In this document: one piece after another, positions 1-64,000 of the stretch
How positions within the stretch are numbered: position 1 is the first letter of the stretch
How the letters are laid out: every line of letters begins with the position of its first letter
NCBI GenBank assembly: GCA_948479395.1
Contig: CAOLUI010000002.1
Coordinates: 1,282-65,281, forward strand
DNA length: 64,000 bases
Direction: 5' to 3'
From: an uncultured Bacilli bacterium
GTDB lineage: Bacteria; Bacillota_I; Bacilli_A; RF39; UBA660
The notes under the pieces: generated by a model
The model's database searches: none
What the model was told of the DNA's origin: nothing
What the model saw: only the letters and a program-made list of their open reading frames with translations
Made by a program: the position numbers and the translations under genes

Positions 1-1049
1 GACATAATGTTTTTATTGTAGTTTTTGTAACATTTCTTTGTAGTTTAGTGACAACTCCAATTGTAAGAAGAATTGCAGTGCATATTAAAGCTTTAGATTA
101 TCCGAATGCCAGAAGACTTAATAAAGTAGCTATGCCTACTATTGGAGGTTTAGCAATATTCTTTTCTTTTATGTTAGGATATATGTTATATGCTAGAAGT
201 AGTATTCAAATGTTATCGATATTAATGGGAAGTTTTATTTTAGTATTAATGGGGATTATTGATGATATAAGTCCTATTAAAGCTAAATATCAGTTAGTAG
301 CTCAGATAATAGCAGCGGGAATAATTACTTTTTATGGCAATATAACTTTGGATTATATAAGCTTTTTGGGATTAAATTTAACTTTTTTAGCTCCTTGGAA
401 TTATATTATTACGATAATAATTATTGTTGCTATTGTTAATGCAATTAATTTGTCTGATGGTTTAGATGGATTATGTTCGGGGGTAAGTGCTATTTATTTT
501 TTAACTATTGCTATAATTGCTTTTATTATGAATACAAAAGAGGGGCTAGATACAACATTAGCATTAATAATGTTGGGTTCTATTTTAGGATTTTTGGTTT
601 ATAATTTTCCTCCTGCGCAGATATATTTGGGAGATACGGGAAGTAATCTACTTGGATTTATTATTGCAGTAACAGCTCTTTTGGGGTATAAAACAGCAAC
701 TTTTACTTCTTTAATTATTCCCTTGGTTATTTTAGCAACCCCGATAATAGATGTTTTGTTTTCTATCATTAGACGAATTTCTAAGGGGCAGAACCCTTTT
801 AATACACCCGATAAGCAACATTTGCATCATCAATTATTAAAAATGCAGTTTTCTACGCGTTCATCTTTGTTGATAATTTATGCAATAGATATTTTATTTG
901 CGGGTATTTCAATATTTTATGCTTTAGGAAATACTTATTATGCAATATTTATATATATTGGTCTTATGATTATTTTTTTGTTTATTGTATTAAAAACAGA
1001 TATTTTATTTAAGCGAAGTAAGGATAAAAAAAATGAAAAGAATACTTAA
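1..1049 (+). CDS. tagO: Undecaprenyl-phosphate GlcNAc-1-phosphate transferase (WecA/TagO, MraY-like); 5' end runs off the window
   Basis: ORF 48..1049 stays open in frame back to base 3, with a hydrophobic helix upstream. Polytopic membrane protein with PTIGGLAIF and NLSDGLDGL motifs typical of the MraY/WecA family. Confidence 0.8.
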   Translation, partial: HNVFIVVFVTFLCSLVTTPIVRRIAVHIKALDYPNARRLNKVAMPTIGGLAIFFSFMLGYMLYARSSIQMLSILMGSFILVLMGIIDDISPIKAKYQLVAQIIAAGIITFYGNITLDYISFLGLNLTFLAPWNYIITIIIIVAIVNAINLSDGLDGLCSGVSAIYFLTIAIIAFIMNTKEGLDTTLALIMLGSILGFLVYNFPPAQIYLGDTGSNLLGFIIAVTALLGYKTATFTSLIIPLVILATPIIDVLFSIIRRISKGQNPFNTPDKQHLHHQLLKMQFSTRSSLLIIYAIDILFAGISIFYALGNTYYAIFIYIGLMIIFLFIVLKTDILFKRSKDKKNEKNT

Positions 1050-1461
1050 TTTATATAAGAATTATGAAGAAATTATAAATTATTTGGTGGTTGGGGTTTT
1101 GACGACTATAGTGAGTTTAATTATTTATTTTGGTTGTGTTAAAACTTTTTTAGATGCTAATAATCCTTTTGAAATACAAATAGCTAATTTTATATCTTGG
1201 TTTGGTTCTGTAAGTTTTGCTTATATAACAAATCGCTTGTTTGTTTTTAAAAGTAAATCAAAAAAATATATTAAAGAAATAGTAAGTTTTTTTTCCGCAA
1301 GAATATTGACTCTTTTAATGGATATGGGAGTAATGTTTGTTTTAGTTACAATATTAAAAGAAAGTGATACAATTGCTAAGTTATTAAGTCAAATCATGGT
1401 AATAATTGCTAATTATGTTTTTAGTAAGTTATTTGTTTTTAAAAAAAGAAAAGATTCTTAA
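1033..1461 (+). CDS. GtrA-family small membrane protein (lipid-linked sugar translocation)
   Basis: 142 aa with 4 predicted TM segments and a basic C-terminus; overlaps the upstream gene (translational coupling). This size and topology match GtrA-like proteins in polysaccharide loci. Confidence 0.6.
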   Translation: MKRILNLYKNYEEIINYLVVGVLTTIVSLIIYFGCVKTFLDANNPFEIQIANFISWFGSVSFAYITNRLFVFKSKSKKYIKEIVSFFSARILTLLMDMGVMFVLVTILKESDTIAKLLSQIMVIIANYVFSKLFVFKKRKDS

Positions 1462-1508
1462 GAAGGAGTCTTTTTTCATGTGTTATAATATTTTAAAAAG
1501 GTGATAGT

Positions 1509-3788
1509 ATGTTAAAAAAAATTGATAAGTACTTAGGGTATTTTATTATATTTTTACCCTTTCTAGATTTTATTACAGGAATTCTTACTTGGAATGAGAT
1601 TAGTTATAGTCTAGGCTTTATAATAAAAGGAGTGTTTTTGGTATTTGTAATAATTTATCTTTTGGTAAATTATCCTAATAAAAAAATATTCTTATTGATG
1701 GGATTTTATTTTGTAATATATTTTTTATATTTATTAATTAATGATAAGAATTTAATTTTAGAAATAACTAATATTATTAAAATTTTTTATTTACCTATTT
1801 TAATTTTATTTTTTACAATTTATAAGAATTCTAAAATTACTAAAAAAGAAATTAGTTATGTTTTATTTATTTATTTATTACTTTATTTAGGACCAGTATT
1901 TTTGGGATTGGGACATAATATTAAAGAGATATATCCTAATAAAGATTTGTATTTATCTTATTTTTATATTGGCAATGAATTAGTTAATATTTTTATTGGT
2001 TTATTGCCTATTGTTGTTTTGTATTTAATAGAGAGTAATAGTAAATTGTTAAAAGTTTTATTTTCAGTTTTATTATTTTTAGGAATTTGTTTATTAGGAA
2101 CGAAAGCATTTTATTTGAGTTTAGGAATAATTTTAATATATTTTTTGATTCAATATCGCCGAGAGTTTTTTCAAAGTTTGAAAAAGAATCAATTAAAGTT
2201 TTTACTTTTGATAGCGGTGATTATGGTGGGATTAATTGTTTATTTACCTAAAATGAATTTATATCAAAATATAAAAACCGCATTAAATTATTATGAAATA
2301 GAGCATTTTAGAGATTTATGCTCTTGGGAAAATTTGGACCATGTTGTTTTTAGTAATCGTCTTTCTTTTTTAAAAAGTGTTAATAATACTTATGTAGAAA
2401 GTGATTCTTTAGAAAAGTTGTTAGGTTTGGGAAGAGAAAAAATTATAGCTGTAAAGGATGTAGAAATGGATTGTTTTGATATTTTTTATAGCTTAGGATT
2501 AGTAGGGACGGCTTTTTATGTTCTTTTCTTTATTTGGGTTTTAAGGCAGACTAAGCTTAAAAATGTTTATAAGTTTAGTATTATTTTAGTGGTTGTTATT
2601 TCTTGTTTTTCGGGTCATGTTTTGTTAAGCCCAATGGTTAGTACTTATATAGCATTATTGTTTTTAGTTTCAAAAAATGATTTGGGTAAAGAAATACGAG
2701 ATATTTTATTGGTTAGTAACATGTATCCTAGTGATAATTATCCTCATTATGGAATATTTGTGAAGAATACTTATGAACTTTTAAAAGCAAATCAGTTGAA
2801 GATTGATTTAGTAGTTATTTATAAAACCAATAATAAGTTAAAAAAGATATTATATTATTTAAAGTTTTATTTAAAATCTTTTTGGTTAGCTTTATGGAAT
2901 AATTATGATTATATTTATGTGCATTTTGTTTCTCATTCTACTAAAGGGATATTTATTCCATTTATTTGTTCTAAAAATACAAAGTTAGTTTTAAATACAC
3001 ATGGTAATGATATTGTAGCTGATTATGATTTTGAAGTAAGAAATGAAAAGATAAGTGCTAAGTATTTAAAAAGAGCGGATAAAGTTATTGCTTCATCTGA
3101 TTATTTTAAAGATGTCTTAAAAGATAAATATAATATTGAGGATGATAGGATTGTGGTTTATCCGGCTGGAGGCGTTGATTTAAAAAAATTTAAAGTGATG
3201 AATAAAGAAGAGGCGTTGAAAAAGTTAGGTTTGAGTAAAGATAATAAGTATTTTGGATATGTAGCTCGAATTGAAAAAGATAAGGGATATGATACTCTTT
3301 TATTAGCAATAAATGAACTTAAAAAAGAGAAGAAATTGAAGGATAATGTTAAATTTATAATTGTGGGAAGTGGACAAGAAGAAAACATTTTAGAGAAAAT
3401 GATTACGGAATATAAGTTATCCTCTTATATTGTTCGAAAACCATTGGTTGATCAGAAAGAATTAGTATATATATTTAATGCAATAGAGGCTTTTATTTAT
3501 CCCACAAAAAGAAAGAGTGAGAGTTTAGGTTTAACAGGTTTGGAAGCAATGGCTAGTGGTTCTTTAGTAATTGGTAGTAATAAGTATGGACCAAGTTCTT
3601 ATTTGGTTGATGGAAAAAATAGTTTGACTTTTAATCCTTATGATTATAAAGAATTAACTAAAAAAATAGAAGAAGTTTTAAAAATGAAAAAAAAGGATAA
3701 AGATAAATTAGTTAAAAGTGCCTATGAAACTTGTGAAGAGTATAGTATAGAAAAAACTAAAGATATTTTATTAGATATATTTAAATAA
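1509..3788 (+). CDS. Fusion protein: N-terminal polytopic membrane domain (O-antigen ligase/Wzy-like) plus C-terminal GT4 (GT-B) glycosyltransferase
   Basis: The first ~390 aa are extremely hydrophobic with more than 10 TM helices. The C-terminal ~360 aa carry a GT-B signature (SESLGLTGLEAMASGSLVIGS, an E-x7-E-like region). Confidence 0.6.
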   Translation: MLKKIDKYLGYFIIFLPFLDFITGILTWNEISYSLGFIIKGVFLVFVIIYLLVNYPNKKIFLLMGFYFVIYFLYLLINDKNLILEITNIIKIFYLPILILFFTIYKNSKITKKEISYVLFIYLLLYLGPVFLGLGHNIKEIYPNKDLYLSYFYIGNELVNIFIGLLPIVVLYLIESNSKLLKVLFSVLLFLGICLLGTKAFYLSLGIILIYFLIQYRREFFQSLKKNQLKFLLLIAVIMVGLIVYLPKMNLYQNIKTALNYYEIEHFRDLCSWENLDHVVFSNRLSFLKSVNNTYVESDSLEKLLGLGREKIIAVKDVEMDCFDIFYSLGLVGTAFYVLFFIWVLRQTKLKNVYKFSIILVVVISCFSGHVLLSPMVSTYIALLFLVSKNDLGKEIRDILLVSNMYPSDNYPHYGIFVKNTYELLKANQLKIDLVVIYKTNNKLKKILYYLKFYLKSFWLALWNNYDYIYVHFVSHSTKGIFIPFICSKNTKLVLNTHGNDIVADYDFEVRNEKISAKYLKRADKVIASSDYFKDVLKDKYNIEDDRIVVYPAGGVDLKKFKVMNKEEALKKLGLSKDNKYFGYVARIEKDKGYDTLLLAINELKKEKKLKDNVKFIIVGSGQEENILEKMITEYKLSSYIVRKPLVDQKELVYIFNAIEAFIYPTKRKSESLGLTGLEAMASGSLVIGSNKYGPSSYLVDGKNSLTFNPYDYKELTKKIEEVLKMKKKDKDKLVKSAYETCEEYSIEKTKDILLDIFK

Positions 3789-3792
3789 TAAA

Positions 3793-3829
3793 GAACCTAT
3801 AAGAAAAAGATTATAGGTTTTTGTTTTTT
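3793..3829 (+). terminator. Rho-independent terminator-like hairpin
   Basis: aacctata-N10-tataggtt stem followed by tttgttttttt. Confidence 0.55.
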
Positions 3830-3859
3830 TATATGATAAAATATTTATAGAGGGTAAAT

Positions 3860-4708
3860 ATGAAAAATGGAATAGTAATTTTAAATTATAATGATTTTGA
3901 AAATACCAAATTAATGTTAGATGAGATTAAGAATTTTAAAGTGTTAGATTATATAATTGTTGTGGATAATAAAAGTAAAGATGATTCTTTAAAAAAGTTA
4001 AAAAAATATGAAAGTAAAAAGATTAAAATTGTCGAGACTTTAGAAAATCAGGGGTATGCCGCTGGGAATAATGTAGGAATTAGATATTTAATTGATAATT
4101 ATAAAGTTGATAATATTATTATATCTAACCCAGATATTATTGTAAGAGAAGAAGATATTAAAGTGTTAATAAGTGATCTAGAGAAAAAAGATATCGCAGT
4201 TATTGCCCCAGTTGTTAAAGAACCTAATGAAATATCTAGAGGATGGAAGTTACCTACATTTTTTTCAGAATTATTATCAAATGTTCCTTATTTTCATTTT
4301 TTAGAGAATAAAATACTTAGTTATAAGGAAGAAGATTATCAAAAAGATTTGACGCAGGTTGAGGTTGTTAAAGGGTGTTTTTTTATTATAAAAAAAGAAG
4401 TTTTTGAAATAATAGATTTTTTTGATGAGGGAACTTTTTTATATTATGAAGAAATTATAATTGGAAAAAAGTTAAAGGAATTAGGATATAAAACTTTTGT
4501 AGATAATAGAGTAAGCGTTATTCATGCTTTAAGTAAAAGTGTGGATAAGAGTATTAATCGGATAAATAAGTTTAAAATATTAAAGAAAAGTCAATTTTAT
4601 TATGAAAAGTATGTGAATAAGTGGGATGTTTTTAAATTGATTTTGTTAAGAATTTCTTATTATGTAGATTTATTTTTAGTAAGTGTGATTAATTTGTTTA
4701 GGAGGTGA
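3860..4708 (+). CDS. Glycosyltransferase family 2
   Basis: N-terminal GT-A fold motifs (IVILNYND, VVDNKS, a DxD-like region); 282 aa. Confidence 0.7.
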   Translation: MKNGIVILNYNDFENTKLMLDEIKNFKVLDYIIVVDNKSKDDSLKKLKKYESKKIKIVETLENQGYAAGNNVGIRYLIDNYKVDNIIISNPDIIVREEDIKVLISDLEKKDIAVIAPVVKEPNEISRGWKLPTFFSELLSNVPYFHFLENKILSYKEEDYQKDLTQVEVVKGCFFIIKKEVFEIIDFFDEGTFLYYEEIIIGKKLKELGYKTFVDNRVSVIHALSKSVDKSINRINKFKILKKSQFYYEKYVNKWDVFKLILLRISYYVDLFLVSVINLFRR

Positions 4709-4715
4709 ATAAACC

Positions 4716-5888
4716 ATGAAAAATATTATTATTATTGGTTCTCGAGGGTATAAAGCAAGATATGGTGGATGGGAAACTTTTGTTACTAATTTAGTAGAAA
4801 ATTATAATGATAAAGATACTAAATTTCATATTCCAGAACTAACTAACGATAAGTTTAATAAAAATAAAATAATCCAAAAAGATAGAGTTGATTGTTTACA
4901 AGTTTATTCTCCTAAGGTTGGTTTTGTTACGATGTTTATTTATGCAATTAAAGCTTTAAAAAAAATTAATAAATATATTGAAAAAAATAATTTGGATAAT
5001 GTTGTGGTATATATTCTTGGATGTCGAGTTGGACCTTTTTATCATCATTTAATTAAACCTTTACAAAAAAAAGGAATAAAAGTTTATTTAAATCCTGATG
5101 GTTTAGAGTGGATGAGAGATAAATGGAATTTTTTAATTAAACAATGCTTTAAAATAAGTGAGTATTTTATGGTGAAGAATAGTGATGGAATTATATGTGA
5201 TTCTAAAGCCATAAAAAATTATGTTGATATGAGATATAAAAAGTTTAATAAAAAAACTTATTTTGTTGCATATGGAGCTTATTTAAAGCAAAAAGGTGAT
5301 AAAAATATTGTAGTAAATGATTTGTTTAAAAAGTATAAAATAAAAGAAAATAATTATTATCTTATTGTAGGAAGATTTGTGCCAGAGAATAATTATGAGT
5401 TAATAATTAAAGAGTTTATGGAATCTAATACGAAAAAAGATTTAGTTATTATATCTAATGTAGAGGAAAATAAATTTTATAAAGAATTAAGAGAAAAAAC
5501 CAATTTTGATCAGGATAAACGAATTAAGTTTGTGGGAAGTGTTTATGATAAAGAAGCTTTAGTTTATATAAGAAAAAATGCTTATGCTTATATTCATGGA
5601 CATTCTGCAGGAGGAACAAATCCATCTCTTTTAGAGGCTTTGGCAACAACGAAGATAAATATTTTATTTAATGCAGTTTATAATGTAGAAGTTGGTATGA
5701 TGGCGGGGTTGTATTTTAGTAAACAAGAGGGAGATTTAAAAAGGATTATTGAAAAAGTGGATAAGTTGGAAAAGGAAGATATTGAAAAATATAGTAAATT
5801 AGCTAAAGAAAGAATTAAGAAGGAATATACTTGGAAGATTGTGGTTGATAAGTATAAAAAAATTTGGGAAGAAGTTGAGAATAAATGA
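4716..5888 (+). CDS. GT-B glycosyltransferase with N-terminal DUF1972 domain (WchF/RgpA-like)
   Basis: The N-terminus IIGSRGYKARYGGWETFV is the characteristic DUF1972 signature that precedes a GT1 domain. Confidence 0.7.
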   Translation: MKNIIIIGSRGYKARYGGWETFVTNLVENYNDKDTKFHIPELTNDKFNKNKIIQKDRVDCLQVYSPKVGFVTMFIYAIKALKKINKYIEKNNLDNVVVYILGCRVGPFYHHLIKPLQKKGIKVYLNPDGLEWMRDKWNFLIKQCFKISEYFMVKNSDGIICDSKAIKNYVDMRYKKFNKKTYFVAYGAYLKQKGDKNIVVNDLFKKYKIKENNYYLIVGRFVPENNYELIIKEFMESNTKKDLVIISNVEENKFYKELREKTNFDQDKRIKFVGSVYDKEALVYIRKNAYAYIHGHSAGGTNPSLLEALATTKINILFNAVYNVEVGMMAGLYFSKQEGDLKRIIEKVDKLEKEDIEKYSKLAKERIKKEYTWKIVVDKYKKIWEEVENK

Positions 5889-6703
5889 AAAAGATTTTAA
5901 AAAAGACTAAATTATATAATTGGTATGCTAATGCTAATAAAATTAATGAGACTAATCTACGAATTTCAGAGTTAGAAAGAAAGGTTATGCAAAGTCAAGA
6001 GCAAATAAAATGTTTAAATGATTTTGTGATAAAAAATCTTAAGATAGCCAATGAGAATCTTTTTGCAACTATTTTTCATGATACTATAAAGAATAGTGAA
6101 TGGTTAAATATTCCTTTGTCTTTATCATCAGGAGCGATAGGTTATCCTTTTGCTTATATTTTGTATCGTATTTTAGATGAAATTGAACCAAAACATATTT
6201 TAGAAACAGGAATGGGGCAATCGACGAAGATAATTACGGAATATGTGAAATCTCATAAAAATGTAGGACATGACGTAGTAGAACATGATAAGGAATGGAT
6301 TGAGTTTTTTAAAACAAATACAAATATGAGTGAGTTTCAAAATATTCATTTATTGAAGAATTATAAAAAGAAATTTAAAGGGATAGAATTAAATGCTTAT
6401 AAAAATTTTAAAGAAGAATTTAAGGGGCAGAAGTTTGATTTAATTACTATTGATGGTCCTGTAGGAGTTGGGCAAGAATATTCAAGAATGGATATTTTGG
6501 ATATTATTCCAGATTGTTTAGAACAAAAATTTATTATTTTGATTGATGATTGCGAAAGAGTGGGAGAACAAAGAACTATTGAATTATTAGAACAAAAATT
6601 AGAAGATAATAAAATTAAATTTCATAAAGGATATCAGTATTGGGGGGTTACAAGTGTTTATATATGCGTGTCTGATGATTTAGAATTTTTATGTCATATC
6701 TGA
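5885..6703 (+). CDS. Hypothetical protein with N-terminal coiled coil; possible class I SAM-dependent methyltransferase fold
   Basis: ILETGMGQSTKII resembles the glycine-rich motif I of Methyltransf_24-type enzymes, and an acidic DDCE follows a beta-strand. The assignment is weak. Confidence 0.3.
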   Translation: MKKILKKTKLYNWYANANKINETNLRISELERKVMQSQEQIKCLNDFVIKNLKIANENLFATIFHDTIKNSEWLNIPLSLSSGAIGYPFAYILYRILDEIEPKHILETGMGQSTKIITEYVKSHKNVGHDVVEHDKEWIEFFKTNTNMSEFQNIHLLKNYKKKFKGIELNAYKNFKEEFKGQKFDLITIDGPVGVGQEYSRMDILDIIPDCLEQKFIILIDDCERVGEQRTIELLEQKLEDNKIKFHKGYQYWGVTSVYICVSDDLEFLCHI

Positions 6704-7954
6704 TTGGAGAATGAAAAAATGAATAATACTTGTGTGTATACTTGTATTACAGGGGATTATGACAACTTAATTGAGTTAAAAAATAAAGAAAAAGGAATTG
6801 ATTATCTTTGTTTTACTAATAATAAAAGGATAAAGTCTAAAACTTGGAAAGTTATTTATATTGAAGATAAAACTTTAACAGATGTTCAATTAGCAAGAAA
6901 AACGAAAATATTAGGAAATGAGTATACTAAAAAATATGATGTAACAATTTGGATGGATGGAAATCAATTTTTTAAAAGAAGTATTTATGATTTTTTAGAT
7001 ACTTTTGTTAATAATCAGGAAGCAGATTTTATATCTTTTAAACATCATGCTAGAGATTGTATTTATGAAGAAATTAATGCTTGTATGCAATTTAAAAAAG
7101 AGGATAAACAGAAGCTTTTAAAATTAAAAGATTTTTATATAAAAGAAAAATATCCGGCTCATAATGGTTTAATTGAATCAAGTATTATTGTTAGAAAAAA
7201 GGGAAATGAATTAGTTTTAAAAACGATGAAGATGTGGTTTGAATATTTAGTGAAATATACTAAAAGAGATCAATTAACTTTTAATTATTGTGTGTTTAAA
7301 ACAAAAATGCCTATATTTTATATTGATCTAAATATGTGGGATAATGAATGGACAGGATATTACTCTCATAAATCAGAAAATAAGAGATTAGATTTTTATC
7401 GTTTATATTTTGGGGATAGTAATGATTTTGAAATAGAGAAATGTGTTGATGGTTATTATAAACGGAATAAAGATTATTATGAATTTGATATTATTATTCC
7501 TAATGATACTAAGGAAATAGAACTAGAGTTAAGTGAGAAGATAAATTTAATGATAGACAGTTTTGAAGTTAAATATTATAAAAAAATAGTTATAGTTAAA
7601 TTTAATTTTTGTGAAGTAAATAATAATATTTATTTTTATGATAAACCAATTTTTTTGTTTAAGGGAGAGTTTAAAAAAGGGACTTTGCTTAAGTTTAGAG
7701 TTAAACTAAAAGAATTTATAGATGATGGTTTTACGGAATTTTTAGAGGAAGTAAAAAGTTTAAAAACTACTCAGTTTGATTTACAAAAAAATATAATGGA
7801 AAAGGAAAAATTAATAAAAAAACAGGGCAATATTATAAAGTATAATGAGAATGCTTTGAAAGATATAGAAAGTAAATATTTGAAAATTATAAATAGTAAA
7901 AGTTGGAAAATAATTGCAAAATTTCAAAAATTAAAAAGTTTTATGTTTAAATGA
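6704..7954 (+). CDS. Putative glycosyltransferase (DUF616-like N-domain) with C-terminal coiled-coil extension
   Basis: VYTCITGDYDNL...DYLCFTNN resembles the DUF616 family found in polysaccharide loci. The C-terminal ~120 aa are predicted coiled coil. Confidence 0.4.
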   Translation: MENEKMNNTCVYTCITGDYDNLIELKNKEKGIDYLCFTNNKRIKSKTWKVIYIEDKTLTDVQLARKTKILGNEYTKKYDVTIWMDGNQFFKRSIYDFLDTFVNNQEADFISFKHHARDCIYEEINACMQFKKEDKQKLLKLKDFYIKEKYPAHNGLIESSIIVRKKGNELVLKTMKMWFEYLVKYTKRDQLTFNYCVFKTKMPIFYIDLNMWDNEWTGYYSHKSENKRLDFYRLYFGDSNDFEIEKCVDGYYKRNKDYYEFDIIIPNDTKEIELELSEKINLMIDSFEVKYYKKIVIVKFNFCEVNNNIYFYDKPIFLFKGEFKKGTLLKFRVKLKEFIDDGFTEFLEEVKSLKTTQFDLQKNIMEKEKLIKKQGNIIKYNENALKDIESKYLKIINSKSWKIIAKFQKLKSFMFK

Positions 7955-7997
7955 ATATGTAGATAGTAGTATTAAGATATGATATAATTAAGTAAAT

Positions 7998-8753
7998 ATG
8001 GAGGCAAAAATGAAACAAAAGAATTCTAATTATTCAATTAGTGTAATTGATGTAAAAAAATCATTTAAATTGTTTTATGAAAAACCAACAACTTTAAAAG
8101 AACGTTTAGTTTTTTGGAATAAGAAAAAAAGCGATGAACATGAAGTTTTAAAAAATATTAATTTAAATATTAAAAAGGGAGAAACTGTTGCTTTAATAGG
8201 AACAAATGGAAGTGGTAAATCAACTCTTTTAAAATTGATGACTAAAATTATATATCCGACAACTGGGAAAATTATTACTAATGGTAAGCTAACTTCGTTA
8301 TTAGAATTAGGGGCTGGTTTTCATCAAGATTTTACAGGAAGAGAAAATATATATTTTAATGCTGCTATTTTTGGTTTAACCAAAAAAGAAATCGATGAAA
8401 GATTAGAAGATATTATAGAATTTTCTGAATTAGGAGAATTTATTGATAGTCCTGTTCGAACTTATTCATCAGGTATGTATATGCGTCTTGCTTTTTCAGT
8501 TGCCATTAATGTAGAGGCTGATATACTATTAATAGATGAAATTTTAGCAGTAGGAGATCAACACTTTCAAGATAAATGCTTTGAAAAATTAAAAGAATTG
8601 AAAAATAGCAATAAAACAATAGTTATTGTTAGTCACAGTTTAGGAGCAGTAAAATTGTTATGTGATCGAGCTGTATGGCTTTTTAATGGTGAGGTTAAAA
8701 TGGATGGAAAAACAAATGATGTTATTGATGAATACTTAAAGGTGTGTGGATAA
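7998..8753 (+). CDS. tagH: ABC transporter ATP-binding protein, TagH/Wzt-like polysaccharide or teichoic-acid exporter
   Basis: Walker A GTNGSGKST, ABC signature YSSGMYMRL and Walker B LLIDE. Only 251 aa, so there is no C-terminal carbohydrate-binding domain. Confidence 0.85.
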   Translation: MEAKMKQKNSNYSISVIDVKKSFKLFYEKPTTLKERLVFWNKKKSDEHEVLKNINLNIKKGETVALIGTNGSGKSTLLKLMTKIIYPTTGKIITNGKLTSLLELGAGFHQDFTGRENIYFNAAIFGLTKKEIDERLEDIIEFSELGEFIDSPVRTYSSGMYMRLAFSVAINVEADILLIDEILAVGDQHFQDKCFEKLKELKNSNKTIVIVSHSLGAVKLLCDRAVWLFNGEVKMDGKTNDVIDEYLKVCG

Positions 8754-9529
8754 TGATAAGTTTTTTTCAAGAATTGTATAAATATAGAGAACTTTTAAAA
8801 ACGAATGTTAAAAAAGAAATTAGAGGAAAATATAAAGGCTCTTTTTTAGGAGTTTTATGGTCTTTTATAAATCCATTATTAATGACATTGGTGTATGCAA
8901 TTGTTTTTCCTTTTATTTTAAAAAATACAACTCCCCATTATGTAACTTATTTGATAATTGGCATTTTACCATGGAATTGGTTTACGATGGTGATTGCTCA
9001 GGGGACAACATCATTTTTATCTAATGCTGGGATTATTAAAAAAGTTTATTTTCCAAGAGAGATCATACCCATAAGTGTTGTTACGAGTGGACTTGTTAAT
9101 TTTTTGATATCATGTTTGATTATTATAGTATTTCTAATATGTAGTGGAATTGGCTTTAGTAAGTATATTTTATTTTTTCCAATAATTTTGATTGCAGAAT
9201 ATATAGTTTGTTTAGCCGTAGTATTTTTGACTAGTGCAATAAATGTATATATAAAAGATGCCGAGTATATAATTAATTTTTTAGTAACGATGTTATTTTA
9301 TGCGACACCTGTATTATATACGATGGATATGTTTCCAGCTCGATTTCAAAAAATTTTGTTATTAAATCCTTTAGTAACTATTATTAATAGTTATCGAAAT
9401 ATTTTCTTTTATCAAGTGATGCCAGGAATTAAGTCGCTTTTAATAATTATTTTAGTGGGATTAGTTCTATTGTATTTTAGTTATAAAATATTTAAAATGT
9501 TGGAAAAAGGTTTTGCTGAGGAATTATAA
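8744..9529 (+). CDS. tagG: ABC-2 type transporter permease, TagG/Wzm-like
   Basis: 6-TM ABC-2 permease placed immediately after the ATPase; the true start is probably the ATG at 8753. Confidence 0.8.
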   Translation: MWIMISFFQELYKYRELLKTNVKKEIRGKYKGSFLGVLWSFINPLLMTLVYAIVFPFILKNTTPHYVTYLIIGILPWNWFTMVIAQGTTSFLSNAGIIKKVYFPREIIPISVVTSGLVNFLISCLIIIVFLICSGIGFSKYILFFPIILIAEYIVCLAVVFLTSAINVYIKDAEYIINFLVTMLFYATPVLYTMDMFPARFQKILLLNPLVTIINSYRNIFFYQVMPGIKSLLIIILVGLVLLYFSYKIFKMLEKGFAEEL

Positions 9530-10356
9530 TGAAAATAGCGGGAGTAGTTGTATGGTATAATCCAACAAATGATGACAAAAAAAACATTTATAGCTATTTG
9601 GAAAGTTTAGATAAATTATATATTTTTGATAATAGTAGTAAGAAAAACGATTTTAAATTGGATAAAAAAATTGAGTATATTTTTGCTGGAGAAAATGAAG
9701 GTATTGCTAAAGCATTAAATGTTACAGCCAAAAAAGCTATTGAAGACGGGTATGAATGGTTACTTACAATGGATCAAGATACAGTTTTTGAAAATGAAAA
9801 ATTAGAAAAATTAAAGAAGTTTATTGATAAAAAGGAAGCTAATGTCGCTATTATTTGCCCATGGTTAGAGACTAAATTAAAAATAGAAAAAAGTAAACAA
9901 GAACTAGATTATCCTTTAGATGTAATGACTTCTGGTAATTTGTTAAATTTAGCTATTTATAAAAAAATAGGGGGCTTTTTAGAGGAATTATTTATAGATG
10001 GTGTAGATATGGAATTTTGTTTACGTTTAAAAAAGCATGGCTTTAAAATAAAGAGAGTTAATTCGATATCTATTAAACATAATTTAGGGAATATTACTTA
10101 TAAAAATTTTTTAAAAAAAAGTTTATTATGTATGAATCATAATTATGTAAGATATTATTATAGAGTAAGAAATTATCATTATATACATGATTTATATTAT
10201 GATATTGAACCAGAATATTGTAAAAATATTATTAAATTTAGAGCAATGATTTGGTGTATAGTTTTTTATGAAAAAGATAAATATAGAAAGTTACGTGCTG
10301 TATATGAAGGCTATAAAGATTATAAAAAAGGGATTAAGGGAAAATATTATCATTGA
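9529..10356 (+). CDS. Glycosyltransferase family 2 (WbbL-like, possibly a rhamnosyltransferase)
   Basis: VVVWYNPT near the N-terminus and the GT-A DxD (LTMDQD) are typical of GT2 rhamnosyltransferase-like proteins. Confidence 0.6.
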   Translation: MKIAGVVVWYNPTNDDKKNIYSYLESLDKLYIFDNSSKKNDFKLDKKIEYIFAGENEGIAKALNVTAKKAIEDGYEWLLTMDQDTVFENEKLEKLKKFIDKKEANVAIICPWLETKLKIEKSKQELDYPLDVMTSGNLLNLAIYKKIGGFLEELFIDGVDMEFCLRLKKHGFKIKRVNSISIKHNLGNITYKNFLKKSLLCMNHNYVRYYYRVRNYHYIHDLYYDIEPEYCKNIIKFRAMIWCIVFYEKDKYRKLRAVYEGYKDYKKGIKGKYYH

Positions 10357-12533
10357 GGAGTTATAATATGAAAAAAGATAAAATAAAATATTTAATAAGT
10401 AAATCATTAAAAACACTGAAAGAAGAAGGAATTATTAAATTAATAAAAAAGATTTTTAGATATATTAAAATTAAAATTCATAAAACTAAACTTTCTTCTT
10501 GCAAAGATGTATTATTTATTAATGGGTGTTATCTACCTCATCCTGAAAGATATCGAGTTGATCATCAAATGGAACAATTAGAATCTTATGGTTTATCAGT
10601 TAATAAAATTTTTTTTGAAGATTTAGATATTTCGATGTTAAAGTTTTATAGATGTTTTGTTTTTTTTAGATGTCCAATAACGGAACAAATAGATAAATTT
10701 ATTGATAAAGCACATTATTTTAATAAAAAAGTGTTTTTTGATATAGATGATTTAGTAATTAATACAAAATATACAAATACAATTAAATATGTTCAAGAAA
10801 TGTCTCAAAGTGAAAAACATATTTATGATGATGGTGTTAATCGAATGGAAAAGACTTTACAGAAATGTGATTATATTATTACTTCAACGGATTCATTAGC
10901 ACATGAATTAAAAAAATATGGAAAAGAAGTCTTTGTTAATAGAAATGTTGTGTCTGAGAGAATGGTTGAATTATCTAAAGATGCAGTAAAAGATAGAATA
11001 AAAAACGAAAATGAAATTGAAATAGGGTATTTGAGTGGGAGTATTACTCATAATCCTGATTTTGAATTAATTAAAGATTCATTAATTAAAATAATGACTG
11101 AATATGATAATGTTTATTTACGTTTAGTGGGATATTTAAATATTCCAAAAGAATTTGATTGTTTTAAAGATAGAATAAGAGTAAGTCCTTTTGCTGATTG
11201 GCAAGATTTACCTAAAATAATTGCTAAATTGGATATAAATTTAGCTCCAATTGAAGAGTCTATTTTTAATGAAGCAAAATCTGAAAATAAATGGACAGAG
11301 GCGGCCTTGTGTAAAGTGGTTACTGTTGCTTCAGACTTTGGGGCATTTAAAACGAAAATTAAAAATAATGAAACTGGTTTATTATGTAAAACAAAAGATG
11401 ATTGGTATAAAAAATTGAAATTTTTAATTGATAATCCAGAGGAAAGATATCGTATGGCTAATAATGCTTATGATTATGTTTTAAAAAATTGTGTTGCTAC
11501 TTATTCAGGATTAGCTTTAAAGAAGTTTATAACTAGTAAACTAGTAAAAAACTTTGCCTTTGTTTTGCCTACTACAAATATTAGTGGTGGTGTAAATGTA
11601 GTGATTAAACATTGTAATATTTTACGTAATGCGGGTTTTGATGTTTCAATTTTAAATATGGCTCAATCTGATGAAAATATTATCAATAAAGATGGAGAAA
11701 TTAATGTTATAAGTGTATTAAAAACTGATATATTTGGGATATTTAATACTATGATTGCTACTTTATGGACTACTTTAGAATTTATAAAGTCTTATCCACA
11801 AGTTAATAAAAAATTATATTTGGTTCAAAATTTTGAAACTAATTTTTTGAATTATGGAAGTATTTCTAAAAGAGTTGCTAATGCTACATATAATTCATTA
11901 GATGATATAGAATACATTACTATATCAAAATGGTGTGAAAAATGGCTTAAGGAAGATTATGAAAAAGATTCTAAGTATGCTCCAAATGGGATAAATTTAG
12001 AACAGTTTCCTTTTAAGGAAAGAAATTTTAAAGGAAAAATTAAAGTTTTAGTTGAAGGAAACAGTGATGATTATTATAAAAATGTTGATGAAAGTTTTAG
12101 AATAATAGATAAATTGGATAAATCCAAATATGAAATCCATTTTTTATCTTACCAAGGTGAACCTAAAGAGTGGTATTATGTTGATAAGTTTTATCATAAG
12201 GTTCCATATGATGAAGTGGGAAAAATTTATCAACAAGCTGATATTTTAATAAAATCAAGTATTTTAGAAAGTTTTTCCTATCCTCCATTAGAAATGATGG
12301 CTACGGGTGGTATTTGTGTGGTTGTTCCAAATGATGGAAATATAGAATATTTAAAAGATGAAGATAATTGTTTGTTTTATGAACAAGGTAATATAGATGA
12401 AGCAGTTGAAAAAATTGAAAGAATTAGAAATGATAGTAAATTAAGAGAACATTTAATTAAAAATGGCTTAAAAACGGCTGAACAAAGAAGCTGGGAAAAA
12501 ATCGAAAAAGATATAAAAAAGCTTTATATGTAG
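10353..12533 (+). CDS. Large multidomain glycosyltransferase with two GT-B C-terminal-like modules
   Basis: 726 aa. The C-terminus carries a GT1 motif (ESFSYPPLEMMATGGICVV), and an internal region is also GT1-like (KWTEAALCKVVTVASDFG...NNETGLL). Confidence 0.55.
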   Translation: MRSYNMKKDKIKYLISKSLKTLKEEGIIKLIKKIFRYIKIKIHKTKLSSCKDVLFINGCYLPHPERYRVDHQMEQLESYGLSVNKIFFEDLDISMLKFYRCFVFFRCPITEQIDKFIDKAHYFNKKVFFDIDDLVINTKYTNTIKYVQEMSQSEKHIYDDGVNRMEKTLQKCDYIITSTDSLAHELKKYGKEVFVNRNVVSERMVELSKDAVKDRIKNENEIEIGYLSGSITHNPDFELIKDSLIKIMTEYDNVYLRLVGYLNIPKEFDCFKDRIRVSPFADWQDLPKIIAKLDINLAPIEESIFNEAKSENKWTEAALCKVVTVASDFGAFKTKIKNNETGLLCKTKDDWYKKLKFLIDNPEERYRMANNAYDYVLKNCVATYSGLALKKFITSKLVKNFAFVLPTTNISGGVNVVIKHCNILRNAGFDVSILNMAQSDENIINKDGEINVISVLKTDIFGIFNTMIATLWTTLEFIKSYPQVNKKLYLVQNFETNFLNYGSISKRVANATYNSLDDIEYITISKWCEKWLKEDYEKDSKYAPNGINLEQFPFKERNFKGKIKVLVEGNSDDYYKNVDESFRIIDKLDKSKYEIHFLSYQGEPKEWYYVDKFYHKVPYDEVGKIYQQADILIKSSILESFSYPPLEMMATGGICVVVPNDGNIEYLKDEDNCLFYEQGNIDEAVEKIERIRNDSKLREHLIKNGLKTAEQRSWEKIEKDIKKLYM

Positions 12534-12752
12534 CAAGATGTTAAATAAGAATGACTTTAAATATAAGATTTTCAATATTTTGGAAATTGTGTAGGGCAAG
12601 TCATTTTTTATTTTATTAGGTTTTAATCTATAGAAAAGTGAATTGCTTTGAAGTTTTACGATATTTTATTTTTTATAGGATTGCCATATGTAAAATACGT
12701 TTTAGTTGCTTTTCGCTTGAAATTGATGATATACTTTTATTAGGAGAGTAGT

Positions 12753-13352
12753 ATGAAGTTTAAATTGAGATATTTGATTTATGGAATAATTGGGTTAGTT
12801 ATAATTTTGATTAGTGTTTTATTGAAATTTAATGTAAATACTACAATTGGAAATAGTAATATTGTCGCAGTTGATTTTAAAAATGATATGAAAATTGAGA
12901 AAAGTTTTACTTCTTTATATAATGATTTAAATAAGATTGGGATTAAATTTGCAACATATATGTCTAAAAATAATCAAGGTGTTATGAATGTAAGAATTAT
13001 TGATAATTCTAATAATTTGGAAATATATAATCAAGACATAAAATTAAAAAATATTGTTGACAATGAATTTTATTATTTTGATTTTAATAACCAAAAAGAA
13101 TCTAAAAATAAAGAGTATAAAATAATTATAAAAGTTAAAGAAATGGATGATGATACGAATATAGGTATATGGGGCGATTATTCTTTAGATGAGATGGTAA
13201 AAGTTGATGCAAAAGCGATTGATAAAGATTATGTAATTATGGTAAATGGGAAGAATAATGATTATAAATTATTGTTATGTTTGGCTTTTTATGGAGTTAT
13301 TATAGCAATGATTGAAATCTTAAAAGAAAATGGTGGGAAGGTTAGAAAATGA
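12753..13352 (+). CDS. Hypothetical membrane-anchored protein
   Basis: N-terminal TM helix (IYGIIGLVIILISVLL), then a soluble domain and a C-terminal hydrophobic segment. Confidence 0.4.
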   Translation: MKFKLRYLIYGIIGLVIILISVLLKFNVNTTIGNSNIVAVDFKNDMKIEKSFTSLYNDLNKIGIKFATYMSKNNQGVMNVRIIDNSNNLEIYNQDIKLKNIVDNEFYYFDFNNQKESKNKEYKIIIKVKEMDDDTNIGIWGDYSLDEMVKVDAKAIDKDYVIMVNGKNNDYKLLLCLAFYGVIIAMIEILKENGGKVRK

Positions 13353-15199
13353 AAGTTTTAGATAAATTAGAAAATTTGAAAAATAAACATAAGTTTTTAA
13401 TATTAATCATTATTTCTGCACTTATCTTTGCATTTAACGCTTTATTTTATAATCATCAAATATTAAAAATCGATAAAGACAATCGAAATTATTTAGTAGA
13501 TTTTAATAAAAAAAGTGAAATAAAACAAATAAATTTAAAAGGGAAATATGTACGAGAATTAACGATTAAGTATAAAACATCAGATGATTTTCTTATATCG
13601 TATAATGGAGAAGTAGCAAATAATTATGGAGTATATAAAGAATTTAAAAAGGAAGAAACGTGTTATAGTTATGCAGATTCTTGTGGAATAAGGATAAATC
13701 AAAAAGTTGGAATTTTAAATATAGATATAGATTCTTCTGATGTAGATTTGTTAGAAATAAGTGTTAATAATAGTTTTTATTTTAATTGGGTAACATTTGT
13801 TTTTTGGTTTGTTTTGATAAATTTAATATTAGTAATTGTTATGTATAAATCTTATTTTAGTAAAAAATTGCATGTTTTAACTTTTTTGATTTGTGCATCA
13901 CTCGGCTTTTTACTTTTAATTTCGGAGCATAATATGACAACGACAACTTTGGATGATGATAATCATTATGGTGTTTTTAATTCATTAAATAAAACTAGTG
14001 ATGAGACAAGTGTTACTAATTATTATTTAGAAAATTGTTTTGTTAATTTTCGCAGTCAAGATACATTATTTGAAAAGAAAAATTTTCAAAATTTTATGAA
14101 TGAAAATTCCAAAGTGAAAATTGCTAATTTTAAATCAGATGTTAATTTATTAAATACAAATAAAATTAATTATTTACCATTAGCTTTATTATTAAAAGTA
14201 TTAAATATAATAGGAGTGAAACAAACAGTAGCTTTCTTTTTGGGAAGAGTAATGCAACTTTTAATGTATACTATTGTTATTTCATTAGCTGTTAAAATTA
14301 TGCCTAATTATAAGTTATTAATGATGATAATTGGAATACTCCCACAAAGTATATTTTTAGCGACTAATTATAGTTATGATCCAACGGTTACAGCATTTTT
14401 ACTTTTAGCTTTTTCTTGTTTTGCCAATGAATATTTTAATAAAGATAAAAAGATTAAAAAAAGTAATATTTTGATATTTATCTTTGCAGCATTATATGGA
14501 GCATTCCCGAAAGCTATTTATTCACCCATTATATTGCTTATGTTATTATTGCCTAAAGAAAAGTTTTATTCAAATAAACAATACAAATGGTTTAGAGGGA
14601 TAATAGTTTGTTTATTTATTCTTAGTATGGCGACATTTCTTTTACCTCTAATTACTGATCCATCAGCAAGAGCAGATACTAGAGGGGGAGATACCTCATC
14701 GGTTAGACAATTAAAATTAATGTTTCATTGTCCTATTTCTTTTATTAAAACTTTTTGGAATGAAGCTATTTTGAATACTTTTGGAAGACTGCTTTCGCCA
14801 GTAACTTTGGGGCAATTTTCTTATTATGGAAGTATGGGTTTAGATACAAGTTATTTTCTTTTCCTAATATCATTAATTATTGCTTTTGTTTCTGAAAAAA
14901 AGCGTAGCAAAATTCTTTTAAAGGATAAAATTATAATGATATTAATTTATATATTTATTATCTGTTCAATTTGGGGATCAATGTATTTATTATTTACGCC
15001 AGTGGGAGAAGCAACAATTAATGGAGTACAAAATAGATATTTTATTCCATTATTATTGCCAATTATTTATTGTTTTTCAAATATTAAATTGAAAAGTGAG
15101 ATGAATGATAAAAGTTTAATGGTTACATGTTCTCTAATAAGTATTATTGCTATTACTTTACTAATTTATAATCTTGTGATTAAAATGTATTGTTTGTAG
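13349..15199 (+). CDS. Polytopic membrane protein, putative GT-C-type glycosyltransferase or polysaccharide-modifying enzyme
   Basis: 616 aa with more than 10 TM helices. It lies directly upstream of a GtrB-like gene, as in the GtrB plus GT-C three-component glycosylation arrangement. Confidence 0.35.
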   Translation: MKVLDKLENLKNKHKFLILIIISALIFAFNALFYNHQILKIDKDNRNYLVDFNKKSEIKQINLKGKYVRELTIKYKTSDDFLISYNGEVANNYGVYKEFKKEETCYSYADSCGIRINQKVGILNIDIDSSDVDLLEISVNNSFYFNWVTFVFWFVLINLILVIVMYKSYFSKKLHVLTFLICASLGFLLLISEHNMTTTTLDDDNHYGVFNSLNKTSDETSVTNYYLENCFVNFRSQDTLFEKKNFQNFMNENSKVKIANFKSDVNLLNTNKINYLPLALLLKVLNIIGVKQTVAFFLGRVMQLLMYTIVISLAVKIMPNYKLLMMIIGILPQSIFLATNYSYDPTVTAFLLLAFSCFANEYFNKDKKIKKSNILIFIFAALYGAFPKAIYSPIILLMLLLPKEKFYSNKQYKWFRGIIVCLFILSMATFLLPLITDPSARADTRGGDTSSVRQLKLMFHCPISFIKTFWNEAILNTFGRLLSPVTLGQFSYYGSMGLDTSYFLFLISLIIAFVSEKKRSKILLKDKIIMILIYIFIICSIWGSMYLLFTPVGEATINGVQNRYFIPLLLPIIYCFSNIKLKSEMNDKSLMVTCSLISIIAITLLIYNLVIKMYCL

Positions 15200-15217
15200 A
15201 AAAGATGTGATGCAAGA

Positions 15218-15940
15218 ATGGAAAAAAAAGATAAAGTTTTATTTGTTATACCGGCTTATAATGAAGAAGAAAATATTGCCAAAGTTTTAAATGAAATAAA
15301 AAATGATGCTTCTTTTGCGGATATAGTAGTTTTAAATGATTGTTCTAGGGATAATACAAAAGAGATTGTTGAGCAAAATAATGTTAAATGTATTACTAAT
15401 ATTTTTAATATGCGATATGCTTGGAATGTTCAAACTGGTATTAAATATGCCTATCAAAATAATTATGATTATGTGATTCAATTTGATGCTGATGGGCAAC
15501 ATATTGCTAAAGAGGCGATTAAATTATATGAAAAGATGAAAAAAACTAATTGTGATATTGTAATAGGTTCAAGATATTTGAAAGATACTGGTTATCCTTG
15601 TCCTTTATTTCGAAGAATAGGAACAAGAATTTTTGAATTTGTAATTAAACTTTTTTGTAAACAAAGAATTGCTGATCCCTTATCAGGATTTCAATGTTTA
15701 AATAAAAAAGTTATTGAAAGATATGCTATTATGGGAAATTATCCAGAATTCCCTGATGCTAATTTAGTAATAGAAATGTTGCTTTTGGGATATAAAATTG
15801 AGGAAGTTCCGGTTAAAATGCGTTTAAGAGAAGCGGGAGAGAGTATGCACGGGGGAGTTATAAAACCAATTAAGTATATGATAAATATGTTTTATACAAT
15901 TATTTTTATTTTAATTCAATATCCAAGGAAAGGAAAATAG
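15218..15940 (+). CDS. GtrB/CsbB-like GT2 undecaprenyl-phosphate sugar synthase
   Basis: VLFVIPAYNEEENI, DCSRDNT and the DAD motif match Dpm1/GtrB-like GT2 enzymes. Confidence 0.75.
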   Translation: MEKKDKVLFVIPAYNEEENIAKVLNEIKNDASFADIVVLNDCSRDNTKEIVEQNNVKCITNIFNMRYAWNVQTGIKYAYQNNYDYVIQFDADGQHIAKEAIKLYEKMKKTNCDIVIGSRYLKDTGYPCPLFRRIGTRIFEFVIKLFCKQRIADPLSGFQCLNKKVIERYAIMGNYPEFPDANLVIEMLLLGYKIEEVPVKMRLREAGESMHGGVIKPIKYMINMFYTIIFILIQYPRKGK

Positions 15941-15943
15941 ATA

Positions 15944-16279
15944 ATGAAAAAGACTTATTTTATTATTATTGCTCTAGTTGTTTTTGTTTATATAATTAGG
16001 GAGATAAGAAAAAAAAGATTTTCTATTAAAGAAAGTTTTTGGTGGGTAATAGCAGCACTTGTGATGCTTATATTATCAATTTTTCCTTATTCTATAGATA
16101 GATTAGCCAACTTTTTAAAAATTTCTTATCCTCCTTCTTTATTGTTTGTTTTATGTATTGTTTTTTTAGTATTTATAAATTTTAGAAGTAGTAAAAAAAT
16201 TGCAGAACAACAAGAAAAAATAATTGAATTGGGTCAAGAGCTTGCTATAATTAAAGATAAAGTAAGAGGAAAAAAATGA
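15944..16279 (+). CDS. DUF2304-family small membrane protein (common partner of GtrB-like transferases)
   Basis: 111 aa with 3 TM segments and a C-terminal coiled region; it sits at the conserved position after the GtrB-like gene. Confidence 0.55.
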   Translation: MKKTYFIIIALVVFVYIIREIRKKRFSIKESFWWVIAALVMLILSIFPYSIDRLANFLKISYPPSLLFVLCIVFLVFINFRSSKKIAEQQEKIIELGQELAIIKDKVRGKK

Positions 16280-17706
16280 AAAAAAGCACAAAAGTAAATG
16301 TAATATATAATCTTATTTATCAATTACTTACAATATTATTACCCTTAGTAACAACTCCTTATATTTCAAGGGTACTTGGTGCCGATTCTGTAGGAATATA
16401 TGGATATACTTTAGCAATATCCATGTATTTTATATTGTTTGGATCTTTAGGAATTTCGATGTATGGACAAAGAGAAATAGCTAAAAACCAAGACAATGCA
16501 AAGAAATATTCTGTTATTTTTTGGGAATTATGTATTATTCGTTTTATTACAATTTTTATAGCAATTATTATTTATTTAGCTTTGTTTTGTTTAAATAATC
16601 AATATTCTTTATATTATATTATTTTAATCCTTTATATTTTAGCTTCGGCTTTTGATATTAATTGGTATTTTCAAGGGATAGAAGATTTTAGTAAAACCGT
16701 AATTAGAAATATTATAGTTAAATCTTTAGGTTTAGTATTGACTTTTGTGTTTGTTAAAACGGCAAATGATTTATGGATTTATATGTTAATATTTGCTGCG
16801 ACAGAGTTATTAGGCAATTTATCTCTTTGGTTTTATGTTCCAAAATATATTGAAAAGCCAAAGAGAAAAGAACTTAATTTAAAAAAACATTTTAAGTTAA
16901 TTATGCTTTTATTAGTTCCGCAAATAGCTACTCAAATTTATACAGTTTTAGATAAAACGATGGTGGGATTAATAACAAAAGATATGAGTGAAGTAGGTTT
17001 TTATGAACAATCACAAAAAATTGCTAGAGCTGCATTAGTTATTGTAAATGCGATGCAAACTGTAATGAATTCTAAAGTAGCGAATGCCTATATAAAAAAG
17101 AATAATAAAGAACTTGTAAAAAATTTAAAAATTAATTTTGATTATGTATGGTTTTTAGGGATACCTTTAACAATTGGAATGGCTATAGTATCTAGTAATT
17201 TAGTTCCTTGGTATTTTGGTAATGGTTTTGATAGAGTAGAAAATATTTTAAAATTTATTTCGCCAATAATAATTATAATAGGATTAAATGGGGTTACTGG
17301 AATAGTTTATTTAATTCAAACAGAAAGACAAAATATTTATACTAGATCTGTAATTTTTGGGGCTTTAATAAATGTAGTTGCTAATTTTATTTTAATTAAT
17401 TTATATGGAGCAGTGGGAGCGGCAATAGCATCAGTAATAGCAGAAATAGCAATATTTATATATCATTTTAAATATATAAAAAATGTGTATAAAATAAAAG
17501 ATATATTTAAACAATCTAGTAAATGTTTATTTGCAGGTTTAGTTATGGCATTGGCTTTATTATTTTTTATAAATCGTTTGACTCCATCAATTATTCATAC
17601 CATTTTTTTAGTAGGTATTGGGTTTATAACTTATATTGGAATATTATTTATAGTAAAATATGATTATATATGCAATATAATAAACAAAAGAAAAAAATTG
17701 AGGTAA
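16276..17706 (+). CDS. wzx: Wzx-like polysaccharide flippase (MOP/PST family)
   Basis: 476 aa, about 12-14 TM segments, PST-family length and topology. Confidence 0.7.
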   Translation: MKKSTKVNVIYNLIYQLLTILLPLVTTPYISRVLGADSVGIYGYTLAISMYFILFGSLGISMYGQREIAKNQDNAKKYSVIFWELCIIRFITIFIAIIIYLALFCLNNQYSLYYIILILYILASAFDINWYFQGIEDFSKTVIRNIIVKSLGLVLTFVFVKTANDLWIYMLIFAATELLGNLSLWFYVPKYIEKPKRKELNLKKHFKLIMLLLVPQIATQIYTVLDKTMVGLITKDMSEVGFYEQSQKIARAALVIVNAMQTVMNSKVANAYIKKNNKELVKNLKINFDYVWFLGIPLTIGMAIVSSNLVPWYFGNGFDRVENILKFISPIIIIIGLNGVTGIVYLIQTERQNIYTRSVIFGALINVVANFILINLYGAVGAAIASVIAEIAIFIYHFKYIKNVYKIKDIFKQSSKCLFAGLVMALALLFFINRLTPSIIHTIFLVGIGFITYIGILFIVKYDYICNIINKRKKLR

Positions 17707-17710
17707 AAGT

Positions 17711-19672
17711 ATGAAATTATATTTAAGATTAATTTATAGATATTATCGATATACACATAATATAGGAAAAACAATATTGTTTGCAATAAAAGCAATATTT
17801 AAGTATTATTCGCCTAGTAAGAATTTAGAATCTACGGAACAGTTAAAAAGATTATTTAAAAAAATAGAGATTGTTATTCCAGAAAAGGGATTTGTTTACT
17901 TTATAGACATACATAAGACAATTACAAGAAAAAATCGAACAATAGATAATATTACAATTGATTATGAATTTATATTAGAAAATTCTTTAAATGACTTGCG
18001 AAAAAAAGCTCAGAAAATGAGAAATCAAGATTTTAAAGAAGAATTAATTCAAACGATAGAAGCAATAGAGTTATTAATAGATCGAATAATTGCTTTGAAT
18101 ATAAAAAATAATTGTATTCAATATATTAAAAATATTAAAGATAAGAAAGTATTATCTTTTGAGGATGCCTTACAAAGAATATTGTTTTTTAATCAACTTT
18201 TATGGCAAACAAATCATAATTTAAATGGTTTAGGAAGATTAGATTTGATTTTGGAAAAGTTTTATCAAGAAGATATTAAAAAGAATAAAATTACTAAGTC
18301 TAAAGCGACTTTATTAATTACTGATTTTTGTCAAGCGTTAAATAATTATTATTGGGTAAAAAGTAATGGATTAGTAGGAGATACAGGACAGGTGATTATT
18401 TTAGGAGGACTTAGGGATAATGGAACTTATTTTTCTAATGAATTAACGGAAATTTTTATAGAAGTAATAAAAAAATTACAAAAACCAGATCCAAAACTTA
18501 TCTTAAGAGTTGCTAATGATATGCCATCAAATTTATTAGATATGGCTCTTCTATCAATCAAAACTGGAATAGGAAGTCCTCTTTTGTCTAATGATGAGGT
18601 AATTATTCCTAAACTTATTGAATTGGGATATGAAAAAAAAGATGCCTATAATTATTGTACTTCTGCTTGTTGGGAACCATATATTCCGGGAGTTTCTTTT
18701 GATCAAAATAATGTTGATACTTTTGTGTATGCTGAATCTTTAATTCAAGTTTTAGAACAGGAAAACTTAGAATCTATTAATAATTTTGCAGCATTTTATA
18801 AAAAGTATGAAGAATACTTAGAAAGATCTATCAATGATTTTATAAGGAAAGTAAATAGAATTCATTTTGTAAAAGACCCTTTAATTTCTTTAACTTCGCC
18901 TTCTTGTTATATGAATGAATACGATATTGGTGAGGGAGGAGCAAAGTATAATCATTTTGGTTTTACAACAGTTTCGATGTCTAATACGGTAAATTCGTTA
19001 TTGATTATAAAAAAGTATTGTTTTGAGAAAAAAATATTATCTTTAAATGAGTTAAATAAGATTAGAAAAGAAAATTATGGAAGAAAAGAATATGTTGAAA
19101 AATTTAAAAAGGAAAAAAATAGGTATGGCGTTGATAATGAAGAAGTTATTGATTTGACGAAAAAAATAAGTCGAAAAGCATCTAGTATTTTTAGAAAACA
19201 AAAAAATTATCTCGGGGGAATATTTAAAATTGGATTAAGCTCACCATCTTATATAACAAAGAGTAAATTTCCGGCAACTTTAGATGGAAGAAAGAATAAT
19301 GAACCATTTGATGTTCATATTTCTAATGAACTTGCTAGTTATACGGAGATAATAAATTTTGCAGCTAGTATGGATTATGGAGAAAATAGAATAAATGGAA
19401 ATGTTGTAGATATTATGATGAATCCTATTTATTTGACAAATAATATGGAAAAAATAAAAACTTTAATACTAGTCGGAATTAAAAAAGGTTTTTATCAAAT
19501 GCAATTTAATGTTGTTTCTAGCGAAATGCTTATAAAAGCTAAAAGTAATCCAGAAAATTTTAAAAATTTAATAGTTCGAGTTTGGGGTTTTAGTGCTTAT
19601 TTTGTAGATTTACCAGAAAGTTATCAAGATTTACTAATAGAAAGAGCTTTAGAAAATGAAAGTAAGAATTAG
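17711..19672 (+). CDS. Divergent small glycyl-radical enzyme (GRE)-like protein, possibly YjjI/DUF3029-like
   Basis: The C-terminus IVRVWGFSAYFVDLPESYQDLLIERA resembles the glycyl-radical domain (RVSGY...) in two variant positions. A candidate thiyl-Cys loop YNYCTSACWEPYIPG lies about 310 aa upstream of the Gly, as in GREs. The gene overlaps a PflA-type activase gene. Confidence 0.55.
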   Translation: MKLYLRLIYRYYRYTHNIGKTILFAIKAIFKYYSPSKNLESTEQLKRLFKKIEIVIPEKGFVYFIDIHKTITRKNRTIDNITIDYEFILENSLNDLRKKAQKMRNQDFKEELIQTIEAIELLIDRIIALNIKNNCIQYIKNIKDKKVLSFEDALQRILFFNQLLWQTNHNLNGLGRLDLILEKFYQEDIKKNKITKSKATLLITDFCQALNNYYWVKSNGLVGDTGQVIILGGLRDNGTYFSNELTEIFIEVIKKLQKPDPKLILRVANDMPSNLLDMALLSIKTGIGSPLLSNDEVIIPKLIELGYEKKDAYNYCTSACWEPYIPGVSFDQNNVDTFVYAESLIQVLEQENLESINNFAAFYKKYEEYLERSINDFIRKVNRIHFVKDPLISLTSPSCYMNEYDIGEGGAKYNHFGFTTVSMSNTVNSLLIIKKYCFEKKILSLNELNKIRKENYGRKEYVEKFKKEKNRYGVDNEEVIDLTKKISRKASSIFRKQKNYLGGIFKIGLSSPSYITKSKFPATLDGRKNNEPFDVHISNELASYTEIINFAASMDYGENRINGNVVDIMMNPIYLTNNMEKIKTLILVGIKKGFYQMQFNVVSSEMLIKAKSNPENFKNLIVRVWGFSAYFVDLPESYQDLLIERALENESKN

Positions 19673-20417
19673 TAATATTCAGCGCTTTTGTCTTCATGAT
19701 GGGCCTGGTATTCGTACAACTATTTTTTTTAAAGGGTGTAATTTAAAATGTCCTTGGTGTTGTAATCCAGAAAATATGGATTATGAAATAAAGGAATTTG
19801 AAGAAGAAGGGATTGTAAAAAAATGGGGTTATGATATTGAAATAAAAGATTTATATAAGGAAATTATGAAAGATAAAGATTATTATCAAAATGAGGGCGG
19901 AATAACTTTATCAGGGGGAGAAGCATTATTACAAATTACGAAATATGAAGAGTTATTAAAGATGTTAAAAAAAGAAAAAATAAATATTTGTTTGGAAACT
20001 TCTTTAGCTGTGCCAGAAAAAAATGTTGAGATAGCTATGAAATATATAGATGACTATTTTGTAGATGTAAAGATATTATTAAAAAAAGAAGCACAAAATA
20101 TTTTAAATTTAAATATTGATCTTTATCAACATAATTTGGATTTATTAATAAAAAATAATAAAAATATAACTTTAAGATTTCCGGTTAATAAAGAATATAC
20201 TTCTAAGCAAAAAAATATTGAATTAATTGGAAAAGTATTAAAAGAAAATGCTAGTTTAAAAATAGAAATCTTTAAAACTCATAATTTAGGAGAAAGTAAA
20301 TATCAAAAATTAAATAAGCAATATCAAAAAATTTTAGAGATATCAGATCAAGAATTAGAAGCAATTTATAAAGCATTAAAAAGATATACTCAAAATGTAA
20401 AAATAATAGAAATGTAG
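19656..20417 (+). CDS. Glycyl-radical enzyme activating enzyme (radical SAM, PflA family)
   Basis: The N-terminus CLHDGPGIRTTIFFKGCNLKCPWCCNPE is the canonical GRE-activase motif with a CxxxCxxC cluster; 253 aa. Confidence 0.8.
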   Translation: MKVRISNIQRFCLHDGPGIRTTIFFKGCNLKCPWCCNPENMDYEIKEFEEEGIVKKWGYDIEIKDLYKEIMKDKDYYQNEGGITLSGGEALLQITKYEELLKMLKKEKINICLETSLAVPEKNVEIAMKYIDDYFVDVKILLKKEAQNILNLNIDLYQHNLDLLIKNNKNITLRFPVNKEYTSKQKNIELIGKVLKENASLKIEIFKTHNLGESKYQKLNKQYQKILEISDQELEAIYKALKRYTQNVKIIEM

Positions 20418-20425
20418 ATGGTAAT

Positions 20426-22300
20426 ATGAAAAAAAAAATAGCTATATTTACAGGGTTTTATTTGCCTCATCTTGGAGGAGTTGAAACATATACATTTAAT
20501 TTGGCAACGGAGTTAGTTAAACAAGGTTATGATGTGATAATTGTAACTTCAAATTATAATAATGAAAAAAATTATGTCAAAAATAAAATATCAATTTATA
20601 AATTACCAGTTTATAAATTATTTAAAAATAGATATCCGATTTTGAAAAAAAATAATGATTATAAATCATTAATAAATAAATTACAAGATGAAAATATAGA
20701 TTATGTTTTATGTAATACAAGATTTTATACAACGTCTTTTTTAGCTGCAAATTTTGCGAAAAAGAATAATTTACCAATTATTTGTATTGATCACAGTAGC
20801 GGACATTTAAGTGTTGATAATAAAGTCTTAGATTTTTTTGGTGCTATTTATGAACATTTTCTAACTTTCAGATTAAAATATAAAATTAAAGATTATTATG
20901 GAGTTTCTAAAAGGAGTAATGAGTGGTTAAATCATTTTAAAATTAAAGCCTCGGGAGTTTTTTATAATTCAGTTGATAAAAATTTGTATAATGAATACAA
21001 AGATAAAAACTATAGAAAAGAATTTAATAATAAAATTGTTTTAAGTTATGTAGGAAGAGTTATTAAAGAAAAAGGGTTATATAATCTTTTGGATGCTTTT
21101 AAGTTATTAGAAAAAAAATATCAAAATCTTGTTCTGGTAATAGCAGGCGATGGAACTTCTTTAAATGATTTGAAAGAGAAATATAAGAGTAAAAATATTG
21201 TTTATTTAGGAGGAGTAGATCATGATGAAGTAATGAAACTATTGAGTCAAACAGATATTTTTATTCATCCATCAATGTATCCTGAAGGATTGCCTACAGT
21301 TATATTAGAAGCGGGATTAATGAAAAATGTTGTTTTAGCAACTGATCGAGGCGGAACAAAAGAAGTAATAAATAAAAAAACGGGGATTATTATTGAAGAA
21401 AATGTCGAATCAATTGTGGAAAATGTTGAAAAATTATTAAATAATGAAAAATTAATGAATGAATATAAAGAGAATATTCATCAAGAAGTGAAGGAAAAAT
21501 TTACGTGGAATATTAATGCCCAAAAAGTAATTGAAGCTTTTGAAAGGAAAGAAAAAATGGATAATAGTAGTGTTAGTATTTTTGTAGCTGCTCATAAAAA
21601 GGCGAAATTTCCAGACGATAAAATGTATATACCTATTAGAGTAGGGGCGGCTTTAAATAAAGATGATTTTGGATATGTTCGAGATGATACAAAAGATAAT
21701 ATATCTAATAAGAATAAATCTTTTTGTGAACTTACTGCTACATATTGGATTTGGAAAAATGATAAATCAGATATAGTGGGTTTAACTCATTATAGAAGAT
21801 ATTTTTTTAAAAGAAAAAAGAAAATGGATTTTAAGAATATATTAAATAAAAAAGATATTATAAGTATTTTAAAGGATTATGATATTATTGTTCCTAATAG
21901 GACTTTTATAATAAAACATAATGCTAAAAATTCATGGTATAAAACACATATAGCAAAGGATTATGATTTAGTAAGAGATATTATTTCGGAAAAGTATCCT
22001 GATTATTTAGAAAGTTTTGATAAGTTTTCGAGGAAAAAGACTTTATATATTTGCAATATGTTTATTACAAGGAAAGAAATATTTGATGATTATTATTCTT
22101 GGTTATTTGATATTTTATTTGAGTTAGAAAAAAGAGTCGATATTAGCAAGTATGATGATTATAATAAAAGATTATTTGGTTTTATGTCAGAAAGATTGTT
22201 TAATGTATGGTTATTAAACCATAAAGAATTAAAAATTAAACGAATGCCTGTTTATAACACAGATAAGAGACCTTATAATCAATATTTAATGATAAATTAA
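20426..22300 (+). CDS. Bifunctional glycosyltransferase: N-terminal GT4 (GT-B) plus C-terminal DUF4422 (GT111-like galactofuranosyltransferase domain)
   Basis: The N-terminal GT4 domain has GLPTVILEAGLMKNVVLATDRGG. The C-terminal domain starts IFVAAHKKAKFPDDKMYIPIRVGAALN, typical of DUF4422. The gene is adjacent to glf. Confidence 0.65.
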   Translation: MKKKIAIFTGFYLPHLGGVETYTFNLATELVKQGYDVIIVTSNYNNEKNYVKNKISIYKLPVYKLFKNRYPILKKNNDYKSLINKLQDENIDYVLCNTRFYTTSFLAANFAKKNNLPIICIDHSSGHLSVDNKVLDFFGAIYEHFLTFRLKYKIKDYYGVSKRSNEWLNHFKIKASGVFYNSVDKNLYNEYKDKNYRKEFNNKIVLSYVGRVIKEKGLYNLLDAFKLLEKKYQNLVLVIAGDGTSLNDLKEKYKSKNIVYLGGVDHDEVMKLLSQTDIFIHPSMYPEGLPTVILEAGLMKNVVLATDRGGTKEVINKKTGIIIEENVESIVENVEKLLNNEKLMNEYKENIHQEVKEKFTWNINAQKVIEAFERKEKMDNSSVSIFVAAHKKAKFPDDKMYIPIRVGAALNKDDFGYVRDDTKDNISNKNKSFCELTATYWIWKNDKSDIVGLTHYRRYFFKRKKKMDFKNILNKKDIISILKDYDIIVPNRTFIIKHNAKNSWYKTHIAKDYDLVRDIISEKYPDYLESFDKFSRKKTLYICNMFITRKEIFDDYYSWLFDILFELEKRVDISKYDDYNKRLFGFMSERLFNVWLLNHKELKIKRMPVYNTDKRPYNQYLMIN

Positions 22301-22313
22301 TGGTGGTGATAAA

Positions 22314-23423
22314 ATGAAAAAATATGATTATGTAATAGTGGGTGCTGGTTTATTTGGGGCTACTTTTGCTCAAAAAGCGCATGCCGAAGGAAAGAAAGTT
22401 TTGGTTATTGATAAAAGAAGTCATATAGCAGGAAATATTTACACAGAGGAAGTAGAGGGAATTAATGTTCATAAGTATGGGGCCCATATTTTTCATACTG
22501 ATTATAAGGATGTTTGGGATTATATAAATTCTTTTGGGGAATTTAATCGATATACTAATGCACCAATAGCTAGAATTGGAAATGAAATTTATAATATGCC
22601 GTTTAATATGAATACTTTTGCTAAAATATGGGATGATGTATTTACGCCAAAGGATGCGATAAGACATATAAATGAGGAGAAAAAGGAAATTACGGGAGAA
22701 CCGCAAAATTTAGAAGAACAAGCAATTTCTTTGGTCGGAAGAACAATTTATGAAAAATTAGTGAAAGGTTATACGGAAAAACAATGGAATCGTGATTGTA
22801 AAGATTTACCAGCTTTTATTATAAAAAGATTACCAGTAAGGCTTACTTTTGATAATAATTATTTTAATGATAGATATCAAGGAATTCCCATTGGAGGATA
22901 TACTAAGTTGGTAGAGAAAATGTTAGATGGAATTGAGGTAAAGCTTAATACTAATTTTTTTGATGATATAGAATATTATAAAGAAATAGCAGAGTATATA
23001 GTTTATACTGGTCCAATAGATGAATATTTTAATTATTCTTTGGGTACTTTAGAATGGCGAAGTTTAAAGTTTGAAACAAAGGTTTTAGATGAAGAAAATT
23101 ATCAAGGAAATGCTGTTGTAAATTATACGGGTCATGAAGTAGATTATACTAGAGTAATTGAACATAAACATTTTGAATTTGGTAACCAAAGTAAAACAGT
23201 TATAACTTTTGAATATCCAGCAGATTATAAAGAGGGAATGGAAAAATATTATACAATAAATGATGAAAAAAATAATGAATTAGCAGAGAAATATCGTGAT
23301 CTTGCGAAAAAGGAAGAAAAAGTTATTTTTGGTGGAAGACTTGCCGAATATAAATATTATGATATGGATGATGTTATTAAAAGAGCTTTTGAAGTATCAA
23401 ATGAATATTTAAAGGATGAATAA
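22314..23423 (+). CDS. glf: UDP-galactopyranose mutase
   Basis: FAD-binding N-terminus YDYVIVGAGLFGATFA; the length (369 aa) and conserved blocks match Glf. Confidence 0.9.
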   Translation: MKKYDYVIVGAGLFGATFAQKAHAEGKKVLVIDKRSHIAGNIYTEEVEGINVHKYGAHIFHTDYKDVWDYINSFGEFNRYTNAPIARIGNEIYNMPFNMNTFAKIWDDVFTPKDAIRHINEEKKEITGEPQNLEEQAISLVGRTIYEKLVKGYTEKQWNRDCKDLPAFIIKRLPVRLTFDNNYFNDRYQGIPIGGYTKLVEKMLDGIEVKLNTNFFDDIEYYKEIAEYIVYTGPIDEYFNYSLGTLEWRSLKFETKVLDEENYQGNAVVNYTGHEVDYTRVIEHKHFEFGNQSKTVITFEYPADYKEGMEKYYTINDEKNNELAEKYRDLAKKEEKVIFGGRLAEYKYYDMDDVIKRAFEVSNEYLKDE

Positions 23424-23488
23424 ATCATCTTTTTTTTTATTATGGTTTTAAGGTTAAAAAATAGCTTATTAACATATTTAATTATAAA

Positions 23489-23497
23489 TGGTATAAT
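23489..23497 (+). promoter_or_regulatory. Extended -10 promoter element (TGgTATAAT)
   Basis: tggtataat sits 22 nt upstream of the ATG at 23519. Confidence 0.4.
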
Positions 23498-23518
23498 TTT
23501 TTTAGAAAGAAGAATTAA

Positions 23519-25186
23519 ATGAAAAAAAGCAAATTTTTAGATATAAATTATTTTATTATTTTTATAGTATCCTTATTGTTAATTTTTCCACTTATAAACA
23601 ATTTATATTTTGAAGGACACGATACGGGATATCATATAGCTAATATCTTAGCTATAAGTGATAACTTAAGTTATCATAATCTATTTAATTTAAAAATCTT
23701 TCCTTTAATTGCGAATAATTTTGGTTATGGTTCAGGAATATTTTATCCGCAGCTTTCGCATTTCATGGCGGCTTTGATTTATAATGTTTTTCCAAATATT
23801 TTAGTTTTTACTTCTTTGAAAATTACTAATTTTATTATTATTTTTTTATCGGGAATTTTGATGTATAGATTTATGAAAGTATCCACAAAGAATAAAAAAT
23901 TAGCTTTTTTAGCGACGATTTTTTATTTAACTATACCTTATAAAATATATGATTATTTGGTAAGAGATGCAGTAGCTGAGTCTTTAGTTTTTGTTTTTTT
24001 ACCATTAATTTTTTTAAGTTTTTATTATATATTTAATAAACAATATAAAAAGTTTTATATTAATTTTATTATAGGTTATGTGGGGTTGATTAATTCTCAT
24101 TTGGTAATGACTATTTATGTAACTTTATTTTTAATTGTTATTTTAATTACGCAATTTAAAAAGTTTTGGAATAGAGAAATAATTAAGAGGTGTTTTAGAG
24201 CAACTGGAGTAGTTTTATTGATTTGTTTACCATTTATTATTCCTTTAATAACGCATCTGGTAAGGGGCTCTTATGTTGTATTTGATAAAGGGCAAATGGC
24301 CAATAGATTTGGAGTTTATAGCGGCGGATTAAATATTTATCATTATTTTATTGGATGGCCTAAGGAAATTGGATATCATTTTTTAAATATCGTAGGTTTT
24401 TTGTTAGTTATTTATTTGATAGTTAAATTGAAAAAAGCGAATATGATAAAAAGAAAATTACAACAAGATTATTTATTTGCAACTGGTTTAATTTGTACTA
24501 GTTTAGGAATATGGATGTCTTCTTTATTATTTCCGTGGTTTTTAATGCCAAATTTTTTATTAATGATTCAGTTTCCTTGGCGACTAGGGACATTTACGGG
24601 AATAGGAATTAGTATTTTAGTTTATTATGCTTTTTTAGAAATTAAAGATATGTATTGGAATAAAGCGTATATATTAAGTATTATATTTTGTATTTTAGTA
24701 GCTATTTTTTGTATAATGGCTCAAGACTATAAAAAATTGTCTATTGATGATTATAATTTGTCACAACTTGGAATGGGATGGCAAAAAGAATATTTACCCG
24801 TTAAGCTAAAAAAGAAGCAAAAATATTTGAAAAAAAGGGGAAATGATATTTTGGTAATGAAAGGTAATGCCTTAATAACTAATGTAATAAATGATACGCC
24901 ATATCTAAAATTTCGAGTAGATGAGGTATCAGATGCAGTATTAGAGTTACCACGAATTTATTATTTAGGGTATAAAATAACAGTTGATTATGGAGATAAA
25001 AAAGAGAATATTTCTTATAAAGAGAATGAAAATGGTTTTATAGAGATAAGTTTGAAAAAAAGTGCTATAATTGAAGTAGATTATGAAGGAACGCCACTAG
25101 CAAGAATTAGCAATAAAATAAGTGTAATAACTATGATGGGATTTTTGATTTTTATTGTTTTTAAAAGAGGTGAGGAAAATGGCTAA
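23519..25186 (+). CDS. Polytopic membrane protein, candidate GT-C fold glycosyltransferase (ArnT/YfhO-like)
   Basis: 555 aa with about 12 TM helices, a conserved acidic/His motif in the first loop (EGHDTGYH) and a C-terminal soluble domain. It is followed by a CsbB/ArnC-like GT2. Confidence 0.4.
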   Translation: MKKSKFLDINYFIIFIVSLLLIFPLINNLYFEGHDTGYHIANILAISDNLSYHNLFNLKIFPLIANNFGYGSGIFYPQLSHFMAALIYNVFPNILVFTSLKITNFIIIFLSGILMYRFMKVSTKNKKLAFLATIFYLTIPYKIYDYLVRDAVAESLVFVFLPLIFLSFYYIFNKQYKKFYINFIIGYVGLINSHLVMTIYVTLFLIVILITQFKKFWNREIIKRCFRATGVVLLICLPFIIPLITHLVRGSYVVFDKGQMANRFGVYSGGLNIYHYFIGWPKEIGYHFLNIVGFLLVIYLIVKLKKANMIKRKLQQDYLFATGLICTSLGIWMSSLLFPWFLMPNFLLMIQFPWRLGTFTGIGISILVYYAFLEIKDMYWNKAYILSIIFCILVAIFCIMAQDYKKLSIDDYNLSQLGMGWQKEYLPVKLKKKQKYLKKRGNDILVMKGNALITNVINDTPYLKFRVDEVSDAVLELPRIYYLGYKITVDYGDKKENISYKENENGFIEISLKKSAIIEVDYEGTPLARISNKISVITMMGFLIFIVFKRGEENG

Positions 25187-26135
25187 GGAAGTTATAAGTG
25201 TTGTAGTATCTTGTTATAATGAAGAAAAATCTTTACCATTATTTTATAAAGAGTTAAGTAAGATTTTTGATAATATTTCGAAGTATAAGTTAGAACTTAT
25301 TTTAGTAAATGATGGAAGTAAAGATAAAACATTAGATGAAATGAAGAAATTATATAGAGAGGATAATAGAATAAAATATATTTCTTTTTCCAGAAATTTT
25401 GGAAAGGAAGCGGCGATGTATGCGGGGCTTGTTAATACAACAGGAGATTATGTAGCTTTAATGGATGCGGATTTACAAGATCCTCCCTCTCTTCTTCCCG
25501 ATATGCTAGAAATATTAAAAAATGAAGAAAATGAGTATGATTGTGTGGCAACCCGAAGAGTTAGCAGAACAGGAGAACCACCAATTAGAAGTTTTTTTGC
25601 ACGAGCTTTTTATAAAATAATTAATAAGATGTCAGATGTTGAATTAGTTGATGGGGCAAGAGATTATCGTTTAATGAAAAGAAAAATGGTAGATGCTATT
25701 TTAGAGTTAAAGGAGTATAATCGTTTTTCCAAAGGGTTATTTGGCTTTGTGGGTTTTAATACTAAATGGTTAGAATATAAAAATATTGAAAGAGTTGCGG
25801 GAGAGACTAAGTGGTCTTTTTGGAAGTTATTTAAATATGCTATTGAAGGAATTGTTGCTTTTACTACTGTACCTCTTACTATCGCTGCAGTTTTAGGAAT
25901 ATTGTTTTGTATAATTGCTTTTGTAATGATTATAGTAATTATTTTTAAGACTTTAATTTTTGGCGATCCCACGAGTGGCTGGCCTTCAATGATTTGTGTA
26001 ATATTTTTAGTTAGTGGTGTTCAATTGTTTTGTTTAGGGATTATAGGAGAGTATTTATCTAAAACTTATTTAGAAACTAAAAAAAGACCAATTTATATAG
26101 TGAAAGAAACGGAAAAAGATTTAGAAAAAAAATAA
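25155..26135 (+). CDS. GT2 undecaprenyl-phosphate glycosyltransferase (CsbB/ArnC-like) with C-terminal TM helices
   Basis: ISVVVSCYNEEKSLP, NDGSKDKT, DADLQD, plus two C-terminal TM segments. Confidence 0.75.
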   Translation: MFLKEVRKMAKEVISVVVSCYNEEKSLPLFYKELSKIFDNISKYKLELILVNDGSKDKTLDEMKKLYREDNRIKYISFSRNFGKEAAMYAGLVNTTGDYVALMDADLQDPPSLLPDMLEILKNEENEYDCVATRRVSRTGEPPIRSFFARAFYKIINKMSDVELVDGARDYRLMKRKMVDAILELKEYNRFSKGLFGFVGFNTKWLEYKNIERVAGETKWSFWKLFKYAIEGIVAFTTVPLTIAAVLGILFCIIAFVMIIVIIFKTLIFGDPTSGWPSMICVIFLVSGVQLFCLGIIGEYLSKTYLETKKRPIYIVKETEKDLEKK

Positions 26136-26183
26136 GTCTTTTTTTATTTTATGGTATACTACTAATATAGAGGAAGTGTTATT

Positions 26184-29100
26184 GTGAAAATAGTTGTTGA
26201 TGCAAATAAAATTTGTTCTGATATAGCTTATCTTTTTAGTGAAGTAGCGGCAATTTATCCTATTACTCCATCTAGTCCAATGGCTTCAAATATTGATTAT
26301 TTAAATTATACAGAAAAAGGCAATTTATTTAATAATAAAGTTGAAGTAATTGAAATGCAGAGTGAAGCAGGAGCGGCAGGAGCGATGCACGGCTCTTTAT
26401 TGGCGGGAGTTTTAACAACTACTTTTACAGCTAGTCAAGGTTTATTACTTATGATACCAAATATGTATAAAATGGCGGGGGAAATGTTACCAGGAGTTAT
26501 TCATGTGGCTTCTAGAACTGTAGCGACGCATGCTTTATCAATTTTTGGGGATCATAGTGATATTTATGCTACTCGCCAGACAGGTTTTTGCTTGTTAGCC
26601 TCTAGTAATTGCGAAGAAGTAAGAACTAATGCTGCTGTTGCTCATTTAGCAAGTATTGAAGGATCATTACCTTTTTTACATTTTTTTGATGGTTTTAGAA
26701 CAAGTCATGAGGTTAATTCTATAAATTCAGTTGATGAAACGGAGTTTTTAAAATTGATTAATTATGAAAAAATAAATGATTTTAAAAAAAGAATGTTAAA
26801 TGTTGATCATAATGTGACAAAAGGGTTAGCTGAAAATGAAGATATTTATTTTCAATCAATGGAAGCAAGAAATAGTGTTTATAATGAAATACCCGATATA
26901 GTTAATGATTATATGCAAAAGGTAAATAAAATTACGGGAACAAATTGTCAACCTTTTAATTATTATGGCGATAAAATGGCTACGAATATTATAATTGCCA
27001 TGGGTAGTATTATAGATACAATAAAGCTAGTAGTTGATCAAGAAAATAAAAAAGGAAAGAGAATAGGAGTTATTGCGGTTCATTTGTATCGTCCTTTTAG
27101 CGTTAAATATTTACTGGAAGTTTTACCTAAAAGTGTTAAGAAAATAGCAGTTTTAGATCGTACTAAGGAAGCAGGAAGCATGGGAGAACCTTTATATTTG
27201 GATATTCTCTCTGCTTTAAAGGATAAAAATATAGAGATAGTAGGAGGACGATTTGGTCTTTCTAGTAAAAATACAACTCCAGCTGATATTTATAGTGTTT
27301 ATCAAATGTTAGAGGGTAATTTACAAAATAATTTTACAATTGGAATAAAGGATGATGTTACTAATTTAAGTTTAAAAAAATATGATTATTCTTTAAATTT
27401 AGGAGCGAAAGAGATTGTTATATATGGTTTTGGAAGTGATGGGATGGTTAGTGCTAGTAAAGATATTTTAAGAATTGTTGCTGATAAATTAAATAAAGAT
27501 GTTGATGGATATTTTGAATATGATTCTAAAAAAAGCCGAGGTGTAACAGTAAGTAATTTAAGAATAAAAGAAACTAATTTTAAAGCCCCTTTTTATGTAA
27601 TTAATCCTGATATAGTAGTAGTGACGAAAGATGAATATTTTAAAAAGTTTAATATTGTTGATAAAATTAAAAGTAAGGGAATCTTATTAATTAATACAGA
27701 AAGTCTGAAAAGTCTTGATCAAAAAATTAGTGAAAAAGATAAATTATTAATTAAAGAAAGAAAGATCCAGGTTTTAACTATTAATGCTTCTTTAATTGCT
27801 TTAGAAAAGGGAATTAAAGGAAAAATTAATAAAATTATGGAAGTTATAATTTTAAAATTAATTGGGGTAAATGATGCTTTATTACTTGTGGAAGAATCAA
27901 TTAAAAAACAGTTTAAAAATAAAGGTTTGGAAGTAATAACGAATAATAAAGAAGCAATATATGAATCTTTAGAAAATTTGTGTCAGTTAAATTTAACAGA
28001 TAAAAGTTATCAAAAAGAAGAGACTGATAATATATTTGAAAAGATTGAAAGAAGATTAGGAAATGAGTTAGCTGTCAGTGAAGTTTTAGCGATTAAGGAT
28101 GGAACATTTCCTGGAGGATTGGCGAAACTGGAAAAGAGCGGGCTTTCTAAAAGAGTTGCCAAGTGGATACCAGAAAATTGTATTGAATGTGGAAGGTGTA
28201 GTTTTATTTGTCCTCATGCGGTAATTCGTTCTTTTAAAGTAACTGATAAAACTTTAGGGAAAAATAGTAAAATTTATAAAGATTATAATTATTTAATAAG
28301 TGTTAGCGAGAAAGATTGTACAGGGTGTGGACTTTGTATTGATATTTGCCCAGGATTTAAAGGGGAGAAAGCTTTAGAATTGGGAGATTATGATCCAAAT
28401 AAACAAGCTTTAAGTGATTATTATTTTAATGCATATCAGAATCCTGATTCTAATAAAAAAGATACGGTTAATGATTTAAGTTTTGTGAAACCATATTTTG
28501 AGTTTTCGGGAGCATGTGCAGGATGTGGTGAAGCAGCTTATTTAAAAATTTTAACGCAAATTGTGGGGAAGAAATTAATTATAGCTAATGCTACAGGTTG
28601 TTCCAGTATATATGGAGGAAGTGCCCCATCGACCCCTTATAGTATTCCATGGGCTAATTCTTTGTTTGAAGATAATGCTGAGTTTGCTTTGGGAATGTAT
28701 TTAGCTTATAAGCAAAAAAGAAAAATGATTGAAAAAATTATGAAACAGTCTTTATTAGCCGTTAATTTAGAAGTGAAAGAAAAATTTGAAGAATGGTTAA
28801 ATAATCAAGATGATTTTGAGATAACTTATAAGCTCAAAAAAGATTTGACTAATTTAGAAATTTCAAAAGATTTAAGAGATTTGTTAGATTATATTCCAGC
28901 GAGGAGTGTATGGGCTGTTGGTGGTGATGGTTGGGCTTATGATATTGGATTTGGAGGAATTGATCATGTTTTATCAGGAGATAATAAAGTAAAAATATTG
29001 GTTCTTGATACAGAGGTTTATTCGAATACGGGTGGTCAAATGTCTAAATCTTCCCGTTTAGGTCAAGTAGCTGAATTTGCTGATTTTGGTAAGCGAACGA

Positions 29101-29540
29101 GAAAGAAGGATTTGTTCAAAATTGCCATGTGTTATCCTAATTGTTATGTTGGAAGTATTTGTTTAGGGGCAGATTTAAATCATACGCTTAAAACTATTAA
29201 AGAAGCGGAAAATCATAATGGCCCTGCAATAATCATTGCTTATTCTCCTTGTGTTGAACAAGGGATTAAGGGAGGACTTAGTTGTACGACAAAAGAACAG
29301 GAATTGGCTGTTAAATGTGGTTATCAACTTTTAATGCGTTATAATCCTTTAGAAGAAAAATTATATTTAGATTCGAGAGAGCCTGATTTTGAGTTATATG
29401 ATGAATTCTTAAATAATGAAATAAGATATAATTCTTTAAAAATAAAAGATAAAGATTTAGCTGAGAAGTTATTATTTTTAAATAAAGAAAACGCTGTTAA
29501 ACGTTATTATTATTATAAAGAAAAAAGTACTAATAACTAA
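26184..29540 (+). CDS. nifJ: Pyruvate:ferredoxin (flavodoxin) oxidoreductase, single-chain PFOR
   Basis: 1118 aa with two ferredoxin-type CxxCxxCxxxCP clusters (CIECGRCSFICP, CTGCGLCIDICP), a TPP-binding C-terminal domain (GGDGWAYDIG) and a GTG start. Confidence 0.9.
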   Translation: MKIVVDANKICSDIAYLFSEVAAIYPITPSSPMASNIDYLNYTEKGNLFNNKVEVIEMQSEAGAAGAMHGSLLAGVLTTTFTASQGLLLMIPNMYKMAGEMLPGVIHVASRTVATHALSIFGDHSDIYATRQTGFCLLASSNCEEVRTNAAVAHLASIEGSLPFLHFFDGFRTSHEVNSINSVDETEFLKLINYEKINDFKKRMLNVDHNVTKGLAENEDIYFQSMEARNSVYNEIPDIVNDYMQKVNKITGTNCQPFNYYGDKMATNIIIAMGSIIDTIKLVVDQENKKGKRIGVIAVHLYRPFSVKYLLEVLPKSVKKIAVLDRTKEAGSMGEPLYLDILSALKDKNIEIVGGRFGLSSKNTTPADIYSVYQMLEGNLQNNFTIGIKDDVTNLSLKKYDYSLNLGAKEIVIYGFGSDGMVSASKDILRIVADKLNKDVDGYFEYDSKKSRGVTVSNLRIKETNFKAPFYVINPDIVVVTKDEYFKKFNIVDKIKSKGILLINTESLKSLDQKISEKDKLLIKERKIQVLTINASLIALEKGIKGKINKIMEVIILKLIGVNDALLLVEESIKKQFKNKGLEVITNNKEAIYESLENLCQLNLTDKSYQKEETDNIFEKIERRLGNELAVSEVLAIKDGTFPGGLAKLEKSGLSKRVAKWIPENCIECGRCSFICPHAVIRSFKVTDKTLGKNSKIYKDYNYLISVSEKDCTGCGLCIDICPGFKGEKALELGDYDPNKQALSDYYFNAYQNPDSNKKDTVNDLSFVKPYFEFSGACAGCGEAAYLKILTQIVGKKLIIANATGCSSIYGGSAPSTPYSIPWANSLFEDNAEFALGMYLAYKQKRKMIEKIMKQSLLAVNLEVKEKFEEWLNNQDDFEITYKLKKDLTNLEISKDLRDLLDYIPARSVWAVGGDGWAYDIGFGGIDHVLSGDNKVKILVLDTEVYSNTGGQMSKSSRLGQVAEFADFGKRTRKKDLFKIAMCYPNCYVGSICLGADLNHTLKTIKEAENHNGPAIIIAYSPCVEQGIKGGLSCTTKEQELAVKCGYQLLMRYNPLEEKLYLDSREPDFELYDEFLNNEIRYNSLKIKDKDLAEKLLFLNKENAVKRYYYYKEKSTNN

Positions 29541-29555
29541 ATTAGTACTTTTTAA
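29525..29555 (+). terminator. Rho-independent terminator of the PFOR gene
   Basis: Perfect 10-bp stem aagtactaat / attagtactt with a 6-nt loop, followed by ttttaaaa. Confidence 0.6.
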
Positions 29556-29776
29556 AATTCTACATTGAAGCTGCCCCCTGAAGACAGCTTCTAAAAGAAT
29601 AAAAAGGGGTTGACTAGTGTGATACTAGCACCAATTCGCATTAAGTGAATTGGTGATATATATACTAATTGATAAGGCTATTTTTGTCAACATTTTTTTA
29701 ACAAAAATAAAAATTTTTTTAAATATACATTTGTTTTTGTTTTTGCTATAATTTGTTTATAACGAGGAGTTAAGTA

Positions 29777-31756
29777 ATGGAGTTAAAGGATTTAAAAAAA
29801 GTTGGGCCCAAAACAATAGAGTGTTTAAATAAATTAAATATTTATTCTATTGATGATTTAATTTTTTATTATCCTTATCGATATAATATTTATAAACCAG
29901 TTGATATTATAAAAGAAGATTTAACAGATACCATAACAATTAATGCTGTAATTGAGTCAATTCCTAAAATTGTTTATATAAGAAAAAATTTAAATCGTAT
30001 TTCTTTTCAAGCCTTAACGAATAATTTAGTGATTAATGTATCGATTTTTAATAGGGCTTTTTTAAGTTCTAATTTAAAAGTAGGAAAAAATATAATTCTA
30101 ATTGGAAGATATGAAAGAAAAAAAAATAATTTTGTAGCTAGTGATTTGAAATTTGGTTGGATTAAAGATTTAAAAATTGAGCCAGTTTATCATGTTATTA
30201 AGGGTTTAAAAAATACTAATTTAAATTCTTATATTGTAGAAGCTTTAAAAAATAAGCAGGAAGTTGTAGACTATGTTCCAGATTATTTAAATAATGCTTA
30301 TAATTTTATAGAAAAAAAAGAAGCGTTGGATTTTATTCATCAACCTTGTAATTTTGAACAAATAAAAAAAGCTAAGTTAAAGTTAATTTATGAAGAATTG
30401 TTTTTATTTATGTTAAAAATAAATTTTTTAAAAGTGGATAATGAAAAAATAAAAGGGTTACCTCGAAATTTTGATATGGAAAAAGTAAATGATTTTATAG
30501 ATAATTTACCATTTTTATTAACTCTTGATCAACAAAAAGCGATAATTGATTGTTTAAATGATCTAAGGAGTCAAAAAAGAATGAACCGATTAGTTCAAGG
30601 GGACGTAGGAAGTGGTAAAACTATTGTATCTATTGTTGTAATGTATGCTAATGCTTTGAGTGCTTATCAAAGTGCTTTAATGGCACCTACAGAAATTTTA
30701 GCAATTCAACATTATGAAAATATCAAAAAGTTGATGGGTATTTATAATATTAAAGTAGCTCTTTTAGTAGGAAATCAGAAGAAAAGTGAACGAAAGGAAA
30801 TCTTAGAAAAATTACAACGTGGTGAAATAGATATTATTATTGGAACTCATGCTTTAATTAGTGATAATGTCGAGTTTAAAAATTTGGGATTAGTTGTTAC
30901 AGATGAACAACATCGTTTTGGAGTAAATCAAAGAAATAATTTACATAATAAAGGGGTAAAACCAGATATTATTTATATGAGTGCCACACCTATTCCACGT
31001 ACTTATGCACTTACTATATATAACGATATGGATACTAGTATTATTAAAACAAAACCAAGCGGTAGAAAAGAAATTAAAACTTTTTTGAAAAAGGAAAGTG
31101 AATTGAAAGATGTTTTAAAGGAAATTTTAAAGGAAATTAAAAAGGGTCATCAAATTTATGTAGTTGCTCCAGCTATTAATGAAGAAAATGAAGAGGTGTG
31201 GAATGTCAATGCTTTAAAGAAAAGTTTTGATAAAGCTTTTTTGGAAAATGTTAAAATAAGTATATTACATGGTAAAATGAAGGCTCAAGAGAAAGAAGAA
31301 ATAATGCAAGCATTTAAAGCAGGAGAGATTAAAATTTTGATTGCCACAACTGTTATCGAGGTTGGTGTAGATGTTAAAAATGCCACAACCATTGTTATTT
31401 TTAATGCTGAAAGATATGGACTAGCTACATTACATCAATTACGGGGAAGAGTGGGAAGGAATGAAATAGATTCTTATTGTTATTTGATTAGTAATAAAGA
31501 TGTAGATCGCTTAAAAGTTTTGGAACAAAGTAATGATGGTTTTTATATTAGCGAACAAGATTTTTTGATGAGACGAGAAGGGGATTTATTTGGAACAAGA
31601 CAAAGTGGGGATATGGTATTTAAAATTGCGGATTTAAGAAAGGATTTTAAAATTCTTTTACAAGCTAAAAAAGATAGTGAAAAATTTTTAAAAGAAGGAA
31701 ATCATAAAGAGGCAAAATATATGAATATCTTGAATAATATTACTACTATTGATTAA
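29777..31756 (+). CDS. recG: ATP-dependent DNA helicase RecG
   Basis: Walker A GDVGSGKT and DEQHRFGV box, with an N-terminal wedge domain; 659 aa. Confidence 0.9.
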   Translation: MELKDLKKVGPKTIECLNKLNIYSIDDLIFYYPYRYNIYKPVDIIKEDLTDTITINAVIESIPKIVYIRKNLNRISFQALTNNLVINVSIFNRAFLSSNLKVGKNIILIGRYERKKNNFVASDLKFGWIKDLKIEPVYHVIKGLKNTNLNSYIVEALKNKQEVVDYVPDYLNNAYNFIEKKEALDFIHQPCNFEQIKKAKLKLIYEELFLFMLKINFLKVDNEKIKGLPRNFDMEKVNDFIDNLPFLLTLDQQKAIIDCLNDLRSQKRMNRLVQGDVGSGKTIVSIVVMYANALSAYQSALMAPTEILAIQHYENIKKLMGIYNIKVALLVGNQKKSERKEILEKLQRGEIDIIIGTHALISDNVEFKNLGLVVTDEQHRFGVNQRNNLHNKGVKPDIIYMSATPIPRTYALTIYNDMDTSIIKTKPSGRKEIKTFLKKESELKDVLKEILKEIKKGHQIYVVAPAINEENEEVWNVNALKKSFDKAFLENVKISILHGKMKAQEKEEIMQAFKAGEIKILIATTVIEVGVDVKNATTIVIFNAERYGLATLHQLRGRVGRNEIDSYCYLISNKDVDRLKVLEQSNDGFYISEQDFLMRREGDLFGTRQSGDMVFKIADLRKDFKILLQAKKDSEKFLKEGNHKEAKYMNILNNITTID

Positions 31757-31797
31757 ATATAAATTATAAAATATAATTTAATTAGATAGAGGAAAAA

Positions 31798-32415
31798 ATG
31801 AATAGATTAGATATTAAGAAAAAGGCAAAAGCTATTTTGAAAGAAAATTTTAAAGTGTTTTGGGAAGGATATTTAATTATTTTTGCATTATCTTTTGTAT
31901 TAAATTTAGGAATAGGATTAATTTTCGGTAGTTCCATGATTGGGACTGTTTTAAGTTTGGTTGCTTCATGTTTTTCAATGACTTTATCTGTTGGTTTTTA
32001 TTCTTATTTATTAAAAATGATTCGTAAGGAAAGTTTTTCACGAGAGGATATTTTTAAATTTATTAATAAAGTTTTGCCTATTATAGTAATTTCTTTATTA
32101 GTAGGGATATTTTGTTTTTTGTGGAGTATTTTGTTTATTATTCCTGGTATTATTGCAGCACTTAGTTACTCAATGGTATATTACATTTTTACAGAAAATT
32201 CTGAATTAACAGCTATGGATTATTTGGAAAAAAGTAAAAAAATGATGAATGGTTATAAGTTGGACTATTTTTTGTTTAATTTAAGTTTTATGGGGTGGAT
32301 GATTTTATCAATTTTAACTTTGGGTTTATTATTAATTTGGACTTTACCTTATTTTTCAATTTCACAAGCTTTATATTATGATGAGCTTAAGAAAAAAAAT
32401 GTTGATAACTTATAA
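31798..32415 (+). CDS. DUF975-family membrane protein
   Basis: 205 aa with 4 TM segments and the DUF975-like architecture. Confidence 0.5.
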   Translation: MNRLDIKKKAKAILKENFKVFWEGYLIIFALSFVLNLGIGLIFGSSMIGTVLSLVASCFSMTLSVGFYSYLLKMIRKESFSREDIFKFINKVLPIIVISLLVGIFCFLWSILFIIPGIIAALSYSMVYYIFTENSELTAMDYLEKSKKMMNGYKLDYFLFNLSFMGWMILSILTLGLLLIWTLPYFSISQALYYDELKKKNVDNL

Positions 32416-32475
32416 ATTTACAAAATCTGGAAGAATTTATTTGACAAAGTGCGTTTTTCATTATATCATTTTATT

Positions 32476-32590
32476 AGCATGATAGATATCATGCTAACCT
32501 TTCGAAACACTTTTACGATTTTATGTAAAAGTGAATCAACCAAAACCCCCTGAAGAGTAGAACGATTTAAAGTTCTGCTCATTTTTTTGG
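32476..32590 (+). ncRNA. Candidate small RNA (~115 nt) with a C-rich single-stranded motif; putative integration target of the island
   Basis: TTGACA(32441)-17 nt-TATCAT promoter; perfect 10-bp hairpin tagcatgata-GA-tatcatgcta (32475-32496); 9-bp hairpin cacttttac/gtaaaagtg (32508-32533); single-stranded ACCAAAACCCCCUGAAGAG; 9-bp terminator stem (32555-32580) plus U7. Its 3' portion recurs at the module junctions in the island. Confidence 0.45.
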
Positions 32591-32647
32591 CTTAAAATAA
32601 GGGCTTGTAAAAATTAACATTTAATAATTTTTCCTCTCAACTACCAA

Positions 32648-33793
32648 CTAACTACCAAAATCGACTATCGTAGGTTGAGGACAAGTTAGTTTATTTATAG
32701 TATTTACTGCATCACTAAGTTTATCTTTGAACATGTGAGTGTAGGTATCTAAGGTTTCTTCGATGGATGCATGACCTAAGAATTGAGATACAACTGCTAT
32801 ATTAGCATTGTTATTTATTAGTAAAGATGCACAACTGTGTCTAAAGTCATGTAATCTTATTCTTTTGATATTAGCATTTCTAGCAATTTCTATGTTCTTA
32901 TGCCTCATTTGATAGAAAGTTATAGGAATGAAATTTCCAAATATAAACCATTCATCATCAAACTCAGCAAATTGTTTCTGTTCTTCATATAATTGTTTTA
33001 AATCTCTAAAAAGAATTTCAGCAATAGGTAAAACCCTGTTGCTTTTTTGCGTTTTAGGTTTGGTTAATTCATAGTAGGTGGAATTTTCAGAGCCATGAGT
33101 TACTGCTTGTTTGGTAACTGATAATCTTTTATCACTCCAATTAACATCTTTCCATTGTAAGCCTCTAGCTTCACCTCTGCGAAGTCCGCAATAATATAAA
33201 GTTTCATACATACACTTAATTTGTAAGTTAGGTGCAGAAGATATAAATTGATTAAATTCTTCTAAAGTATAAAAGTCCATTTCTTTTTTTATATCTGATG
33301 CCGAAGTAAAAGGTTCCATTCTCCCATAAAACTTATTCATATTGAATCCATAGGTTTTAACAGCCCAATTAATGACTATCTTTAAAAACTTCTGAATTTC
33401 ATTTTTATAACTATTTGAAATGTCTACTTTCATCATTTCAGCTCTCCATTTTTGATAATGAATAGCATCCATATCTTTTAATTTAACTTTATCAAACATT
33501 CCAATATACTTAATTCTATCTCGATAAGTTTTTAAGGTAGAGTATCTTACAATATCTTTTTGAACCTCATAATATTTAGTGTATAACTCTTTGAAGGTCA
33601 TATTCATATCACCTTCAAAGACCTCAGACATTTTTAAATATTCTTTTTCAGCACGCTTGGCTTCTGCTTCCGTTTTGTATGCTTTAGAAAACTTTTTGCG
33701 TTTTTTGCCATCCAAACCGGTCTCCCAAACATACCAAATATATTTTCGACCATCTTTGGTCCATTTCTTTTCTTCTAATAGTCTAACTGCCAT
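32648..33793 (-). CDS. int: Tyrosine site-specific integrase (IME module 1)
   Basis: C-terminal catalytic box HDFRHSCASLLI...LGHASIEETLDTYTHMF (R..HxxR..Y), plus an N-terminal SAM-like domain. Confidence 0.9.
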   Translation of the reverse strand: MAVRLLEEKKWTKDGRKYIWYVWETGLDGKKRKKFSKAYKTEAEAKRAEKEYLKMSEVFEGDMNMTFKELYTKYYEVQKDIVRYSTLKTYRDRIKYIGMFDKVKLKDMDAIHYQKWRAEMMKVDISNSYKNEIQKFLKIVINWAVKTYGFNMNKFYGRMEPFTSASDIKKEMDFYTLEEFNQFISSAPNLQIKCMYETLYYCGLRRGEARGLQWKDVNWSDKRLSVTKQAVTHGSENSTYYELTKPKTQKSNRVLPIAEILFRDLKQLYEEQKQFAEFDDEWFIFGNFIPITFYQMRHKNIEIARNANIKRIRLHDFRHSCASLLINNNANIAVVSQFLGHASIEETLDTYTHMFKDKLSDAVNTINKLTCPQPTIVDFGS

Positions 33794-33888
33794 TATAATT
33801 CCTCCTTTGCTTAGTTTAGACTATTCACGCACTTCAATTGGTAGTTTACCATATTTAGTAGTGTTCTCCAATAGAAGTGCTGATAGTT

Positions 33889-35367
33889 CTATCTTTCTAT
33901 TTCAAAATCCTCTTTATTTTTATTGTTTTTACCATAATAACCATGATTAATAGCATCTGCTATAACTTCATAATCTTCTAATCTTTCTTTAGGCTTATCT
34001 CGTTTTAATACTTTGTCTATTGCCTTACACATTTTTTGGAATAGATTTTTCCACTTATTAACTTCGGTTTCTAATTTAGATTTTAAACTCTCAATATTAT
34101 TATTCAAAATATCTACTAATTCACTTAATTTACTAATTTCCTCTTTTTGCTCTTGGATAGTAGATTTTTGCTCTTTAATAATCTCGTTTCTTTTTAGGAG
34201 TTCTTTATTGTTTTTAAAAGTCTTATTTTCTTCAGTCAGTTTATTTATTTCTATATCTTTATTGGTATTATCAGTAGATAAGATAATTATCTTATGCTCT
34301 AAGCCTCTTGTGTACTTTATGAATCTAAGAACATCATCATCTTTATATCCACCAAATTTTCTTTTAACAGGATTTAAAATTTCTTTGTTACTATCATTAT
34401 TTTCGATATTTTTAAGCCCATTTTTAGAGTTTTCTATAATCTTTAAGGTATTTTCCTTTTCTTTGTTTAATTCTTCTAATTCGGCTTTTTTCTCTGCTAT
34501 ATCGTAATCTAATTTAGTTTGATTTTCTTTATTACTTCCAATATCTCCACGATAGAGATTAAATCCTTTTTCAGTAATAAACTTATTGAAGTCATTTTGC
34601 ATTTGATGAAAAGATATTTTGCCACCTCTATCTTTCCAAAATTGATCACAATTCAAGAAGTTACCTTTGACTTCTTCATATACAATTTTTCCTTTATCAT
34701 CACGAAGTAATTTTGGATTAATAGTAGTAATACCTTTTTTATTTGTTGTTTCTTCTTTTACAACATTACCATTAGCATCTTTTACAAAGCACTTCCTTTT
34801 AACTTTTCTAACAACAGGAACAAAATAGGCTTGTAGGTGAGGTGTATCTTCATCATAATGAATTTGAGCAAGAAGTATATTTTCTTCACCTACATAGTTC
34901 TTTAAAAACTCCATACAGGAATCAAAAAAGTAAGTTACAGCATTTGGTATATCTTCCTTTGATTTTATAACAGGAATCATTACAGCTTGTCCTTTTTTAT
35001 CTCCTGTATGATAAGTTCTACCACTATCTTTAAATTTCATTCCAAGTGCTTGAAAAAACTCAGGACCACTTGTGAATGTTACACCATTTAATAGATTAGT
35101 GTTAGGTCTATCTAGATATTCAATTTTTCTATCCTTTAACTTCTTTTTGACTTCTTGATATAAGTTGTTTTGAGTAAGAGATACATATTCATAATTAAAT
35201 TCTCTTCGTTCAATATCATAATTTCCTGTACCTTTTCTATCCTTCATTTCAACACCGATATTATAAAGGTCTGCTTTCTTATATTGGGTTACTACTCGTA
35301 CTACTTGTTTGCCATCATACAATTTTTTATCCTCCTTTGCTTCTGTGTCTTTAGTAGTAGAGGTCAT
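33889..35367 (-). CDS. mob: MobV-family (Mob_Pre / MobM-like) mobilization relaxase (module 1)
   Basis: HxDExxPHxH motif (HYDEDTPHLQAYF) and an N-terminal relaxase fold, with a long coiled-coil C-terminus. Confidence 0.8.
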   Translation of the reverse strand: MTSTTKDTEAKEDKKLYDGKQVVRVVTQYKKADLYNIGVEMKDRKGTGNYDIERREFNYEYVSLTQNNLYQEVKKKLKDRKIEYLDRPNTNLLNGVTFTSGPEFFQALGMKFKDSGRTYHTGDKKGQAVMIPVIKSKEDIPNAVTYFFDSCMEFLKNYVGEENILLAQIHYDEDTPHLQAYFVPVVRKVKRKCFVKDANGNVVKEETTNKKGITTINPKLLRDDKGKIVYEEVKGNFLNCDQFWKDRGGKISFHQMQNDFNKFITEKGFNLYRGDIGSNKENQTKLDYDIAEKKAELEELNKEKENTLKIIENSKNGLKNIENNDSNKEILNPVKRKFGGYKDDDVLRFIKYTRGLEHKIIILSTDNTNKDIEINKLTEENKTFKNNKELLKRNEIIKEQKSTIQEQKEEISKLSELVDILNNNIESLKSKLETEVNKWKNLFQKMCKAIDKVLKRDKPKERLEDYEVIADAINHGYYGKNNKNKEDFEIER

Positions 35368-35379
35368 TTATTGACCTAT

Positions 35380-35440
35380 CTCACTAGGGCATAGCCCAAT
35401 CGTCAGTTTAAGGGTTCACCCTTAAAAATCCCAAAATAAT
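35380..35440 (-). other. Candidate oriT of module 1
   Basis: Block tgacctatctcactagggcatagcccaatcgt, identical to the one upstream of the second mob gene. It contains the gggc-ata-gccc inverted repeat and is followed by the perfect palindrome ttaagggt-tc-acccttaa. Confidence 0.5.
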
Positions 35441-35502
35441 CACTATCGCCACTTTCATTGCTTTGCAACAAAACGTGCCTCGTTCTTATTTTTAGAAGAT
35501 GA

Positions 35503-36459
35503 TTATTCATCATCTTCGAGGTTAGGTTCTTCATATATACAATGATAAATTCTTTTATCACTTGTTCTGCTCTTAGTTATATAAAGTCCTTCTCTTTGTA
35601 ATAAATCCATATTTGCATTTATCATTCTTCCGAATCGTAATGCTGTTGTTTTTAATTTAGCATCATGAATTATACTAGTAGGAGTAAATTCAAAGTCTTT
35701 CTTTAACGATACATATTTGATAAAGAGTATTAAGTTCTCATCAAGTTCATCATCTTCAACAGGATTACTTATTTTAAAGGTTTGATTTTCGTTTCTTTTT
35801 AAATCCATATCAAATCCAGGAAAATCTCTATTAATTACTTTCATAATTAAATGATTATGGTCATTTCTAGTTTCAAACAAAGTTATTTTCCCATCTATAC
35901 AAGCATCAAAAGCTGTACTACCTAATGTTTCATTTCTTTTATTTAAGTGATGTGTAAATAATATTGTGAGATTATATTTCTCACATAATTCTCTTAACTT
36001 AGGTATTAACTTTTGTGCTACATCTTGAAAATCATTTATATCGTAAGAGATACCTAAATCCATATCTTTAAGCATATCAATGATTACTAATTTATTTGCT
36101 GTTTTATCACCTGAAAAATCATCAATCTCTTCTTCATGGTCAAGTATGCTTATATTAGGTTTTCCATCTCTATCTATAATGAATAAAGAATCCTTTTTTG
36201 GAGTTAGACCTAGTGTTTTATAGCGGTCCTGTAATTGACCAAAATCGGACTCTGTGCTAATATATAAGACAGGTGATGGAATTACTTTGTGTCCTAAAAA
36301 TGGTAATCCATTGGTAAGACAGTAGGAAAGTTGCAGTGCCAACATAGACTTTCCTACTTTAGGTTTTGATACAAGTAAATAAACACCTTTAGACCTCATT
36401 AATCCTTCGATTATGATGTCTTTTTTTGTGCTTGTATCTAATTCTTCAATTAGTTTCAT
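35503..36459 (-). CDS. AAA_25/RepA-like P-loop ATPase (putative replication or helicase-loader protein of the IME)
   Basis: Walker A SKPKVGKSM and Walker B LVIIDM; paralogous to 45794..46741. Confidence 0.6.
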   Translation of the reverse strand: MKLIEELDTSTKKDIIIEGLMRSKGVYLLVSKPKVGKSMLALQLSYCLTNGLPFLGHKVIPSPVLYISTESDFGQLQDRYKTLGLTPKKDSLFIIDRDGKPNISILDHEEEIDDFSGDKTANKLVIIDMLKDMDLGISYDINDFQDVAQKLIPKLRELCEKYNLTILFTHHLNKRNETLGSTAFDACIDGKITLFETRNDHNHLIMKVINRDFPGFDMDLKRNENQTFKISNPVEDDELDENLILFIKYVSLKKDFEFTPTSIIHDAKLKTTALRFGRMINANMDLLQREGLYITKSRTSDKRIYHCIYEEPNLEDDE

Positions 36460-36463
36460 ATCG

Positions 36464-36697
36464 TTATCCTTTCTTTATTCTAGATTCTAAATAACTAATA
36501 TTAATATCTAAATAATCTACAACTTCTTTCATAGGTACTACATGCTTTGGAACCATATAGCCTTGTTTGGTTAGTTTCTCTCTAATGTTTCTTTTAATCT
36601 TTAGAGCAGAGTTCCTACCAACTTGGCTAATCTTCATTAAATCTTCTAAACTACACCATTGTTTTGAAACGATTTCTAAAGTTTCCTCAGCAGTCAT
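36464..36697 (-). CDS. Small DNA-binding protein (excisionase/HTH-like)
   Basis: 77 aa and basic; it sits at the conserved position upstream of rep and is paralogous to 46754..46993. Confidence 0.4.
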   Translation of the reverse strand: MTAEETLEIVSKQWCSLEDLMKISQVGRNSALKIKRNIREKLTKQGYMVPKHVVPMKEVVDYLDINISYLESRIKKG

Positions 36698-36716
36698 TTT
36701 ATCCCTCCTTTCTATT

Positions 36717-36806
36717 TTGTAAGGTTAACCTTACAATTCTATTATGCAATAATTAAACTTTATTGTCAAGAAAAACTTACAAAATTGTTGTGAAAAACTT
36801 ACAGGA
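36717..36806. promoter_or_regulatory. Divergent control region of module 1: 20-bp perfect palindrome plus direct repeats
   Basis: Palindrome ttgtaaggtt/aaccttacaa at 36717-36736; direct repeats gaaaaacttaca at 36771 and 36795; extended -10 tgatataat before the XRE gene. Confidence 0.45.
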
Positions 36807-36863
36807 TATGATATAATGAATTTGGGATGATATTATACCCTAATAAACGAAGGAGTATTTTAT

Positions 36864-37388
36864 ATGGATAAAGAACTTACTTTAAAAGCTTTAATAGAAG
36901 GTGGAAGAGATGTAAAGAATTTTTCTCAAAGAGAACTAGCAAGAAGAATCGGTTTGAGTAATACATCTTTAAATGATCTTGAAAATGGAAAAGTTAAAAA
37001 GCCTGATATAGAGGTATTAAGAAAGATTGCTGAAGAACTTGATTTATCTTTAGAACAATTATTAAAAGCAGCAGGATATGATGCTTTAACAAATTGGTTT
37101 TCTAATGATGAATTTAAAAATAAATCTTCTAGAGATTTAAAAAATATTATTAAAGAAGCAAGAATTTTTAAATATGATATTTTGGATTGGGATAGCAATA
37201 AAAGAGAAGTAGCTAGACATGTAATGGAAAACTTAGATAGAGTAGCATACAAATTAGAACTAATAAGAGATAATAAAGGAATAAATTATACATTAGATCA
37301 AGCAATAGAAGATATTAAAGAATCGTTAAAAGATTTAGAAGATGTTGCTAAAAAATATGATTATAGCAAATTGCCTAAAGATGTGTAG
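36864..37388 (+). CDS. XRE-family HTH transcriptional regulator (module 1)
   Basis: HTH motif QRELARRIGLSNTSLNDLENGK. Confidence 0.75.
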   Translation: MDKELTLKALIEGGRDVKNFSQRELARRIGLSNTSLNDLENGKVKKPDIEVLRKIAEELDLSLEQLLKAAGYDALTNWFSNDEFKNKSSRDLKNIIKEARIFKYDILDWDSNKREVARHVMENLDRVAYKLELIRDNKGINYTLDQAIEDIKESLKDLEDVAKKYDYSKLPKDV

Positions 37389-37406
37389 AGAGTAGGAGGA
37401 AAACTA

Positions 37407-38096
37407 ATGAAAAACAAACCGATTATTGGAATTGTTTCAAAGCATTATGCAAAATATAAAGATAGTAGAACGGATACATTTGTAGGAGATGAATTAAAGC
37501 AAGCGGTTTTTGATAATGGTGGTGTAGCCATTGGAATTTTACCGACTGAGGATAAGATTAAATACAGTGGAGATCATTGGCATGATGATTTATCTAAAGT
37601 TGAAAAAGAAAACTTAATTTCTCAAATTAAACTATGTGATGGAATAATTTTACAAGGTGGAATTGAAACTGATAATTATGAAAGTATTGTTTCGAAATAT
37701 TGTTATGATAATGACATTCCCATATTAGGAATATGTGCAGGACAAAATAATATTGTTAGAGCATTAGGGGGAACGACATGTAAAATACCTAATCCTGAAA
37801 AGCACAATAAATCATTTTATGACTATGCTCATAACATAACAATTAATAAAGATTCGAAGTTTTTTTCTATAGTTAACACAGAGAGTATGCCTGTTAATTC
37901 CATACATCAACGAACAATTAATGAGTGTCCTTTATTAGAAAAAGTAGGATTTTGTGAAAACGGTTATCCAGATGTTGTTGAATCTAAAGATAAAAAATTT
38001 TATATAGGAGTTAGATTTCATCCAGAAAGTCTTTACAAGAAGAATGAATACCATAATAGAATATTTGAATATTTTATTAATTGCTGTAAGAAATAG
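37407..38096 (+). CDS. Class I glutamine amidotransferase-like / gamma-glutamyl hydrolase (peptidase C26) family protein
   Basis: LGICAGQ catalytic Cys motif and a downstream His (RFHPE). Confidence 0.65.
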   Translation: MKNKPIIGIVSKHYAKYKDSRTDTFVGDELKQAVFDNGGVAIGILPTEDKIKYSGDHWHDDLSKVEKENLISQIKLCDGIILQGGIETDNYESIVSKYCYDNDIPILGICAGQNNIVRALGGTTCKIPNPEKHNKSFYDYAHNITINKDSKFFSIVNTESMPVNSIHQRTINECPLLEKVGFCENGYPDVVESKDKKFYIGVRFHPESLYKKNEYHNRIFEYFINCCKK

Positions 38097-38105
38097 GAGG
38101 ATTGT

Positions 38106-38669
38106 ATGGAAGTTTTAAAAGCAATAGAAGAAAGAAGAAGTATTAGAGCATTTAAGAGTGATGAACCACCCAAAGAAATTATTGAAGATATACTTAATTG
38201 TGGGAGATTAGCACCATCTGCTAAAAATAGGCAACCTTGGTATTTTGTGATAGCAAGGAATGAGATTAAGGACAAGATAGCTGATTTAATGATTAATTAT
38301 ACACTTAATCATGATGATACTATTGAAAGAGCAAAAATAGGCTGTCCTAGTAGTGTTAATCCAACTGCCAATGTAATTAAACAAGCACCTATATTAGTTG
38401 TAGTATTAAGAGAAAAAAATGATAATTGGACAGTTGGAGATAATTTATCAATAGGTGCTTGTGTTGAAAATATTTGTTTAAGAGCAACAGATTTAGGTTT
38501 AGGAAGTTTATGGATAAGAGATACCGTTTATGTAGCTCAGGAAATAGCAGATCTTGTAAAACATGGTGATATGGAATTAAATTGTGCAGTAGCTTTAGGA
38601 TATGCTAATCAATCCCCAAAACAACGACCAAGAAAAAATTTAAATGAAATACTAGAATGGATTGGATAG
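38106..38669 (+). CDS. Nitroreductase family protein
   Basis: N-terminal RRSIRAF, PSAKNRQPW and a C-terminal dimerization region. Confidence 0.75.
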   Translation: MEVLKAIEERRSIRAFKSDEPPKEIIEDILNCGRLAPSAKNRQPWYFVIARNEIKDKIADLMINYTLNHDDTIERAKIGCPSSVNPTANVIKQAPILVVVLREKNDNWTVGDNLSIGACVENICLRATDLGLGSLWIRDTVYVAQEIADLVKHGDMELNCAVALGYANQSPKQRPRKNLNEILEWIG

Positions 38670-38675
38670 ATAAGT

Positions 38676-39173
38676 ATGAAGGTAGAATTAGCAAAAATAG
38701 AAGATTTAGATGCTATACATAAATTAATATATGATAGATGTTTATGGTTTTCAAAAAAAGGTGTAAAAGGTTGGAATATTAATTTTTATCCTAAAAAATA
38801 TAATCAAGATTATTTTAAAGAACAAATGAAAGTTAATCAATTATTCGTAGCAAAATCAAATAATAAAGTATGTGGCGTTATGCTATTAAAAGAAGAAGAT
38901 AAAGATTTTTGGAATGATAATAAACCTTGTTATTATATTCATCATTTAGCAACAGATATTAATCTAAAAGGTATAGGAAAATTATTATTAAACTATGCGA
39001 TAGAACAATGTAAAAAAGATAATAAAGAATGTTTGAGATTAGATTGTTATAAAACCAGTCAATTTCTTAATGATTATTATGAAAAAGTAGGCTTTAATAA
39101 TGTTGGAAGTGGAAACCTTGATGATTATAACTACAATTTATGGGAGATGAAAGTAATAAACAATGAAAAATAA
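38676..39173 (+). CDS. GNAT family N-acetyltransferase
   Basis: Acetyl-CoA motif region HHLATDINLKGIGKLLLNYAI. Confidence 0.6.
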   Translation: MKVELAKIEDLDAIHKLIYDRCLWFSKKGVKGWNINFYPKKYNQDYFKEQMKVNQLFVAKSNNKVCGVMLLKEEDKDFWNDNKPCYYIHHLATDINLKGIGKLLLNYAIEQCKKDNKECLRLDCYKTSQFLNDYYEKVGFNNVGSGNLDDYNYNLWEMKVINNEK

Positions 39174-39591
39174 TGTTATATATAAGGGCTATAAAATAAG
39201 GGTTAGATGTTTAGATTGGGAGCAAATAAATACTTTAGATAAATATTGGAAAACATTTACGAATTTTATTGAATCTGAAAAAATTATTGGGCTAGGTATG
39301 AATTGGACTGATGATTATTTATATTTTGACTATGCTATAGGTGTTATAAATGATGATGATACTTTTAATAAAATTCAAAATATTGATTTTTCTAGCACAG
39401 ATTTTAATGTTGAATATATTGAATTAAATTTATCTAATTTAAATGAATGGGAGACATTTAAAGGTAAGGATAGTGAAATTAAAGAAATATATGAAAATCA
39501 AATAGATTGCTATAATAGAAGTTATGATTATGAATTAGAGTACATTGATAGTAAAGGAAATATAGAAATCAAAATTCATTTTTTAAATTGA
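39163..39591 (+). CDS. Hypothetical protein
   Basis: 142-aa ORF overlapping the upstream stop codon; no recognizable motif. Confidence 0.35.
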   Translation: MKNNVIYKGYKIRVRCLDWEQINTLDKYWKTFTNFIESEKIIGLGMNWTDDYLYFDYAIGVINDDDTFNKIQNIDFSSTDFNVEYIELNLSNLNEWETFKGKDSEIKEIYENQIDCYNRSYDYELEYIDSKGNIEIKIHFLN

Positions 39592-39811
39592 TGTATATAA
39601 TAAAAACTAAACTAAAATGACAAGATGACAGTAGTTTGAGAGGCCCTCATTACTATTGTCATCTTGTCATAAAAAAGATAACTGAAAAAAAGTAGATAAA
39701 GCATTTAAAAATATAGTCAATACCGTTAATGAAGATATTGAAAAAGGGAAATATGTAATAAAAATAGATGATAATGATAGTATAATAAATAAATTAGAGT
39801 ATGGAGAAGAA

Positions 39812-40159
39812 ATGAAAAAAGAGAAATTAGTTAGTGAATTTAATAAGATAAATGCTGGTAGCAATTTAAATGAGATTCAAAAATATATTACTAAAATGAT
39901 GGATGTAAATAGCTTTAACAATACACCTTTAGAATTGTTTTGTTACTTAACTGAAGAAGTTGGAGAATTAGCAAAAGAAATTAGAAAAACAGAAAAAAAT
40001 ATGGATATGGATATAAAAAAAGAATATGAATCTTGTTTAAAACATGAAATAGCAGATGTATTTATATATTTATTGGCAATATGTAATTCATATAATATAG
40101 ATCTTTTAGAAGCTTTTAAAGATAAAGAAAAGATTAATTTGGATAGAGTTTGGAAGTAA
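39812..40159 (+). CDS. MazG-like nucleotide pyrophosphohydrolase
   Basis: EEVGELAKEI...EIADVFIYLLAI is a typical MazG EExxE/D helix pair. Confidence 0.65.
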   Translation: MKKEKLVSEFNKINAGSNLNEIQKYITKMMDVNSFNNTPLELFCYLTEEVGELAKEIRKTEKNMDMDIKKEYESCLKHEIADVFIYLLAICNSYNIDLLEAFKDKEKINLDRVWK

Positions 40160-40890
40160 AAAAGAGAGTTGATAGAATGACTAAAAGCAAAACTTTTTCA
40201 GATAGTGTTCTAGAATTTAATGAATGGTTGGCTAATATATCTTTAGATTTATTTGATAATTATAGCATTAGTAACCCATTTAATGGTAAAAACAAAGAAC
40301 AAATAAAAATGATAACAAATGCATTTTATAAGAAATATTATAATGACAATAATAAAAGATATTTAATACTAGGTAGTTCACCAGCAAGAAAAGGCACAGC
40401 TACAACAGGTATTCCATTTGAAGATGCAAGTCATCTTTATAAAGAAACTGGTATTATGATTGATGACTTTTATATAAATAAATCATCTTCGGATTTTTTG
40501 TATGATGTTATGGCACAATATGGCGGTTGCGAAAAGTTTTATAAGAATTTTTTTATGAGTTTTGTATGTCCATTAGGGATAGTAAATATAAACTCAAAAG
40601 GAAATGAAGTTAATTCAAATTATTATGAAAATAAAAAATTAGAGAATTTTCTCTACAATTTTATTGTTGATTCTTTAAAAAAACAGATTTCTTTTGGAAT
40701 TGATACATCAATATGTTATTGCATAGGAAGTGGAGAAAATTTTAAATTCTTAACAAAAATTAACAATCAATATAAATTATTTGATAAGATTATTGCTTTA
40801 GAACATCCAAGATTTATTATGCAATATAATTCAAAGGATAGGAATAAATATTTGAATAAATACATTAATGCTTTTAATAATAGGAAATAA
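40150..40890 (+). CDS. Uracil-DNA glycosylase superfamily-like protein (family unclear)
   Basis: LILGSSPARKGTATTGIPF resembles UDG motif A (G-x-x-P-G) and LEHPRF resembles motif B (HPS). The assignment is weak. Confidence 0.3.
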   Translation: MEVKKRVDRMTKSKTFSDSVLEFNEWLANISLDLFDNYSISNPFNGKNKEQIKMITNAFYKKYYNDNNKRYLILGSSPARKGTATTGIPFEDASHLYKETGIMIDDFYINKSSSDFLYDVMAQYGGCEKFYKNFFMSFVCPLGIVNINSKGNEVNSNYYENKKLENFLYNFIVDSLKKQISFGIDTSICYCIGSGENFKFLTKINNQYKLFDKIIALEHPRFIMQYNSKDRNKYLNKYINAFNNRK

Positions 40891-41126
40891 AGTAATAAAA
40901 ATTCTTCATAAACAATTGAAATAGGTAAAAATTTATCAAAAAGAATTAAAAATAAAAAAGGAGTAGAATATTTGAGAATAGATATACTCATAATGTTTCT
41001 AACTACCTTTTCAACTACCAAAATTTTAAAATTCATATAATACTTGTTAAATTTAAGTATTTTAAATCCTATTAAAATAAAGGTAAAAGTATTTAAATAA
41101 ACTTTGAAGTGCGTGAACTCTAACCG

Positions 41127-41158
41127 CCCCCTGAAGGAGCGCATAGCGCTCCATTTTT
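41127..41158 (+). repeat. Partial copy of the sRNA 3' end / att-like motif (CCCCCTGAAG plus GC hairpin plus T-run)
   Basis: aagtgcgtgaactctaaccgCCCCCTGAAGgagcgcatagcgctccattttt aligns with 32528-32590. Confidence 0.5.
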
Positions 41159-41272
41159 GTTTATTTATAAGGATTTGCTCATTTCAAAAAATGCTTTAGG
41201 TAATAATTAGGTAATATTTTTTAAAAATTATATATAAAATTTCTATAAACACTTAAAAAAATTGCCAAAATA

Positions 41273-41281
41273 TGGTATAAT
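41273..41281 (+). promoter_or_regulatory. Extended -10 promoter (TGgTATAAT) driving the retron-like ncRNA
   Basis: tggtataat lies immediately upstream of the structured region. Confidence 0.45.
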
Positions 41282-41287
41282 TTATTT

Positions 41288-41545
41288 GTACTTAGAAGCA
41301 GATAATAGCTTTATTTTGTACAATCAATACGGTGTAAGTCCGTGGAACTCTTTTTATGGGAGTATTAGCATTGCTATACGCAATAGCTAGGTAATGATAT
41401 GGAGTCCTTGTGGTTCGCTTGCAGACAAGCTGCAGCTCACCTACAAGTACTAGCCATACATGACGTAATTTGCCAAGTATATGGAGATTAATTAAGAATT
41501 CAGGTCGCTGCTTGCCCCTTTGTATTAATATATTGTATTTTTGTA
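41288..41545 (+). ncRNA. Candidate retron msr-msd-like (or DRT-type) structured ncRNA
   Basis: About 260 nt of non-coding sequence between a promoter and an RBS. It has local GC enrichment and several stem-loops: gctat-acgca-atagc, gcttg-caga-caagc, the gctgcagc palindrome, and an outer cttgtgg / cctacaag stem. It lies directly upstream of a reverse transcriptase. Confidence 0.5.
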
Positions 41546-41559
41546 AAGGAGGTAGGTCT

Positions 41560-41757
41560 ATGAAGAAAAAAGATAAACAAAAAGTTACGATTATTTTCGT
41601 AGTATTAGCATTTAGCTTTTTATTTGTAGTGAAGGTTTTGAATTTAAATTTATCTGAAACATTGTTAAGTTTAAGTTTTATAGGACTTTTAAAAGTCGCT
41701 TTAGAAAATTTTCCTAATGGGGAAGCCCTTCTAACGAAGCTGAGTATTATCACTTAA
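41560..41757 (+). CDS. Small transmembrane protein (~65 aa), candidate retron accessory/effector protein
   Basis: ATG preceded by the strong RBS aaggagg; MKKKDKQK followed by hydrophobic helices. The track ORF 41470..41757 probably over-extends upstream into the ncRNA. Confidence 0.45.
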   Translation: MKKKDKQKVTIIFVVLAFSFLFVVKVLNLNLSETLLSLSFIGLLKVALENFPNGEALLTKLSIIT

Positions 41758-41805
41758 TTAATTGCTGATATATGCTTGGCGTTTTTACGTTTTGGAGATG
41801 ATATT

Positions 41806-42972
41806 ATGAAAACAAAGATAAAAAATACAGAATCAATTTTATATAACAGAGGTAATAAAAAACTTGTGGCTGATTTATTGTCAGATAAGAAAAATAATAT
41901 AATTTTTACTAAAAACGATTTAAATAATATTATATATAAGTATGACAAAAAAGGAATTGTATTTTTTGAAAATAAAAAAACAAAAAGAAGATATAAGAAA
42001 ATGCCAAAAGATTATTCTCCAAAAAAGTATAGAAAATTTACTGATGTATTAGAACCACGTAAAACAGCATTAAAAAGATTAAATAAATATTTGTCCGAAC
42101 TAAAAATACCAAACTATGTTTTTGCAAAAACAGATGGTGGATATGTAAAAAATGCAAGATTTCATAAAGGAAATGTTAATTTTTTATTGATTGATATAGC
42201 TAGCTTTTATCCAAATTGTAAATTTAAAGATGTAAAATGCTTTTTTATGTCTGGTGGAGGATTTAGAATGAAAAATGATTTGGCACAAAGAATGGCTGAA
42301 TTAGTAACAGTACCAGAAAAATCAAATCCTAAAGTTAGGGTTATACCACAAGGATTCTCGACTAGTACATTAATAAGTTTTTTTGCTTATAAAAAAATGT
42401 TTGCAGAATTAAACAAACTAGCATTAGATAATAATTTAGCTTTTAGTACATATGTTGATGATGTAACATTTTCTACAAATGATAAAAATTTTGATTTTAA
42501 TAATATATTAGATAAAATAGATGCAATTTTAAAAACGTATGGTCACCAAAGAAAGGTAGAAAAAACTCAAATATGTTTATTGGATAATGGTAAATGTCCT
42601 ACCATAACTGGAATATGGATTAAAAGACATAAGGTAAGAGCTTCATCAAAAATGTATAAAAAATTAATATATAATTATAGATGGTTAACTTCAAATCCTA
42701 TCATAAATTCTGAGAGTTATTTAAGTTCTTGGAAGCATTTTGTTTCTTTAAACGGATTGTTAAATACTATTGATTATATCGAACCTATAACTCGTCAAAA
42801 AAGGGATTATATTAGAAAATATGTTGATGAGCACAAAAAACATTATTTACTAAATTTATCACCATATACAAAAAAATATAATAGTAATTATTGGAGAGGC
42901 AAGTTTTACAGTGCTTATTTAAGTGATAATTTAGAAGAATTTTATTTGGCAAATAAAGATAAATTAAAATAA
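41806..42972 (+). CDS. Retron-type / defence-associated reverse transcriptase
   Basis: RT motifs FLLIDIASFYPN (motif A-like), IPQGFSTSTLIS (motif B'), STYVDDVTFS (YxDD catalytic) and a retron-like VTG-type motif (PTITGIWIK). 389 aa with no maturase or endonuclease domains. The ATG at 41806 has a ggaga RBS; the track start at 41776 is a TTG. Confidence 0.75.
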   Translation: MKTKIKNTESILYNRGNKKLVADLLSDKKNNIIFTKNDLNNIIYKYDKKGIVFFENKKTKRRYKKMPKDYSPKKYRKFTDVLEPRKTALKRLNKYLSELKIPNYVFAKTDGGYVKNARFHKGNVNFLLIDIASFYPNCKFKDVKCFFMSGGGFRMKNDLAQRMAELVTVPEKSNPKVRVIPQGFSTSTLISFFAYKKMFAELNKLALDNNLAFSTYVDDVTFSTNDKNFDFNNILDKIDAILKTYGHQRKVEKTQICLLDNGKCPTITGIWIKRHKVRASSKMYKKLIYNYRWLTSNPIINSESYLSSWKHFVSLNGLLNTIDYIEPITRQKRDYIRKYVDEHKKHYLLNLSPYTKKYNSNYWRGKFYSAYLSDNLEEFYLANKDKLK

Positions 42973-42976
42973 AAAA

Positions 42977-43008
42977 AGTGGTAAGCTCCTTTGAACTTAC
43001 CATTTTTA
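42977..43008 (+). terminator. Rho-independent terminator after the RT gene
   Basis: tggtaagctcctttgaacttacca stem-loop followed by ttttta. Confidence 0.55.
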
Positions 43009-43013
43009 TGTGC

Positions 43014-44069
43014 TTAAATATCTATTTCTAAATCTTCATCTATAATGTCATTTTCTATAAGATTTTCTTCTTTTATGCGTTTAGCATTTTGGTTAATTAA
43101 CTTTACAATATCTTCTAATTTATTTTGATACATATGAGAATAAGTATTTAGTGTTTCATCTATTTTAGTGTGTCCTAGATATTTTGCTACTAAAGTAATA
43201 CTAGCACCATAATTAATTAAGAATGAAGCACAAGAATGTCTAAAATCATGTACTCTAATTTGTTTAACTCCTGCTTCTTTACAATTAGCATTTTTTCTTC
43301 TTCTAATTGTATCTTTATGAATAGGAAGATCATTTCCAAAAACATACCACTCTTGACTAAAATTTTGATATTGTTTTTGACTATTATATAACTTTTCTAA
43401 ATCTTCTAATAGAATATCATTGATAGGTAAATCTCTGTTGCTATTTTTAGTTTTTAAAGGACTCAATCTATAATTATCAATACTATAAATAGATGGAATT
43501 TGTTTATAAATTTTCATCATTTTATTATTAAAATCAATGTCTTTCCATTGTAGTCCACGAAGTTCACCTTTACGAAGCCCCATATAATATAATGTTTCAA
43601 ATAAAGGTCTAAATAATATATCATTTTCTACTGATATAAATTTATTAAACTCTTCGATAGTAAAAAATTCCATTTCTTTCTTTAATTCGTTTGGATTAGT
43701 AAAATTAGTCATTTTGTTGTACATGGGAGCAAAGTTAAAATCATACCATCTTGTACCAAAATTTAATATTGCTTTTACAAATTTAAATAAATCATTTTTA
43801 TAAGAAGTGGCAAGAGGTAATTTATTAATTTCCTTTTTCCACAATTCAAAATGTTTAATATTCATTTCTCGTAATTTAATTTTATCAAATAATTCTAAAT
43901 ATTTAATTCTATCTCTATAAGTTTTTATAGTGCTTTCTCTAACCTTATCACTTTGGTATTCATAAAATGTTAAATATAAATCTTTAAAAGTCATATCTCT
44001 ATGATTAATTGTTTGATCTAGTGATAACAAAAATTGTCTTTCTGCTTCTTGAGCTTCTTTTTTAGTCAT
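43014..44069 (-). CDS. int: Tyrosine site-specific integrase (IME module 2)
   Basis: VHDFRHSCASFLI...LGHTKIDETLNTYSHMY; paralog of 32648..33793. Confidence 0.9.
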   Translation of the reverse strand: MTKKEAQEAERQFLLSLDQTINHRDMTFKDLYLTFYEYQSDKVRESTIKTYRDRIKYLELFDKIKLREMNIKHFELWKKEINKLPLATSYKNDLFKFVKAILNFGTRWYDFNFAPMYNKMTNFTNPNELKKEMEFFTIEEFNKFISVENDILFRPLFETLYYMGLRKGELRGLQWKDIDFNNKMMKIYKQIPSIYSIDNYRLSPLKTKNSNRDLPINDILLEDLEKLYNSQKQYQNFSQEWYVFGNDLPIHKDTIRRRKNANCKEAGVKQIRVHDFRHSCASFLINYGASITLVAKYLGHTKIDETLNTYSHMYQNKLEDIVKLINQNAKRIKEENLIENDIIDEDLEIDI

Positions 44070-44204
44070 ATATTTTTTAGAACGATATAATTTATTTACA
44101 CCATCTAAACCTTTGTAATAAGTAGAAAAGTACCATTTTCTACCATCCTTAGTTTGTTCTTTTGCTTTTGCTTGAAAAATTGCTATAAAACATCACCCTT
44201 TCTT

Positions 44205-45647
44205 TTATATTTCAATTTCATAATCACCTTTGTCTTTTATTTCGTTTTTATCATAATCATAATAATCGTTATTTATTGCATCTACTATATCTTCATAATC
44301 CTCTAATTTTTCTTTGGGTTTATCTCGTTTTAATAATTTATCTATTGCCTTACACATTTTTTTGAATAGACTTTTCCACTTATTAACTTCAGTTTCTAGT
44401 TTAGATTTTAGACTTTCAATATTGTTATTTAATATATCTACCAATTCACTTAATTTATTAATTTCTTCTTTTTGATCTTGAATAGTAGATTTTTGTTCTT
44501 TAATAATTTCATTCCTTTTTAGGAGTTCCTTATTGTTTTTAAAAGTCTTATTTTCTTCAGTCAGTTTATTTATTTCAATATCTTTATTAGCATTATCTGT
44601 AGATAAGATTATTATTTTATGCTCTAAGCCACGAGTATATTTTATGATTCTAAAAACATCTTCTTCTTTATAGCCACCAAATTTCCTTTTAACAGGATTT
44701 AAAAGTTCTTTATTACTATTATTATTTTCAATGTTTTTAAGACCATTTTTAGAGTTTTCTATAATCTTTAAGGTATTTTCCCTTTCTTTATTTAATTCTT
44801 CTAATTCAGCTTTTTTCTCGGCTATATCATAGTCTAATTTAGTTTGGTTTTCTTTATTAGCTCCTATATCACCACGATAAAGATTAAATCCTTTTTCCGT
44901 AATAAACTTATTGAAGTCATTTTGCATTTGGTGAAAAGATAGCTTACCACCCTTATCTTTCCAAAATTGATCGTTATTTAAAAAGTTACCTTCAATTTCA
45001 TCATAGATGATTTTTCCTTTGTCATCACGAAGTAATTTAGAAACTATAGAAGTAGTACCATCTTTCTTTTTTACTTCTTCTTTGATAATATTTTCATTTT
45101 TATCTTTTACAAAACATTTCCTTTTAACTTTATTAACAACAGGAATAAAATAGGCTTGCAAGTGTGGAGTATCTTCATCATAATGAACCTGAGCGAAAAG
45201 TATATTTTCTTCACCTACATAATTCTTTAAAAACTCTATACAACAGTCAAAAAAGTAGGTAACAGCATTTGGTATATCTTCTTTTGATTCTATAATGGGA
45301 ATCATTACTGCTTGTCCTTTTTTATCTCCTGTATGATAAGTTCTGCCACTATCTTTAAATTTCATTCCAAGTGATTGGAAAAACTCAGGTCCACTTGTAA
45401 ATATTACACCGTTTAATAGATTAGTATTAGGTCTATCTAGATATTCAATTTTTCTTTTCTTTAAAGTCGTTTTTACTTCTTGATATAAATTTGGTTGTTG
45501 AAGTGAAACATATTCGTAGTTATATATTGTTCTTTCAATATCGTAATTACCTGTACCTTTTCTTTTATTCATTTCAACTCCAATATTATAAAGATCATCT
45601 TTCTTATATTGAGTTTCTACTCGTACTACTTGTTTGCCATCATACAA
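44205..45647 (-). CDS. mob: MobV-family relaxase (module 2)
   Basis: HYDEDTPHLQAYF motif; very similar to 33889..35367 along its whole length. Confidence 0.8.
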   Translation of the reverse strand: MYDGKQVVRVETQYKKDDLYNIGVEMNKRKGTGNYDIERTIYNYEYVSLQQPNLYQEVKTTLKKRKIEYLDRPNTNLLNGVIFTSGPEFFQSLGMKFKDSGRTYHTGDKKGQAVMIPIIESKEDIPNAVTYFFDCCIEFLKNYVGEENILFAQVHYDEDTPHLQAYFIPVVNKVKRKCFVKDKNENIIKEEVKKKDGTTSIVSKLLRDDKGKIIYDEIEGNFLNNDQFWKDKGGKLSFHQMQNDFNKFITEKGFNLYRGDIGANKENQTKLDYDIAEKKAELEELNKERENTLKIIENSKNGLKNIENNNSNKELLNPVKRKFGGYKEEDVFRIIKYTRGLEHKIIILSTDNANKDIEINKLTEENKTFKNNKELLKRNEIIKEQKSTIQDQKEEINKLSELVDILNNNIESLKSKLETEVNKWKSLFKKMCKAIDKLLKRDKPKEKLEDYEDIVDAINNDYYDYDKNEIKDKGDYEIEI

Positions 45648-45679
45648 TTTTTATCCTCCTTTGCTTATGTTTCTTTAGT

Positions 45680-45745
45680 AGTAGAGGTCATTTATGACCT
45701 ATCTCACTAGGGCATAGCCCAATCGTGAGTTTAGGGACACGTCCC
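45680..45745 (-). other. Candidate oriT of module 2
   Basis: Same 32-bp block as module 1 (tgacctatctcactagggcatagcccaatcgt), followed by the palindrome tagggac-ac-gtcccta. Confidence 0.5.
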
Positions 45746-45793
45746 TAAAAACCCTGAATATTTTTTGTTCGCAAAAAATATATAATATAAATA

Positions 45794-46741
45794 TTAATAA
45801 TTAATCATAGGTTCTTCATATCTTGCAATATAAACTCTTTCATTAGATGTTCTTTTCTTTGTGATATGCAAACCTTCTTTTTCTAAAGTAATTAAATTAT
45901 TATTTAGTAGCTTACCAAATACTGATGGTTGTATCATTAAACCTAATGTACTGGTAATTTCAGATATAGTAAAAGAGAATTCTTTTTTCTTAATAGCATA
46001 ATTCAAAAATATTTTTAACTCGTTACTTAATTCTTCAATTTCCTCATTAACTACTTCAAATATTAAATTCTCTTTTCTTTTTAAAATAAAATCTCGACTT
46101 TCATAATCTCGACTTTGATAATTAAAATAAATTTTATCTTTTAAATTATTATCTAATTTTAAAGTGATAATTCCATCTACAGCACCATCAATAGCAGTAC
46201 TACCTAATGTAGTATTTGTTTTATTTAGATGATGAAGTAACAATACAGTAATTCCATACTTAGAGCATAATTTTCTATATTTAGGTAATACTATTTGTGC
46301 CATATCTTGGTAATTATATAAGTCAAATTTATCATTTATATAAACTCCATTAAACATATCAATTATTACAAACTTACCTTGATTGATATTAGCAAATTCA
46401 CTAATCTTTTCTTCTAAATCATCTAGGTTTAATTTCTTTTTATCTGATTCTTGTTCTATTAAAAAGAAATTGCTATTAAACTCTAAACTCATTTTCTTAA
46501 TACGATCAGCAATTTGCGAAGAATCCATTTCTGTGCTAATATATAAGACAGGTGATGGATTTACTTTAAATCCTAAAAATATTGTTCCTGTTGCAATAGC
46601 ATGAGCAAGTTGTAGAGCTAATAATGACTTGCCCACTTTAGGACGAGCAACTAAACAATATAAGCCATTAGATTTCATAAGACTATCAACTATGAAATCT
46701 TTTTTTGTGCAATTATTTAGTATTTCATTAATTGTTTTCAA
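45794..46741 (-). CDS. AAA_25/RepA-like P-loop ATPase (module 2)
   Basis: ARPKVGKSLLALQL Walker A and IIDMF Walker B; paralog of 35503..36459. Confidence 0.6.
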   Translation of the reverse strand: MKTINEILNNCTKKDFIVDSLMKSNGLYCLVARPKVGKSLLALQLAHAIATGTIFLGFKVNPSPVLYISTEMDSSQIADRIKKMSLEFNSNFFLIEQESDKKKLNLDDLEEKISEFANINQGKFVIIDMFNGVYINDKFDLYNYQDMAQIVLPKYRKLCSKYGITVLLLHHLNKTNTTLGSTAIDGAVDGIITLKLDNNLKDKIYFNYQSRDYESRDFILKRKENLIFEVVNEEIEELSNELKIFLNYAIKKKEFSFTISEITSTLGLMIQPSVFGKLLNNNLITLEKEGLHITKKRTSNERVYIARYEEPMINY

Positions 46742-46753
46742 ATTTTCTCCTTT

Positions 46754-46993
46754 CTAATTAATTCCTTCTTTTGACATCTTTTGAAGATAATTAATATTAA
46801 TTTTTAAATAATTCACAACTTCATTCATTGGCAACAATTTACTAGGTAATTGATAACCTTTGTTTAACAAATTAATTCTAATTTCACTTTTCAATTTAGA
46901 AGCACTATTTTTGCCTAAACCTGTAAGTTTTCTTAAGTCATTTAAGTCACACCATTGTTTAGAAATCAAATATAATGTTTCTTTTGCGGTCAT
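46754..46993 (-). CDS. Small DNA-binding protein (excisionase/HTH-like, module 2)
   Basis: 79 aa; paralog of 36464..36697 (MTA.ETL...SKQWC.L.DL). Confidence 0.4.
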   Translation of the reverse strand: MTAKETLYLISKQWCDLNDLRKLTGLGKNSASKLKSEIRINLLNKGYQLPSKLLPMNEVVNYLKININYLQKMSKEGIN

Positions 46994-47021
46994 TTATTCA
47001 CCTCACTTTCTATAACTAAAT

Positions 47022-47140
47022 GAGGTTCAAAAACCACTTATTTTTGAACCTCTCTATAATAATTATTACATATTTCTACTATATTAGTCAATATATAATC
47101 GTACAAAAAGTTCAAAAATAATAAAATTTATTGTTTTTAG
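47022..47140. promoter_or_regulatory. Divergent control region of module 2: 12-bp inverted repeat plus reiterated GTTCAAAA boxes
   Basis: gaggttcaaaaa-ccactta-tttttgaacctc at 47022-47052; additional gttcaaaa boxes near 47103 and 47128. Confidence 0.4.
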
Positions 47141-47157
47141 GTTCAAAATAGTATATA

Positions 47158-47706
47158 ATGAATATACGAGGTGTTTTTATGGAAGATCAAACTGTTGGTA
47201 TGTTAATAACAGAAGCTAGAGAGAAAAAAGGAATATCAAAAAATCAACTAGCAGAGTTATGTGGTGTAAGTCATACTGAAATAGCAAGAATTGAATCTGG
47301 AGAACGAGAAGTACCAAATCCTAAAACTTTAAGAAAGATAAGTAAATATATAGATGTAAACTTTAATGAATTAATGTATGCTGCTGGATTAGGTTTACAG
47401 CTTGGCCCTGAAAGTTCTTTATTAAAAGAATATCATTCTAGTTTAAGAGGTCCAAAATTAAAAGAAGCATTGGTAAATGCTTTCTGTAGTTTACAAAACT
47501 GTAATAAATTTGAAGAATTTTTAAAAAAGAAGTTAGAAGATAAAAAGTTATCAGAAGAAGAAAAAGAAATTGTTAGACAAACAAAAGAAGATAATTTTTA
47601 TCAAATTCTTACTATTTACGAAACTATAAACCAATTACAAAAAGCTTTAAGACATGAAAAAGTTGAGAATACTGATGAAGATAGTTTATTAGAAAATGAC
47701 AAATGA
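47158..47706 (+). CDS. XRE-family HTH transcriptional regulator (module 2)
   Basis: HTH motif QLAELCGVSHTEIARIESGER. Confidence 0.7.
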   Translation: MNIRGVFMEDQTVGMLITEAREKKGISKNQLAELCGVSHTEIARIESGEREVPNPKTLRKISKYIDVNFNELMYAAGLGLQLGPESSLLKEYHSSLRGPKLKEALVNAFCSLQNCNKFEEFLKKKLEDKKLSEEEKEIVRQTKEDNFYQILTIYETINQLQKALRHEKVENTDEDSLLENDK

Positions 47707-47771
47707 CAGATAGATAAGGGGACCTATATTTTAATGTCATAGTGTCATAGATACAAAGAGGTGATTAAAAA

Positions 47772-48299
47772 ATGGAAATTACTTTATTAAGACATGCTGA
47801 AAGTGAATATAATAAAATAGGATTATTGCAAGGTAGAATAGATTGTAATTTAAGTGATGAAGGTATAAGGCAAACTAGAGAAAGAGTTAAATCATTTGAT
47901 AGTAGTAGTTATGATGTATGTTTCACATCACCATTAAAAAGAACTCTATTAACAGCTCAAATATTAGTTCCTAATTTACCAATTATTTGTGATGATCGTA
48001 TTATCGAAAGAAGTTTAGGTGACTGGGAAGATACACCAACATCTGATGAAAAGAAATTTTTATTAAATAATATTAATTCAACTCCACCTAATGGGGAATC
48101 AACTTTAGAAATAACAAAAAGAGTTGAGAACTTTGTTGAATTCTTAAAAGATAACTATAGTGATAAAAGAGTTCTTATAGTTACTCATGCTGGAATTGTT
48201 TATGCAATTCAAGTAGCACTTGGTTTAGAAGTGAAACCTATAAACAATTTAGAAACATTAACTATTGATTTAGAAAATAAACACCAAATAAAAAGATAA
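47772..48299 (+). CDS. Histidine phosphatase superfamily (phosphoglycerate mutase-like) protein
   Basis: N-terminal LLRHAES RHG motif and a downstream catalytic His (VTHAG). Confidence 0.7.
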   Translation: MEITLLRHAESEYNKIGLLQGRIDCNLSDEGIRQTRERVKSFDSSSYDVCFTSPLKRTLLTAQILVPNLPIICDDRIIERSLGDWEDTPTSDEKKFLLNNINSTPPNGESTLEITKRVENFVEFLKDNYSDKRVLIVTHAGIVYAIQVALGLEVKPINNLETLTIDLENKHQIKR

Positions 48300-48318
48300 A
48301 ATATAAAAGGAGAATATT

Positions 48319-49158
48319 ATGGTAAAGGAAACTGAAAATTTAATTGAAATTTATAAATTATCTGATGAAGAACATAAAAAAGTTTTAGAATGTCTTAAAA
48401 ATAATTTATTTATTGGTAAGGTATCAGGAAAAACTCCATCAATAGTATTTGTTATAGGTCAGCCAGGTAGTGGTAAAACTACTTTTATAGAAAATTCCGA
48501 TTTATCTAATTATTTAATTATTAATTCTGATGAGTATCGTTATCTTAGCAAATATTCTAAAGAAATTTTATCTAAATATCCAACTCAGTATGCAAAACTT
48601 ACAAATTATGATGCACACTTATGGGGTGATGAATTATTTGATTATGCAATACAAAATGGATATTCTGTTTTGAGAGAAAAGGCTCCAATTGATTTTAGTT
48701 TATTAGAACTAATTAAGACTATATCAAATAATTTCAAAGTTATAATAAATGTGGTTGTTGAAGGAAATTTGGAAAGTTTATTAAGAACCAGAGAAAGATA
48801 TGAAAAAGAAATACTAGAAAACAATAATGCAAAATTATCCAGTATTGAAGCTCATAATAATTGTTATAACTTATTACCAACCTTTATATCGATGTGTATA
48901 TCACTTGGTATAAAAGTTAATTATGTTGTAAAAGGAGATATAATTTTGGCTTTAAATAATCCTCTAGAGCTATTACAAAATATTAGAGCAGAGAGTAATG
49001 AAAAAGCTAGTCTTAATTATAAAGAGAGAATAGATAAAATTAAAGAATCTATGATAAATAGAAATGCACCTGAAGATCAGTTTAATGAACTTCAGAAAAT
49101 TGAAGATATATATATTCAGGTAAATGGTGTTAATAACAATAAAATATCTAAAAAATAA
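48319..49158 (+). CDS. P-loop kinase, zeta-toxin/AAA_33-like
   Basis: Walker A VIGQPGSGKTTF near the N-terminus, as in zeta-toxin-type kinases. Confidence 0.5.
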   Translation: MVKETENLIEIYKLSDEEHKKVLECLKNNLFIGKVSGKTPSIVFVIGQPGSGKTTFIENSDLSNYLIINSDEYRYLSKYSKEILSKYPTQYAKLTNYDAHLWGDELFDYAIQNGYSVLREKAPIDFSLLELIKTISNNFKVIINVVVEGNLESLLRTRERYEKEILENNNAKLSSIEAHNNCYNLLPTFISMCISLGIKVNYVVKGDIILALNNPLELLQNIRAESNEKASLNYKERIDKIKESMINRNAPEDQFNELQKIEDIYIQVNGVNNNKISKK

Positions 49159-50112
49159 TATAATGAAAGCGAGTGAAATTATGAGAAAAGCATATTCTGT
49201 AATTACAAATTTTAGTGATGAAGCAATTAGAATATTAAAAGATAATAATATTGATTTGACAATAAGAAATTCTGAAGTTGTTCCTAATTCCGAAGAATTA
49301 ATTACTTTACTTCAAGAATATGACATTATAATAATTGGAGTAAAAACTATTGTTAAAAAAGAAATTCTTGAACATATAGATTCTCATAAAGTAATAGCAA
49401 CTTTATCTATTGGATTAGATCATATAGATAATGAGGTAAAAAAATCTAATTTAGTTACAGTTTTAAATATAAAGGATGCTAATACAGTTTCTGTAGCAGA
49501 GCATATTTTCTCCTTTATCCTTTCGCTTAATAAAAGAATAACAGAATCAAATGACTTGGTATTACAAAAGAAAGGACATAAAAAGAATTTGCATGAAAGA
49601 CCTGAAGATATAAGTGGTAAGAAATTAGTTTAATAGGTGCAGGAAATATCACAAAAGAAGTTATAAAAATAGCTAAAATATTTAATATGGAAATATCTTG
49701 TTTTACTAGAACTCTTCATAAACACAACGATTTATTAAATTTAGGAATTAATTTTAAAACCTTAGATGAAATATTAAAAGAAAGTGATATTATTAATGTA
49801 AGTATTCCTTTAACAGATGAAACTAGAAATTTAATATCTAAAGATAAGATTGATTTAATAAAATCAACAGCAACATTTATTAATACTTCTAGAACTGATA
49901 TAGTAGATACAAAAGCATTAATAGAAAAGGCAGATGAATATAATACTTTCTATGTAGGACTTGATATAGATTTAGGTGGGTATGAAGAAATATTTTCTAA
50001 ATTTAGAAATAATGTGATTGTAACTCCTCATATAGCGGGTGTATCAAAACAAGCTATAACAAGAATGGATAATGAACTTGCAAACAAGATTGTAAAAATA
50101 GTTAGGAGATGA
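49124..50112 (+). pseudogene. D-isomer-specific 2-hydroxyacid dehydrogenase, disrupted by a -1 frameshift
   Basis: ORFs 49124..49633 and 49687..50112 are the N- and C-halves of one dehydrogenase. The GxGxxG NAD motif is split: ...GKKLV* then IGAGNITKEV in the next frame. Restoring one G near 49629 gives GKKLGLIGAGNI. Confidence 0.6.
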
Positions 50113-50116
50113 TGGT

Positions 50117-51235
50117 ATGAATCTAAATGAAATAAATCAAAGAATTAGTGATAGATTAGATTGCTTTTATTGGCAGACGGATAGAAAAATAAGTGCTAAA
50201 AAAGCAGCCATGATATGGAAAGATAGACATTCTGCTATAACTAATGAAGAATTGTTAGATATGATTAATGCAGAATTAAAAGAAGATAAATTAGCATACA
50301 TCAAACCATTTGATGAAAATGCCCAAACAAGTTTAGGAAATGTAAATTCAGTAAGAGTTGGAGTTTTAGAAAGTGGAAAAGAGGTAATAATAAGATGTCA
50401 TCCAAAAGGTATAAGAAATGGTTATTTCTATGCTGAAAGTTTAGCCTCTCAAATTGCATTAAAAAATGGACTTCCTGCTTATAAAACTTATTATATTCAC
50501 GAATTAGAAAATGAAAGTGATATCTCTTATCAAGTTATAGAGAAATTAGAGGGGGATACAGTTCAATTTAGTTTAAAAGAACATCCTGAAAATGAAGAAC
50601 AACTTGTTATTGAAATGGGAAAAACTATGGCAAGACTTCATAAAATAAGAGTTAATGGATTTGGTCCTTTTGATAATGAACAAGCTAAGAATGGTAATTT
50701 AAAAGGGTTACATAAATCACTAAAAGATTCAATAAATGCAGGATTAGAAGAAAATCTTGAAAGATTAGTTACATACAATATTTTAACCAAAGAAGTAGCA
50801 GATAAAATGAAAAAACTATTTGATGATAACGAATTACTTAACTCAGATACATCAGTTTTAATTCATAATGATTTTGCTGATTGGAATTTATTAACTGATG
50901 GTAATACTATAACAGGTATTATAGATTGGGATGAATGTGTTGCAGGAAATCCTATTCAAGAAATAGCTTGTTGGTCAACATTCTTTGATCCAGAAAGAAT
51001 CAAACCATTTTTAAAAGGATATTTTAGTGAAACAGCAGTATATGATAATTTTGATGAGATGTTTCAATTAATGAGATTAAGATATACCATTTCAAAAATG
51101 GCTTTAAGAATCAAAAGATACACATATGAGCAAACACCATTTTTAAAAAGTATGATTGAAAAGGGAGAAAAACATTTAGAAGAGTTATCAGAAATATTTA
51201 ATCTTAATGAAAATATTAATATTCAGAATAAATAA
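50117..51235 (+). CDS. Phosphotransferase enzyme family (APH/choline-kinase-like) protein
   Basis: Catalytic loop HNDFADWNLL and metal-binding IDWDE, typical of APH-fold kinases. Confidence 0.65.
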   Translation: MNLNEINQRISDRLDCFYWQTDRKISAKKAAMIWKDRHSAITNEELLDMINAELKEDKLAYIKPFDENAQTSLGNVNSVRVGVLESGKEVIIRCHPKGIRNGYFYAESLASQIALKNGLPAYKTYYIHELENESDISYQVIEKLEGDTVQFSLKEHPENEEQLVIEMGKTMARLHKIRVNGFGPFDNEQAKNGNLKGLHKSLKDSINAGLEENLERLVTYNILTKEVADKMKKLFDDNELLNSDTSVLIHNDFADWNLLTDGNTITGIIDWDECVAGNPIQEIACWSTFFDPERIKPFLKGYFSETAVYDNFDEMFQLMRLRYTISKMALRIKRYTYEQTPFLKSMIEKGEKHLEELSEIFNLNENINIQNK

Positions 51236-51247
51236 AGGAGGAAAATT

Positions 51248-51613
51248 ATGAATAAGGAAAAATATGAAAGTTGGACAAAAGAATTTATGGAATCTTGGAA
51301 AGAATTGGATTGGGAAAGAACTTTAAATACATTAGATAAAAATGTTGAATATTATGAAAATCCAATCGATAAACCATGTAGTAATTTTGAAGAAGTAACA
51401 AACTTATGGAATGTCGTTGCTGATAATCAAAAAGATATAGATTATAAGTTTGAAATTGTTGCTTTTAATGAAAATACTTGTATTATTAATTGGCAAATGA
51501 CTAGAGTAATGACAAAAATAAATGAAAAACAAGAAATTGATGGTATATTTCAAATCTCATTAAATAATGAGGGTAAATGTACATATTTTAAACAATGGAG
51601 ATTTACAAGATAA
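51248..51613 (+). CDS. NTF2/SnoaL-like small protein
   Basis: 121 aa with an alpha+beta barrel-like pattern; weak assignment. Confidence 0.3.
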   Translation: MNKEKYESWTKEFMESWKELDWERTLNTLDKNVEYYENPIDKPCSNFEEVTNLWNVVADNQKDIDYKFEIVAFNENTCIINWQMTRVMTKINEKQEIDGIFQISLNNEGKCTYFKQWRFTR

Positions 51614-51772
51614 TTAGTTAATTAAAAATTAAAATTTTAGGTAATAATTAGGTATTAAAATTCTAGATTTTTATTAAAATTTTCTAATTATTATTAATTA
51701 AAAATAAGCAAAATTAAACTAAAAATAAGGGAAAAGTGAAAAATTGTTTCAAAAAGAACTGAAAAAATTTCG

Positions 51773-51810
51773 CCCCCTGAAGAGTCAGCGAAAGCTGGCT
51801 CACTTTTATT
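51773..51810 (+). repeat. Partial copy of the sRNA 3' end / att-like motif
   Basis: cgCCCCCTGAAGAGtcagcgaaagctggctcacttttatt. Confidence 0.5.
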
Positions 51811-51899
51811 ATTATAAAATCTTAATATGGTAAAATCCTAAGAAAAATTTACTAGATATGTTATAATTATTTTAGAATGAATGAAGAAGTTAAGATAGT

Positions 51900-52040
51900 T
51901 GGCAAGAATCATTAAATAATAAATCTTTAAACGATCTTGAAAAAGGAAAATTGACCAAAAAGGACAATATGAGAAATCAGCAAATTTTGACTGATGTCAA
52001 GCCGCTTTTATATATGGATCATTAGGATGTAAAAAATGTA
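51900..52040 (+). pseudogene. Remnant of an XRE-family regulator gene (third, decayed module)
   Basis: Translates to ESLNNKSLNDLEKGKLTKKD..., homologous to the SLNDLENGK segment of 36864..37388. It lacks the N-terminal helix and a start codon. Confidence 0.45.
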
Positions 52041-52139
52041 TGAAACTTAGTCGAGAATAGGATGGCAAATTAAGCAATATAACAAAAGAAAAGTTTACAT
52101 AAATGTAAAAAGTTTGATTAGTATATAGGAAGTAAAAAT

Positions 52140-52650
52140 ATGATAATACAAATAGATATAGATAACACACTTACAGATATTGAAGATGATTTAATGAATG
52201 CGGCATTTGATTATGCAAAAAGTTTAAATAAAACTATAAATACTAATCGTTTAGAATCAATGGATGATAACAATGATGGAAATAAATATCAAAAAATATT
52301 TGCTTTTAATTATGAAGAACTTAAATATTTTTTAAAAGAGATATAAGAAAGAATTACTGATAAAGATAAACCAAGATACTTAGCTTCAGAAATAATAGAA
52401 TTACTTCATTTAGAAGGGAAAAAAATAATTATATTACAACAAGATATTTAGAATTTCATGATAATCCATATAAACAAAGTGAAATGTGGTTAAAAAAGAA
52501 CAATATTTATTATGATAAATTAATTGTTAATGTTAGAAAAAAAGGTGAAATTTGTAAACAGGAAAAAATAGATTTATTTATAGATGATAATATTAGTAAT
52601 TGTTTAGATGTAACAAAATATGGAATAAAAACAATTATCTTAAATAAGTA
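52140..52650 (+). pseudogene. 5'(3')-deoxyribonucleotidase (NT5C-like HAD) gene, frameshifted
   Basis: The N-terminal HAD motif IQIDIDNTLTD is in ORF 52140..52346. The C-terminal half (EMWLKKNNIYYDKLI...IDLFIDDN) is readable only in another frame at about 52430-52650. Confidence 0.5.
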
Positions 52651-53277
52651 AAAAATAAAAGATAATATGATAGTATCATTCGATAATTGGAAAGATATTT
52701 ATGATTATATAAAAAATGAAGGTGAATAAAATATGATTATGTTTTAAAATTAGGGTTTGATAAGAAATAGAAAATTATATTCAAAATATTAAAAATACTT
52801 CATAAGAAAATAATATATCAGATAAAGAAAAAATTGGAGACTAATATCACTATTTATATATTTGTGAAGTAGAAGACAAAAGTCCAGTGAAAGGACTATT
52901 AAAAAAAAATAGATAGTAAATTAAAAAAATAATAAGTTAAATATGACAAAGAAAATTTGGAAATATTTCCTTAAACTAAGCGTTATGATTGTCACTTATA
53001 AAATTGATTAGTCGCGACAAATCAATTTGAAAGAAATAGTCGTGTATGAAGAAATTACTGAAAATTTAGAAGAGCAATTAGCAGATAAAGAACTATTAGA
53101 AATAAAAAAGCATATTGTTCATCTTAGGTTTTTTTTAGGACTATACGTATCGATAAAAAATAAATGTAAATTTTGATGAAATTAAATTAAAGATTCTTAT
53201 TTTTATGTAACTATTATAACAATTTTTAAAACTTTAAAATTATATTTTTAATCAAATAAACAAATTAAAATTTAATA

Positions 53278-53318
53278 CCACCTGAAGAGTCAACAAAATC
53301 TAGCTCATTTTTTTTTGA
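53278..53318 (+). repeat. Divergent copy of the sRNA 3' end / att-like motif (possible attR)
   Basis: taCCACCTGAAGAGtcaacaaaatctagctca followed by T9. Confidence 0.45.
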
Positions 53319-53424
53319 AGCTTATATAATGATAATTTCAAATTAAAGTTATATAATAAAATGATTTTTAATTATCAATTGATATTCAAAAGAAAATACG
53401 TTATATTAGCAATGGTGATAGACT

Positions 53425-53730
53425 GTGGAAATAACAGATATATTAAAGCTAACAAAAATATCCATGAATTATGGAACATATGATATGGTTCCCACAGTTA
53501 AAAATCGTGTGTCAAAGCGGAAGTATGGGTTATCACAATTTGATATTGAAGATTATATAGCGAGTTTAGAAGAAGAAAATTTGTATAAGGGCCCTGAACC
53601 AGATAGGAATTGCCCAGGAGAGGAACTATTTATTTTTAAAAAAGAGATAGTAGCCAATGTTATTTTTTATACTAAATTAAAATATAAGAATAATCAGATA
53701 AAGATATTGTCTTGTCATGAAGATGAATAA
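53425..53730 (+). CDS. MqsR-family toxin-like protein (mRNA interferase)
   Basis: 101 aa. The central block KYGLSQFDIEDYIASLEEENLYKG aligns with MqsR ELGLDFDGMCNVIIGLSESDFYKS, and the C-terminal KILSCHEDE aligns with LIVSFKEK. Confidence 0.5.
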   Translation: MEITDILKLTKISMNYGTYDMVPTVKNRVSKRKYGLSQFDIEDYIASLEEENLYKGPEPDRNCPGEELFIFKKEIVANVIFYTKLKYKNNQIKILSCHEDE

Positions 53731-53744
53731 TTAGGAGTTATATA

Positions 53745-54701
53745 ATGGAGAATAGAGAAAATTTAAGAGTTAGAAAAATAAAAACCAAAGTAAAAGAAAA
53801 GGAAATTGAATTTGAAGAATATTATGTGATTGATCCATATACAAAAGAAGAAATATTTGATAGAAATATTGAATTAGAAAATGATTTAAGATTATATGAT
53901 ATTTATAAAAAACAAGTTAATTTATTAACTTCTGAAGAAATTAAAGCAATAAGAAAAAAATATGAAATGAATCAAAAAGAATTTGCTTTAGCAATTGGTC
54001 TTGGAGAAATAACAATTCATCAATTTGAAAATGGTTCTATTCAAACTGACTTTGTAGATTCGATTATAAGATTAAGTGAGGATCCTGATATAATGTATAA
54101 TTTTTTAAATAAAAATCAATATAATTTTTCGGAAGAAGAATATTTAAAATTTTTGAATAAGGTTTATTTACTCAAAAATTTAAAAGAACATAAAATTGCT
54201 CATTTTAATTTAAATGAAGTAGGTAATTTAGATTTTAGAACAGAAGATGTTTTATCTGTGGCGAATCAATTAATAGTTAAATATAATAATAGAGTTGATC
54301 AATTGAGCGAAAAATATGATATTGAAGATGTGTGCAGTGTAGCTGAATATATAACCCCTTTAAAACTTCAAAAATTATTATATTATATTCAAGGGCTATC
54401 AGCAAGGGTGTATGGTAAGCCAGCATTTAATAATCATATTTATGCTTGGTCATATGGTCCTGTTATTAGTGATGTATATCATGTGTATAAAGGAAGAAAT
54501 TTAATAACAACACCTAATGATAATATTAAAATAAGTGAAGGTTTGAATAAAATTATAGATATTGTTATTTCAAGTTATGGTCAAATAGAAGCAGAAAAAT
54601 TAATTGATTTAACTCATCAAGAAGAGCCATGGATTAATACACCAAAAGATCATATTATAGATTTCGATTTAATTAAAAAATATTTTGAACAAGTTTATTA
54701 A
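53745..54701 (+). CDS. Antitoxin-like protein: MqsA-type HTH fused to a Panacea (DUF4065) domain
   Basis: HTH segment LTSEEIKAIRKKYEMNQKEFALAIGLGEITIHQFENG. The C-terminal block QKLLYYIQGLSARVYGKPAFNNHIYAWSYGPVISDVY is the Panacea/DUF4065 signature. Confidence 0.65.
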   Translation: MENRENLRVRKIKTKVKEKEIEFEEYYVIDPYTKEEIFDRNIELENDLRLYDIYKKQVNLLTSEEIKAIRKKYEMNQKEFALAIGLGEITIHQFENGSIQTDFVDSIIRLSEDPDIMYNFLNKNQYNFSEEEYLKFLNKVYLLKNLKEHKIAHFNLNEVGNLDFRTEDVLSVANQLIVKYNNRVDQLSEKYDIEDVCSVAEYITPLKLQKLLYYIQGLSARVYGKPAFNNHIYAWSYGPVISDVYHVYKGRNLITTPNDNIKISEGLNKIIDIVISSYGQIEAEKLIDLTHQEEPWINTPKDHIIDFDLIKKYFEQVY

Positions 54702-54800
54702 AAATTAAAATAAAAAAAATATAAGCTTATATTTAATTGAGTTTATTTTTAAGATAGTTTAGATTTTTTTTAATTATTAATTATAATATTATGAAAAAAA

Positions 54801-55502
54801 TTAGATATGATTTTTAAATATATTTAATTTTTCTTTTTTATTTAAAGTTGCAAGTAATACACCATTTTGGAAATTAATTTTTTTCTTTTTTAGTTCATTT
54901 TGTAGCCATTTTTCATCTTTGTGGAATTTTTTTAAGTTTTCTGATTTGATTTTGCCATCAATTATTATTTCATTACAAAAAGTTTGCTTAGTGTCTTTTT
55001 TTAATTCGGTTTTAAAATCAATTGGAGTACTTGTTTGATATTCTTCTTTAGGCAAAAAACTTATTTTCCCACTGGTTTCTAAAATGGCATAATTTAAAAC
55101 ATTTAAATCATAATATCCATTAAGTCTTGCTTGTTCAATAAATTTGTATATAGGTATTTTTGTTTTTTGTAAATTTTTAAAATTAAATTCCCCGTTTTCC
55201 ATTAAAATTGTAGGTTTACCATTTAATAAGTTATTGATTTCTTCATTTTTAATGGACAAATAAGATAGAATAAAACCAGTAAGGCCAAATATTAAAATTG
55301 CTGTAATGCCATATAAAAAGTTTTCTTCTAAAGTTAAAATAATATCTGCAGCAATACTTCCGATAGTTATACCTATTATGTAATCATATATTGTAAATTG
55401 AGAAATATGTTTTTTTCCAAGTAATTTAGTGGTTAATAATAAGGTTAAAATTGCCAAGATAGAGCGCATGCCTATTCTACTAATTTCATTTAAATTAATC
55501 AA
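54801..55502 (-). CDS. DUF421/YetF-family membrane protein
   Basis: N-terminal TM pair, then the DUF421 core and a C-terminal soluble domain; 233 aa. Confidence 0.65.
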   Translation of the reverse strand: MINLNEISRIGMRSILAILTLLLTTKLLGKKHISQFTIYDYIIGITIGSIAADIILTLEENFLYGITAILIFGLTGFILSYLSIKNEEINNLLNGKPTILMENGEFNFKNLQKTKIPIYKFIEQARLNGYYDLNVLNYAILETSGKISFLPKEEYQTSTPIDFKTELKKDTKQTFCNEIIIDGKIKSENLKKFHKDEKWLQNELKKKKINFQNGVLLATLNKKEKLNIFKNHI

Positions 55503-55673
55503 TTTATATCACCATTAATTAGTATGGAAAGATATTTTAAAAGTTATTCTTTAAGCGATTATATTATAAAAATGAAAAAGAACTATTTTATAGTTAAAAT
55601 AGTATTTAATAAATTAGATTTTGTAAATTTTTTTAATTTAGCCGAAAAAAAATATTACTTCGAAAAAAAATTG

Positions 55674-55682
55674 TGCTATAAT
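55674..55682 (+). promoter_or_regulatory. Extended -10 promoter (TGcTATAAT) for the MATE gene
   Basis: tgctataat lies about 30 nt upstream of an aggaga RBS. Confidence 0.4.
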
Positions 55683-55720
55683 GAGTGAGTTTTAAAATTA
55701 AAAATATTTTTTAGGAGATC

Positions 55721-57688
55721 ATTATACAAGAATTAAATTTAAGTAAAGAGAAAATTGGAAAATTAATTTTAACCTTTTCAATACCTTGTGTAATAAGTAT
55801 GTTAATTAATTCTATTTATAATATAGTTGATCAAATTTTTATTGGAAAAGGAGTAGGAACTCTTGGTAATGCGGCAACAAATATAATTTTTCCTTTAATA
55901 ATAATATTTAATGCCACAGCTGGTCTTATAGGAAATGGCGCTTCAGCTAATCTTTCTTTAAAATTGGGAGAAGGAAAAAAAGAGGAAGCTGGCAAAAATA
56001 TTGGGCAAGCTATCGTCTTAACATTTTTAATATCTATTGTCTTATGTTTATTAGCATACATATTTTTACCTCAATTAGTTTATTTATTTGGCTGTACGAA
56101 GAGTGTTTATCCTTATGCGCTTATGTATGGAAGAATTATTATAATTGGGGCGCCATTTATGATTATATATTCTGTTTTATCTAGTATTATTAGGGCAGAT
56201 GGTTCACCTAAATACTCGATGATGATGCTTGTTATAGGCGCTATTATTAATATTATTTTGGATCCTATTTTTATTTTTGTTTTTGATATGGGAGTAAAAG
56301 GTGGAGCTTTAGCAACAGTAATAGGACAAATTGTATCTTTTGTTATTGCTATTTTTTATCTTAAAAAGACGAAATCAGTTAATTTAAATAAAAAAGATTT
56401 TAAGTTAAATAAAAATATTTTCAGAATATTATCTTTAGGAATTTCTTCATTTATTACTCAGATAACAATTTTAGTTTTGTTTATATTTATGAATAATGTT
56501 ATGACAAAATATGGAGCTTTATCAAAATATGGAGCCGATATTCCATTATCTGTTTATGGTGTAATATCTAAGATTAATAGTTTATTTATTTCAACAGTTT
56601 TAGGGGTTTCTATTGGAGCTCAACCAATTATTGGATTTAATTATGGTGCAGGAAAAGAATTAAGAGTTAAGGAAACGTTAAGAAAAGTGTTAATAATAAA
56701 TTTTGGAGTGGGAGTATTTTTTAATGTATTATTTATTTTATTTCCTGAACAAATAGCTAATGTTTTTATTTCTAAAAGTGATCCAGCTTATAGATTATTT
56801 ATAGAATTTGCAGTTTTAATGTGTCGTTCTTTTTTGTTGGTTTGTTCTTTGAATGCTTTAGAAATGACAACTAGTATTACAATTCAATCTTTAGGTAAGG
56901 TAAAAAAATCAACAGTTGTGTCTTTTATTAGACAAATTTTACTTTTAATTCCCATTTCTTTATTTTTAGGAATTGTTTTAAATAAGGGTATATATGGTAT
57001 TTTATATGCAGGAGCTATAGCGGATATAATATGTTTTATTATTACAATATTTATATTTAGATCAGAATATATAAAATTAGGAAGAAATGAAATTAAAGAA
57101 GAAAAAAAGGAAACAAAAGTTTTAGAAGTAAATGAGAAAAATATTAATTTTTCAAAAGTTATTACTATTGCACGAGACTATGGTAGTGGTGGAAGATATG
57201 TGGCACAATTATTAGCTAAAGAATTAGGAATTCATTGTTATGATAAAGAAATAATAAGACTTACTGCTAAAGAGTCTGGTTTTACTAAGGATTTTGTGAC
57301 TCAATCAGAAGAAATTAAAAAAAATTATTATGTTATTGATGATAGAATGTTTATTGCTGAAACAAAGGTTATTAAAAATTTAGCAAAAAGTTCTTGTGTA
57401 ATTGTTGGAAGATGTGCTGATTATATATTAAAAGATAAAAAAAATGTAGTAAAAGTATTTTTGTATAGTGATGATAGTGATAAAGAAAAACGGGCAGTTA
57501 AATATTATAATTTAAATAAAAAGATAGCTAAGAAGAAAATTAATCAAATAAATAAAGAACGAGCTAAACATTATGAGTATTATACTAATAGGAAATGGAA
57601 AGACGTTAATAATTATGATATTATGTTGAATGTTGATAGTTATGGAGTAGAAAAAACAGCTAAAATAATTGCCAATATTTTAAGATAA
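55721..57688 (+). CDS. MATE-family efflux transporter fused to a C-terminal cytidylate kinase-like (Cytidylate_kin2) domain; non-ATG start
   Basis: About 12 TM helices. The frame stays open upstream of the first ATG (55799) to an ATT/ATA at 55721/55724, right after an aggaga RBS; the conserved MATE N-terminus ..LNLSKEKIGKLILTFSIP is encoded there. C-terminal domain ITIARDYGSGGRYVAQLLAKELGIHCYDKEII matches the Cytidylate_kin2 signature. Confidence 0.7.
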   Translation: MIQELNLSKEKIGKLILTFSIPCVISMLINSIYNIVDQIFIGKGVGTLGNAATNIIFPLIIIFNATAGLIGNGASANLSLKLGEGKKEEAGKNIGQAIVLTFLISIVLCLLAYIFLPQLVYLFGCTKSVYPYALMYGRIIIIGAPFMIIYSVLSSIIRADGSPKYSMMMLVIGAIINIILDPIFIFVFDMGVKGGALATVIGQIVSFVIAIFYLKKTKSVNLNKKDFKLNKNIFRILSLGISSFITQITILVLFIFMNNVMTKYGALSKYGADIPLSVYGVISKINSLFISTVLGVSIGAQPIIGFNYGAGKELRVKETLRKVLIINFGVGVFFNVLFILFPEQIANVFISKSDPAYRLFIEFAVLMCRSFLLVCSLNALEMTTSITIQSLGKVKKSTVVSFIRQILLLIPISLFLGIVLNKGIYGILYAGAIADIICFIITIFIFRSEYIKLGRNEIKEEKKETKVLEVNEKNINFSKVITIARDYGSGGRYVAQLLAKELGIHCYDKEIIRLTAKESGFTKDFVTQSEEIKKNYYVIDDRMFIAETKVIKNLAKSSCVIVGRCADYILKDKKNVVKVFLYSDDSDKEKRAVKYYNLNKKIAKKKINQINKERAKHYEYYTNRKWKDVNNYDIMLNVDSYGVEKTAKIIANILR

Positions 57689-57745
57689 ATTTATTTAATA
57701 TTTAATGAAAAAAATGCTATAATAAAAGATATTGGAAGGATTTTT

Positions 57746-58447
57746 ATGCCGCAAAAGGATTTTGGAAATTTTATCAAAGAAATTAGAAAAAAGAATAATT
57801 TAACCCAAAAACAATTAGCTGAAAAATATAATGTTACTTATCAAGCAGTTAGTAAATGGGAAAATGGTAAAAATATGCCTGATATGCTACTTATAAAACA
57901 AATGAGTACAGATTTTGGAATAAGTATTGAGGAATTATTAGATGGAGATTATAAAAAAAGTAAAAAGAAAAAAATCTCATTACTAATTATCTTGGGAATA
58001 TTTATTATTATTTTTTTGGGTGTAATTTTAATATTTATTTTTAAACAATCACAAAAAGAAAATAATTTTCAATTCAAGACTTTATCAAGTGAATGTAAGA
58101 ATTTTGATATTTCAGGTAATATTTCTTATAATGAAAATAAATCGGCGATATATATTACTAATATTAAATATTGTGGGAAAGATGATAGAGAAGAATATAA
58201 AGAGATAGAGTGCATTTTATATGAATCTAATAATAATATCGAAAGAAAAGTTAGCACATTTAAATCAAAACAGAAAGTAAAGTTGGAAGATTTTTTACAG
58301 AATGTTACTTTGTCAATTGATAATTATAAAAAAATTTGTAAAGAATATAAAGAAGGTAGTTTATACCTTTCTATAAATGCGACTGATTTTAATAATAAAA
58401 TTAGAACTTATAAAATTCCTTTAAAGTTTGATAGCTGTTCAAAATAA
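57746..58447 (+). CDS. Membrane-anchored XRE-family regulator (HTH, one TM helix, extracellular domain)
   Basis: HTH LTQKQLAEKYNVTYQAVSKWENGK, then the TM helix ISLLIILGIFIIIFLGVILIFIF, then a Cys-containing C-terminal domain. Confidence 0.65.
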   Translation: MPQKDFGNFIKEIRKKNNLTQKQLAEKYNVTYQAVSKWENGKNMPDMLLIKQMSTDFGISIEELLDGDYKKSKKKKISLLIILGIFIIIFLGVILIFIFKQSQKENNFQFKTLSSECKNFDISGNISYNENKSAIYITNIKYCGKDDREEYKEIECILYESNNNIERKVSTFKSKQKVKLEDFLQNVTLSIDNYKKICKEYKEGSLYLSINATDFNNKIRTYKIPLKFDSCSK

Positions 58448-58553
58448 AATTGTAATTTTACGAACTCAACTGAATGTTGAGTTTTTTCAACCATTTAGTT
58501 ATAGTTTTTTAAAAATATTTATTATAAGATGAAGTGGCAAAGGAGAAGAGGAT

Positions 58554-59258
58554 ATGAAAAAAAGATTAATTTGGATATTAGTGATAATTGCTAGTATTTT
58601 ATTAGGAGGAATAGGAAGTTTTTTAATTTTTGGTAAAACTAATAAGGAAGAATTATTACCTAAGCAAGAAAAATCGGAAGGATTAAGAGGAATATACGAT
58701 ATTGATAAAAATATTAATGAAAAAACGATTGATAATTATTTAGGAAGAAGCGATACCGTATATCGAGATGTGAGGATGCTTATGGATACTGCTACATGGG
58801 AAAATAAAGGCGGAGAAAGAGAATTAACAGGATTTGTAGAAGGATTTGAAGTTGTACCTTATGCTTTTTTAACAGAATTTCCACAGGAATATATAGATCA
58901 AAAAGCAAGTGAGAATGTATCTGGTTTGTATAAAGGAAAAACTTTATTTTCTTTAGATAAGAATGGTGAATATGTAGCTAACTATAAAGAGTCAATGGAA
59001 ATATTAGAATATCTTTTTCCTAAAGATAAATATATTTTTTTGATGTGTGGAGCAGGTGGTTATGCTAATTTTACAAAACAGATGTTAGTTTCTTTAGGTT
59101 GGGATAAAGATAAAATATATAATGTTGGTGGTTATTGGAATTATGAAGGAAATCATCGAATTAGTACGGTAAATAATTATGGATCTGAAATGAAATATGA
59201 TTTTTGGAAAGTAAATTATCATGATATTAATTTTGATAATTTATCAGAGATTAAATAA
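58554..59258 (+). CDS. Membrane-anchored rhodanese-like domain protein
   Basis: N-terminal TM helix. Rhodanese-like C-terminus with active-site-like FLMCGAGGYA and ...YNVGGYWNYEG. Confidence 0.4.
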   Translation: MKKRLIWILVIIASILLGGIGSFLIFGKTNKEELLPKQEKSEGLRGIYDIDKNINEKTIDNYLGRSDTVYRDVRMLMDTATWENKGGERELTGFVEGFEVVPYAFLTEFPQEYIDQKASENVSGLYKGKTLFSLDKNGEYVANYKESMEILEYLFPKDKYIFLMCGAGGYANFTKQMLVSLGWDKDKIYNVGGYWNYEGNHRISTVNNYGSEMKYDFWKVNYHDINFDNLSEIK

Positions 59259-60145
59259 TGAAAAAAAGATTATTCGTATATTTTGGAATAGGATTAATAT
59301 TTATACTAACCATAATGACTGTTTTATTATTTGTTAATAAAAAAGAAAAAAAGTTTTATTTAGAAAATCATTATTATACTTCTAGCGATGTGAAAGAGAT
59401 AAAAATGGACGATTTAAGTGATTTAATTAACAAAAAGGAATCTTTTGCTGTATTTGTATATCAACCTATGTGCGTTACTTCTTCAGATTTTGAAAAAGTT
59501 TTAAATGACTTTCTTGAAGATAACCAAATTAGTATTTATAAGATAGCTTTTTCAAATATTAAAGATACTGAAATAGGAAATTCAGTAAAATATTATCCGT
59601 CTTTTATGATTTTTAATCGGGGTAAAATGGTAGATTTTTTAGAAGCTAATAAAGATGAAGATGTTTTATATTATACTTCAAAAGAAAGTTTTGAGAGTTG
59701 GTTTACTAAATATATTAAATTAAAAGATAATTCTTTGAAAGAAGCGAAAATAGTTGAAGAAAATGAAGATAAGGAAGACTCTTTTTTTAAAGATATTAAT
59801 TTAGAAAAGGTGGTAAAAGAAGAAAATAAGGTAAATATTTATTTCTTTTATGGTCAAGGTTGTCCTCATTGTGAGGAAGAATTTGAGTTTTTTGAAAGTA
59901 TAAAAGAAAAATATGCTAATTATTATAATCTTTATTCTTTTGAGACTTGGTATAATGAGGAAAATGCGAAACTTATTTATACATTTGCTGATAGCATGGG
60001 AGATAAAATAAAAGGAGTTCCTTATACTATTATAGGAGATAAATCTTTTAATGGTTTTAGTGAGAAATATAAAAAAGATTTTATTAAAGCAATAGAGGAG
60101 CAACATAAAAGTAATTATGATGTTTATTTTGACAAAATAAAATAA
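59258..60145 (+). CDS. Membrane-anchored thioredoxin-fold thiol:disulfide oxidoreductase (CPHC active site)
   Basis: N-terminal TM helix. Two Trx-like modules; the second has FYGQGCPHCEEEFEFF (CxxC = CPHC, DsbA-like). Confidence 0.6.
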   Translation: MKKRLFVYFGIGLIFILTIMTVLLFVNKKEKKFYLENHYYTSSDVKEIKMDDLSDLINKKESFAVFVYQPMCVTSSDFEKVLNDFLEDNQISIYKIAFSNIKDTEIGNSVKYYPSFMIFNRGKMVDFLEANKDEDVLYYTSKESFESWFTKYIKLKDNSLKEAKIVEENEDKEDSFFKDINLEKVVKEENKVNIYFFYGQGCPHCEEEFEFFESIKEKYANYYNLYSFETWYNEENAKLIYTFADSMGDKIKGVPYTIIGDKSFNGFSEKYKKDFIKAIEEQHKSNYDVYFDKIK

Positions 60146-60215
60146 GAGTATATTGATCAATATGCTTTTTTTAAGGTATAATATTCTTAATTAATTGAGT
60201 AATGAGGTAATATAA

Positions 60216-60551
60216 ATGAAAAAAATTTTACTATTTTTAATAATTGGTACATTTTTAGCGGGTTGTAATAAAAAGGTAAATGAGCTGTCTTATAAAGATT
60301 TAATGAAAGAAAAAGATTATATAATTGTGGATGTAAGAACAGAAGAAGAGTTTAGGGAAAGTCATATTAAAGATGCTATTAATATTTCTTATGAAAAAAT
60401 AGATGGTAGTGAACTTGATAAAAATAAAAATATTTTTGTTTATTGTCGGAGCGGGAAGAGAAGCAAAATTGCTTTTGAAAAATTGAAGAATTTAGGATAT
60501 GAAGTTTATGATTTAGGTGCTTTTGCCGAAATAGATTTACCAAAGGAGTAA
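60216..60551 (+). CDS. Rhodanese-like lipoprotein
   Basis: Lipobox LAGC; single rhodanese domain with active-site VYCRSGKRS. Confidence 0.7.
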   Translation: MKKILLFLIIGTFLAGCNKKVNELSYKDLMKEKDYIIVDVRTEEEFRESHIKDAINISYEKIDGSELDKNKNIFVYCRSGKRSKIAFEKLKNLGYEVYDLGAFAEIDLPKE

Positions 60552-60554
60552 TAA

Positions 60555-61106
60555 ATGATGAAAATAAAATTAAGTGATAAAGCAACAAAAGAATTTTTTG
60601 ATGAATTTTTAAATGTAACCTGTTGTTATGAAAAAATAAAAAAAGATCCAACTAAAAAAATAGTTCCTTATACTAAAGAAATAATTAAATATATGTTAAT
60701 GATCTTTTTTTTAAATATTTTATTACTGTGCGCTTTTTTAATTCTTAAAGATAAGATTATTATGGTAGGTTTTTTGATTGATTTTATTTTAATGATAATA
60801 ATGTTTTGTTATTTATTATTGGTTAATTCGAAACTAAATAAGTTATTAAATGGAGATAAAATGGGAGAAATTGAACTGGATAAAACTAAGGTTTTGTTAA
60901 ATACTTTTAATGGACAATCGGTGAGATTTAATTGGACTGCATTAGAAGCAATAGTTATTTATAAATATGGTTTTTATTTAGTTCCTAAAGATATGAAAGG
61001 AATTATTTTAGCAATTGGAATAGAAGATCAAAAAAAATTTTTTAATTATATAAACAAAAATAAAATAAAAGTTAAAATTGTAGATAATTCAAAATTATAT
61101 AAATAG
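60555..61106 (+). CDS. Hypothetical membrane protein (YcxB-like)
   Basis: Two central TM helices; no catalytic motif. Confidence 0.35.
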   Translation: MMKIKLSDKATKEFFDEFLNVTCCYEKIKKDPTKKIVPYTKEIIKYMLMIFFLNILLLCAFLILKDKIIMVGFLIDFILMIIMFCYLLLVNSKLNKLLNGDKMGEIELDKTKVLLNTFNGQSVRFNWTALEAIVIYKYGFYLVPKDMKGIILAIGIEDQKKFFNYINKNKIKVKIVDNSKLYK

Positions 61107-61125
61107 GATAAAATAATATAAAAGA

Positions 61126-62130
61126 TTATTTAAGATATAAATCATAATATTCATCATATGTTAAGTTCTTATTAACAACATCAGTTGCAATTTCTATACC
61201 TAAATATCTAAGGTGCCATGGTTCTTCAATATATCCGGTGATATGTTGGTTTTCTTTGGTATAACGAACGATAAAACCAAATTTATATGAATTTTCTTTA
61301 AGCCATTTTGCATCATTTTCCTTAATGTAGTTATATCCTTCACTCCAAACATCTACAGCGAGTCCGGTTTGGTGTTCAGAGTGTCCTGGTCGTGCAGAGT
61401 AGGTATCGGCTTTTTCTTTACCATCTTTTATAACATAATTGTTATAAATAATTTCTTGGCGCTCATAAGAACGGTAAGCACTATAAGGACGAATGTATAG
61501 ATTATCTAGTTTAGCTTTAGAAACTAGTTCTTCAAAAGCATCTGCCGCTTTTTCGCGTAATTGATATTTAGAGTCGTAGCTAAGACTTTTTAAATCTTGA
61601 GGTTCATATTTTTCTAGGGTGTGGTATTTATTGACTAAAACAGTATATTCACTACTATTTTTTATAGAATTAATATTGGTATAAAAGTCATGATCAAGGC
61701 CAATATTTACTTTTAAAACTGCTTCCTCTAAAGAACAATTATTTTTAGTTCGATATTCTTCGTATCTATTTAGTTCATTAATTTCAAAGTTATGAATATT
61801 ATGGTATTTAGCAAAAATAGTATTAATATCTTCTGGAGAGTAATTATTAGAAAGAAGAGAATTTATTTCTTGAATAAAATTTTTTCTTTCAATATAATCA
61901 ATATTTTGATAAAACGTAGCATATTGTTCTTGAAAGTCATTACTTTCTAAAGCTATTTCTAAGGTTTTAGAATAAGTATTTTTGTCAATTTTTTCTAAAA
62001 TATGGTATTTTTTCATTAATGAAACCGCCTTACTATTATAAACTATTTTATTATTACTTTTAAAAAAATATGTAAATGAAAAAAAGATAGTTAATAAAAT
62101 AAGGCTTAAAAAAATTATTTTTTTATTCAT
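61126..62130 (-). CDS. VanY-like D-Ala-D-Ala carboxypeptidase (peptidase M15B)
   Basis: SAYRSYERQ...ARPGHSEHQTGLAVDV zinc-binding motifs; N-terminal signal/TM. Confidence 0.75.
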   Translation of the reverse strand: MNKKIIFLSLILLTIFFSFTYFFKSNNKIVYNSKAVSLMKKYHILEKIDKNTYSKTLEIALESNDFQEQYATFYQNIDYIERKNFIQEINSLLSNNYSPEDINTIFAKYHNIHNFEINELNRYEEYRTKNNCSLEEAVLKVNIGLDHDFYTNINSIKNSSEYTVLVNKYHTLEKYEPQDLKSLSYDSKYQLREKAADAFEELVSKAKLDNLYIRPYSAYRSYERQEIIYNNYVIKDGKEKADTYSARPGHSEHQTGLAVDVWSEGYNYIKENDAKWLKENSYKFGFIVRYTKENQHITGYIEEPWHLRYLGIEIATDVVNKNLTYDEYYDLYLK

Positions 62131-62490
62131 ATATTATGATTCCTTTACTTATAATATTATAGTATTTTATTTTATAAATAATATCAATAGTAAAGTTTAT
62201 TATAATTTTGATAGGAGGAATATTTTGTCAAATAGATTACCAAATTATACAGCAAAAGCAGAGAATATTAATATTATTACGCATGTAAAAGGAGCAATTT
62301 TTACTATAATAGGCTTTTTAATATTGTTTTTTAGCTATTAAAATTTGTGAATTGAGCATATAAATGTTTATTTGATAATTTTGGTATTTTTTTATGGTTT
62401 TGTTATTAGGAGAATTTAATGCACTATTTAATTATTTTGTCCTTTAGAATATTTTAAATTGTTTTTCATACGCTTTAACAGAGGTGAATT

Positions 62491-63639
62491 ATGAAGAAGT
62501 TGTTATTTGGATTTGGAATATTTTGGCTTTTTACTTTGTCAGTATTTGCTCAAGAAGATTTAGCTCCTAATTCTAAAAGTGCTATTTTATTAGAAATATC
62601 AACAGGAAGAGTTTTATATGAAAAAAATGCTAATGAAAAACTAGCTCCAGCATCAATGACGAAAGTTATGAGTATGCTTTTGATTATGGAAGCAATTGAT
62701 GCAGGAAAGTTAAGTTTTGATGATGATGTTATAATTAGTGAGAAGGCTTCTAGTATGGGTGGAAGTCAAATATTTTTACAAACAGGAGAAAAATATAAAG
62801 TTAAAGAATTATTAAAAGGAATAGCGATTGCAAGTGGAAATGATGCGGTCGTTGCTATGGCGGAAAAGGTTAGTGGAAGTGTAGAGGCATTTGTAAGTGA
62901 AATGAATAAAAGAGCTAAAGGACTAGGACTTACCAATACTCATTTTGATAATCCTCATGGACTTGATAGTGAAAATCATTATACAACAGCTAAGGATATG
63001 AGTATTATGGCGCAAGAATTATTGAAACATGAGGATATTTTAACTTTTACAAGCATTTATGAAGATTATTTGAAAAAAAATGATGGTTCTAGTATATGGC
63101 TGGTAAATACAAATAAATTAGTGAGATTTTATGATGGAGTAGATGGTTTAAAAACTGGATTTACAACAACTGCTGGGTATTGTGTTACAACAACAGCTAA
63201 GAAAAATAATATGCGTCTTTTATCGGTTGTTATGAATGCTTCTTCTAGTGATTTAAGAAGTAAGGATACAACTAACATGTTAAATTATGGTTTTAATAGT
63301 TATCAGTTAAATATAATTTTTAATAAAGAGAAGGATTTAGGGAAAATAAAGTTAGAAAAAGGTAAGGTAAAAGATGTAAATATTTTTTTGGAAAATGATA
63401 TTACAATTTTAGCCAAAGCGGGAGAACAATTAGAAAAATATGACTACAATATTGTAGTAGATGATTTAAATTTACCATTAACTAAAAATCAAAGAGTAGG
63501 TCATGTTGAAATAATAGATAATGAAGGGAATATTATAAAAGAAGAAAATTTAATTATTAAAGAAAATGTTGAAAAAGCTAATATTTGGGATTTATTTAAA
63601 AGAACTTTGGAATCTTTAAATAGTGGTAATACTATATGA
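62491..63639 (+). CDS. Serine-type D-Ala-D-Ala carboxypeptidase (peptidase S11, DacA/DacF-like low-MW PBP)
   Basis: Signal peptide, SxxK (SMTKVMS), SGN and KTG motifs. Confidence 0.85.
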   Translation: MKKLLFGFGIFWLFTLSVFAQEDLAPNSKSAILLEISTGRVLYEKNANEKLAPASMTKVMSMLLIMEAIDAGKLSFDDDVIISEKASSMGGSQIFLQTGEKYKVKELLKGIAIASGNDAVVAMAEKVSGSVEAFVSEMNKRAKGLGLTNTHFDNPHGLDSENHYTTAKDMSIMAQELLKHEDILTFTSIYEDYLKKNDGSSIWLVNTNKLVRFYDGVDGLKTGFTTTAGYCVTTTAKKNNMRLLSVVMNASSSDLRSKDTTNMLNYGFNSYQLNIIFNKEKDLGKIKLEKGKVKDVNIFLENDITILAKAGEQLEKYDYNIVVDDLNLPLTKNQRVGHVEIIDNEGNIIKEENLIIKENVEKANIWDLFKRTLESLNSGNTI

Positions 63640-63777
63640 AAATAATTAAATATTATTTTCAATTTTTTTTTGTGATGAATATATTGAAAAAAAAGACTCA
63701 TGATAATAAAGACTTATTTTTTTAGAATAATTTATGTTAGAATAAAGAAATTAAGTTTTAGAAAGAGGAATATATTT

Positions 63778-64000
63778 TTGATAAAATTTATAAAAAGATT
63801 AATATGGTTAGGAGTTATAGGCTTATTGTTTTTGGGGATAAAAAATAATTATTCTTTAATAGAGAATAATATAAAAGGAATAATTGCAAATGTTCTAGAT
63901 TCAAATAAAGATAATTGGACTAAATTTATTTCTTTAGGTGAGCTTGTTAATGACAAAGAGATAGATTCTTTAAAAGATTCGGGAATTACGGGAGATAATT
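63778..64000 (+). CDS. Hypothetical protein, 3' end runs off the window
   Basis: Open frame starting around 63778 (LIKFIKRLIWLGVIG... signal/TM) and continuing to the window end. Confidence 0.3.
   Translation, partial: MIKFIKRLIWLGVIGLLFLGIKNNYSLIENNIKGIIANVLDSNKDNWTKFISLGELVNDKEIDSLKDSGITGDN

Follow-up and report, generated by a model that had tools for sequence, protein, structure and literature searches.

Downstream of the DUF975 gene in the 64-kb stretch of DNA analysed here (the window), a compact unit lies just before the first integrase gene, and it raises the question of whether this is a small RNA gene, a DNA site at which mobile elements integrate, or both. A preliminary description had proposed a promoter, two perfect hairpins, a single-stranded stretch, and a strong terminator, and we found every one of these signals where it had placed them. 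Specifically, the promoter of the unit (hereafter E1; all features on the + strand) spans 32441-32469 and matches the consensus at 11 of 12 positions (TTGACA-17-TATCAT), with the -35 box TTGACA at 32441-32446, a 17-nt spacer, and the -10 box TATCAT at 32464-32469. It is followed by hairpin 1 (32474-32497; UUAGCAUGAU-AGAU-AUCAUGCUAA), with a perfect 10-bp stem, by hairpin 2 (32508-32533; CACUUUUAC-GAUUUUAU-GUAAAAGUG), with a perfect 9-bp stem, and by the single-stranded conserved motif AAUCAACCAAAACCCCCUGAAG (32534-32555), which holds the invariant UCAACCAAAACCCCCUGA at 32537-32554. The intrinsic terminator that now ends the RNA (32555-32588; stem at 32555-32580, then a T-run) is supplied by a mobile island and is the only terminator-like site in 32300-32700, where shuffled sequences lead us to expect 0.1. 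The first integrase gene (ORF 32648-33793, - strand) ends 59 bp after the T-run, close to the earlier estimate of about 55 bp. The fold of the 120-nt RNA has an energy of -37.8 kcal/mol (z = -7.7 relative to shuffles). In the modelled structure, the C-rich stretch is linear single-stranded RNA instead of the loop first described; its only unpaired C-run is a single C5 at 32546-32550, and the hairpin loops are A/U-rich. These signals, from which transcription, ends, and abundance are predicted, make the assignment of E1 as an independently transcribed sRNA gene of ~115 nt well supported.

The unit is widespread. A scan with its invariant 19-mer, TCAACCAAAACCCCCTGAA, recovered E1 from uncultured low-GC gut Bacilli, in at least 120 species-level genomes (a lower bound, counted as loci in species-representative genomes), and a further 67 metagenome contigs carry it; among the matches listed, all carrier genomes are metagenome-assembled or uncultured-isolate records. 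The invariance of the 18-nt UCAACCAAAACCCCCUGA also holds where the selection of sequences ignored the motif. All 67 of the 67 metagenome matches chosen on hairpin 2 plus TCAACC only run on into AAAACCCCCTGA, and orthologous loci found by synteny alone (DUF975 proteins 49-77% identical) contain the motif wherever their sequence extends that far. In these synteny-found orthologues, the RNA is nearly unchanged, with differences in the promoter spacer and the terminator. The comparison of orthologous intergenic regions that had been proposed as a check thus finds E1 conserved among relatives.

The conservation extends to each element expected of a transcription unit. Among 151 unique homologues, the -35 box reads TTGACA or TTGACT in 112, the spacer is 17 nt long in 134 and variable in sequence, and the -10 box has at least five of six matches in 123, while a hairpin with a T-run lies downstream in all 143 unique downstream sequences. 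Compensatory changes occur at all 8 modelled pairs of hairpin 1 (92.6% of cells paired) and at all 9 pairs of hairpin 2 (93.9%), where U.G pairs, compatible with the + strand only, are frequent. Across 101 E1 sequences, 93.3% of cells are paired, compared with 28-52% in slid controls, double changes affect 17 of 17 pairs, and compensatory cells number 261, compared with 61 in shuffles. Altogether, the promoter, covarying hairpins, invariant single-stranded motif, and terminator kept in at least 120 species bear out the proposal of an independent sRNA gene, and it is well supported that E1, often with recG directly upstream, is inherited vertically within one large lineage of these uncultured low-GC Bacilli of the gut.

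We considered whether the block might be no separate RNA gene, being instead a DNA attachment site joined to the 3' UTR and terminator of recG or DUF975. It does lie directly behind one of these genes in many species, and mobile elements clearly read it as DNA. Against this stand the TTGACA-17-TATAAT promoter kept downstream of the preceding gene's stop codon and ahead of hairpin 1, hairpins that covary via G.U intermediates valid on one strand only, and the occurrence of the unit behind unrelated genes as well (recG is upstream in only 36 of 64 loci). In addition, ~95 nt are conserved where a core of ~10 bp suffices for the integrase, and we regard this explanation as very unlikely. A coding function is scarcely credible. 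An ATG-initiated frame, 24 aa in the window (MIDIMLTFRNTFTILCKSESTKTP) and stopping at the TGA inside CCCCCTGA, is shared by the window and close relatives, but in 106 of 149 unique homologues no ATG-initiated ORF ends at this TGA, which led us to reject the micro-protein, and where ORFs exist the peptides are unrelated except for their last five residues. A ribosome-binding site is missing, and the substitutions are those that keep the stems paired.

E1 also matches nothing catalogued. Using the Rfam 15 covariance models, as the preliminary description had advised, we obtained no match at gathering thresholds in the 64-kb window; the best sub-threshold match at the locus was sbrA (20.7 bits where 45 are required, E = 0.076), and no consistent match overlapped E1 in 38 homologous loci (18 + 20) at permissive thresholds. 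RsaE (Rfam RF01820) was absent among matches with E up to 10 on 32300-32750 and up to 1 on 20 homologues. The likeness to RsaE/RoxS that had been claimed thus has no counterpart in the covariance models, either on E1 or on its 38 homologues. No tRNA or tmRNA was detected in the window by ARAGORN or by Rfam, a literature search with the sequence motifs gave no match, and neither Rfam nor a limited literature search yielded any sRNA from the host lineage. That E1 belongs to no described RNA family is well supported.

The second half of the question, whether E1 is an integration target, is answered by an empty-site allele. Four assemblies from the window species are shorter by exactly 19,227 bp, the missing segment being bounded by two copies of CCCCCTGAAGAGT (a 13-bp overlap); they are identical to the window up to 32558 and again from 51773, and the identical flanks cover 2.8-5.7 kb to the left and 0.8-5.2 kb to the right. 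Since these assemblies place the insertion of 19,227 bp precisely at the core, E1 is an integration target, as had been suspected from the window alone. The use of the site recurs: in 14 of 69 species loci a homologous integrase gene, encoded on the opposite strand, begins no more than 300 nt downstream of E1, in 21 of 69 one lies within 4 kb downstream (~20-30% of species), and about 18 further attR-like copies are found 1-6 kb downstream in other E1 loci. A near-identical copy of the terminator at 41127 lies behind E1 in at least six other species, and the terminator arm of island 1 (see below), together with its integrase, is identical at the E1 of another species with a different upstream gene. 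An identical element in two species shows no more than that the element has moved. The E1 motif was absent from the viral contigs scanned, and the locus was absent from plasmid and phage records.

What recurs along the array is short. The attL core of island 1 is CCCCCTGAAGAGT (32546-32558, +), and the minimal core common to all elements is CCCCCTGAA(G). The second att copy (41127-41158, +), at the junction of islands 1 and 2, has its core at 41127-41136 and its own terminator, GGAGCGC-AUA-GCGCUCC with a T-run. The third (51773-51810, +) has its core at 51773-51785 and the terminator GAGUCAGC-GAAA-GCUGGCUC, and the fourth (53278-53315, +), a degenerate copy at the distal boundary of the array, reads CCACCTGAAGAG and retains a weakened hairpin and T-run. 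The core CCCCCTGAAG occurs unaltered at 32546, 41127, and 51773 and with a single mismatch at 53278; the remaining copy, at 29574, is part of a second small RNA (E2, below), so that the window holds five matches compared with 0.41 expected by chance. The claim that the 3' ~45-60 nt of E1 recur at 41127, 51773, and 53278 is not sustained, since only a 10-13-nt core does so, and a 43-nt pattern of the 3' end with up to three mismatches matched 32546 only; a long repeat of the E1 3' end was accordingly rejected. Nor did the idea of an integrase-mediated duplication of the 3' end hold up, because a different, element-supplied terminator hairpin stands behind each core copy. Beyond the core, only 51773 and 53278 resemble each other (72% over 58 nt). 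Right ends of elements match E1 only from CCCCC onward, sequence divergence among homologues starts directly after CCCCCTGAA, and where strains of the window species lack islands 1 and 2, the RNA ends with the hairpin at 51783. We consider it well supported that the attB core used by this family of integrative mobilizable elements (IMEs) is CCCCCTGAA(G), the last invariant bases of E1, with recombination itself as a prediction.

The array contains two such elements and the decayed remains of a third. Island 1 (32559-41126) is an 8.6-kb integrative mobilizable element whose integrase gene (32648-33793, -; Pfam Phage_integrase, 6.2e-26) is followed by genes for a MobV relaxase (33889-35367, -), an AAA_25 ATPase (35503-36459, -), a 77-aa ORF (36464-36697, -), and an HTH regulator (36864-37388, +), with an oriT-like 60-mer at 35372-35431 and a cargo of GATase, nitroreductase, acetyltransferase, MazG, and UDG genes. 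The related island 2 (41137-51772; 10.6 kb) encodes a type VI retron-like reverse transcriptase (41776-42972, +), an integrase (43014-44069, -), MobV (44205-45647, -), an AAA_25 protein (45794-46741, -), and an HTH protein (47158-47706, +), carries an oriT-like block at 45695-45754, and includes among its cargo a zeta-toxin-like kinase and an APH-family kinase. The third element is reduced to 1.5 kb (51786-53277), including a fragment 87% identical to the HTH gene of island 1. Integrase and Mob_Pre domains score over the Pfam cut-offs, and the NCBIfam MobV model scores 84.5 bits, under its cut-off of 100. A 60-nt inverted-repeat block, a putative oriT, is conserved upstream of both mob genes. 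We found no type IV secretion, coupling-protein, or mating-pore genes in the islands, the remaining ORFs being regulators or cargo. With their own integrase and relaxase/oriT and no conjugation machinery, the islands qualify as IMEs by gene content; their integrases share at most ~31% identity with any integrase in phage records.

These observations suggest how the elements could use an RNA gene and spare it. Strand exchange most probably takes place inside the core CCCCCTGAA(G), and each element bears its own hairpin and T-run directly behind its copy of the core, so that integration would swap the terminator alone and leave the E1 body, its motif, and termination intact. Successive integrations most probably built the tandem array of two elements and a decayed third. 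The predicted circular junction of excised island 1 is GAACTCTAACCG-CCCCCTGAAG-AGTAGAACGATTT (right end, core, left end). We assign a probability of roughly 75% to the joint reading of a conserved E1 sRNA gene whose end serves as the attB core for terminator-swapping islands and whose RNA probably acts by base pairing.

To our knowledge, E1 has not been reported before as an integration target gene. The closest parallel is found in the att sites of tRNA genes and ssrA, where islands restore the tRNA or tmRNA genes they target. As there, a tyrosine integrase appears, from the sequence, to recombine within a structured, highly conserved RNA gene, in its 3' part, the gene of the integrase adjoins the junction and is oriented towards it, a surrogate 3' end borne by the element keeps the RNA gene intact, and repeated use of the site results in tandem arrays and decayed remnants. 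The differences are that E1 is neither a tRNA nor a tmRNA, that the shared core is just ~10 nt, and that the elements restore just an intrinsic terminator of free sequence, so that the repeat is functional and not sequence-level. A second parallel is provided by the IMEs of Firmicutes; streptococcal integrative and mobilizable elements reportedly use the 3' ends of conserved genes as insertion sites. The islands resemble these IMEs in being small (8.6 and 10.6 kb), in combining a tyrosine integrase with a MobV/Mob_Pre relaxase and a putative oriT, in lacking mating-pore genes, in inserting site-specifically at a conserved gene's 3' end, and in carrying variable cargo that includes defence genes. 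They differ in their hosts, uncultured low-GC gut Bacilli, in their integrases, and in their target gene, with transfer and mobilisation as predictions. A core of ~10 nt is thus enough for elements to target an RNA gene, which any terminator that works can then repair. Because the core is so short and the terminator sequence free, island finders that look for long direct repeats would miss such elements. The 19-mer offers a practical anchor, marking the left junction of this mobile-island family in at least 120 species and allowing a systematic harvest of cargo such as the retron-type reverse transcriptase, zeta-toxin-like kinase, and phosphotransferase present here.

What E1 does for its host is less firmly indicated. 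Most likely, it acts by base pairing via the exposed C-rich stretch. The alternative that it is a protein-binding or housekeeping RNA (e.g., a sponge or scaffold), in which a protein recognises the single-stranded CCCCCUGA and no base-pairing regulation occurs, draws on a near-consensus, apparently constitutive promoter with a variable spacer and no obvious conserved regulator site, on an invariant 19-nt stretch exceeding typical seed length, and on the lack of any mRNA target in the window. We consider it unlikely: no protein partner can be named, the order of 5' hairpins, conserved single-stranded stretch, and terminator is the usual architecture of pairing sRNAs, and the loop of E2 on its transcribed strand is complementary, not identical, to the E1 motif.

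If E1 pairs, its targets might be Shine-Dalgarno regions, as had been suggested by analogy with RsaE/RoxS and other C-rich-seed sRNAs of Firmicutes, which at ~100 nt in length combine hairpins and a terminator with an exposed C-run. Under this explanation, E1 would be a divergent RsaE/RoxS whose C-rich motif represses translation via G-rich Shine-Dalgarno sites of metabolic mRNAs. The size, the hairpins with an unpaired C-run, and a host within Bacilli agree with the features of the family, and a more RsaE-like string, CCCCUUUUU, is found in E2, not in E1. We nevertheless hold it to be quite improbable, and RsaE-like Shine-Dalgarno pairing by E1 to be speculation. The RsaE model is unmatched at the locus and covariance models detect no homology of sequence or structure; E1 has a lone C-run within its 19-nt invariant context, where RsaE has repeated motifs, and so lacks the two or more unpaired C-rich (UCCC/CCCC) motifs that characterise RsaE/RoxS. 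Other traits of that family are a redox-responsive promoter and pairing with G-rich Shine-Dalgarno regions of central-metabolism mRNAs. None of the AGGGGG sites in the window lies at a ribosome-binding site, and no GGGG was seen in the ribosome-binding regions of the 65 ORFs that reach 100 aa, in a 64-kb window far too small to judge. The suggested pairing thus finds no G-rich Shine-Dalgarno target within the window; G-rich ribosome-binding sites elsewhere in the genome are possible targets.

Among the candidate partners of E1, the best is E2, a conserved and likewise uncatalogued small RNA whose gene precedes recG closely on the minus strand (29555-29690); the proposed contact is its G-rich terminator loop, UCAGGGGG. 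Its promoter comprises TTGACA (29690-29685), a 17-nt spacer, and TAGTAT (29667-29662), and the RNA, from about 29658/29655 to 29555, consists of two hairpins, a single-stranded UCAACCCCUUUUUAUUCUUUUA, and a terminator with the loop UCUUCAGGGGG (29584-29574), which is complementary to the C-rich stretch of E1. The loop contains CAGGGGG in 35 of 38 sequences, and its stem covaries. Elsewhere in 2.5 Mb (both strands), CAGGGGG occurs only about 5-6 times when E1 antisense and att copies are excluded, and a duplex scan of the full 64 kb with E1 gave nothing beyond the E2 loop, the att copies, and the antisense of E1 itself. The duplex of the E1 motif with E2 has a median energy of -17.3 kcal/mol, compared with -8.9 for shuffled motifs, a level that 0.13% of shuffles reach. 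Standard co-folding of E1 and E2, a method that cannot represent a loop-to-strand contact, gave no energy gain, and an extended stem may take up some of the E2 G-run in the window species.

On this basis, we tentatively propose, as a possibility that we ourselves would rate below even odds by a wide measure, that E1 and E2 form a dedicated pair flanking recG, in which CCCCCUGA(AGA) docks on UCAGGGGG over 8-11 bp, with the seeds controlled by the contact and the resulting invariance exploited by the elements. If so, one of the two RNAs would titrate or destabilise the other, the pair would jointly control access to two C-rich seeds (CCCCC in E1 and CAACCCCUUUUU in E2), and the mobile elements would have docked at a stretch kept invariant by the E1-E2 interaction. 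RosA, a sponge of RoxS, offers an analogy, in that a G-rich site in another sRNA (here E2) is proposed to pair with a C-run (here that of E1). E2 was seen beside recG in only about a quarter of the searched sources and, in a separate count, in 30 of the 74 loci whose upstream sequence was long enough, and a covariance model of E2 recovered no divergent extra copies. Because E2 lies beside recG in a minority, the contact would not be the whole function of E1 unless E2 is located elsewhere in other genomes. The complementary motif defines a concrete, testable RNA-RNA interaction, and a major uncultured lineage of the human and animal gut gains a well-supported new RNA family (E1) with a second one nearby (E2).

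Several other readings of E2 were rejected. A micro-protein was dismissed since the 16-codon ATG frame of the window species loses its ATG in most others, and its loop is not a second attachment site, as no integrase or island lies beside E2 in any locus. A + strand structure with a GUUGRC/GUCAAC closing helix was discarded because GTCAAC is the -35 box of the minus-strand promoter; the T-run lies 3' of the hairpin on the minus strand, and the G.U pair of hairpin 2 fits the same strand. On the + strand, the terminator region of E2 weakly matches the DUF2815 motif (RF03084; 21.1 bits, E = 0.092, gathering score 41.2), presenting a hairpin, a GCCCC...UGAAG loop, and then UAAAAAGG. This match lies on the strand opposite to that of the E2 promoter, T-run, and hairpin-2 G.U pair, and we treat the likeness as chance or convergent.

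E1, the ~115-nt small RNA gene on the plus strand at 32441-32590, follows a DUF975 gene (31798-32415; Pfam, 1.6e-34). Its promoter matches 11 of 12 consensus positions (TTGACA at 32441-32446, a 17-nt spacer, and TATCAT at 32464-32469) and is followed by a perfect 10-bp stem (hairpin 1, 32474-32497), a perfect 9-bp stem (hairpin 2, 32508-32533), the unpaired stretch AAUCAACCAAAACCCCCUGAAG (32534-32555), and a terminator made of a 9-bp hairpin and a T-run (32555-32588). All the parts named in the preliminary description are present. The terminator is the sole terminator-like site in the 400 nt scanned, where shuffled sequences give an expectation of 0.1, and the 120-nt transcript has a folding energy of -37.8 kcal/mol (z = -7.7). 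On the opposite strand, a tyrosine integrase open reading frame (ORF; 32648-33793) ends 59 bp past the T-run, in agreement with the ~55 bp reported initially.

Homologues of the DUF975 protein (49-77% identical) served purely as a synteny anchor for E1 orthologues. We found E1 in every orthologous locus whose sequence extends to the RNA. In these anchored loci, both promoter hexamers are kept and the spacer sequence varies, the hairpins carry compensatory substitutions, the single-stranded stretch is unaltered, and the terminators differ. A scan of one genome per species recovered the 19-mer TCAACCAAAACCCCCTGAA at at least 120 loci; among those listed, the carriers are all metagenome-assembled genomes, labeled mostly as uncultured Bacilli, Tenericutes/Mollicutes, Mycoplasma sp., or Erysipelotrichaceae, with a few from other groups. 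Several carrier contigs among these matches are binned to unrelated taxa (Muribaculaceae, Gammaproteobacteria, Rickettsiales) and are probably mis-binned short contigs. The G+C content of the window is 24%, and we suspect that the carrier lineage is of the RF39 type.

The gene signals recur throughout this set. The -35 element is TTGACA or TTGACT in 112 of 151 unique upstream sequences, the spacer is 17 nt long in 134 of them, and a hairpin of -7 kcal/mol or lower followed by a T-run lies downstream of E1 in all 143 unique sequences. Trained on 108 sequences, a covariance model detects a single E1 copy per locus. In the alignment fitted to this model, which is thereby biased in favor of structure, 93.3% of cells form standard pairs, compared with 28-52% when the 3' partners are slid by 1-3 columns; compensatory double changes occur at 17 of 17 pairs (shuffle mean, 13.4), and 261 cells carry a compensatory change (shuffle mean, 61). 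A plain MAFFT alignment analyzed with RNAalifold recovers both of these helices, and each predicted pair shows compensatory changes. U.G pairs, compatible with the plus strand only, are common in the stems.

Since the loci had been found by the 19-mer, its invariance was possibly circular, and metagenome contigs were therefore scanned with a pattern of hairpin 2 plus TCAACC only. The sequence continues as AAAACCCCCTGA in 67 of 67 matches and with a further A in 66; the base after that is G in 53, A in 11, and T in 2, beyond which the sequences are unrelated. E1 conservation ends exactly at the start of the elements' own DNA. We also considered E1 as coding, and rejected this: in 106 of 149 unique sequences, no ORF that starts with ATG runs to the TGA of the motif, and where such ORFs exist, the peptides are dissimilar except for their final residues. 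Altogether, the full set of gene signals is present in the E1 sequence and is conserved from species to species, which upholds the reading of E1 as a small RNA.

Other assemblies of the window species also encode the exact DUF975 protein. Four of these (L003, L005, L006, and L007) are identical to the window up to 32558, over left flanks of 2.8-5.7 kb, and resume exactly from 51773, over right flanks of up to 5.2 kb, with the two blocks overlapping by 13 bases, CCCCCTGAAGAGT. They are without exactly 19,227 bp, namely island 1 (32559-41126) and island 2 (41137-51772), and in such strains E1 is ended by the terminator found at window position 51783. This precise empty-site difference confirms that E1 is an integration target. 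The right ends of the islands resemble E1 only from CCCCC onward, which places the crossover within CCCCCTGAA(G). Moreover, an identical integrase protein, with the identical terminator arm following it, is found at E1 in another species, in which a glycosyltransferase gene lies upstream and E1 differs at several positions, indicating that the element has passed from one species to the other and inserted at the same site. The elements use the last invariant bases of E1 as their empty target (attB) and replace the terminator only, so that E1 is preserved.

The unit seen initially is thus real, and the extent of its repeat has to be revised. The 10-mer CCCCCTGAAG is exact at 32546, 41127, and 51773, has one mismatch at 53278, and has a fifth copy at 29574 (five core matches in the window versus 0.41 expected by chance). 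A 43-nt pattern of the C-run and terminator, allowing up to three mismatches, matches the window once, and each att copy (32546, 41127, 51773, 53278) is followed by a hairpin and T-run of differing sequence, the one at 53278 weakened. Therefore, what the att copies have in common is a short core and a function, rather than the 3' ~45-60 nt of E1 that had been said to recur, and the proposed duplication of the target 3' end by the integrase does not hold. The copies at 51773 and 53278 are 72% alike over 58 nt, unlike the other copies.

As a target, E1 resembles tRNA and tmRNA genes in being a conserved RNA gene with an adjacent integrase, a 3' end restored by the element, and tandem arrays with remnants. 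It differs from them in the identity of the RNA, in its very short shared core, and in that the restored part is the terminator alone, with a sequence that differs between elements. ARAGORN detected no tRNA or tmRNA. At gathering thresholds, Rfam 15 assigned no family to the window, E1 included, or to 18 whole loci of other species; at permissive thresholds, the best match at the E1 locus was sbrA (20.7 bits versus 45), and nothing overlapped E1 in 20 short homologous loci. In outline, E1 is like the Firmicutes regulators with C-rich seeds. The closer analogy to RsaE was not borne out: RsaE was never among the Rfam matches in the window, the E1 locus, or the homologous loci, and E1 lacks both testable membership features of RsaE/RoxS. 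Plasmid and phage records held no relative of the locus, viral contigs did not contain the motif, and text searches of the literature for the motifs found no paper. E1 represents a new RNA family within a familiar class, one with a wide distribution in an uncultured gut lineage, and its role is a prediction. Hairpins at the 5' end, an exposed invariant stretch, and a terminator are the usual layout of base-pairing small RNAs; with this layout, E1 would most likely act by base pairing. The window yielded no mRNA target, with GGGG in the ribosome-binding region of 0 of 65 ORFs that are 100 aa or longer, 64 kb being too small to settle the question. E1 offers a practical anchor for locating islands, and there is a concrete candidate for its RNA partner.

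That partner came from a duplex scan with E1, which gave one striking site, at 29574, within a second conserved element, E2 (29555-29690), just upstream of recG. Read on the minus strand, E2 is by its sequence features a complete small RNA gene: a consensus promoter (TTGACA-17-TAGTAT, 29690-29662), a hairpin (ACCAAUUC...GAAUUGGU), an invariant hairpin (GCUAGU-AUCAC-ACUAGY), an invariant, RsaE-like single-stranded CAACCCCUUUUUAUUCUUU, and a terminator whose stem covaries between species and is followed by a T-run in most. A G-C to G.U change in 10 of the 38 distinct sequences found fits the minus strand only. E2 has no Rfam match either. CAGGGGG occupies the terminator loop in 35 of 38 sequences, and the window's loop UCUUCAGGGGG is the exact complement of E1 CCCCCUGAAGA; outside E1 antisense, att copies, and E2 loops, CAGGGGG has only ~5-6 occurrences in 2.5 Mb of both-strand sequence. 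The CA that precedes the G-run is conserved and fits E1 (CCCCCUG), not E2's own C-run (CCCCUU), and the duplex energy with the E1 motif has a median of -17.3 kcal/mol over 38 species versus -8.9 for shuffled motifs. Against a general role, the E2 model recovered the gene from only about one-quarter of the searched sources, in each case adjoining recG, and in the window species part of its G-run is possibly within an extended stem. We consider the candidate E1-E2 interaction possible but rather unlikely.

Island 1 (between 32546 and 41127) encodes the integrase, a Mob_Pre/MobV relaxase, an AAA_25 ATPase, a small ORF, and an HTH regulator, with GATase, nitroreductase, acetyltransferase, MazG, and UDG as cargo. 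Island 2 (between 41127 and 51773) has the same backbone at 70-96% nucleotide identity; its att copy and integrase are separated by a type VI retron-like reverse transcriptase (41776-42972; PADLOC type VI retron model, 1.1e-48), and the remainder is metabolic and toxin-like cargo. The 600 nt upstream of the reverse transcriptase, in which the ORFs are all doubtful (among them a membrane-like one of 65 aa, 41560-41757), could contain the retron non-coding RNA; Rfam had no match across 41170-42972. The cargo at 48319-49158, 49124-50112, and 50117-51235 comprises a zeta-toxin-like kinase, with no recognized epsilon antitoxin alongside, a 2-hydroxyacid dehydrogenase that is split between two ORFs and is probably a pseudogene, and an APH-family phosphotransferase. 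Neither island carries conjugation-pore genes. Each MobV gene is immediately preceded by a 60-nt block containing two short inverted repeats (35372-35431 and 45695-45754; 85% identical), a plausible oriT. By gene content, the islands fit the definition of integrative mobilizable elements, with putative mobilization, and 51786-53277 is a decayed remnant retaining an HTH gene fragment. Short direct repeats just inside the island ends (CAACTACCAACTAACTACCAAAA at 32637-32665; TTTAGGTAATAATTAGGTAAT at both ends of island 2, 41195-41245 and 51636-51686), with comparable doublets in other species such as TTTAGGTGGCATTTAGGTGGCA in locus L017, look like arm-type integrase binding sites.

The same site is occupied in other species. 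Of the 69 species loci whose sequence runs at least 1.5 kb downstream of E1, 14 have an opposite-strand homologue of the window integrases within 300 nt and 21 have one within 4 kb; the corresponding numbers for metagenome loci are 4 and 9 of 38. Genome contigs end within 150 nt past the att core in 26 of the 120 loci listed, as would be expected for assembly breaks at variable insertions. About 18 more core copies with a terminator, 1-6 kb downstream of E1 in other loci, appear to be distal (attR) sites of elements or remnants. Identical terminator arms recur behind E1 of different species, for example GGAGCGCAATAGCGCTCC plus TTTATTTATAAGGGTT in six. After the terminator, TA[TA]AAGG occurs in 48 of 144 unique downstream sequences (~2 expected); located 30 to 45 nt from the att core (L026-L212) and common to elements with unrelated terminators, it is probably an element-side protein-binding site. 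The E1 site seems to collect defense-type cargo. In one species, a DUF3800-I RNA (Rfam RF02969, 54.8 bits) lies ~2.3 kb from E1 (L116, 1585-1707), and locus L011 has a DUF3800 protein gene downstream of E1. Just past the last att copy in the window, 53425-54701 contains an ORF of 101 aa and a gene for a 318-aa protein whose SocA/Panacea antitoxin domain is annotated on L003; the two may constitute a toxin-antitoxin pair bordering the insertion hot spot.

Follow-up and report, generated by a model that had tools for sequence, protein, structure and literature searches.

Type VI retrons are the newest mechanistic retron class, and in them a small-protein (SP) toxin is encoded inside a hybrid RNA (hyRNA). 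In Retron-Vpa2 of Vibrio parahaemolyticus (Zhang et al., bioRxiv 10.1101/2025.10.22.683967) translation of the SP toxin is repressed in the hyRNA, and msDNA, a copy of the hyRNA's long stem-loop, lifts this repression; a dead reverse transcriptase (RT) is not toxic, and the authors propose a 7-nt direct repeat, present in the msd and riboregulator loops, as the msDNA docking site. A toxin within a hybrid RNA is also found in Retron-Sen3 (cl2075; Garcia-Rodriguez et al., bioRxiv 10.64898/2026.04.27.721009). The two studies disagree on the accompanying HTH protein: in Vpa2 it binds RT and hyRNA and represses reverse transcription, in Sen3 it is a protein antitoxin that forms a toxin–antitoxin pair with the SP. 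Type IV retrons (e.g. Retron-Eco6/Ec48) have RTs of the same clade 3 (Mestre et al., 2020, PMC7736814); their effector, a small membrane protein without identifiable domain, has two TM helices, and its gene is not part of the ncRNA but follows or overlaps that of the RT.

The window analysed here is a stretch of 64,000 nt from an uncultured Bacilli bacterium (GCA_948479395.1, CAOLUI010000002.1:1282-65281). Its region 41127-43008 holds a real, self-contained retron cassette on a mobilizable island. The order on the + strand is promoter, ~270 nt of GC-enriched structured ncRNA, a 65-aa ORF (SP), a 388-aa RT gene and a terminator (Table 1); each of these had been listed by a sequence-only reading of the window and was found where that reading placed it. 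Its central call, a retron-type unit and not a group II intron or DGR, is borne out by RT profiles and a fold search, and the sequence comparisons support a unit of structured ncRNA, small predicted membrane protein and RT. The same reading had seen no obvious match to a well-characterized retron; this has to be revised, as the unit has the RT clade and the RNA layout of Type VI retrons. It stands apart from the described Type VI systems in having no HTH gene and a small protein of membrane type. The first nucleotides of the region (41127-41160) are a terminator-like hairpin of the upstream UDG-family gene with one copy of a repeated motif, and lie outside the retron proper.

Table 1. Features of the retron cassette (positions counted from the first nucleotide of the window).
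Feature	Position	Strand	Remarks
Promoter	41253-41281	+	-35 TTAAAA (41253-41258), 17-nt spacer, TG-extended -10 (TGgTATAAT; TG 41273-41274, TATAAT 41276-41281)
Predicted transcription start	~41287-41289	+	Prediction
5' RNA domain, msr-like	41287-41390	+	P1 stem-loop and three hairpins, MFE fold
P1 stem-loop	41287-41291/41318-41322 and 41295-41299/41308-41312	+	Near-invariant loop GAUAAUAG
5'-domain hairpins	41328-41344, 41347-41363, 41365-41390	+	MFE fold
Long 68-nt hairpin, candidate msd	41394-41461	+	Recovered by RNAalifold
IR1, 5' arm of long-range stem	41462-41507	+	GACGUAA, UGCCAAGUAUAUG, GAUUAAUUAAG, AUUCAGGUCG; pairs with 41735-41791
Anti-Shine-Dalgarno (anti-SD) segment	41510-41522	+	GCUUGCCCCUUUG
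SP, small ORF	41560-41757	+	65 aa; Shine-Dalgarno (SD) AAAGGAGG at 41545-41552, 7 nt 5' of ATG
IR2, 3' arm of long-range stem	41735-41791	+	Overlaps last SP codons and stop (41755-41757)
Retron RT	41806-42972	+	388 aa; Type VI profile clade; YVDD encoded at 42451-42462
Intrinsic terminator, possibly bidirectional	42979-43002	.	10-pair stem common to RT and convergent integrase gene

The RT has 388 residues from its ATG, one fewer than the 389 first counted, and the YVDD, QGFSTS and TITG motifs noted earlier are in place. NARFH (residues 116-120), QGFSTS (182-187), YVDD (216-219) and TITG (266-269) all occupy invariant or near-invariant columns. NAxxH, YxDD and xTG are motifs typical of retron RTs, and NAxxH, YVDD and xTG are invariant here. 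The RT has 87 homologues. RVT_1 (2.6e-12) is the only Pfam match and there is no maturase or endonuclease domain in Pfam, in agreement with the sequence-only reading. The best PADLOC profile is RT_VI (7.6e-49), at 164.5 bits vs 85.5 bits for the next type; it is also best for the clade relatives tested (159-238 bits), and among the best 25 of 35 PADLOC matches all are retron RT models. Profile searches of the PDB return retron RTs at 2e-21 to 6e-9, the sole non-retron match being a group II maturase RT at 2.5e-5. The AF2 model has a pLDDT of 90.8, and the top 18 Foldseek matches in the PDB are all retron RTs (E = 1e-14 to 1e-10, as against 1e-9 to 1e-6 for DRT2, group II, DGR and AbiK enzymes). 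The Type VI signature blocks DIxSF[YF]PNC, PQGxxTS and S.YVDD are present. Judged by profile, then, the RT belongs to the Type VI group within clade 3, which answers the typing that the earlier reading had asked for; its identity with a proteobacterial Type VI RT (L031, Psychrobacter) is only ~26%, and NCBIfam retron models match it only below cut-off (89 bits vs 235).

Signs of other RT classes were looked for, namely placement of the RT with group II introns or DGRs, a VR/TR repeat pair and intron RNA, and none was found. A group II intron was rejected on the missing maturase domain, the lack of any Rfam intron match including at E<=10 and the maturase RT match of only 2.5e-5, a DGR on the lack of a TR/VR pair in 40000-44200, where there are merely short AT-rich chance repeats. 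A Type IV retron was likewise rejected: the putative effector lies upstream, within the RNA, an integrase gene lies downstream, and RT_IV is absent among the best 25 of 35 matches.

Transcription would start from a promoter with 10/12 consensus matches, the top-scoring + strand site of the region in a consensus scan, although promoter-like sites overall are no commoner than expected for AT-rich DNA (17 found vs 18.6). The extended -10 element, which had been called at 41273, is present, and its TGnTAnAAT box stands at the identical aligned position in ~15/17 related loci. Nucleotide homology with other loci begins at 41214-41286 and ends at 42974-42979. The GC content, described before as unusually rich for the non-coding stretch, is indeed 0.34-0.43 across 41300-41500 vs ~0.16-0.25 in the flanks. 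The predicted terminator after the RT, a 10-pair stem with T-runs, separates the stop codons of the RT and integrase genes. In the terminator scan it is a - strand hit with its T-run; on the + strand TTTTT follows the stem, so it could work in both directions.

The RNA 41282-41800 has an MFE of -145.1 kcal/mol (z = -4.93), and 0/100 shuffles fold as well. The ncRNA had been delimited as 41288 to 41545; the structured RNA is predicted to begin at ~41288, but the functional RNA continues through SP to ~41791. In an alignment of 17 sequences from related lineages, 72.4% of cells pair vs 65.2% in shuffles (0/500 reach the observed value) and 41-46% with slid partners, and 103 pairs are changed on both sides where 73 are expected; because there are only 17 sequences, from related lineages, these shuffle statistics overstate significance. 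Several helices within the SP coding sequence are poorly supported (41-60% paired). Overall, the covariance analysis, which the sequence-only reading had proposed, favours a structured retron RNA with a covarying hairpin and a long-range stem across the 17 loci.

The 5' domain opens with the P1 stem-loop, in which the loop AAUA is invariant and all five pairs of the inner helix are changed on both sides (84.7% of cells paired). The last of the three following hairpins shows compensatory change in 7/10 pairs. Next comes the 68-nt hairpin. Its lower stem UUGUG/CUACAA is nearly invariant, its distal stem and tip vary yet still pair, and its core helix is paired in 97.3% of cells with 6/11 pairs compensatory. 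The complement of this hairpin folds as a DNA hairpin (-15.9 kcal/mol, z = -4.16). By analogy with Vpa2 we regard it as the candidate template for reverse transcription (msd). No Rfam family matches the window at gathering thresholds, and a search of 41200-41850 at E<=10 gives only noise.

A long-range stem formed by the inverted repeats IR1 and IR2 encloses the whole SP gene and is the best-supported helix in the covariation analysis. In its two central helices pairing reaches 90% and 98.4%, and 8/13 and 7/11 pairs have changed on both sides (15 compensatory pairs), as in GCCAAGUAUA/UAUGCUUGGC vs GCUAAAUGCG/CGCAUUUAGC. IR2 is conserved though largely non-coding, and its 3' end lies 2 nt before the RT Shine-Dalgarno GGAG (41794-41797). 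Strong as this inverted repeat around the SP gene is, there is no conserved G directly at the duplex end; the first G past IR2 falls within the RT Shine-Dalgarno, at variable distance, and no a1/a2 pair with adjacent priming G was assigned.

Between IR1 and the SP gene lies an anti-SD segment with two possible partners, the SP ribosome-binding site or codons at the SP 3' end (~41719-41726, GGGGAAGC). RNAduplex gives -11 to -23 kcal/mol for anti-SD:SD and -16 to -21 for anti-SD:CDS 3' end in 17/17 sequences. The partners are lineage-specific (CCCC/GGGG, GCCAUUCC/GGAAUGGC, UGUCACCUU/AAGGUGGCA, GACAUCCC/GGGAUGUC and GGUUAUCCC/GGGAUAAUC) and both alternative pairings covary across lineages. The two pairings are similar in predicted energy, the z-scores of individual duplexes being modest (-0.6 to -3.6). 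In the MFE fold of the window RNA the SP SD and AUG are both paired. The 7-nt direct repeats of the Vpa2 model have no counterpart in a k-mer search of the 17 sequences, where the 5' RNA domain and the SP ribosome-binding region have no 6- or 7-mer in common at consistent aligned positions. A few 6-mers are common to the long hairpin and the anti-SD region in 5/17 sequences, at differing positions and at about the frequency estimated for chance.

SP is coding and hydrophobic. The small transmembrane ORF with its ribosome-binding site is as predicted from the sequence: 65 aa, with an SD 7 nt before the ATG. Past the K-rich N-terminus comes a hydrophobic helix (Kyte-Doolittle 17-residue maximum 2.92), predicted to be transmembrane at residues ~9-27, and a further helix is moderately hydrophobic. 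In 25/25 related loci the SP position holds an ORF of 60-74 aa, the homologues having Kyte-Doolittle 17-residue maxima of 1.8-3.3, and substitutions fall preferentially on codon position 3 (e.g. 1/1/11 and 1/3/14). SP has no Pfam, PADLOC or NCBIfam match; none of its 28 database homologues is named and none has a Pfam domain. Compared by sequence profiles, SP is unrelated to the known Type VI SP clusters, which are three-helix bundles of 75-79 aa with a hydrophobic C-terminal core; a distant relationship in fold is conceivable. By analogy SP is presumed to be the toxic effector of the cassette.

The Cro/C1-type HTH protein (cluster 2_1 / HTH_VI) whose gene lies upstream of, or overlaps, the RT gene in Type VI loci is absent. 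The 48 nt between SP and RT hold no ORF. In six-frame translations, an HMM of 5 HTH_VI proteins detects nothing near any retron of the clade; as a control, the HTH is found in loci L026 and L028-L034. Three generic XRE-type ORFs of the window (36831-37385, 47152-47703 and 57689-58444) were rejected as the HTH partner; the first two take equivalent positions in the two islands, in one of which no retron adjoins the ORF, and so are island regulators and not partners of the retron. Fusion of an HTH to the RT was rejected by inspection of the canonical RT sequences: the N-terminus is the usual retron region with a K-rich insertion of about a dozen residues, and the C-terminal ~60 residues appear, from the sequence and the AF2 model, to be helices continuing the thumb.

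The cassette nevertheless keeps what is characteristic of Type VI, an upstream SP inside an extended transcript (hyRNA) that a long-range inverted repeat closes. It resembles Vpa2 in RT profile clade and in a single transcript that combines a structured msr-msd-like 5' domain, a long stem-loop and the SP coding sequence, with a 3' end that folds back on the first domain via inverted repeats. In both, stems take in the start codon of SP and its ribosome-binding site, and the RNAs are alike in length (~470 nt in Vpa2, ~500 nt here). Unlike Vpa2, it has a low-GC Bacillota host, no HTH, none of the conserved 7-nt direct repeats (17 sequences), and an SP with a predicted N-terminal TM helix, the Vpa2 SP being soluble and helical with its hydrophobic helix at the C-terminus. 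As in Sen3, the 5' stem-loop is conserved, a long internal stem-loop is the candidate DNA template, and the SP gene is flanked by an IR1-IR2 stem with compensatory substitutions; in both, too, the ribosome-binding site of SP is sequestered and there are alternative conformations. It departs from Sen3 in having an SP of a different cluster and no antitoxin gene; the covariation of IR1-IR2, not significant according to the Sen3 paper (bioRxiv 10.64898/2026.04.27.721009), is here that of the best-supported helix. The small membrane protein without identifiable domain recalls the effector of Type IV retrons, but SP is encoded inside the RNA. In Psychrobacter Type VI loci with SP-HTH-RT the same RNA topology is predicted.

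The 25 related loci come from gut and rumen Bacillota MAGs. Only RNA, SP and RT are conserved across them; the flanks are otherwise unrelated, with no conserved neighbour gene <=5 kb on either side, and in some loci the neighbours are large unannotated ORFs. In the window, the cassette sits between two related integrase/Mob_Pre/AAA_25 elements, the junction of two mobile elements that had been proposed. A copy of an att site at the RT/integrase junction was rejected, the 26-nt junction hairpin being unique within the window. Carriage by phage was rejected too (relatives in IMG/VR are only 26-28% identical, those in GenBank phages <=26%). One relative lies on a mobilizable plasmid of the cultivable species E. 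faecalis (pKUB3007-4, NZ_AP018547.1, 29731-30958) beside a PemK/MazF toxin gene and a relaxase gene, where it is annotated just as a hypothetical protein and a reverse transcriptase family protein.

Since the HTH represses the RT in Vpa2 and is the antitoxin in Sen3, neither published circuit transfers directly to a locus without it, and only RNA and RT are left to control both the RT and the toxin. We favour, with moderate confidence and by analogy with Vpa2, a two-gene retron of the Type VI clade in which the RNA fold silences SP and msDNA made upon infection frees it. The single promoter would give a hybrid RNA of ~500 nt (~41288-41791), with the RT expressed by read-through. In this RNA the conserved stem-loops ending in the 68-nt hairpin make up the 5' half and the SP mRNA the 3' half. 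The SP coding sequence is locked in a long interrupted duplex between sequence just upstream of its ribosome-binding site and sequence around and past its stop, and the anti-SD segment can occlude the ribosome-binding site itself. In the uninfected cell the fold would hold SP translation off and little or no cDNA would accumulate. On phage infection, which we take as the probable trigger, the RT would copy the 68-nt hairpin into msDNA. Accumulation of msDNA, or engagement of the RT, would then move the anti-SD from the SD to the 3' end of the SP gene, the presumed direction of the switch, and SP would be translated, insert into the membrane and stop the cell (abortive infection). It is also conceivable, and we put this forward only tentatively, that this clade, together with its relatives from Paenibacillus, E. 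faecalis plasmids and other Bacillota, is a distinct retron subtype in which a bistable RNA switch, the anti-SD pairing with either the SD or the 3' end of the toxin ORF, replaces the HTH entirely.

The circuit could also run in reverse of Vpa2, with a constitutive RT-msDNA complex or cDNA-RNA hybrid silencing or neutralising SP until a factor from the phage sets the toxin free by degrading, modifying or titrating the msDNA or by blocking the RT. Most characterised retrons are described as following this logic; within Type VI, Sen3 makes ssDNA constitutively, with activation uncoupled from synthesis, and constitutive synthesis is plausible here since no HTH represses the RT. The fold geometry would even allow IR1 to be the primer-side arm and the 3' end of the SP mRNA the template, giving an antisense cDNA. 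The antitoxin of Sen3, however, is the HTH protein that this locus lacks, the conserved sequestration of SD and AUG together with the anti-SD toggle explain silencing without cDNA, and in Vpa2 a dead RT is not toxic; on this balance we consider constitutive msDNA unlikely.

The RNA fold invites comparison with type I toxin-antitoxin systems such as hok/sok, whose mRNA is silenced by an occluded SD and by pairing of distant 5' and 3' sequence on either side of a small hydrophobic toxin ORF. SP is like type I toxins in size and hydrophobicity, its ORF is likewise surrounded by fold-back pairing in the style of hok, and its SD can be occluded. The cassette might then be an addiction or stabilisation module of its island or plasmid in which the RT modulates the fate of the RNA and phage defence is secondary or absent; its place on an integrase/Mob_Pre island, and that of a relative on the mobilizable E. 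faecalis plasmid by PemK/MazF toxin and relaxase genes, would fit this. Unlike hok/sok, no antisense RNA antitoxin, nor a promoter for one, was identified here, and the RT is obligatorily linked and co-conserved. Many unrelated chromosomal contexts in which only RNA, SP and RT are kept, as for defence cassettes, and the anti-phage function described for every characterised member of the RT clade make an addiction module distinctly improbable. That the RT is of another class altogether (DRT/UG, Abi, group II intron or DGR) with an RNA unrelated to templating would suit the missing Rfam msr match, the sub-threshold NCBIfam scores and the unassigned a1/a2 pair and priming G, but is very hard to reconcile with the retron-only PADLOC matches among the best 25 of 35, PDB profile and fold rankings of retron RTs above group II, DRT2, DGR and AbiK, the lack of a maturase domain and TR/VR repeats, and an RNA architecture equal to that of Type VI loci, and we regard it as extremely improbable.

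If the more tentative reading of a distinct subtype with a bistable RNA switch is true, reverse transcription itself would flip a type I-toxin-like mRNA from off to on, and a single RT-bound hybrid RNA would serve as sensor, regulator and toxin mRNA of a minimal two-gene retron. That several Bacillota groups keep the layout of RT and toxin-in-RNA without an HTH suggests that RNA and RT may be enough to store the toxin safely and to release it, and the HTH-less lineage is a simpler system in which to separate RNA-level from protein-level control. At ~1.75 kb, the cassette is of a size that could suit retron-based tools in Gram-positive hosts. PADLOC flags its Type VI models for RT and HTH as components of a multi-gene system, and annotation requiring both RT and HTH would probably miss HTH-less cassettes; taken with the bare annotation of the plasmid relative, this means that retron defence in gut Bacillota may be under-counted.

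The window carries a retron cassette (Table) in which a promoter is followed by a structured RNA, a gene for a small protein (SP, the presumed toxic effector) and a reverse transcriptase (RT) gene. The promoter outscores all other + strand sites in the region; as a class, promoter-like sites show no enrichment in DNA this rich in AT. The ~270 nt 3' of it hold no credible ORF and have a GC content of 0.34-0.43, compared with ~0.2 in the surroundings. Antisense ORFs overlapping the retron (e.g. 41292-41753, - strand) lack independent conservation and are considered spurious.

Features of the retron and of the flanking mobile elements (window positions)
Feature	Position	Strand	Remarks
Core genes, first / second mobile element	32648-36459 / 43014-46741
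60-nt conserved blocks	35372-35431 and 45695-45754		just 5' of each mob gene
Terminator-like hairpin	41136-41152	+ (as read)	of the UDG-family gene 5' of the retron
Direct repeat, 19 nt	41195-41213 and 51636-51654		TTTAGGTAATAATTAGGTA; perfect
Retron promoter	41253-41281	+	TTAAAA, 17 nt, TGgTATAAT
Hairpin core	within 41394-41461		97.3% of cells paired; compensatory pairs 6/11
Long-range stem, segment 1	41471-41483 with 41769-41781		90% of cells paired; compensatory pairs 8/13
Long-range stem, segment 2	41486-41496 with 41753-41763		98.4% of cells paired; compensatory pairs 7/11
SP ribosome-binding site	41545-41552	+	AAAGGAGG; 7 nt 5' of the SP ATG
SP ORF	41560-41757	+	65 aa
RT ORF	41806-42972	+	388 aa; 48 nt 3' of the SP ORF
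Hairpin, 10 pairs	42979-43002	- (scan entry)	between the RT ORF and the convergent tyrosine-integrase gene; + strand read gives identical stem, then TTTTT

A database search identified 87 RT homologues at 35-92% identity. The 25 close loci lie in metagenome-assembled genomes from gut and rumen, whose labels are Bacilli, Erysipelotrichaceae, Mycoplasma, Tenericutes or Clostridia, and in Breznakia sp. PF5-3. An ORF of 60-74 aa stands immediately 5' of the RT in 25/25 loci, with no ORF between the two in any of them, and in a clustering of every ORF up to 5 kb from the RT, nothing recurred but the RT and the small ORF. Nucleotide similarity of other loci to the window begins at 41214-41286 and ends at 42974-42979; the cassette therefore extends from promoter to stop codon, ~1.75 kb. 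Judged by this conservation, the unit is RNA, SP and RT and nothing more, and the cassette is real and conserved; system-level annotation has probably missed it. One relative, L027 (CP091726.1, Bacilli bacterium chromosome, 5311-6942), is a pseudogenised cassette of the type seen at the related locus L016, with SP and an ncRNA-derived reading frame still recognisable and the RT split into at least five frameshifted ORFs.

By profile and structural model, the RT is a retron enzyme and falls in the Type VI group. Pfam reports RVT_1 alone, and matches to NCBIfam retron models stay below the cut-offs. The best PADLOC match is RT_VI (7.6e-49, 164.5 bits, residues 47-331), other retron types reaching at most ~85 bits among the matches listed. 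A PDB search with a 40-sequence RT profile returned retron RTs only at 2e-21 to 6e-9, followed by a group II maturase at 2.5e-5. In a Foldseek comparison of the confident AlphaFold2 model (pLDDT 90.8, pTM 0.82) with the PDB, the best 18 matches are retron RTs; DRT2, group II, DGR and AbiK enzymes rank behind. The NARFH, QGFSTS, YVDD and TITG motifs occupy invariant or near-invariant columns. Canonical Type VI loci recovered in the same scan (Alphaproteobacteria, Rikenella, Psychrobacter, Shewanella) share the blocks DIxSF[FY]PNC, PQGxxTS and S.Y[VI]DD with the window RT, which is 26% identical to one Psychrobacter Type VI enzyme (E = 6e-14). At 388 aa the window RT is longer than the canonical enzymes recovered (288-341 aa); the extra length is a K-rich insertion in the N-terminal region (residues ~40-75) and a helical C-terminal tail (331-388), both modelled with high confidence.

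The RNA (41282-41800) folds at -145.1 kcal/mol, against a shuffle mean of -114 ± 6 (z = -4.93). From a 17-sequence alignment, RNAalifold independently finds the core part of a long hairpin, and with it a long-range stem of 21 bp that pairs the region 3' of this hairpin (IR1) with the region 3' of the SP stop codon (IR2). With the window MFE structure projected on the alignment, 72.4% of cells are paired, compared with 65.2% in shuffles (0/500 reach 72.4%) and 41-46% with slid partners, and 103 pairs have changed on both sides where 73 are expected. Support is best for the hairpin core and the two segments of the long-range stem (Table). For example, GCCAAGUAUA/UAUGCUUGGC in the window is GCUAAAUGCG/CGCAUUUAGC in the L016 group. 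The loop of P1, the 5' stem-loop, is near-invariant (GAUAAUAG), and three short hairpins 3' of P1 show partial covariation. Helices within the SP coding region have weak support (41-60% paired), partly because MAFFT cannot align the divergent coding sequence. No Rfam family matches the whole window or the retron RNA region. These parts and conserved pairings of the retron are observed.

The RNA layout resembles those of known Type VI retrons. In the predicted folds of two Psychrobacter Type VI loci the order is the same (5' stem-loops, long hairpin, IR1, SP gene, IR2), with IR2 again immediately 5' of the ribosome-binding site of the next gene, and the layout also corresponds to the hybrid RNA described for Retron-Vpa2 (bioRxiv 10.1101/2025.10.22.683967) and the IR1-IR2 framework of Retron-Sen3 (bioRxiv 10.64898/2026.04.27.721009). 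Taken by RT profile and predicted RNA layout, the window retron belongs with Type VI.

Two features set it apart from that type, the first being SP itself. SP (MKKKDKQKVTIIFVVLAFSFLFVVKVLNLNLSETLLSLSFIGLLKVALENFPNGEALLTKLSIIT) is basic at its N-terminus and has two helices, one clearly of transmembrane type and the other moderately hydrophobic; the Kyte-Doolittle 17-residue maximum is 1.8-3.3 across all family members. Between close relatives, most substitutions fall at the third codon position (1/1/11 and 1/3/14), and SP is therefore translated. All 28 homologues found in the database are 65 aa long and have neither a name nor a Pfam domain. In the canonical Type VI loci recovered, the SPs have called lengths of 79-110 aa and, on inspection, are acidic and helical with a hydrophobic C-terminus; no sequence similarity to them was detectable in the window SP, which is of a different, predicted membrane kind. 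By analogy, the effector of Type IV retrons is closer to SP in presumed function, not in position.

The second feature is the missing HTH protein. Type VI is defined by association with a Cro/C1 HTH protein (Mestre et al. 2020, PMC7736814), and the window retron lacks this association. The canonical loci have the order SP-HTH-RT, their HTH matching PADLOC HTH_VI (1.2e-24). An HMM built from five HTH_VI proteins recovered the HTH in every canonical locus, as positive control, and found no match beside any retron of the window clade; in the window it matches only generic XRE-type ORFs (36831-37385, 47152-47703 and 57689-58444), the first two at equivalent sites in the two mobile elements. HTH is missing from ~22% of Type VI entries (bioRxiv 10.64898/2026.04.27.721009), and by term search neither the Sen3 nor the Vpa2 paper mentions systems without an HTH, members from Bacillota or a membrane SP. 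The published circuits depend on the HTH, which represses the RT in Vpa2 (bioRxiv 10.1101/2025.10.22.683967) and is the antitoxin in Sen3 (bioRxiv 10.64898/2026.04.27.721009). Because it is absent here, RNA and RT must carry the control; the K-rich insertion or the C-terminal tail of the RT could substitute for contacts usually made by the HTH.

In the window MFE fold the SP ribosome-binding site (SD) is paired with an anti-SD segment, GCUUGCCCCUUUG (41510-41522), and the SP AUG also lies inside a stem. SP codons close to the 3' end (GGGGAAGC, ~41719-41726) are complementary to this segment as well. By RNAduplex both pairings are available at similar energies in 17/17 sequences (-11 to -23 kcal/mol with the SD, -16 to -21 kcal/mol with the CDS 3' end); the partner was picked by energy in each sequence, and the count is therefore fitted to the idea. 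The paired sequences are lineage-specific at homologous positions (CCCC/GGGG, GCCAUUCC/GGAAUGGC, UGUCACCUU/AAGGUGGCA, GACAUCCC/GGGAUGUC and GGUUAUCCC/GGGAUAAUC), with modest individual duplex z-scores (-0.6 to -3.6). We read the anti-SD segment as a candidate bistable element of the predicted fold, in which either pairing may be the on-state.

By analogy, the window retron would work like Type VI retrons. On the Vpa2 model the RT would bind the hybrid RNA and use the long hairpin as cDNA template; the complement of this hairpin is predicted to fold stably, as a DNA hairpin of 68 nt (-15.9 kcal/mol, z = -4.16). Build-up of cDNA during infection would lift translational repression of SP, which would then harm the membrane and abort infection. 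No priming G could be assigned in the alignment and MFE fold, and a k-mer search of the 17 sequences found no Vpa2-type 7-nt repeat, the proposed msDNA docking site (bioRxiv 10.1101/2025.10.22.683967), at a consistent position. The opposite logic, with constitutive cDNA acting as antitoxin, may apply; either mechanism is drawn by analogy.

The retron lies between two tandem, related, diverged integrative mobilizable elements ~10.3 kb apart, whose copies are 70-100% identical in blocks. Each encodes a tyrosine integrase, a Mob_Pre relaxase and an AAA_25/RepA-like protein on the - strand, and an HTH-type regulator ORF, then cargo genes, on the + strand. The conserved block 5' of each mob gene could be an oriT. 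The retron follows the cargo genes that the first element carries (GATase, nitroreductase, GNAT, MazG, UDG); its distance to the integrase stop codon of the second element is 41 nt. Directly 5' of the retron, on the same strand, are the genes for a MazG-like nucleotide pyrophosphohydrolase and a UDG-superfamily protein (39812-40890), types sometimes tied to phage-host conflict. The 19-nt direct repeat flanks retron plus second element and may be the att pair of the latter, in which case the retron is cargo with attL on one side and the integrase gene on the other. The TAGGTAAT core of the repeat recurs inside the retron RNA (41388-41395). A motif, CCCCCTGAAG, with a GC-rich hairpin and a T-run after it, occurs on the + strand at 29574, 32546, 41127, 51773 and 53278 (one copy with 1 mismatch; count reached in 0/100 shuffles). 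The copies inspected (32546, 41127, 51773, 53278) are intergenic, at or near element and cargo boundaries, and the motif could be a repeated terminator module or recombination site.

The AAA_25-HTH-(cargo)-retron spacing is the same at three related loci (L003, L004, L018), and the cassette therefore travels with the island family of the window; ORF neighbourhoods of related loci place it in unrelated contexts too. Searches of viral contigs (IMG/VR; GenBank phages) yielded no close relative. HTH-less Bacillota RTs separate from HTH-bearing RTs in a rough midpoint-rooted NJ tree without outgroup or support values. The nearest outgroups are Paenibacillus marchantiophytorum, one metagenomic contig and a 36-kb mobilizable Enterococcus faecalis plasmid; in 3/3 a small hydrophobic or basic ORF overlaps an RT_VI-type RT without an HTH. 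On the plasmid, pKUB3007-4 (NZ_AP018547.1), retron L038 (record 29731-30958) comprises a hydrophobic protein of 93 aa, annotated 'hypothetical protein', whose gene overlaps that of a 'reverse transcriptase family protein' of 321 aa (RT_VI, 224 bits). An HTH gene is absent, a structured leader of ~500 nt lies 5' of the gene pair, and PemK/MazF toxin and MOBP relaxase genes adjoin. Among the matches listed for L038 are seven near-identical E. faecalis plasmids of 36.3 kb and one of 37.9 kb. L038 offers a cultivable model for the HTH-less subtype.

What the first reader, a model, noticed from the sequence alone, without database searches (positions are those of the whole stretch)
53425..54701. 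MqsR-like toxin paired with an HTH-Panacea (DUF4065) fusion antitoxin
The 101-aa ORF aligns with the MqsR core (GL..FD.....I.SL.E..YK ... I.S..E.E). The downstream 318-aa protein has an MqsA-like HTH but no zinc-ribbon; instead it carries a C-terminal Panacea domain (YYIQG...AWSYGPVISDVY). Panacea domains neutralize very diverse toxins, so an MqsR-family toxin paired with an HTH-Panacea antitoxin would be an informative hybrid pair. It sits at the right edge of the island next to an att-like repeat.
Basis: partly seen in the sequence, partly recalled or inferred. Interest (0 to 1): 0.55.

Follow-up and report, generated by a model that had tools for sequence, protein, structure and literature searches.

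The report
MqsR toxin with zinc-free MqsA-Panacea antitoxin
This is a genuine two-gene toxin-antitoxin module (an MqsR-type RNase toxin followed by an MqsA-like antitoxin that carries a Panacea domain), but this pairing has already been described and tested experimentally in other bacteria, so it is a new member of a known kind and not a new hybrid.

Summary
Both ORFs exist as described, at 53425-53730 (101 aa) and 53745-54701 (318 aa). The small protein models confidently and its best solved-structure match is E. coli MqsR; 32 of 37 family members hit Pfam MqsR_toxin. The large protein has a strong Panacea domain, an HTH, and an N-terminal β-domain. That domain is homologous to the MqsA zinc-binding domain (hhalign 98.3%) but has lost all four cysteine ligands. 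So "no zinc ribbon" is only half right.

The pair is conserved: 21 of 22 species-level loci have the toxin directly upstream. A 12-bp palindrome, TATCAATTGATA, overlaps the −35 hexamer in every such locus and is a likely operator.

MqsR:PanA pairs are published. MqsR-like is the commonest recognisable PanA-linked toxin (Kurata 2022). The B. fungorum and L. rossiae pairs were validated, and in B. fungorum the zinc-binding domain neutralises the toxin, not Panacea (Ernits 2023).

The module is not island cargo. It lies 1.65 kb outside a 19.2-kb tandem mobilizable-element insertion and is identical in an island-free contig.

Verdict: real and well supported, a new member of a known kind, modest interest.

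The parts
53258..53315 (+). Terminator-like repeat upstream of the operon. Core CCACCTGAAGAGT (53278-53290) is a one-mismatch copy of the 13-bp junction repeat of the upstream island, followed by a weak hairpin and a T-run. It marks the left boundary of the TA transcription unit.
   Evidence: Repeat family D11; 13-mer search.
53373..53384 (.). Putative operator: perfect 12-bp palindrome TATCAATTGATA. The family consensus is the 20-bp AAATTATCAATTGATAATTT; the window copy matches 16 of 20 when extended to 53369-53388.
   Evidence: It is the only exact copy in the 64-kb window. It lies 50-66 nt upstream of the toxin start in 18 of 18 family upstream regions, although flanking sequence has diverged. 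The exact 12-mer is present in all 21 species-level loci that have this pair and in none of 59 other loci. Binding by the antitoxin HTH is inferred.
53379..53407 (+). Predicted sigma-70-type promoter: −35 TTGATA (53379-53384, the right arm of the palindrome), 17-nt spacer, −10 TATATT (53402-53407).
   Evidence: Consensus scan, 10 of 12 matches. Equivalent −10 boxes (TATACT, TATAAT, TACAAT) sit at the same distance in homologous loci. This is a consensus match only; the scan found no more promoter-like sites than shuffled sequence gives.
53414..53419 (+). Shine-Dalgarno-like GGTGAT, 5 nt upstream of the toxin GTG start.
   Evidence: Sequence. GGTGAT is conserved at the same position in nearly all homologous loci.
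53425..53730 (+). Toxin gene: 101-aa MqsR-family (RelE/ParE superfamily) putative endoribonuclease with a GTG start. Conserved putative active-site residues are Y82 (E. coli Y81) and H98 (at the position of E. coli K96); K55 (E. coli K56) is present here.
   Evidence: Pfam; 94 homologs and alignment A1; AF2 model pLDDT 95.9; Foldseek top hit 3hi2_D, TM 0.69/0.76, rmsd 2.2 Å; residue mapping.
53733..53737 (+). Strong Shine-Dalgarno AGGAG, 7 nt upstream of the antitoxin ATG.
   Evidence: Sequence.
53745..53924 (+). Antitoxin aa 1-60: cysteine-free derivative of the MqsA zinc-binding domain (β-hairpin aa 7-29 plus helix aa 40-57). It is the inferred toxin-neutralising domain.
   Evidence: TIGR03830 aligns aa 8-117 to profile positions 12-123 of 127 (61.2 against a 61.8 cutoff). 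No Cys in any clade member, yet 13 invariant residues. More distant relatives carry 2×CxxC. Domain-only hhalign gives probability 98.3%, E=2.3e-14. AF2 secondary structure.
53925..54119 (+). Antitoxin aa 61-125: Xre/MqsA-type helix-turn-helix DNA-binding domain.
   Evidence: HTH_3 and MqsA_antitoxin hits. Foldseek matches HigA2 C-terminal domain (TMt 0.85, rmsd 1.2 Å), HipB and C-proteins. The family profile aligns to the E. coli MqsA HTH.
54120..54344 (+). Antitoxin aa 126-200: helical linker between the HTH and Panacea.
   Evidence: AF2 model, helices 130-149 and 169-190. It is the least conserved part of alignment A2.
54345..54701 (+). Antitoxin aa 201-318 plus stop codon: Panacea (DUF4065/SocA_Panacea) domain.
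   Evidence: PF13274, E=5.3e-20, 72.9 bits against a 25.7 cutoff; phrog_1281 and phrog_10390; invariant EYIT.LK.QKLLYYIQ and W.YGP motifs.

Best explanation
A chromosomal type II toxin-antitoxin operon of the published MqsR:PanA kind. One promoter drives a toxin-first bicistron. The 101-aa product is an MqsR-family endoribonuclease of the RelE/ParE fold. The 318-aa product is an MqsA-type antitoxin extended by a C-terminal Panacea domain. Shown here: the toxin fold and family, the four-part antitoxin architecture, the loss of all zinc ligands in a conserved N-terminal domain that is still homologous to the MqsA zinc-binding domain, tight conservation of the gene pair, and a family-wide palindrome over the −35 hexamer. 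Inferred: (1) the N-terminal β-domain binds and neutralises the toxin, as the zinc-binding domain does in E. coli MqsA and B. fungorum PanA; (2) the HTH dimer binds TATCAATTGATA and represses the operon; (3) the weak toxin start (GTG, with TTG, GTG or ATG across the family) against the strong AGGAG plus ATG of the antitoxin keeps the antitoxin in excess; (4) Panacea does not neutralise here and is an accessory, possibly sensory or dimerising, domain as Ernits et al. proposed.
For: Toxin: AF2 pLDDT 95.9. The best PDB match is E. coli MqsR 3hi2_D (TM 0.69/0.76, rmsd 2.2 Å, probability 1.0), followed by BrnT, YafQ, YoeB and ParE. 32 of 37 family members hit PF15723 and no other family. Y82 is invariant and aligns to E. 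coli Y81; H98 is invariant. Brown 2009 shows K56, Q68, Y81 and K96 matter for toxicity (PMC2791442). Antitoxin: Panacea at 72.9 bits, HTH, and MqsA family at 61.2 against 61.8; AF2 pLDDT 90.9; N-terminal domain against CxxC-bearing relatives, hhalign 98.3%. Pairing: 21 of 22 assessable species-level loci have the toxin ORF directly upstream, usually with a 4-nt overlap or abutting. Operator. Mechanistic precedent: isolated ZBD and ZBD-HTH of B. fungorum PanA neutralise MqsR, while Panacea alone and HTH-Panacea do not; L. rossiae MqsR:PanA was validated (PMC10440598). MqsA-N alone neutralises MqsR in E. coli (PMC2791442). In two relatives (L009, L018) the toxin ORF is truncated while the antitoxin is intact. 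That is the usual decay pattern of an active toxin.
Against: This protein's own Pfam MqsR score (19 bits) is below the gathering cutoff, and sequence-profile searches do not reach MqsR in the PDB. Two of the four E. coli toxicity residues are not conserved as such (K96 is His; Q68 cannot be aligned), and K55 varies across the family. No toxin-antitoxin complex could be modelled, so the neutralising domain is assigned by analogy only. Without zinc the N-terminal domain might not bind the toxin the same way. Whole-model Foldseek did not return MqsA itself for the antitoxin. Toxicity, RNase activity and DNA binding are all untested.
Confidence: 0.8

Rival explanations
1. The Panacea domain itself is the neutraliser of the MqsR-like toxin. 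The cysteine-free N-terminal domain would then be a vestige that no longer binds the toxin.
For: Panacea neutralises some toxins directly, e.g. B. choladocola PanT (PMC10440598). The zinc ligands that stabilise the E. coli MqsA N-domain fold (PMC8808172) are absent here.
Against: In the nearest studied architecture, Panacea alone and HTH-Panacea do not neutralise MqsR. The N-terminal 60 residues are among the most conserved in the protein, with 13 invariant positions, and model confidently as a folded β-hairpin plus helix. A vestige would not show this.
Confidence: 0.12
2. The module's biological role is anti-phage abortive infection. Panacea senses a phage cue and releases or activates the RNase, so it is not a passive stabilisation or stress module.
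For: Ernits et al. favour a sensory role for Panacea in PanAs that have a dedicated neutralising domain. Relatives are encoded in prophages and phages, including bIL311 orf20/orf21, phrog_10390 and Marinitoga phage MPV1. The locus sits beside an integration hotspot.
Against: Neither protein gave a TA-specific PADLOC hit; only generic HTH models matched. No trigger is known. This rival concerns biological role and is compatible with the molecular mechanism in the best explanation.
Confidence: 0.25
3. The pair is an addiction or stabilisation cargo of the adjacent integrative mobilizable element.
For: It lies close to the island and next to an att-like repeat copy at 53278. The island carries its own Zeta-toxin-like gene, so TA cargo would be plausible.
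Against: The island-free contig L005 matches window 29610-32558 and 51773-56950 at 100% identity and contains the TA pair, so the 19.2-kb insertion ends 1.65 kb upstream of it. GC content does not change across the locus.
Confidence: 0.04
4. The toxin is catalytically dead or repurposed, and the locus now acts only as a transcription regulator.
For: K96 is replaced by His, Q68 has no clear counterpart, and K55 is not invariant in the family.
Against: H98 and Y82 are invariant in all PanA-linked MqsR sequences examined, including relatives of the validated B. fungorum type. His serves as a catalytic residue in sister toxins such as YoeB and YafQ (own knowledge). Strong purifying conservation across 94 homologs.
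Confidence: 0.08

Closest known systems
Bacillus fungorum MqsR:PanA (ZBD-HTH-Panacea antitoxin), Ernits et al. 2023, PNAS (PMC10440598); the same type on B. thuringiensis megaplasmids
   Same: Toxin-first operon; MqsR-fold toxin with the conserved Tyr and the C-terminal S-x-H-E motif; antitoxin domain order of N-terminal β-domain, HTH, helical linker, Panacea.
   Different: About 30% antitoxin identity. This antitoxin lacks both CxxC pairs, and the first-CxxC segment is deleted. The toxin is shorter (101 aa against about 139 aa) and lacks the C-terminal YP(L)xY tail.
Lactobacillus rossiae MqsR:PanA (validated; Ernits 2023, Fig. 7A) and the lactococcal prophage bIL311 orf20/orf21 pair
   Same: Firmicutes MqsR plus HTH-Panacea pair in toxin-then-antitoxin order. 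bIL311 Orf21 and all its Lactobacillales relatives are also cysteine-free in the N-terminal domain.
   Different: Only about 30% identity to bIL311 Orf21. I could not retrieve the L. rossiae sequence, so whether the validated protein is cysteine-free is unknown.
E. coli MqsR/MqsA (YgiU/YgiT; PDB 3HI2, 3GN5, 3O9X)
   Same: Toxin fold (TM 0.69/0.76); toxin-first gene order; antitoxin with an N-terminal toxin-binding β-domain followed by an HTH; a palindromic operator in its own promoter.
   Different: There is no zinc site, so the zinc- and oxidation-gated ClpXP degron described for E. coli MqsA (PMC8808172) cannot work in the same way. An extra 190-aa linker plus Panacea is present. The operator sequence differs: TATCAATTGATA here, against the ACCT-N-AGGT type in E. 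coli (own knowledge). K96 is replaced by His.
Caulobacter SocA (type VI antitoxin, Panacea domain)
   Same: Shares the Panacea domain (NF047745 partial hit).
   Different: 55 bits against a 190-bit cutoff. No SocB-like toxin is present. The SocA mechanism, a proteolytic adaptor, is not implied here.

Membership tests
MqsR toxin family (Pfam PF15723; RelE/ParE superfamily) | Sequence match to the family model above its curated cutoff | tested here: inconclusive
   This protein scores 19 bits, E=0.0019, against a 26.2 cutoff, but over profile positions 5-95 of 95. 32 of 37 close family members match PF15723 at E<=0.01 (best 7e-07), and no other family is matched.
MqsR toxin family (Pfam PF15723; RelE/ParE superfamily) | MqsR/RelE-type fold (N-terminal helices packed on an antiparallel β-sheet) | tested here: met
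   AF2 pLDDT 95.9. The Foldseek top hit is E. coli MqsR 3hi2_D (TM 0.69/0.76, rmsd 2.2 Å, 90 columns), followed by BrnT, YafQ, YoeB and ParE.
MqsR toxin family (Pfam PF15723; RelE/ParE superfamily) | Residues needed for toxicity in E. coli MqsR (K56, Q68, Y81, K96) | tested here: inconclusive
   Y81 maps to Y82, invariant. K96 maps to H98, an invariant His. K56 maps to K55, present here but variable in the family. Q68 falls in an unalignable segment (residues from PMC2791442).
MqsR toxin family (Pfam PF15723; RelE/ParE superfamily) | Toxin gene precedes an MqsA-type antitoxin gene in one operon | tested here: met
   14-nt gap here. The same order holds in 21 of 22 species-level loci.
MqsR toxin family (Pfam PF15723; RelE/ParE superfamily) | Growth arrest through mRNA cleavage (GCU preference) | not testable with these tools
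   Needs expression and RNA cleavage assays.
MqsA antitoxin family (TIGR03830 CxxCG_CxxCG_HTH; Pfam PF15731) | N-terminal zinc-binding domain with two CxxC pairs | tested here: not met
   No Cys in aa 1-60 of this protein or of any of the 34 clade members. More distant relatives have 2×CxxC spaced 34 aa apart.
MqsA antitoxin family (TIGR03830 CxxCG_CxxCG_HTH; Pfam PF15731) | N-terminal domain homologous to the MqsA zinc-binding domain | tested here: met
   Domain-only hhalign, 34 Cys-free against 41 CxxC sequences: probability 98.3%, E=2.3e-14, 55 columns. 'CxxCGEE' aligns with 'DxxTGEE'.
MqsA antitoxin family (TIGR03830 CxxCG_CxxCG_HTH; Pfam PF15731) | Family model score above the curated cutoff | tested here: not met
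   TIGR03830 scores 61.2 against 61.8 bits, a narrow miss, with aa 8-117 on profile positions 12-123 of 127. PF15731 scores 20.6 against 30.
MqsA antitoxin family (TIGR03830 CxxCG_CxxCG_HTH; Pfam PF15731) | Xre-type HTH following the N-terminal domain, and a palindromic operator in its own promoter | tested here: met
   HTH at aa 61-125. A conserved palindrome overlaps the −35 hexamer in all family loci. Actual binding was not tested.
PanA (Panacea-domain antitoxins; Kurata 2022) | Panacea/DUF4065 domain (PF13274) above cutoff | tested here: met
   72.9 bits against 25.7, E=5.3e-20.
PanA (Panacea-domain antitoxins; Kurata 2022) | Conserved two-gene neighbourhood with a putative toxin | tested here: met
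   21 of 22 loci. It matches Kurata's cluster T2, 'MqsR superfamily' toxin with 'HTH' N-terminal-domain PanA in T|A order.
PanA (Panacea-domain antitoxins; Kurata 2022) | Antitoxin neutralises the cognate toxin and forms a complex with it | not testable with these tools
   Needs co-expression rescue and pull-down assays.
SocA (type VI antitoxin) | Equivalog-level match and a SocB partner | tested here: not met
   NF047745 scores 55.3 against 190 bits. The partner here is MqsR-like, not SocB.

The most novel reading that the evidence does not exclude
The cysteine-free N-terminal domain defines a distinct, widespread branch of MqsA-type antitoxins in gut Bacilli/'Tenericutes' MAGs and Lactobacillales. 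This branch would fold and bind MqsR without zinc. It would therefore have lost the zinc- and oxidation-gated ClpXP degron that controls E. coli MqsA, with control of toxin release passed to the appended Panacea domain acting as the sensor. If so, comparing zinc-free and zinc-bound MqsR:PanA systems would be a natural experiment on what Panacea does when it is not the neutraliser.
Probability: 0.2. Interest if true: 0.5.

Novelty: new member of a known kind. Interest (0 to 1): 0.27.

Why it matters
It matters little as a discovery. The MqsR:PanA pairing, its gene order and its domain logic are all published and validated. Three things are new here. First, the clade's antitoxin keeps the MqsA toxin-binding domain but without any zinc ligand. 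Second, the same holds for Lactobacillales and prophage relatives. Third, a precisely conserved 12-bp palindrome gives a ready-made operator for testing autoregulation. These could help groups working on the unresolved role of Panacea in antitoxins that have a separate neutralising domain. The context result also corrects the picture: the module is chromosomal flank beside an integration hotspot and is not island cargo.

Tried and rejected
1. Sequence searches of the toxin against PDB chains, as a single sequence and as the family profile, found no MqsR and only chance hits. Profile against the E. coli MqsR single sequence gave only a 26-residue local match. The fold search was needed.
3. The family profile against PDB reached E. 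coli MqsA only through the HTH.
4. I looked at natural short forms (N-terminal domain plus HTH, without Panacea: P0253, P0235) to see whether they pair with MqsR. They are orphans with no toxin upstream, and one is possibly a split gene, so they are uninformative.
5. I tried to learn whether the validated L. rossiae PanA is cysteine-free. The sequence was not retrievable, and the last homolog search returned other Lactobacillales, all cysteine-free, but not L. rossiae.
6. 'Island cargo' is rejected by the island-free contig.
7. SocA type VI membership is rejected.
8. The second MqsA-like Pfam hit 3 kb downstream (57746-58447) is a membrane-anchored HTH protein and not a TA component.
9. No intrinsic terminator was detected after the antitoxin gene.
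10. Both structure-prediction jobs went on monomers, so no toxin-antitoxin complex model was made.
Full report
OBSERVATION. A 101-aa ORF runs 53425-53730 (+, GTG start) and a 318-aa ORF runs 53745-54701 (+, ATG start), 14 nt apart. The longer GTG-initiated toxin reading is supported in two ways: the first 13 residues are conserved in full-length homologs, and a GGTGAT Shine-Dalgarno-like element sits 5 nt upstream and is conserved across homologous loci. The antitoxin has a strong AGGAG 7 nt before its ATG. Both genes end in TAA.

TOXIN. On its own the 101-aa protein matches only Pfam MqsR_toxin. The score is below the curated cutoff (19 against 26.2 bits, E=0.0019), but the match spans the whole profile. 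A database search found 94 homologs, mostly from uncultured low-GC 'Bacilli' MAGs. Of 37 aligned members, 32 hit PF15723 (best E=7e-07) and none hits any other family. Sequence searches against PDB chains failed. The AlphaFold2 model is very confident (pLDDT 95.9, pTM 0.87). Its best solved-structure match is E. coli MqsR itself (3hi2_D, TM 0.69/0.76, rmsd 2.2 Å over 90 columns, probability 1.0), followed by RelE/ParE-superfamily toxins BrnT, YafQ, YoeB and ParE.

I recalled the E. coli MqsR sequence from memory and verified it as identical to 3hi2_B. I then made a bridging alignment that included divergent MqsR ORFs found next to CxxC-bearing PanAs. Brown et al. found four residues important for toxicity (K56, Q68, Y81, K96; PMC2791442). 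Y81 maps to Y82, invariant in every sequence. K96 maps to H98, an invariant His in all PanA-linked MqsRs. K56 maps to K55, present here but variable in the family. Q68 cannot be placed. In the longer L039-type toxins the conserved Tyr falls at position 97, which fits the 'catalytic Y97' of B. fungorum MqsR; that correspondence is an inference.

ANTITOXIN. There are four parts. (i) Residues 201-318 are a strong Panacea domain (PF13274, 72.9 bits against 25.7). (ii) Residues 61-125 are an Xre/MqsA-type HTH. (iii) Residues 126-200 are a helical linker. (iv) Residues 1-60 are the interesting part. NCBIfam's MqsA-family model TIGR03830 (CxxCG_CxxCG_HTH) aligns aa 8-117 to profile positions 12-123 of 127 and misses its cutoff by 0.6 bit (61.2 against 61.8). 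So the region before the HTH aligns with the zinc-ribbon part of MqsA, yet it contains no cysteine. None of 34 clade members (57-84% identity) has one, although 13 positions in this segment are invariant.

An exhaustive representative search (7,804 hits at E<=0.001) shows a clean split. The closer full-length representatives, roughly 34% identity and above, are cysteine-free. The more distant ones, about 30%, carry the canonical two CxxC motifs 34 residues apart. A profile-profile comparison restricted to the N-terminal domain (34 Cys-free against 41 CxxC sequences) gives probability 98.3%, E=2.3e-14 over 55 columns. The second 'CxxCGEE' aligns with 'DxxTGEE', and the segment that carries the first CxxC is missing. 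The AF2 model (pLDDT 90.9) folds this region as a β-hairpin (aa 7-29) plus a long helix (aa 40-57).

PAIR CONSERVATION AND REGULATION. I examined species-representative genomes carrying a full-length cysteine-free PanA. In 21 of 22 assessable loci an MqsR-family ORF lies directly upstream, typically overlapping by 4 nt or abutting; the 22nd locus is at a contig edge. In two loci (L009, L018) the toxin ORF is truncated while the antitoxin is intact. Several CxxC-bearing relatives also have a detectable MqsR ORF upstream.

Upstream of the toxin, all 18 extractable regions share a palindrome with consensus AAATTATCAATTGATAATTT, 50-66 nt before the start codon, even where the flanks have diverged completely, as in Erysipelothrix sp. 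L027. The exact 12-mer TATCAATTGATA occurs once in the 64-kb window, at 53373-53384. It occurs in all 21 species-level loci with this pair and in none of the other 59 fetched loci. Its right arm, TTGATA, is the −35 hexamer of a predicted promoter (TTGATA, 17 nt, TATATT; 53379-53407). This is what an autorepressing HTH dimer would need. The conservation is shown; the binding is inferred. Toxin start codons across the family are TTG, GTG or ATG, whereas the antitoxin here has a strong SD plus ATG. That is consistent with translational bias toward the antitoxin in a toxin-first operon (inference).

WHAT IS KNOWN. Kurata et al. 2022 (PMC8832971) report that among PanA-linked putative toxins the most common recognisable domain is MqsR-like (n=90), and that 343 PanAs carry an N-terminal HTH. 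Their dataset lists a cluster (T2) of 'MqsR superfamily' toxins with 'HTH' PanAs in T|A order. Ernits et al. 2023 (PMC10440598) validated B. fungorum and L. rossiae MqsR:PanA pairs, both annotated 'Panacea; ZBD (MqsA); HTH'. They showed by truncation that the ZBD or ZBD-HTH neutralises MqsR, whereas Panacea alone or HTH-Panacea does not, and they proposed that Panacea is a sensor in such antitoxins. RefSeq already names such neighbours 'MqsR family toxin' and 'antitoxin SocA domain-containing protein', for example on a B. thuringiensis megaplasmid whose antitoxin has both CxxC pairs.

The cysteine-free form is not confined to this clade. Orf20/Orf21 of the lactococcal prophage bIL311, and all the Lactobacillales relatives I retrieved, are cysteine-free too. 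I could not determine whether the validated L. rossiae protein is cysteine-free. Vos et al. 2021 (PMC8808172) showed that zinc occupancy and oxidation gate ClpXP degradation of E. coli MqsA through a cryptic degron in the N-domain. A zinc-free domain cannot use that switch in the same way; this is an inference and forms the basis of the 'novel case'.

CONTEXT. The window is about 24% GC throughout, with no compositional break at the locus and no tRNA genes. Upstream lie two tandem, related integrative mobilizable elements. Each has an integrase, a Mob_Pre relaxase, a RepA-like AAA_25 ATPase, an HTH regulator and cargo genes. Contig L005 carries the identical TA pair but no island. It matches window 29610-32558 and 51773-56950 at 100% identity. 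The insertion is therefore 32559-51772 (19.2 kb), flanked by an exact 13-bp direct repeat, CCCCCTGAAGAGT. The TA operon starts 1.65 kb to the right of it, beyond a segment that holds only short ORF fragments. A third copy of the 13-mer with one mismatch lies at 53278, 147 bp upstream of the toxin. All three copies form the 5' flank of a hairpin plus T-run. The TA pair is thus chromosomal flank next to an integration hotspot and not island cargo. Downstream neighbours are a DUF421/YetF membrane protein and a MatE-cytidylate-kinase-like fusion.

MECHANISM. The most likely account (confidence about 0.8 for the module identity, about 0.6 for the domain-level assignment) is as follows. One promoter drives mqsR-like, then panA. 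The toxin is an MqsR-type endoribonuclease using Y82 and H98. The antitoxin's zinc-free N-terminal β-domain binds and neutralises it. The HTH dimer binds TATCAATTGATA over the −35 hexamer and represses the operon. Panacea is accessory, possibly sensory or dimerising. Rivals are that Panacea is the neutraliser (0.12), that the biological role is abortive infection with Panacea as the trigger sensor (0.25, compatible with the core mechanism), that the toxin is dead (0.08), and that the pair is island cargo (0.04, contradicted).

VERDICT. The finding is real and its identification is essentially correct, but the system is a new member of a known, experimentally validated kind. The zinc-free N-terminal domain and the conserved operator are useful details and not a new category. 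Interest is about 0.27.

Noticed in passing
window 32559-51772 (junction repeats at 32546-32558 and 51773-51785): A 19.2-kb insertion relative to the otherwise identical contig L005. It consists of two tandem, related integrative mobilizable elements, each with an integrase, a Mob_Pre relaxase, a RepA-like AAA_25 ATPase and an HTH regulator. Paralogous segments lie about 10.3 kb apart at 70-100% identity. The insertion is flanked by an exact 13-bp direct repeat, CCCCCTGAAGAGT.
   Followed up: partly
window 32546, 51773 and 53278: The 13-bp att core is the 5' flank of a hairpin plus T-run (terminator-like) at all three sites. The third copy, with one mismatch (CCACCTGAAGAGT), sits 147 bp upstream of the toxin gene. 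The segment between copies 2 and 3 (51786-53277) holds only short ORFs at 52140-52346 (starts MIIQIDIDNTLTD, a HAD-like DxDxT motif by eye) and 52484-52651, neither of which hits Pfam. It may be a decayed gene or the remnant of an older element.
   Followed up: partly
window 48319-49158 (+): The second mobilizable element carries a Zeta_toxin-family protein (PF06414, E=6.5e-20). It follows a histidine phosphatase gene and an HTH regulator. No epsilon or PezA-type antitoxin was identified. This could be the island's own TA-like or kinase cargo.
   Followed up: no
window 49124-49633 and 49687-50112 (+): A D-2-hydroxyacid dehydrogenase is split into separate catalytic-domain and NAD-binding-domain ORFs, so it is a likely pseudogene or frameshift in island cargo. 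It is followed by an APH-family phosphotransferase (50117-51235) and a SnoaL-like protein.
   Followed up: no
window 35372-35431 and 45695-45754: A GC-rich 60-nt segment, 85% conserved between the two elements (TGACCTATCTCACTAGGGCATAGCCCAATCGT.AGTTTA.GG...CCCT.AAAA.CC), lies between the relaxase and RepA-like genes. It stands out in a 24%-GC background and could be an oriT or a structured RNA.
   Followed up: no
window 57746-58447 (+): A 233-aa protein with an N-terminal Xre-type HTH (also a weak MqsA_antitoxin hit, 25.6 bits), a predicted membrane segment and a Cys-containing C-terminal domain. It looks like a membrane-anchored regulator and not a TA component. A one-mismatch copy of the operator 12-mer at 58311-58322 lies inside it, probably by chance.
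   Followed up: partly
loci L009 and L018 (toxin ORF); L030, L031, L033 (antitoxin): Decay states of the module in other species. In L009 and L018 the toxin ORF is truncated (profile positions 1-80 and 2-66) beside an intact antitoxin. In L030, L031 and L033 only antitoxin fragments remain (aa 1-144, 1-140 and 56-147 of the query), with no toxin and no operator motif.
   Followed up: partly
window 55799-57688 (+): A 629-aa fusion of a MatE efflux transporter with a C-terminal cytidylate-kinase-like domain (PF13189, E=3e-47). This is an unusual architecture, and it is conserved in all related contigs.
   Followed up: no
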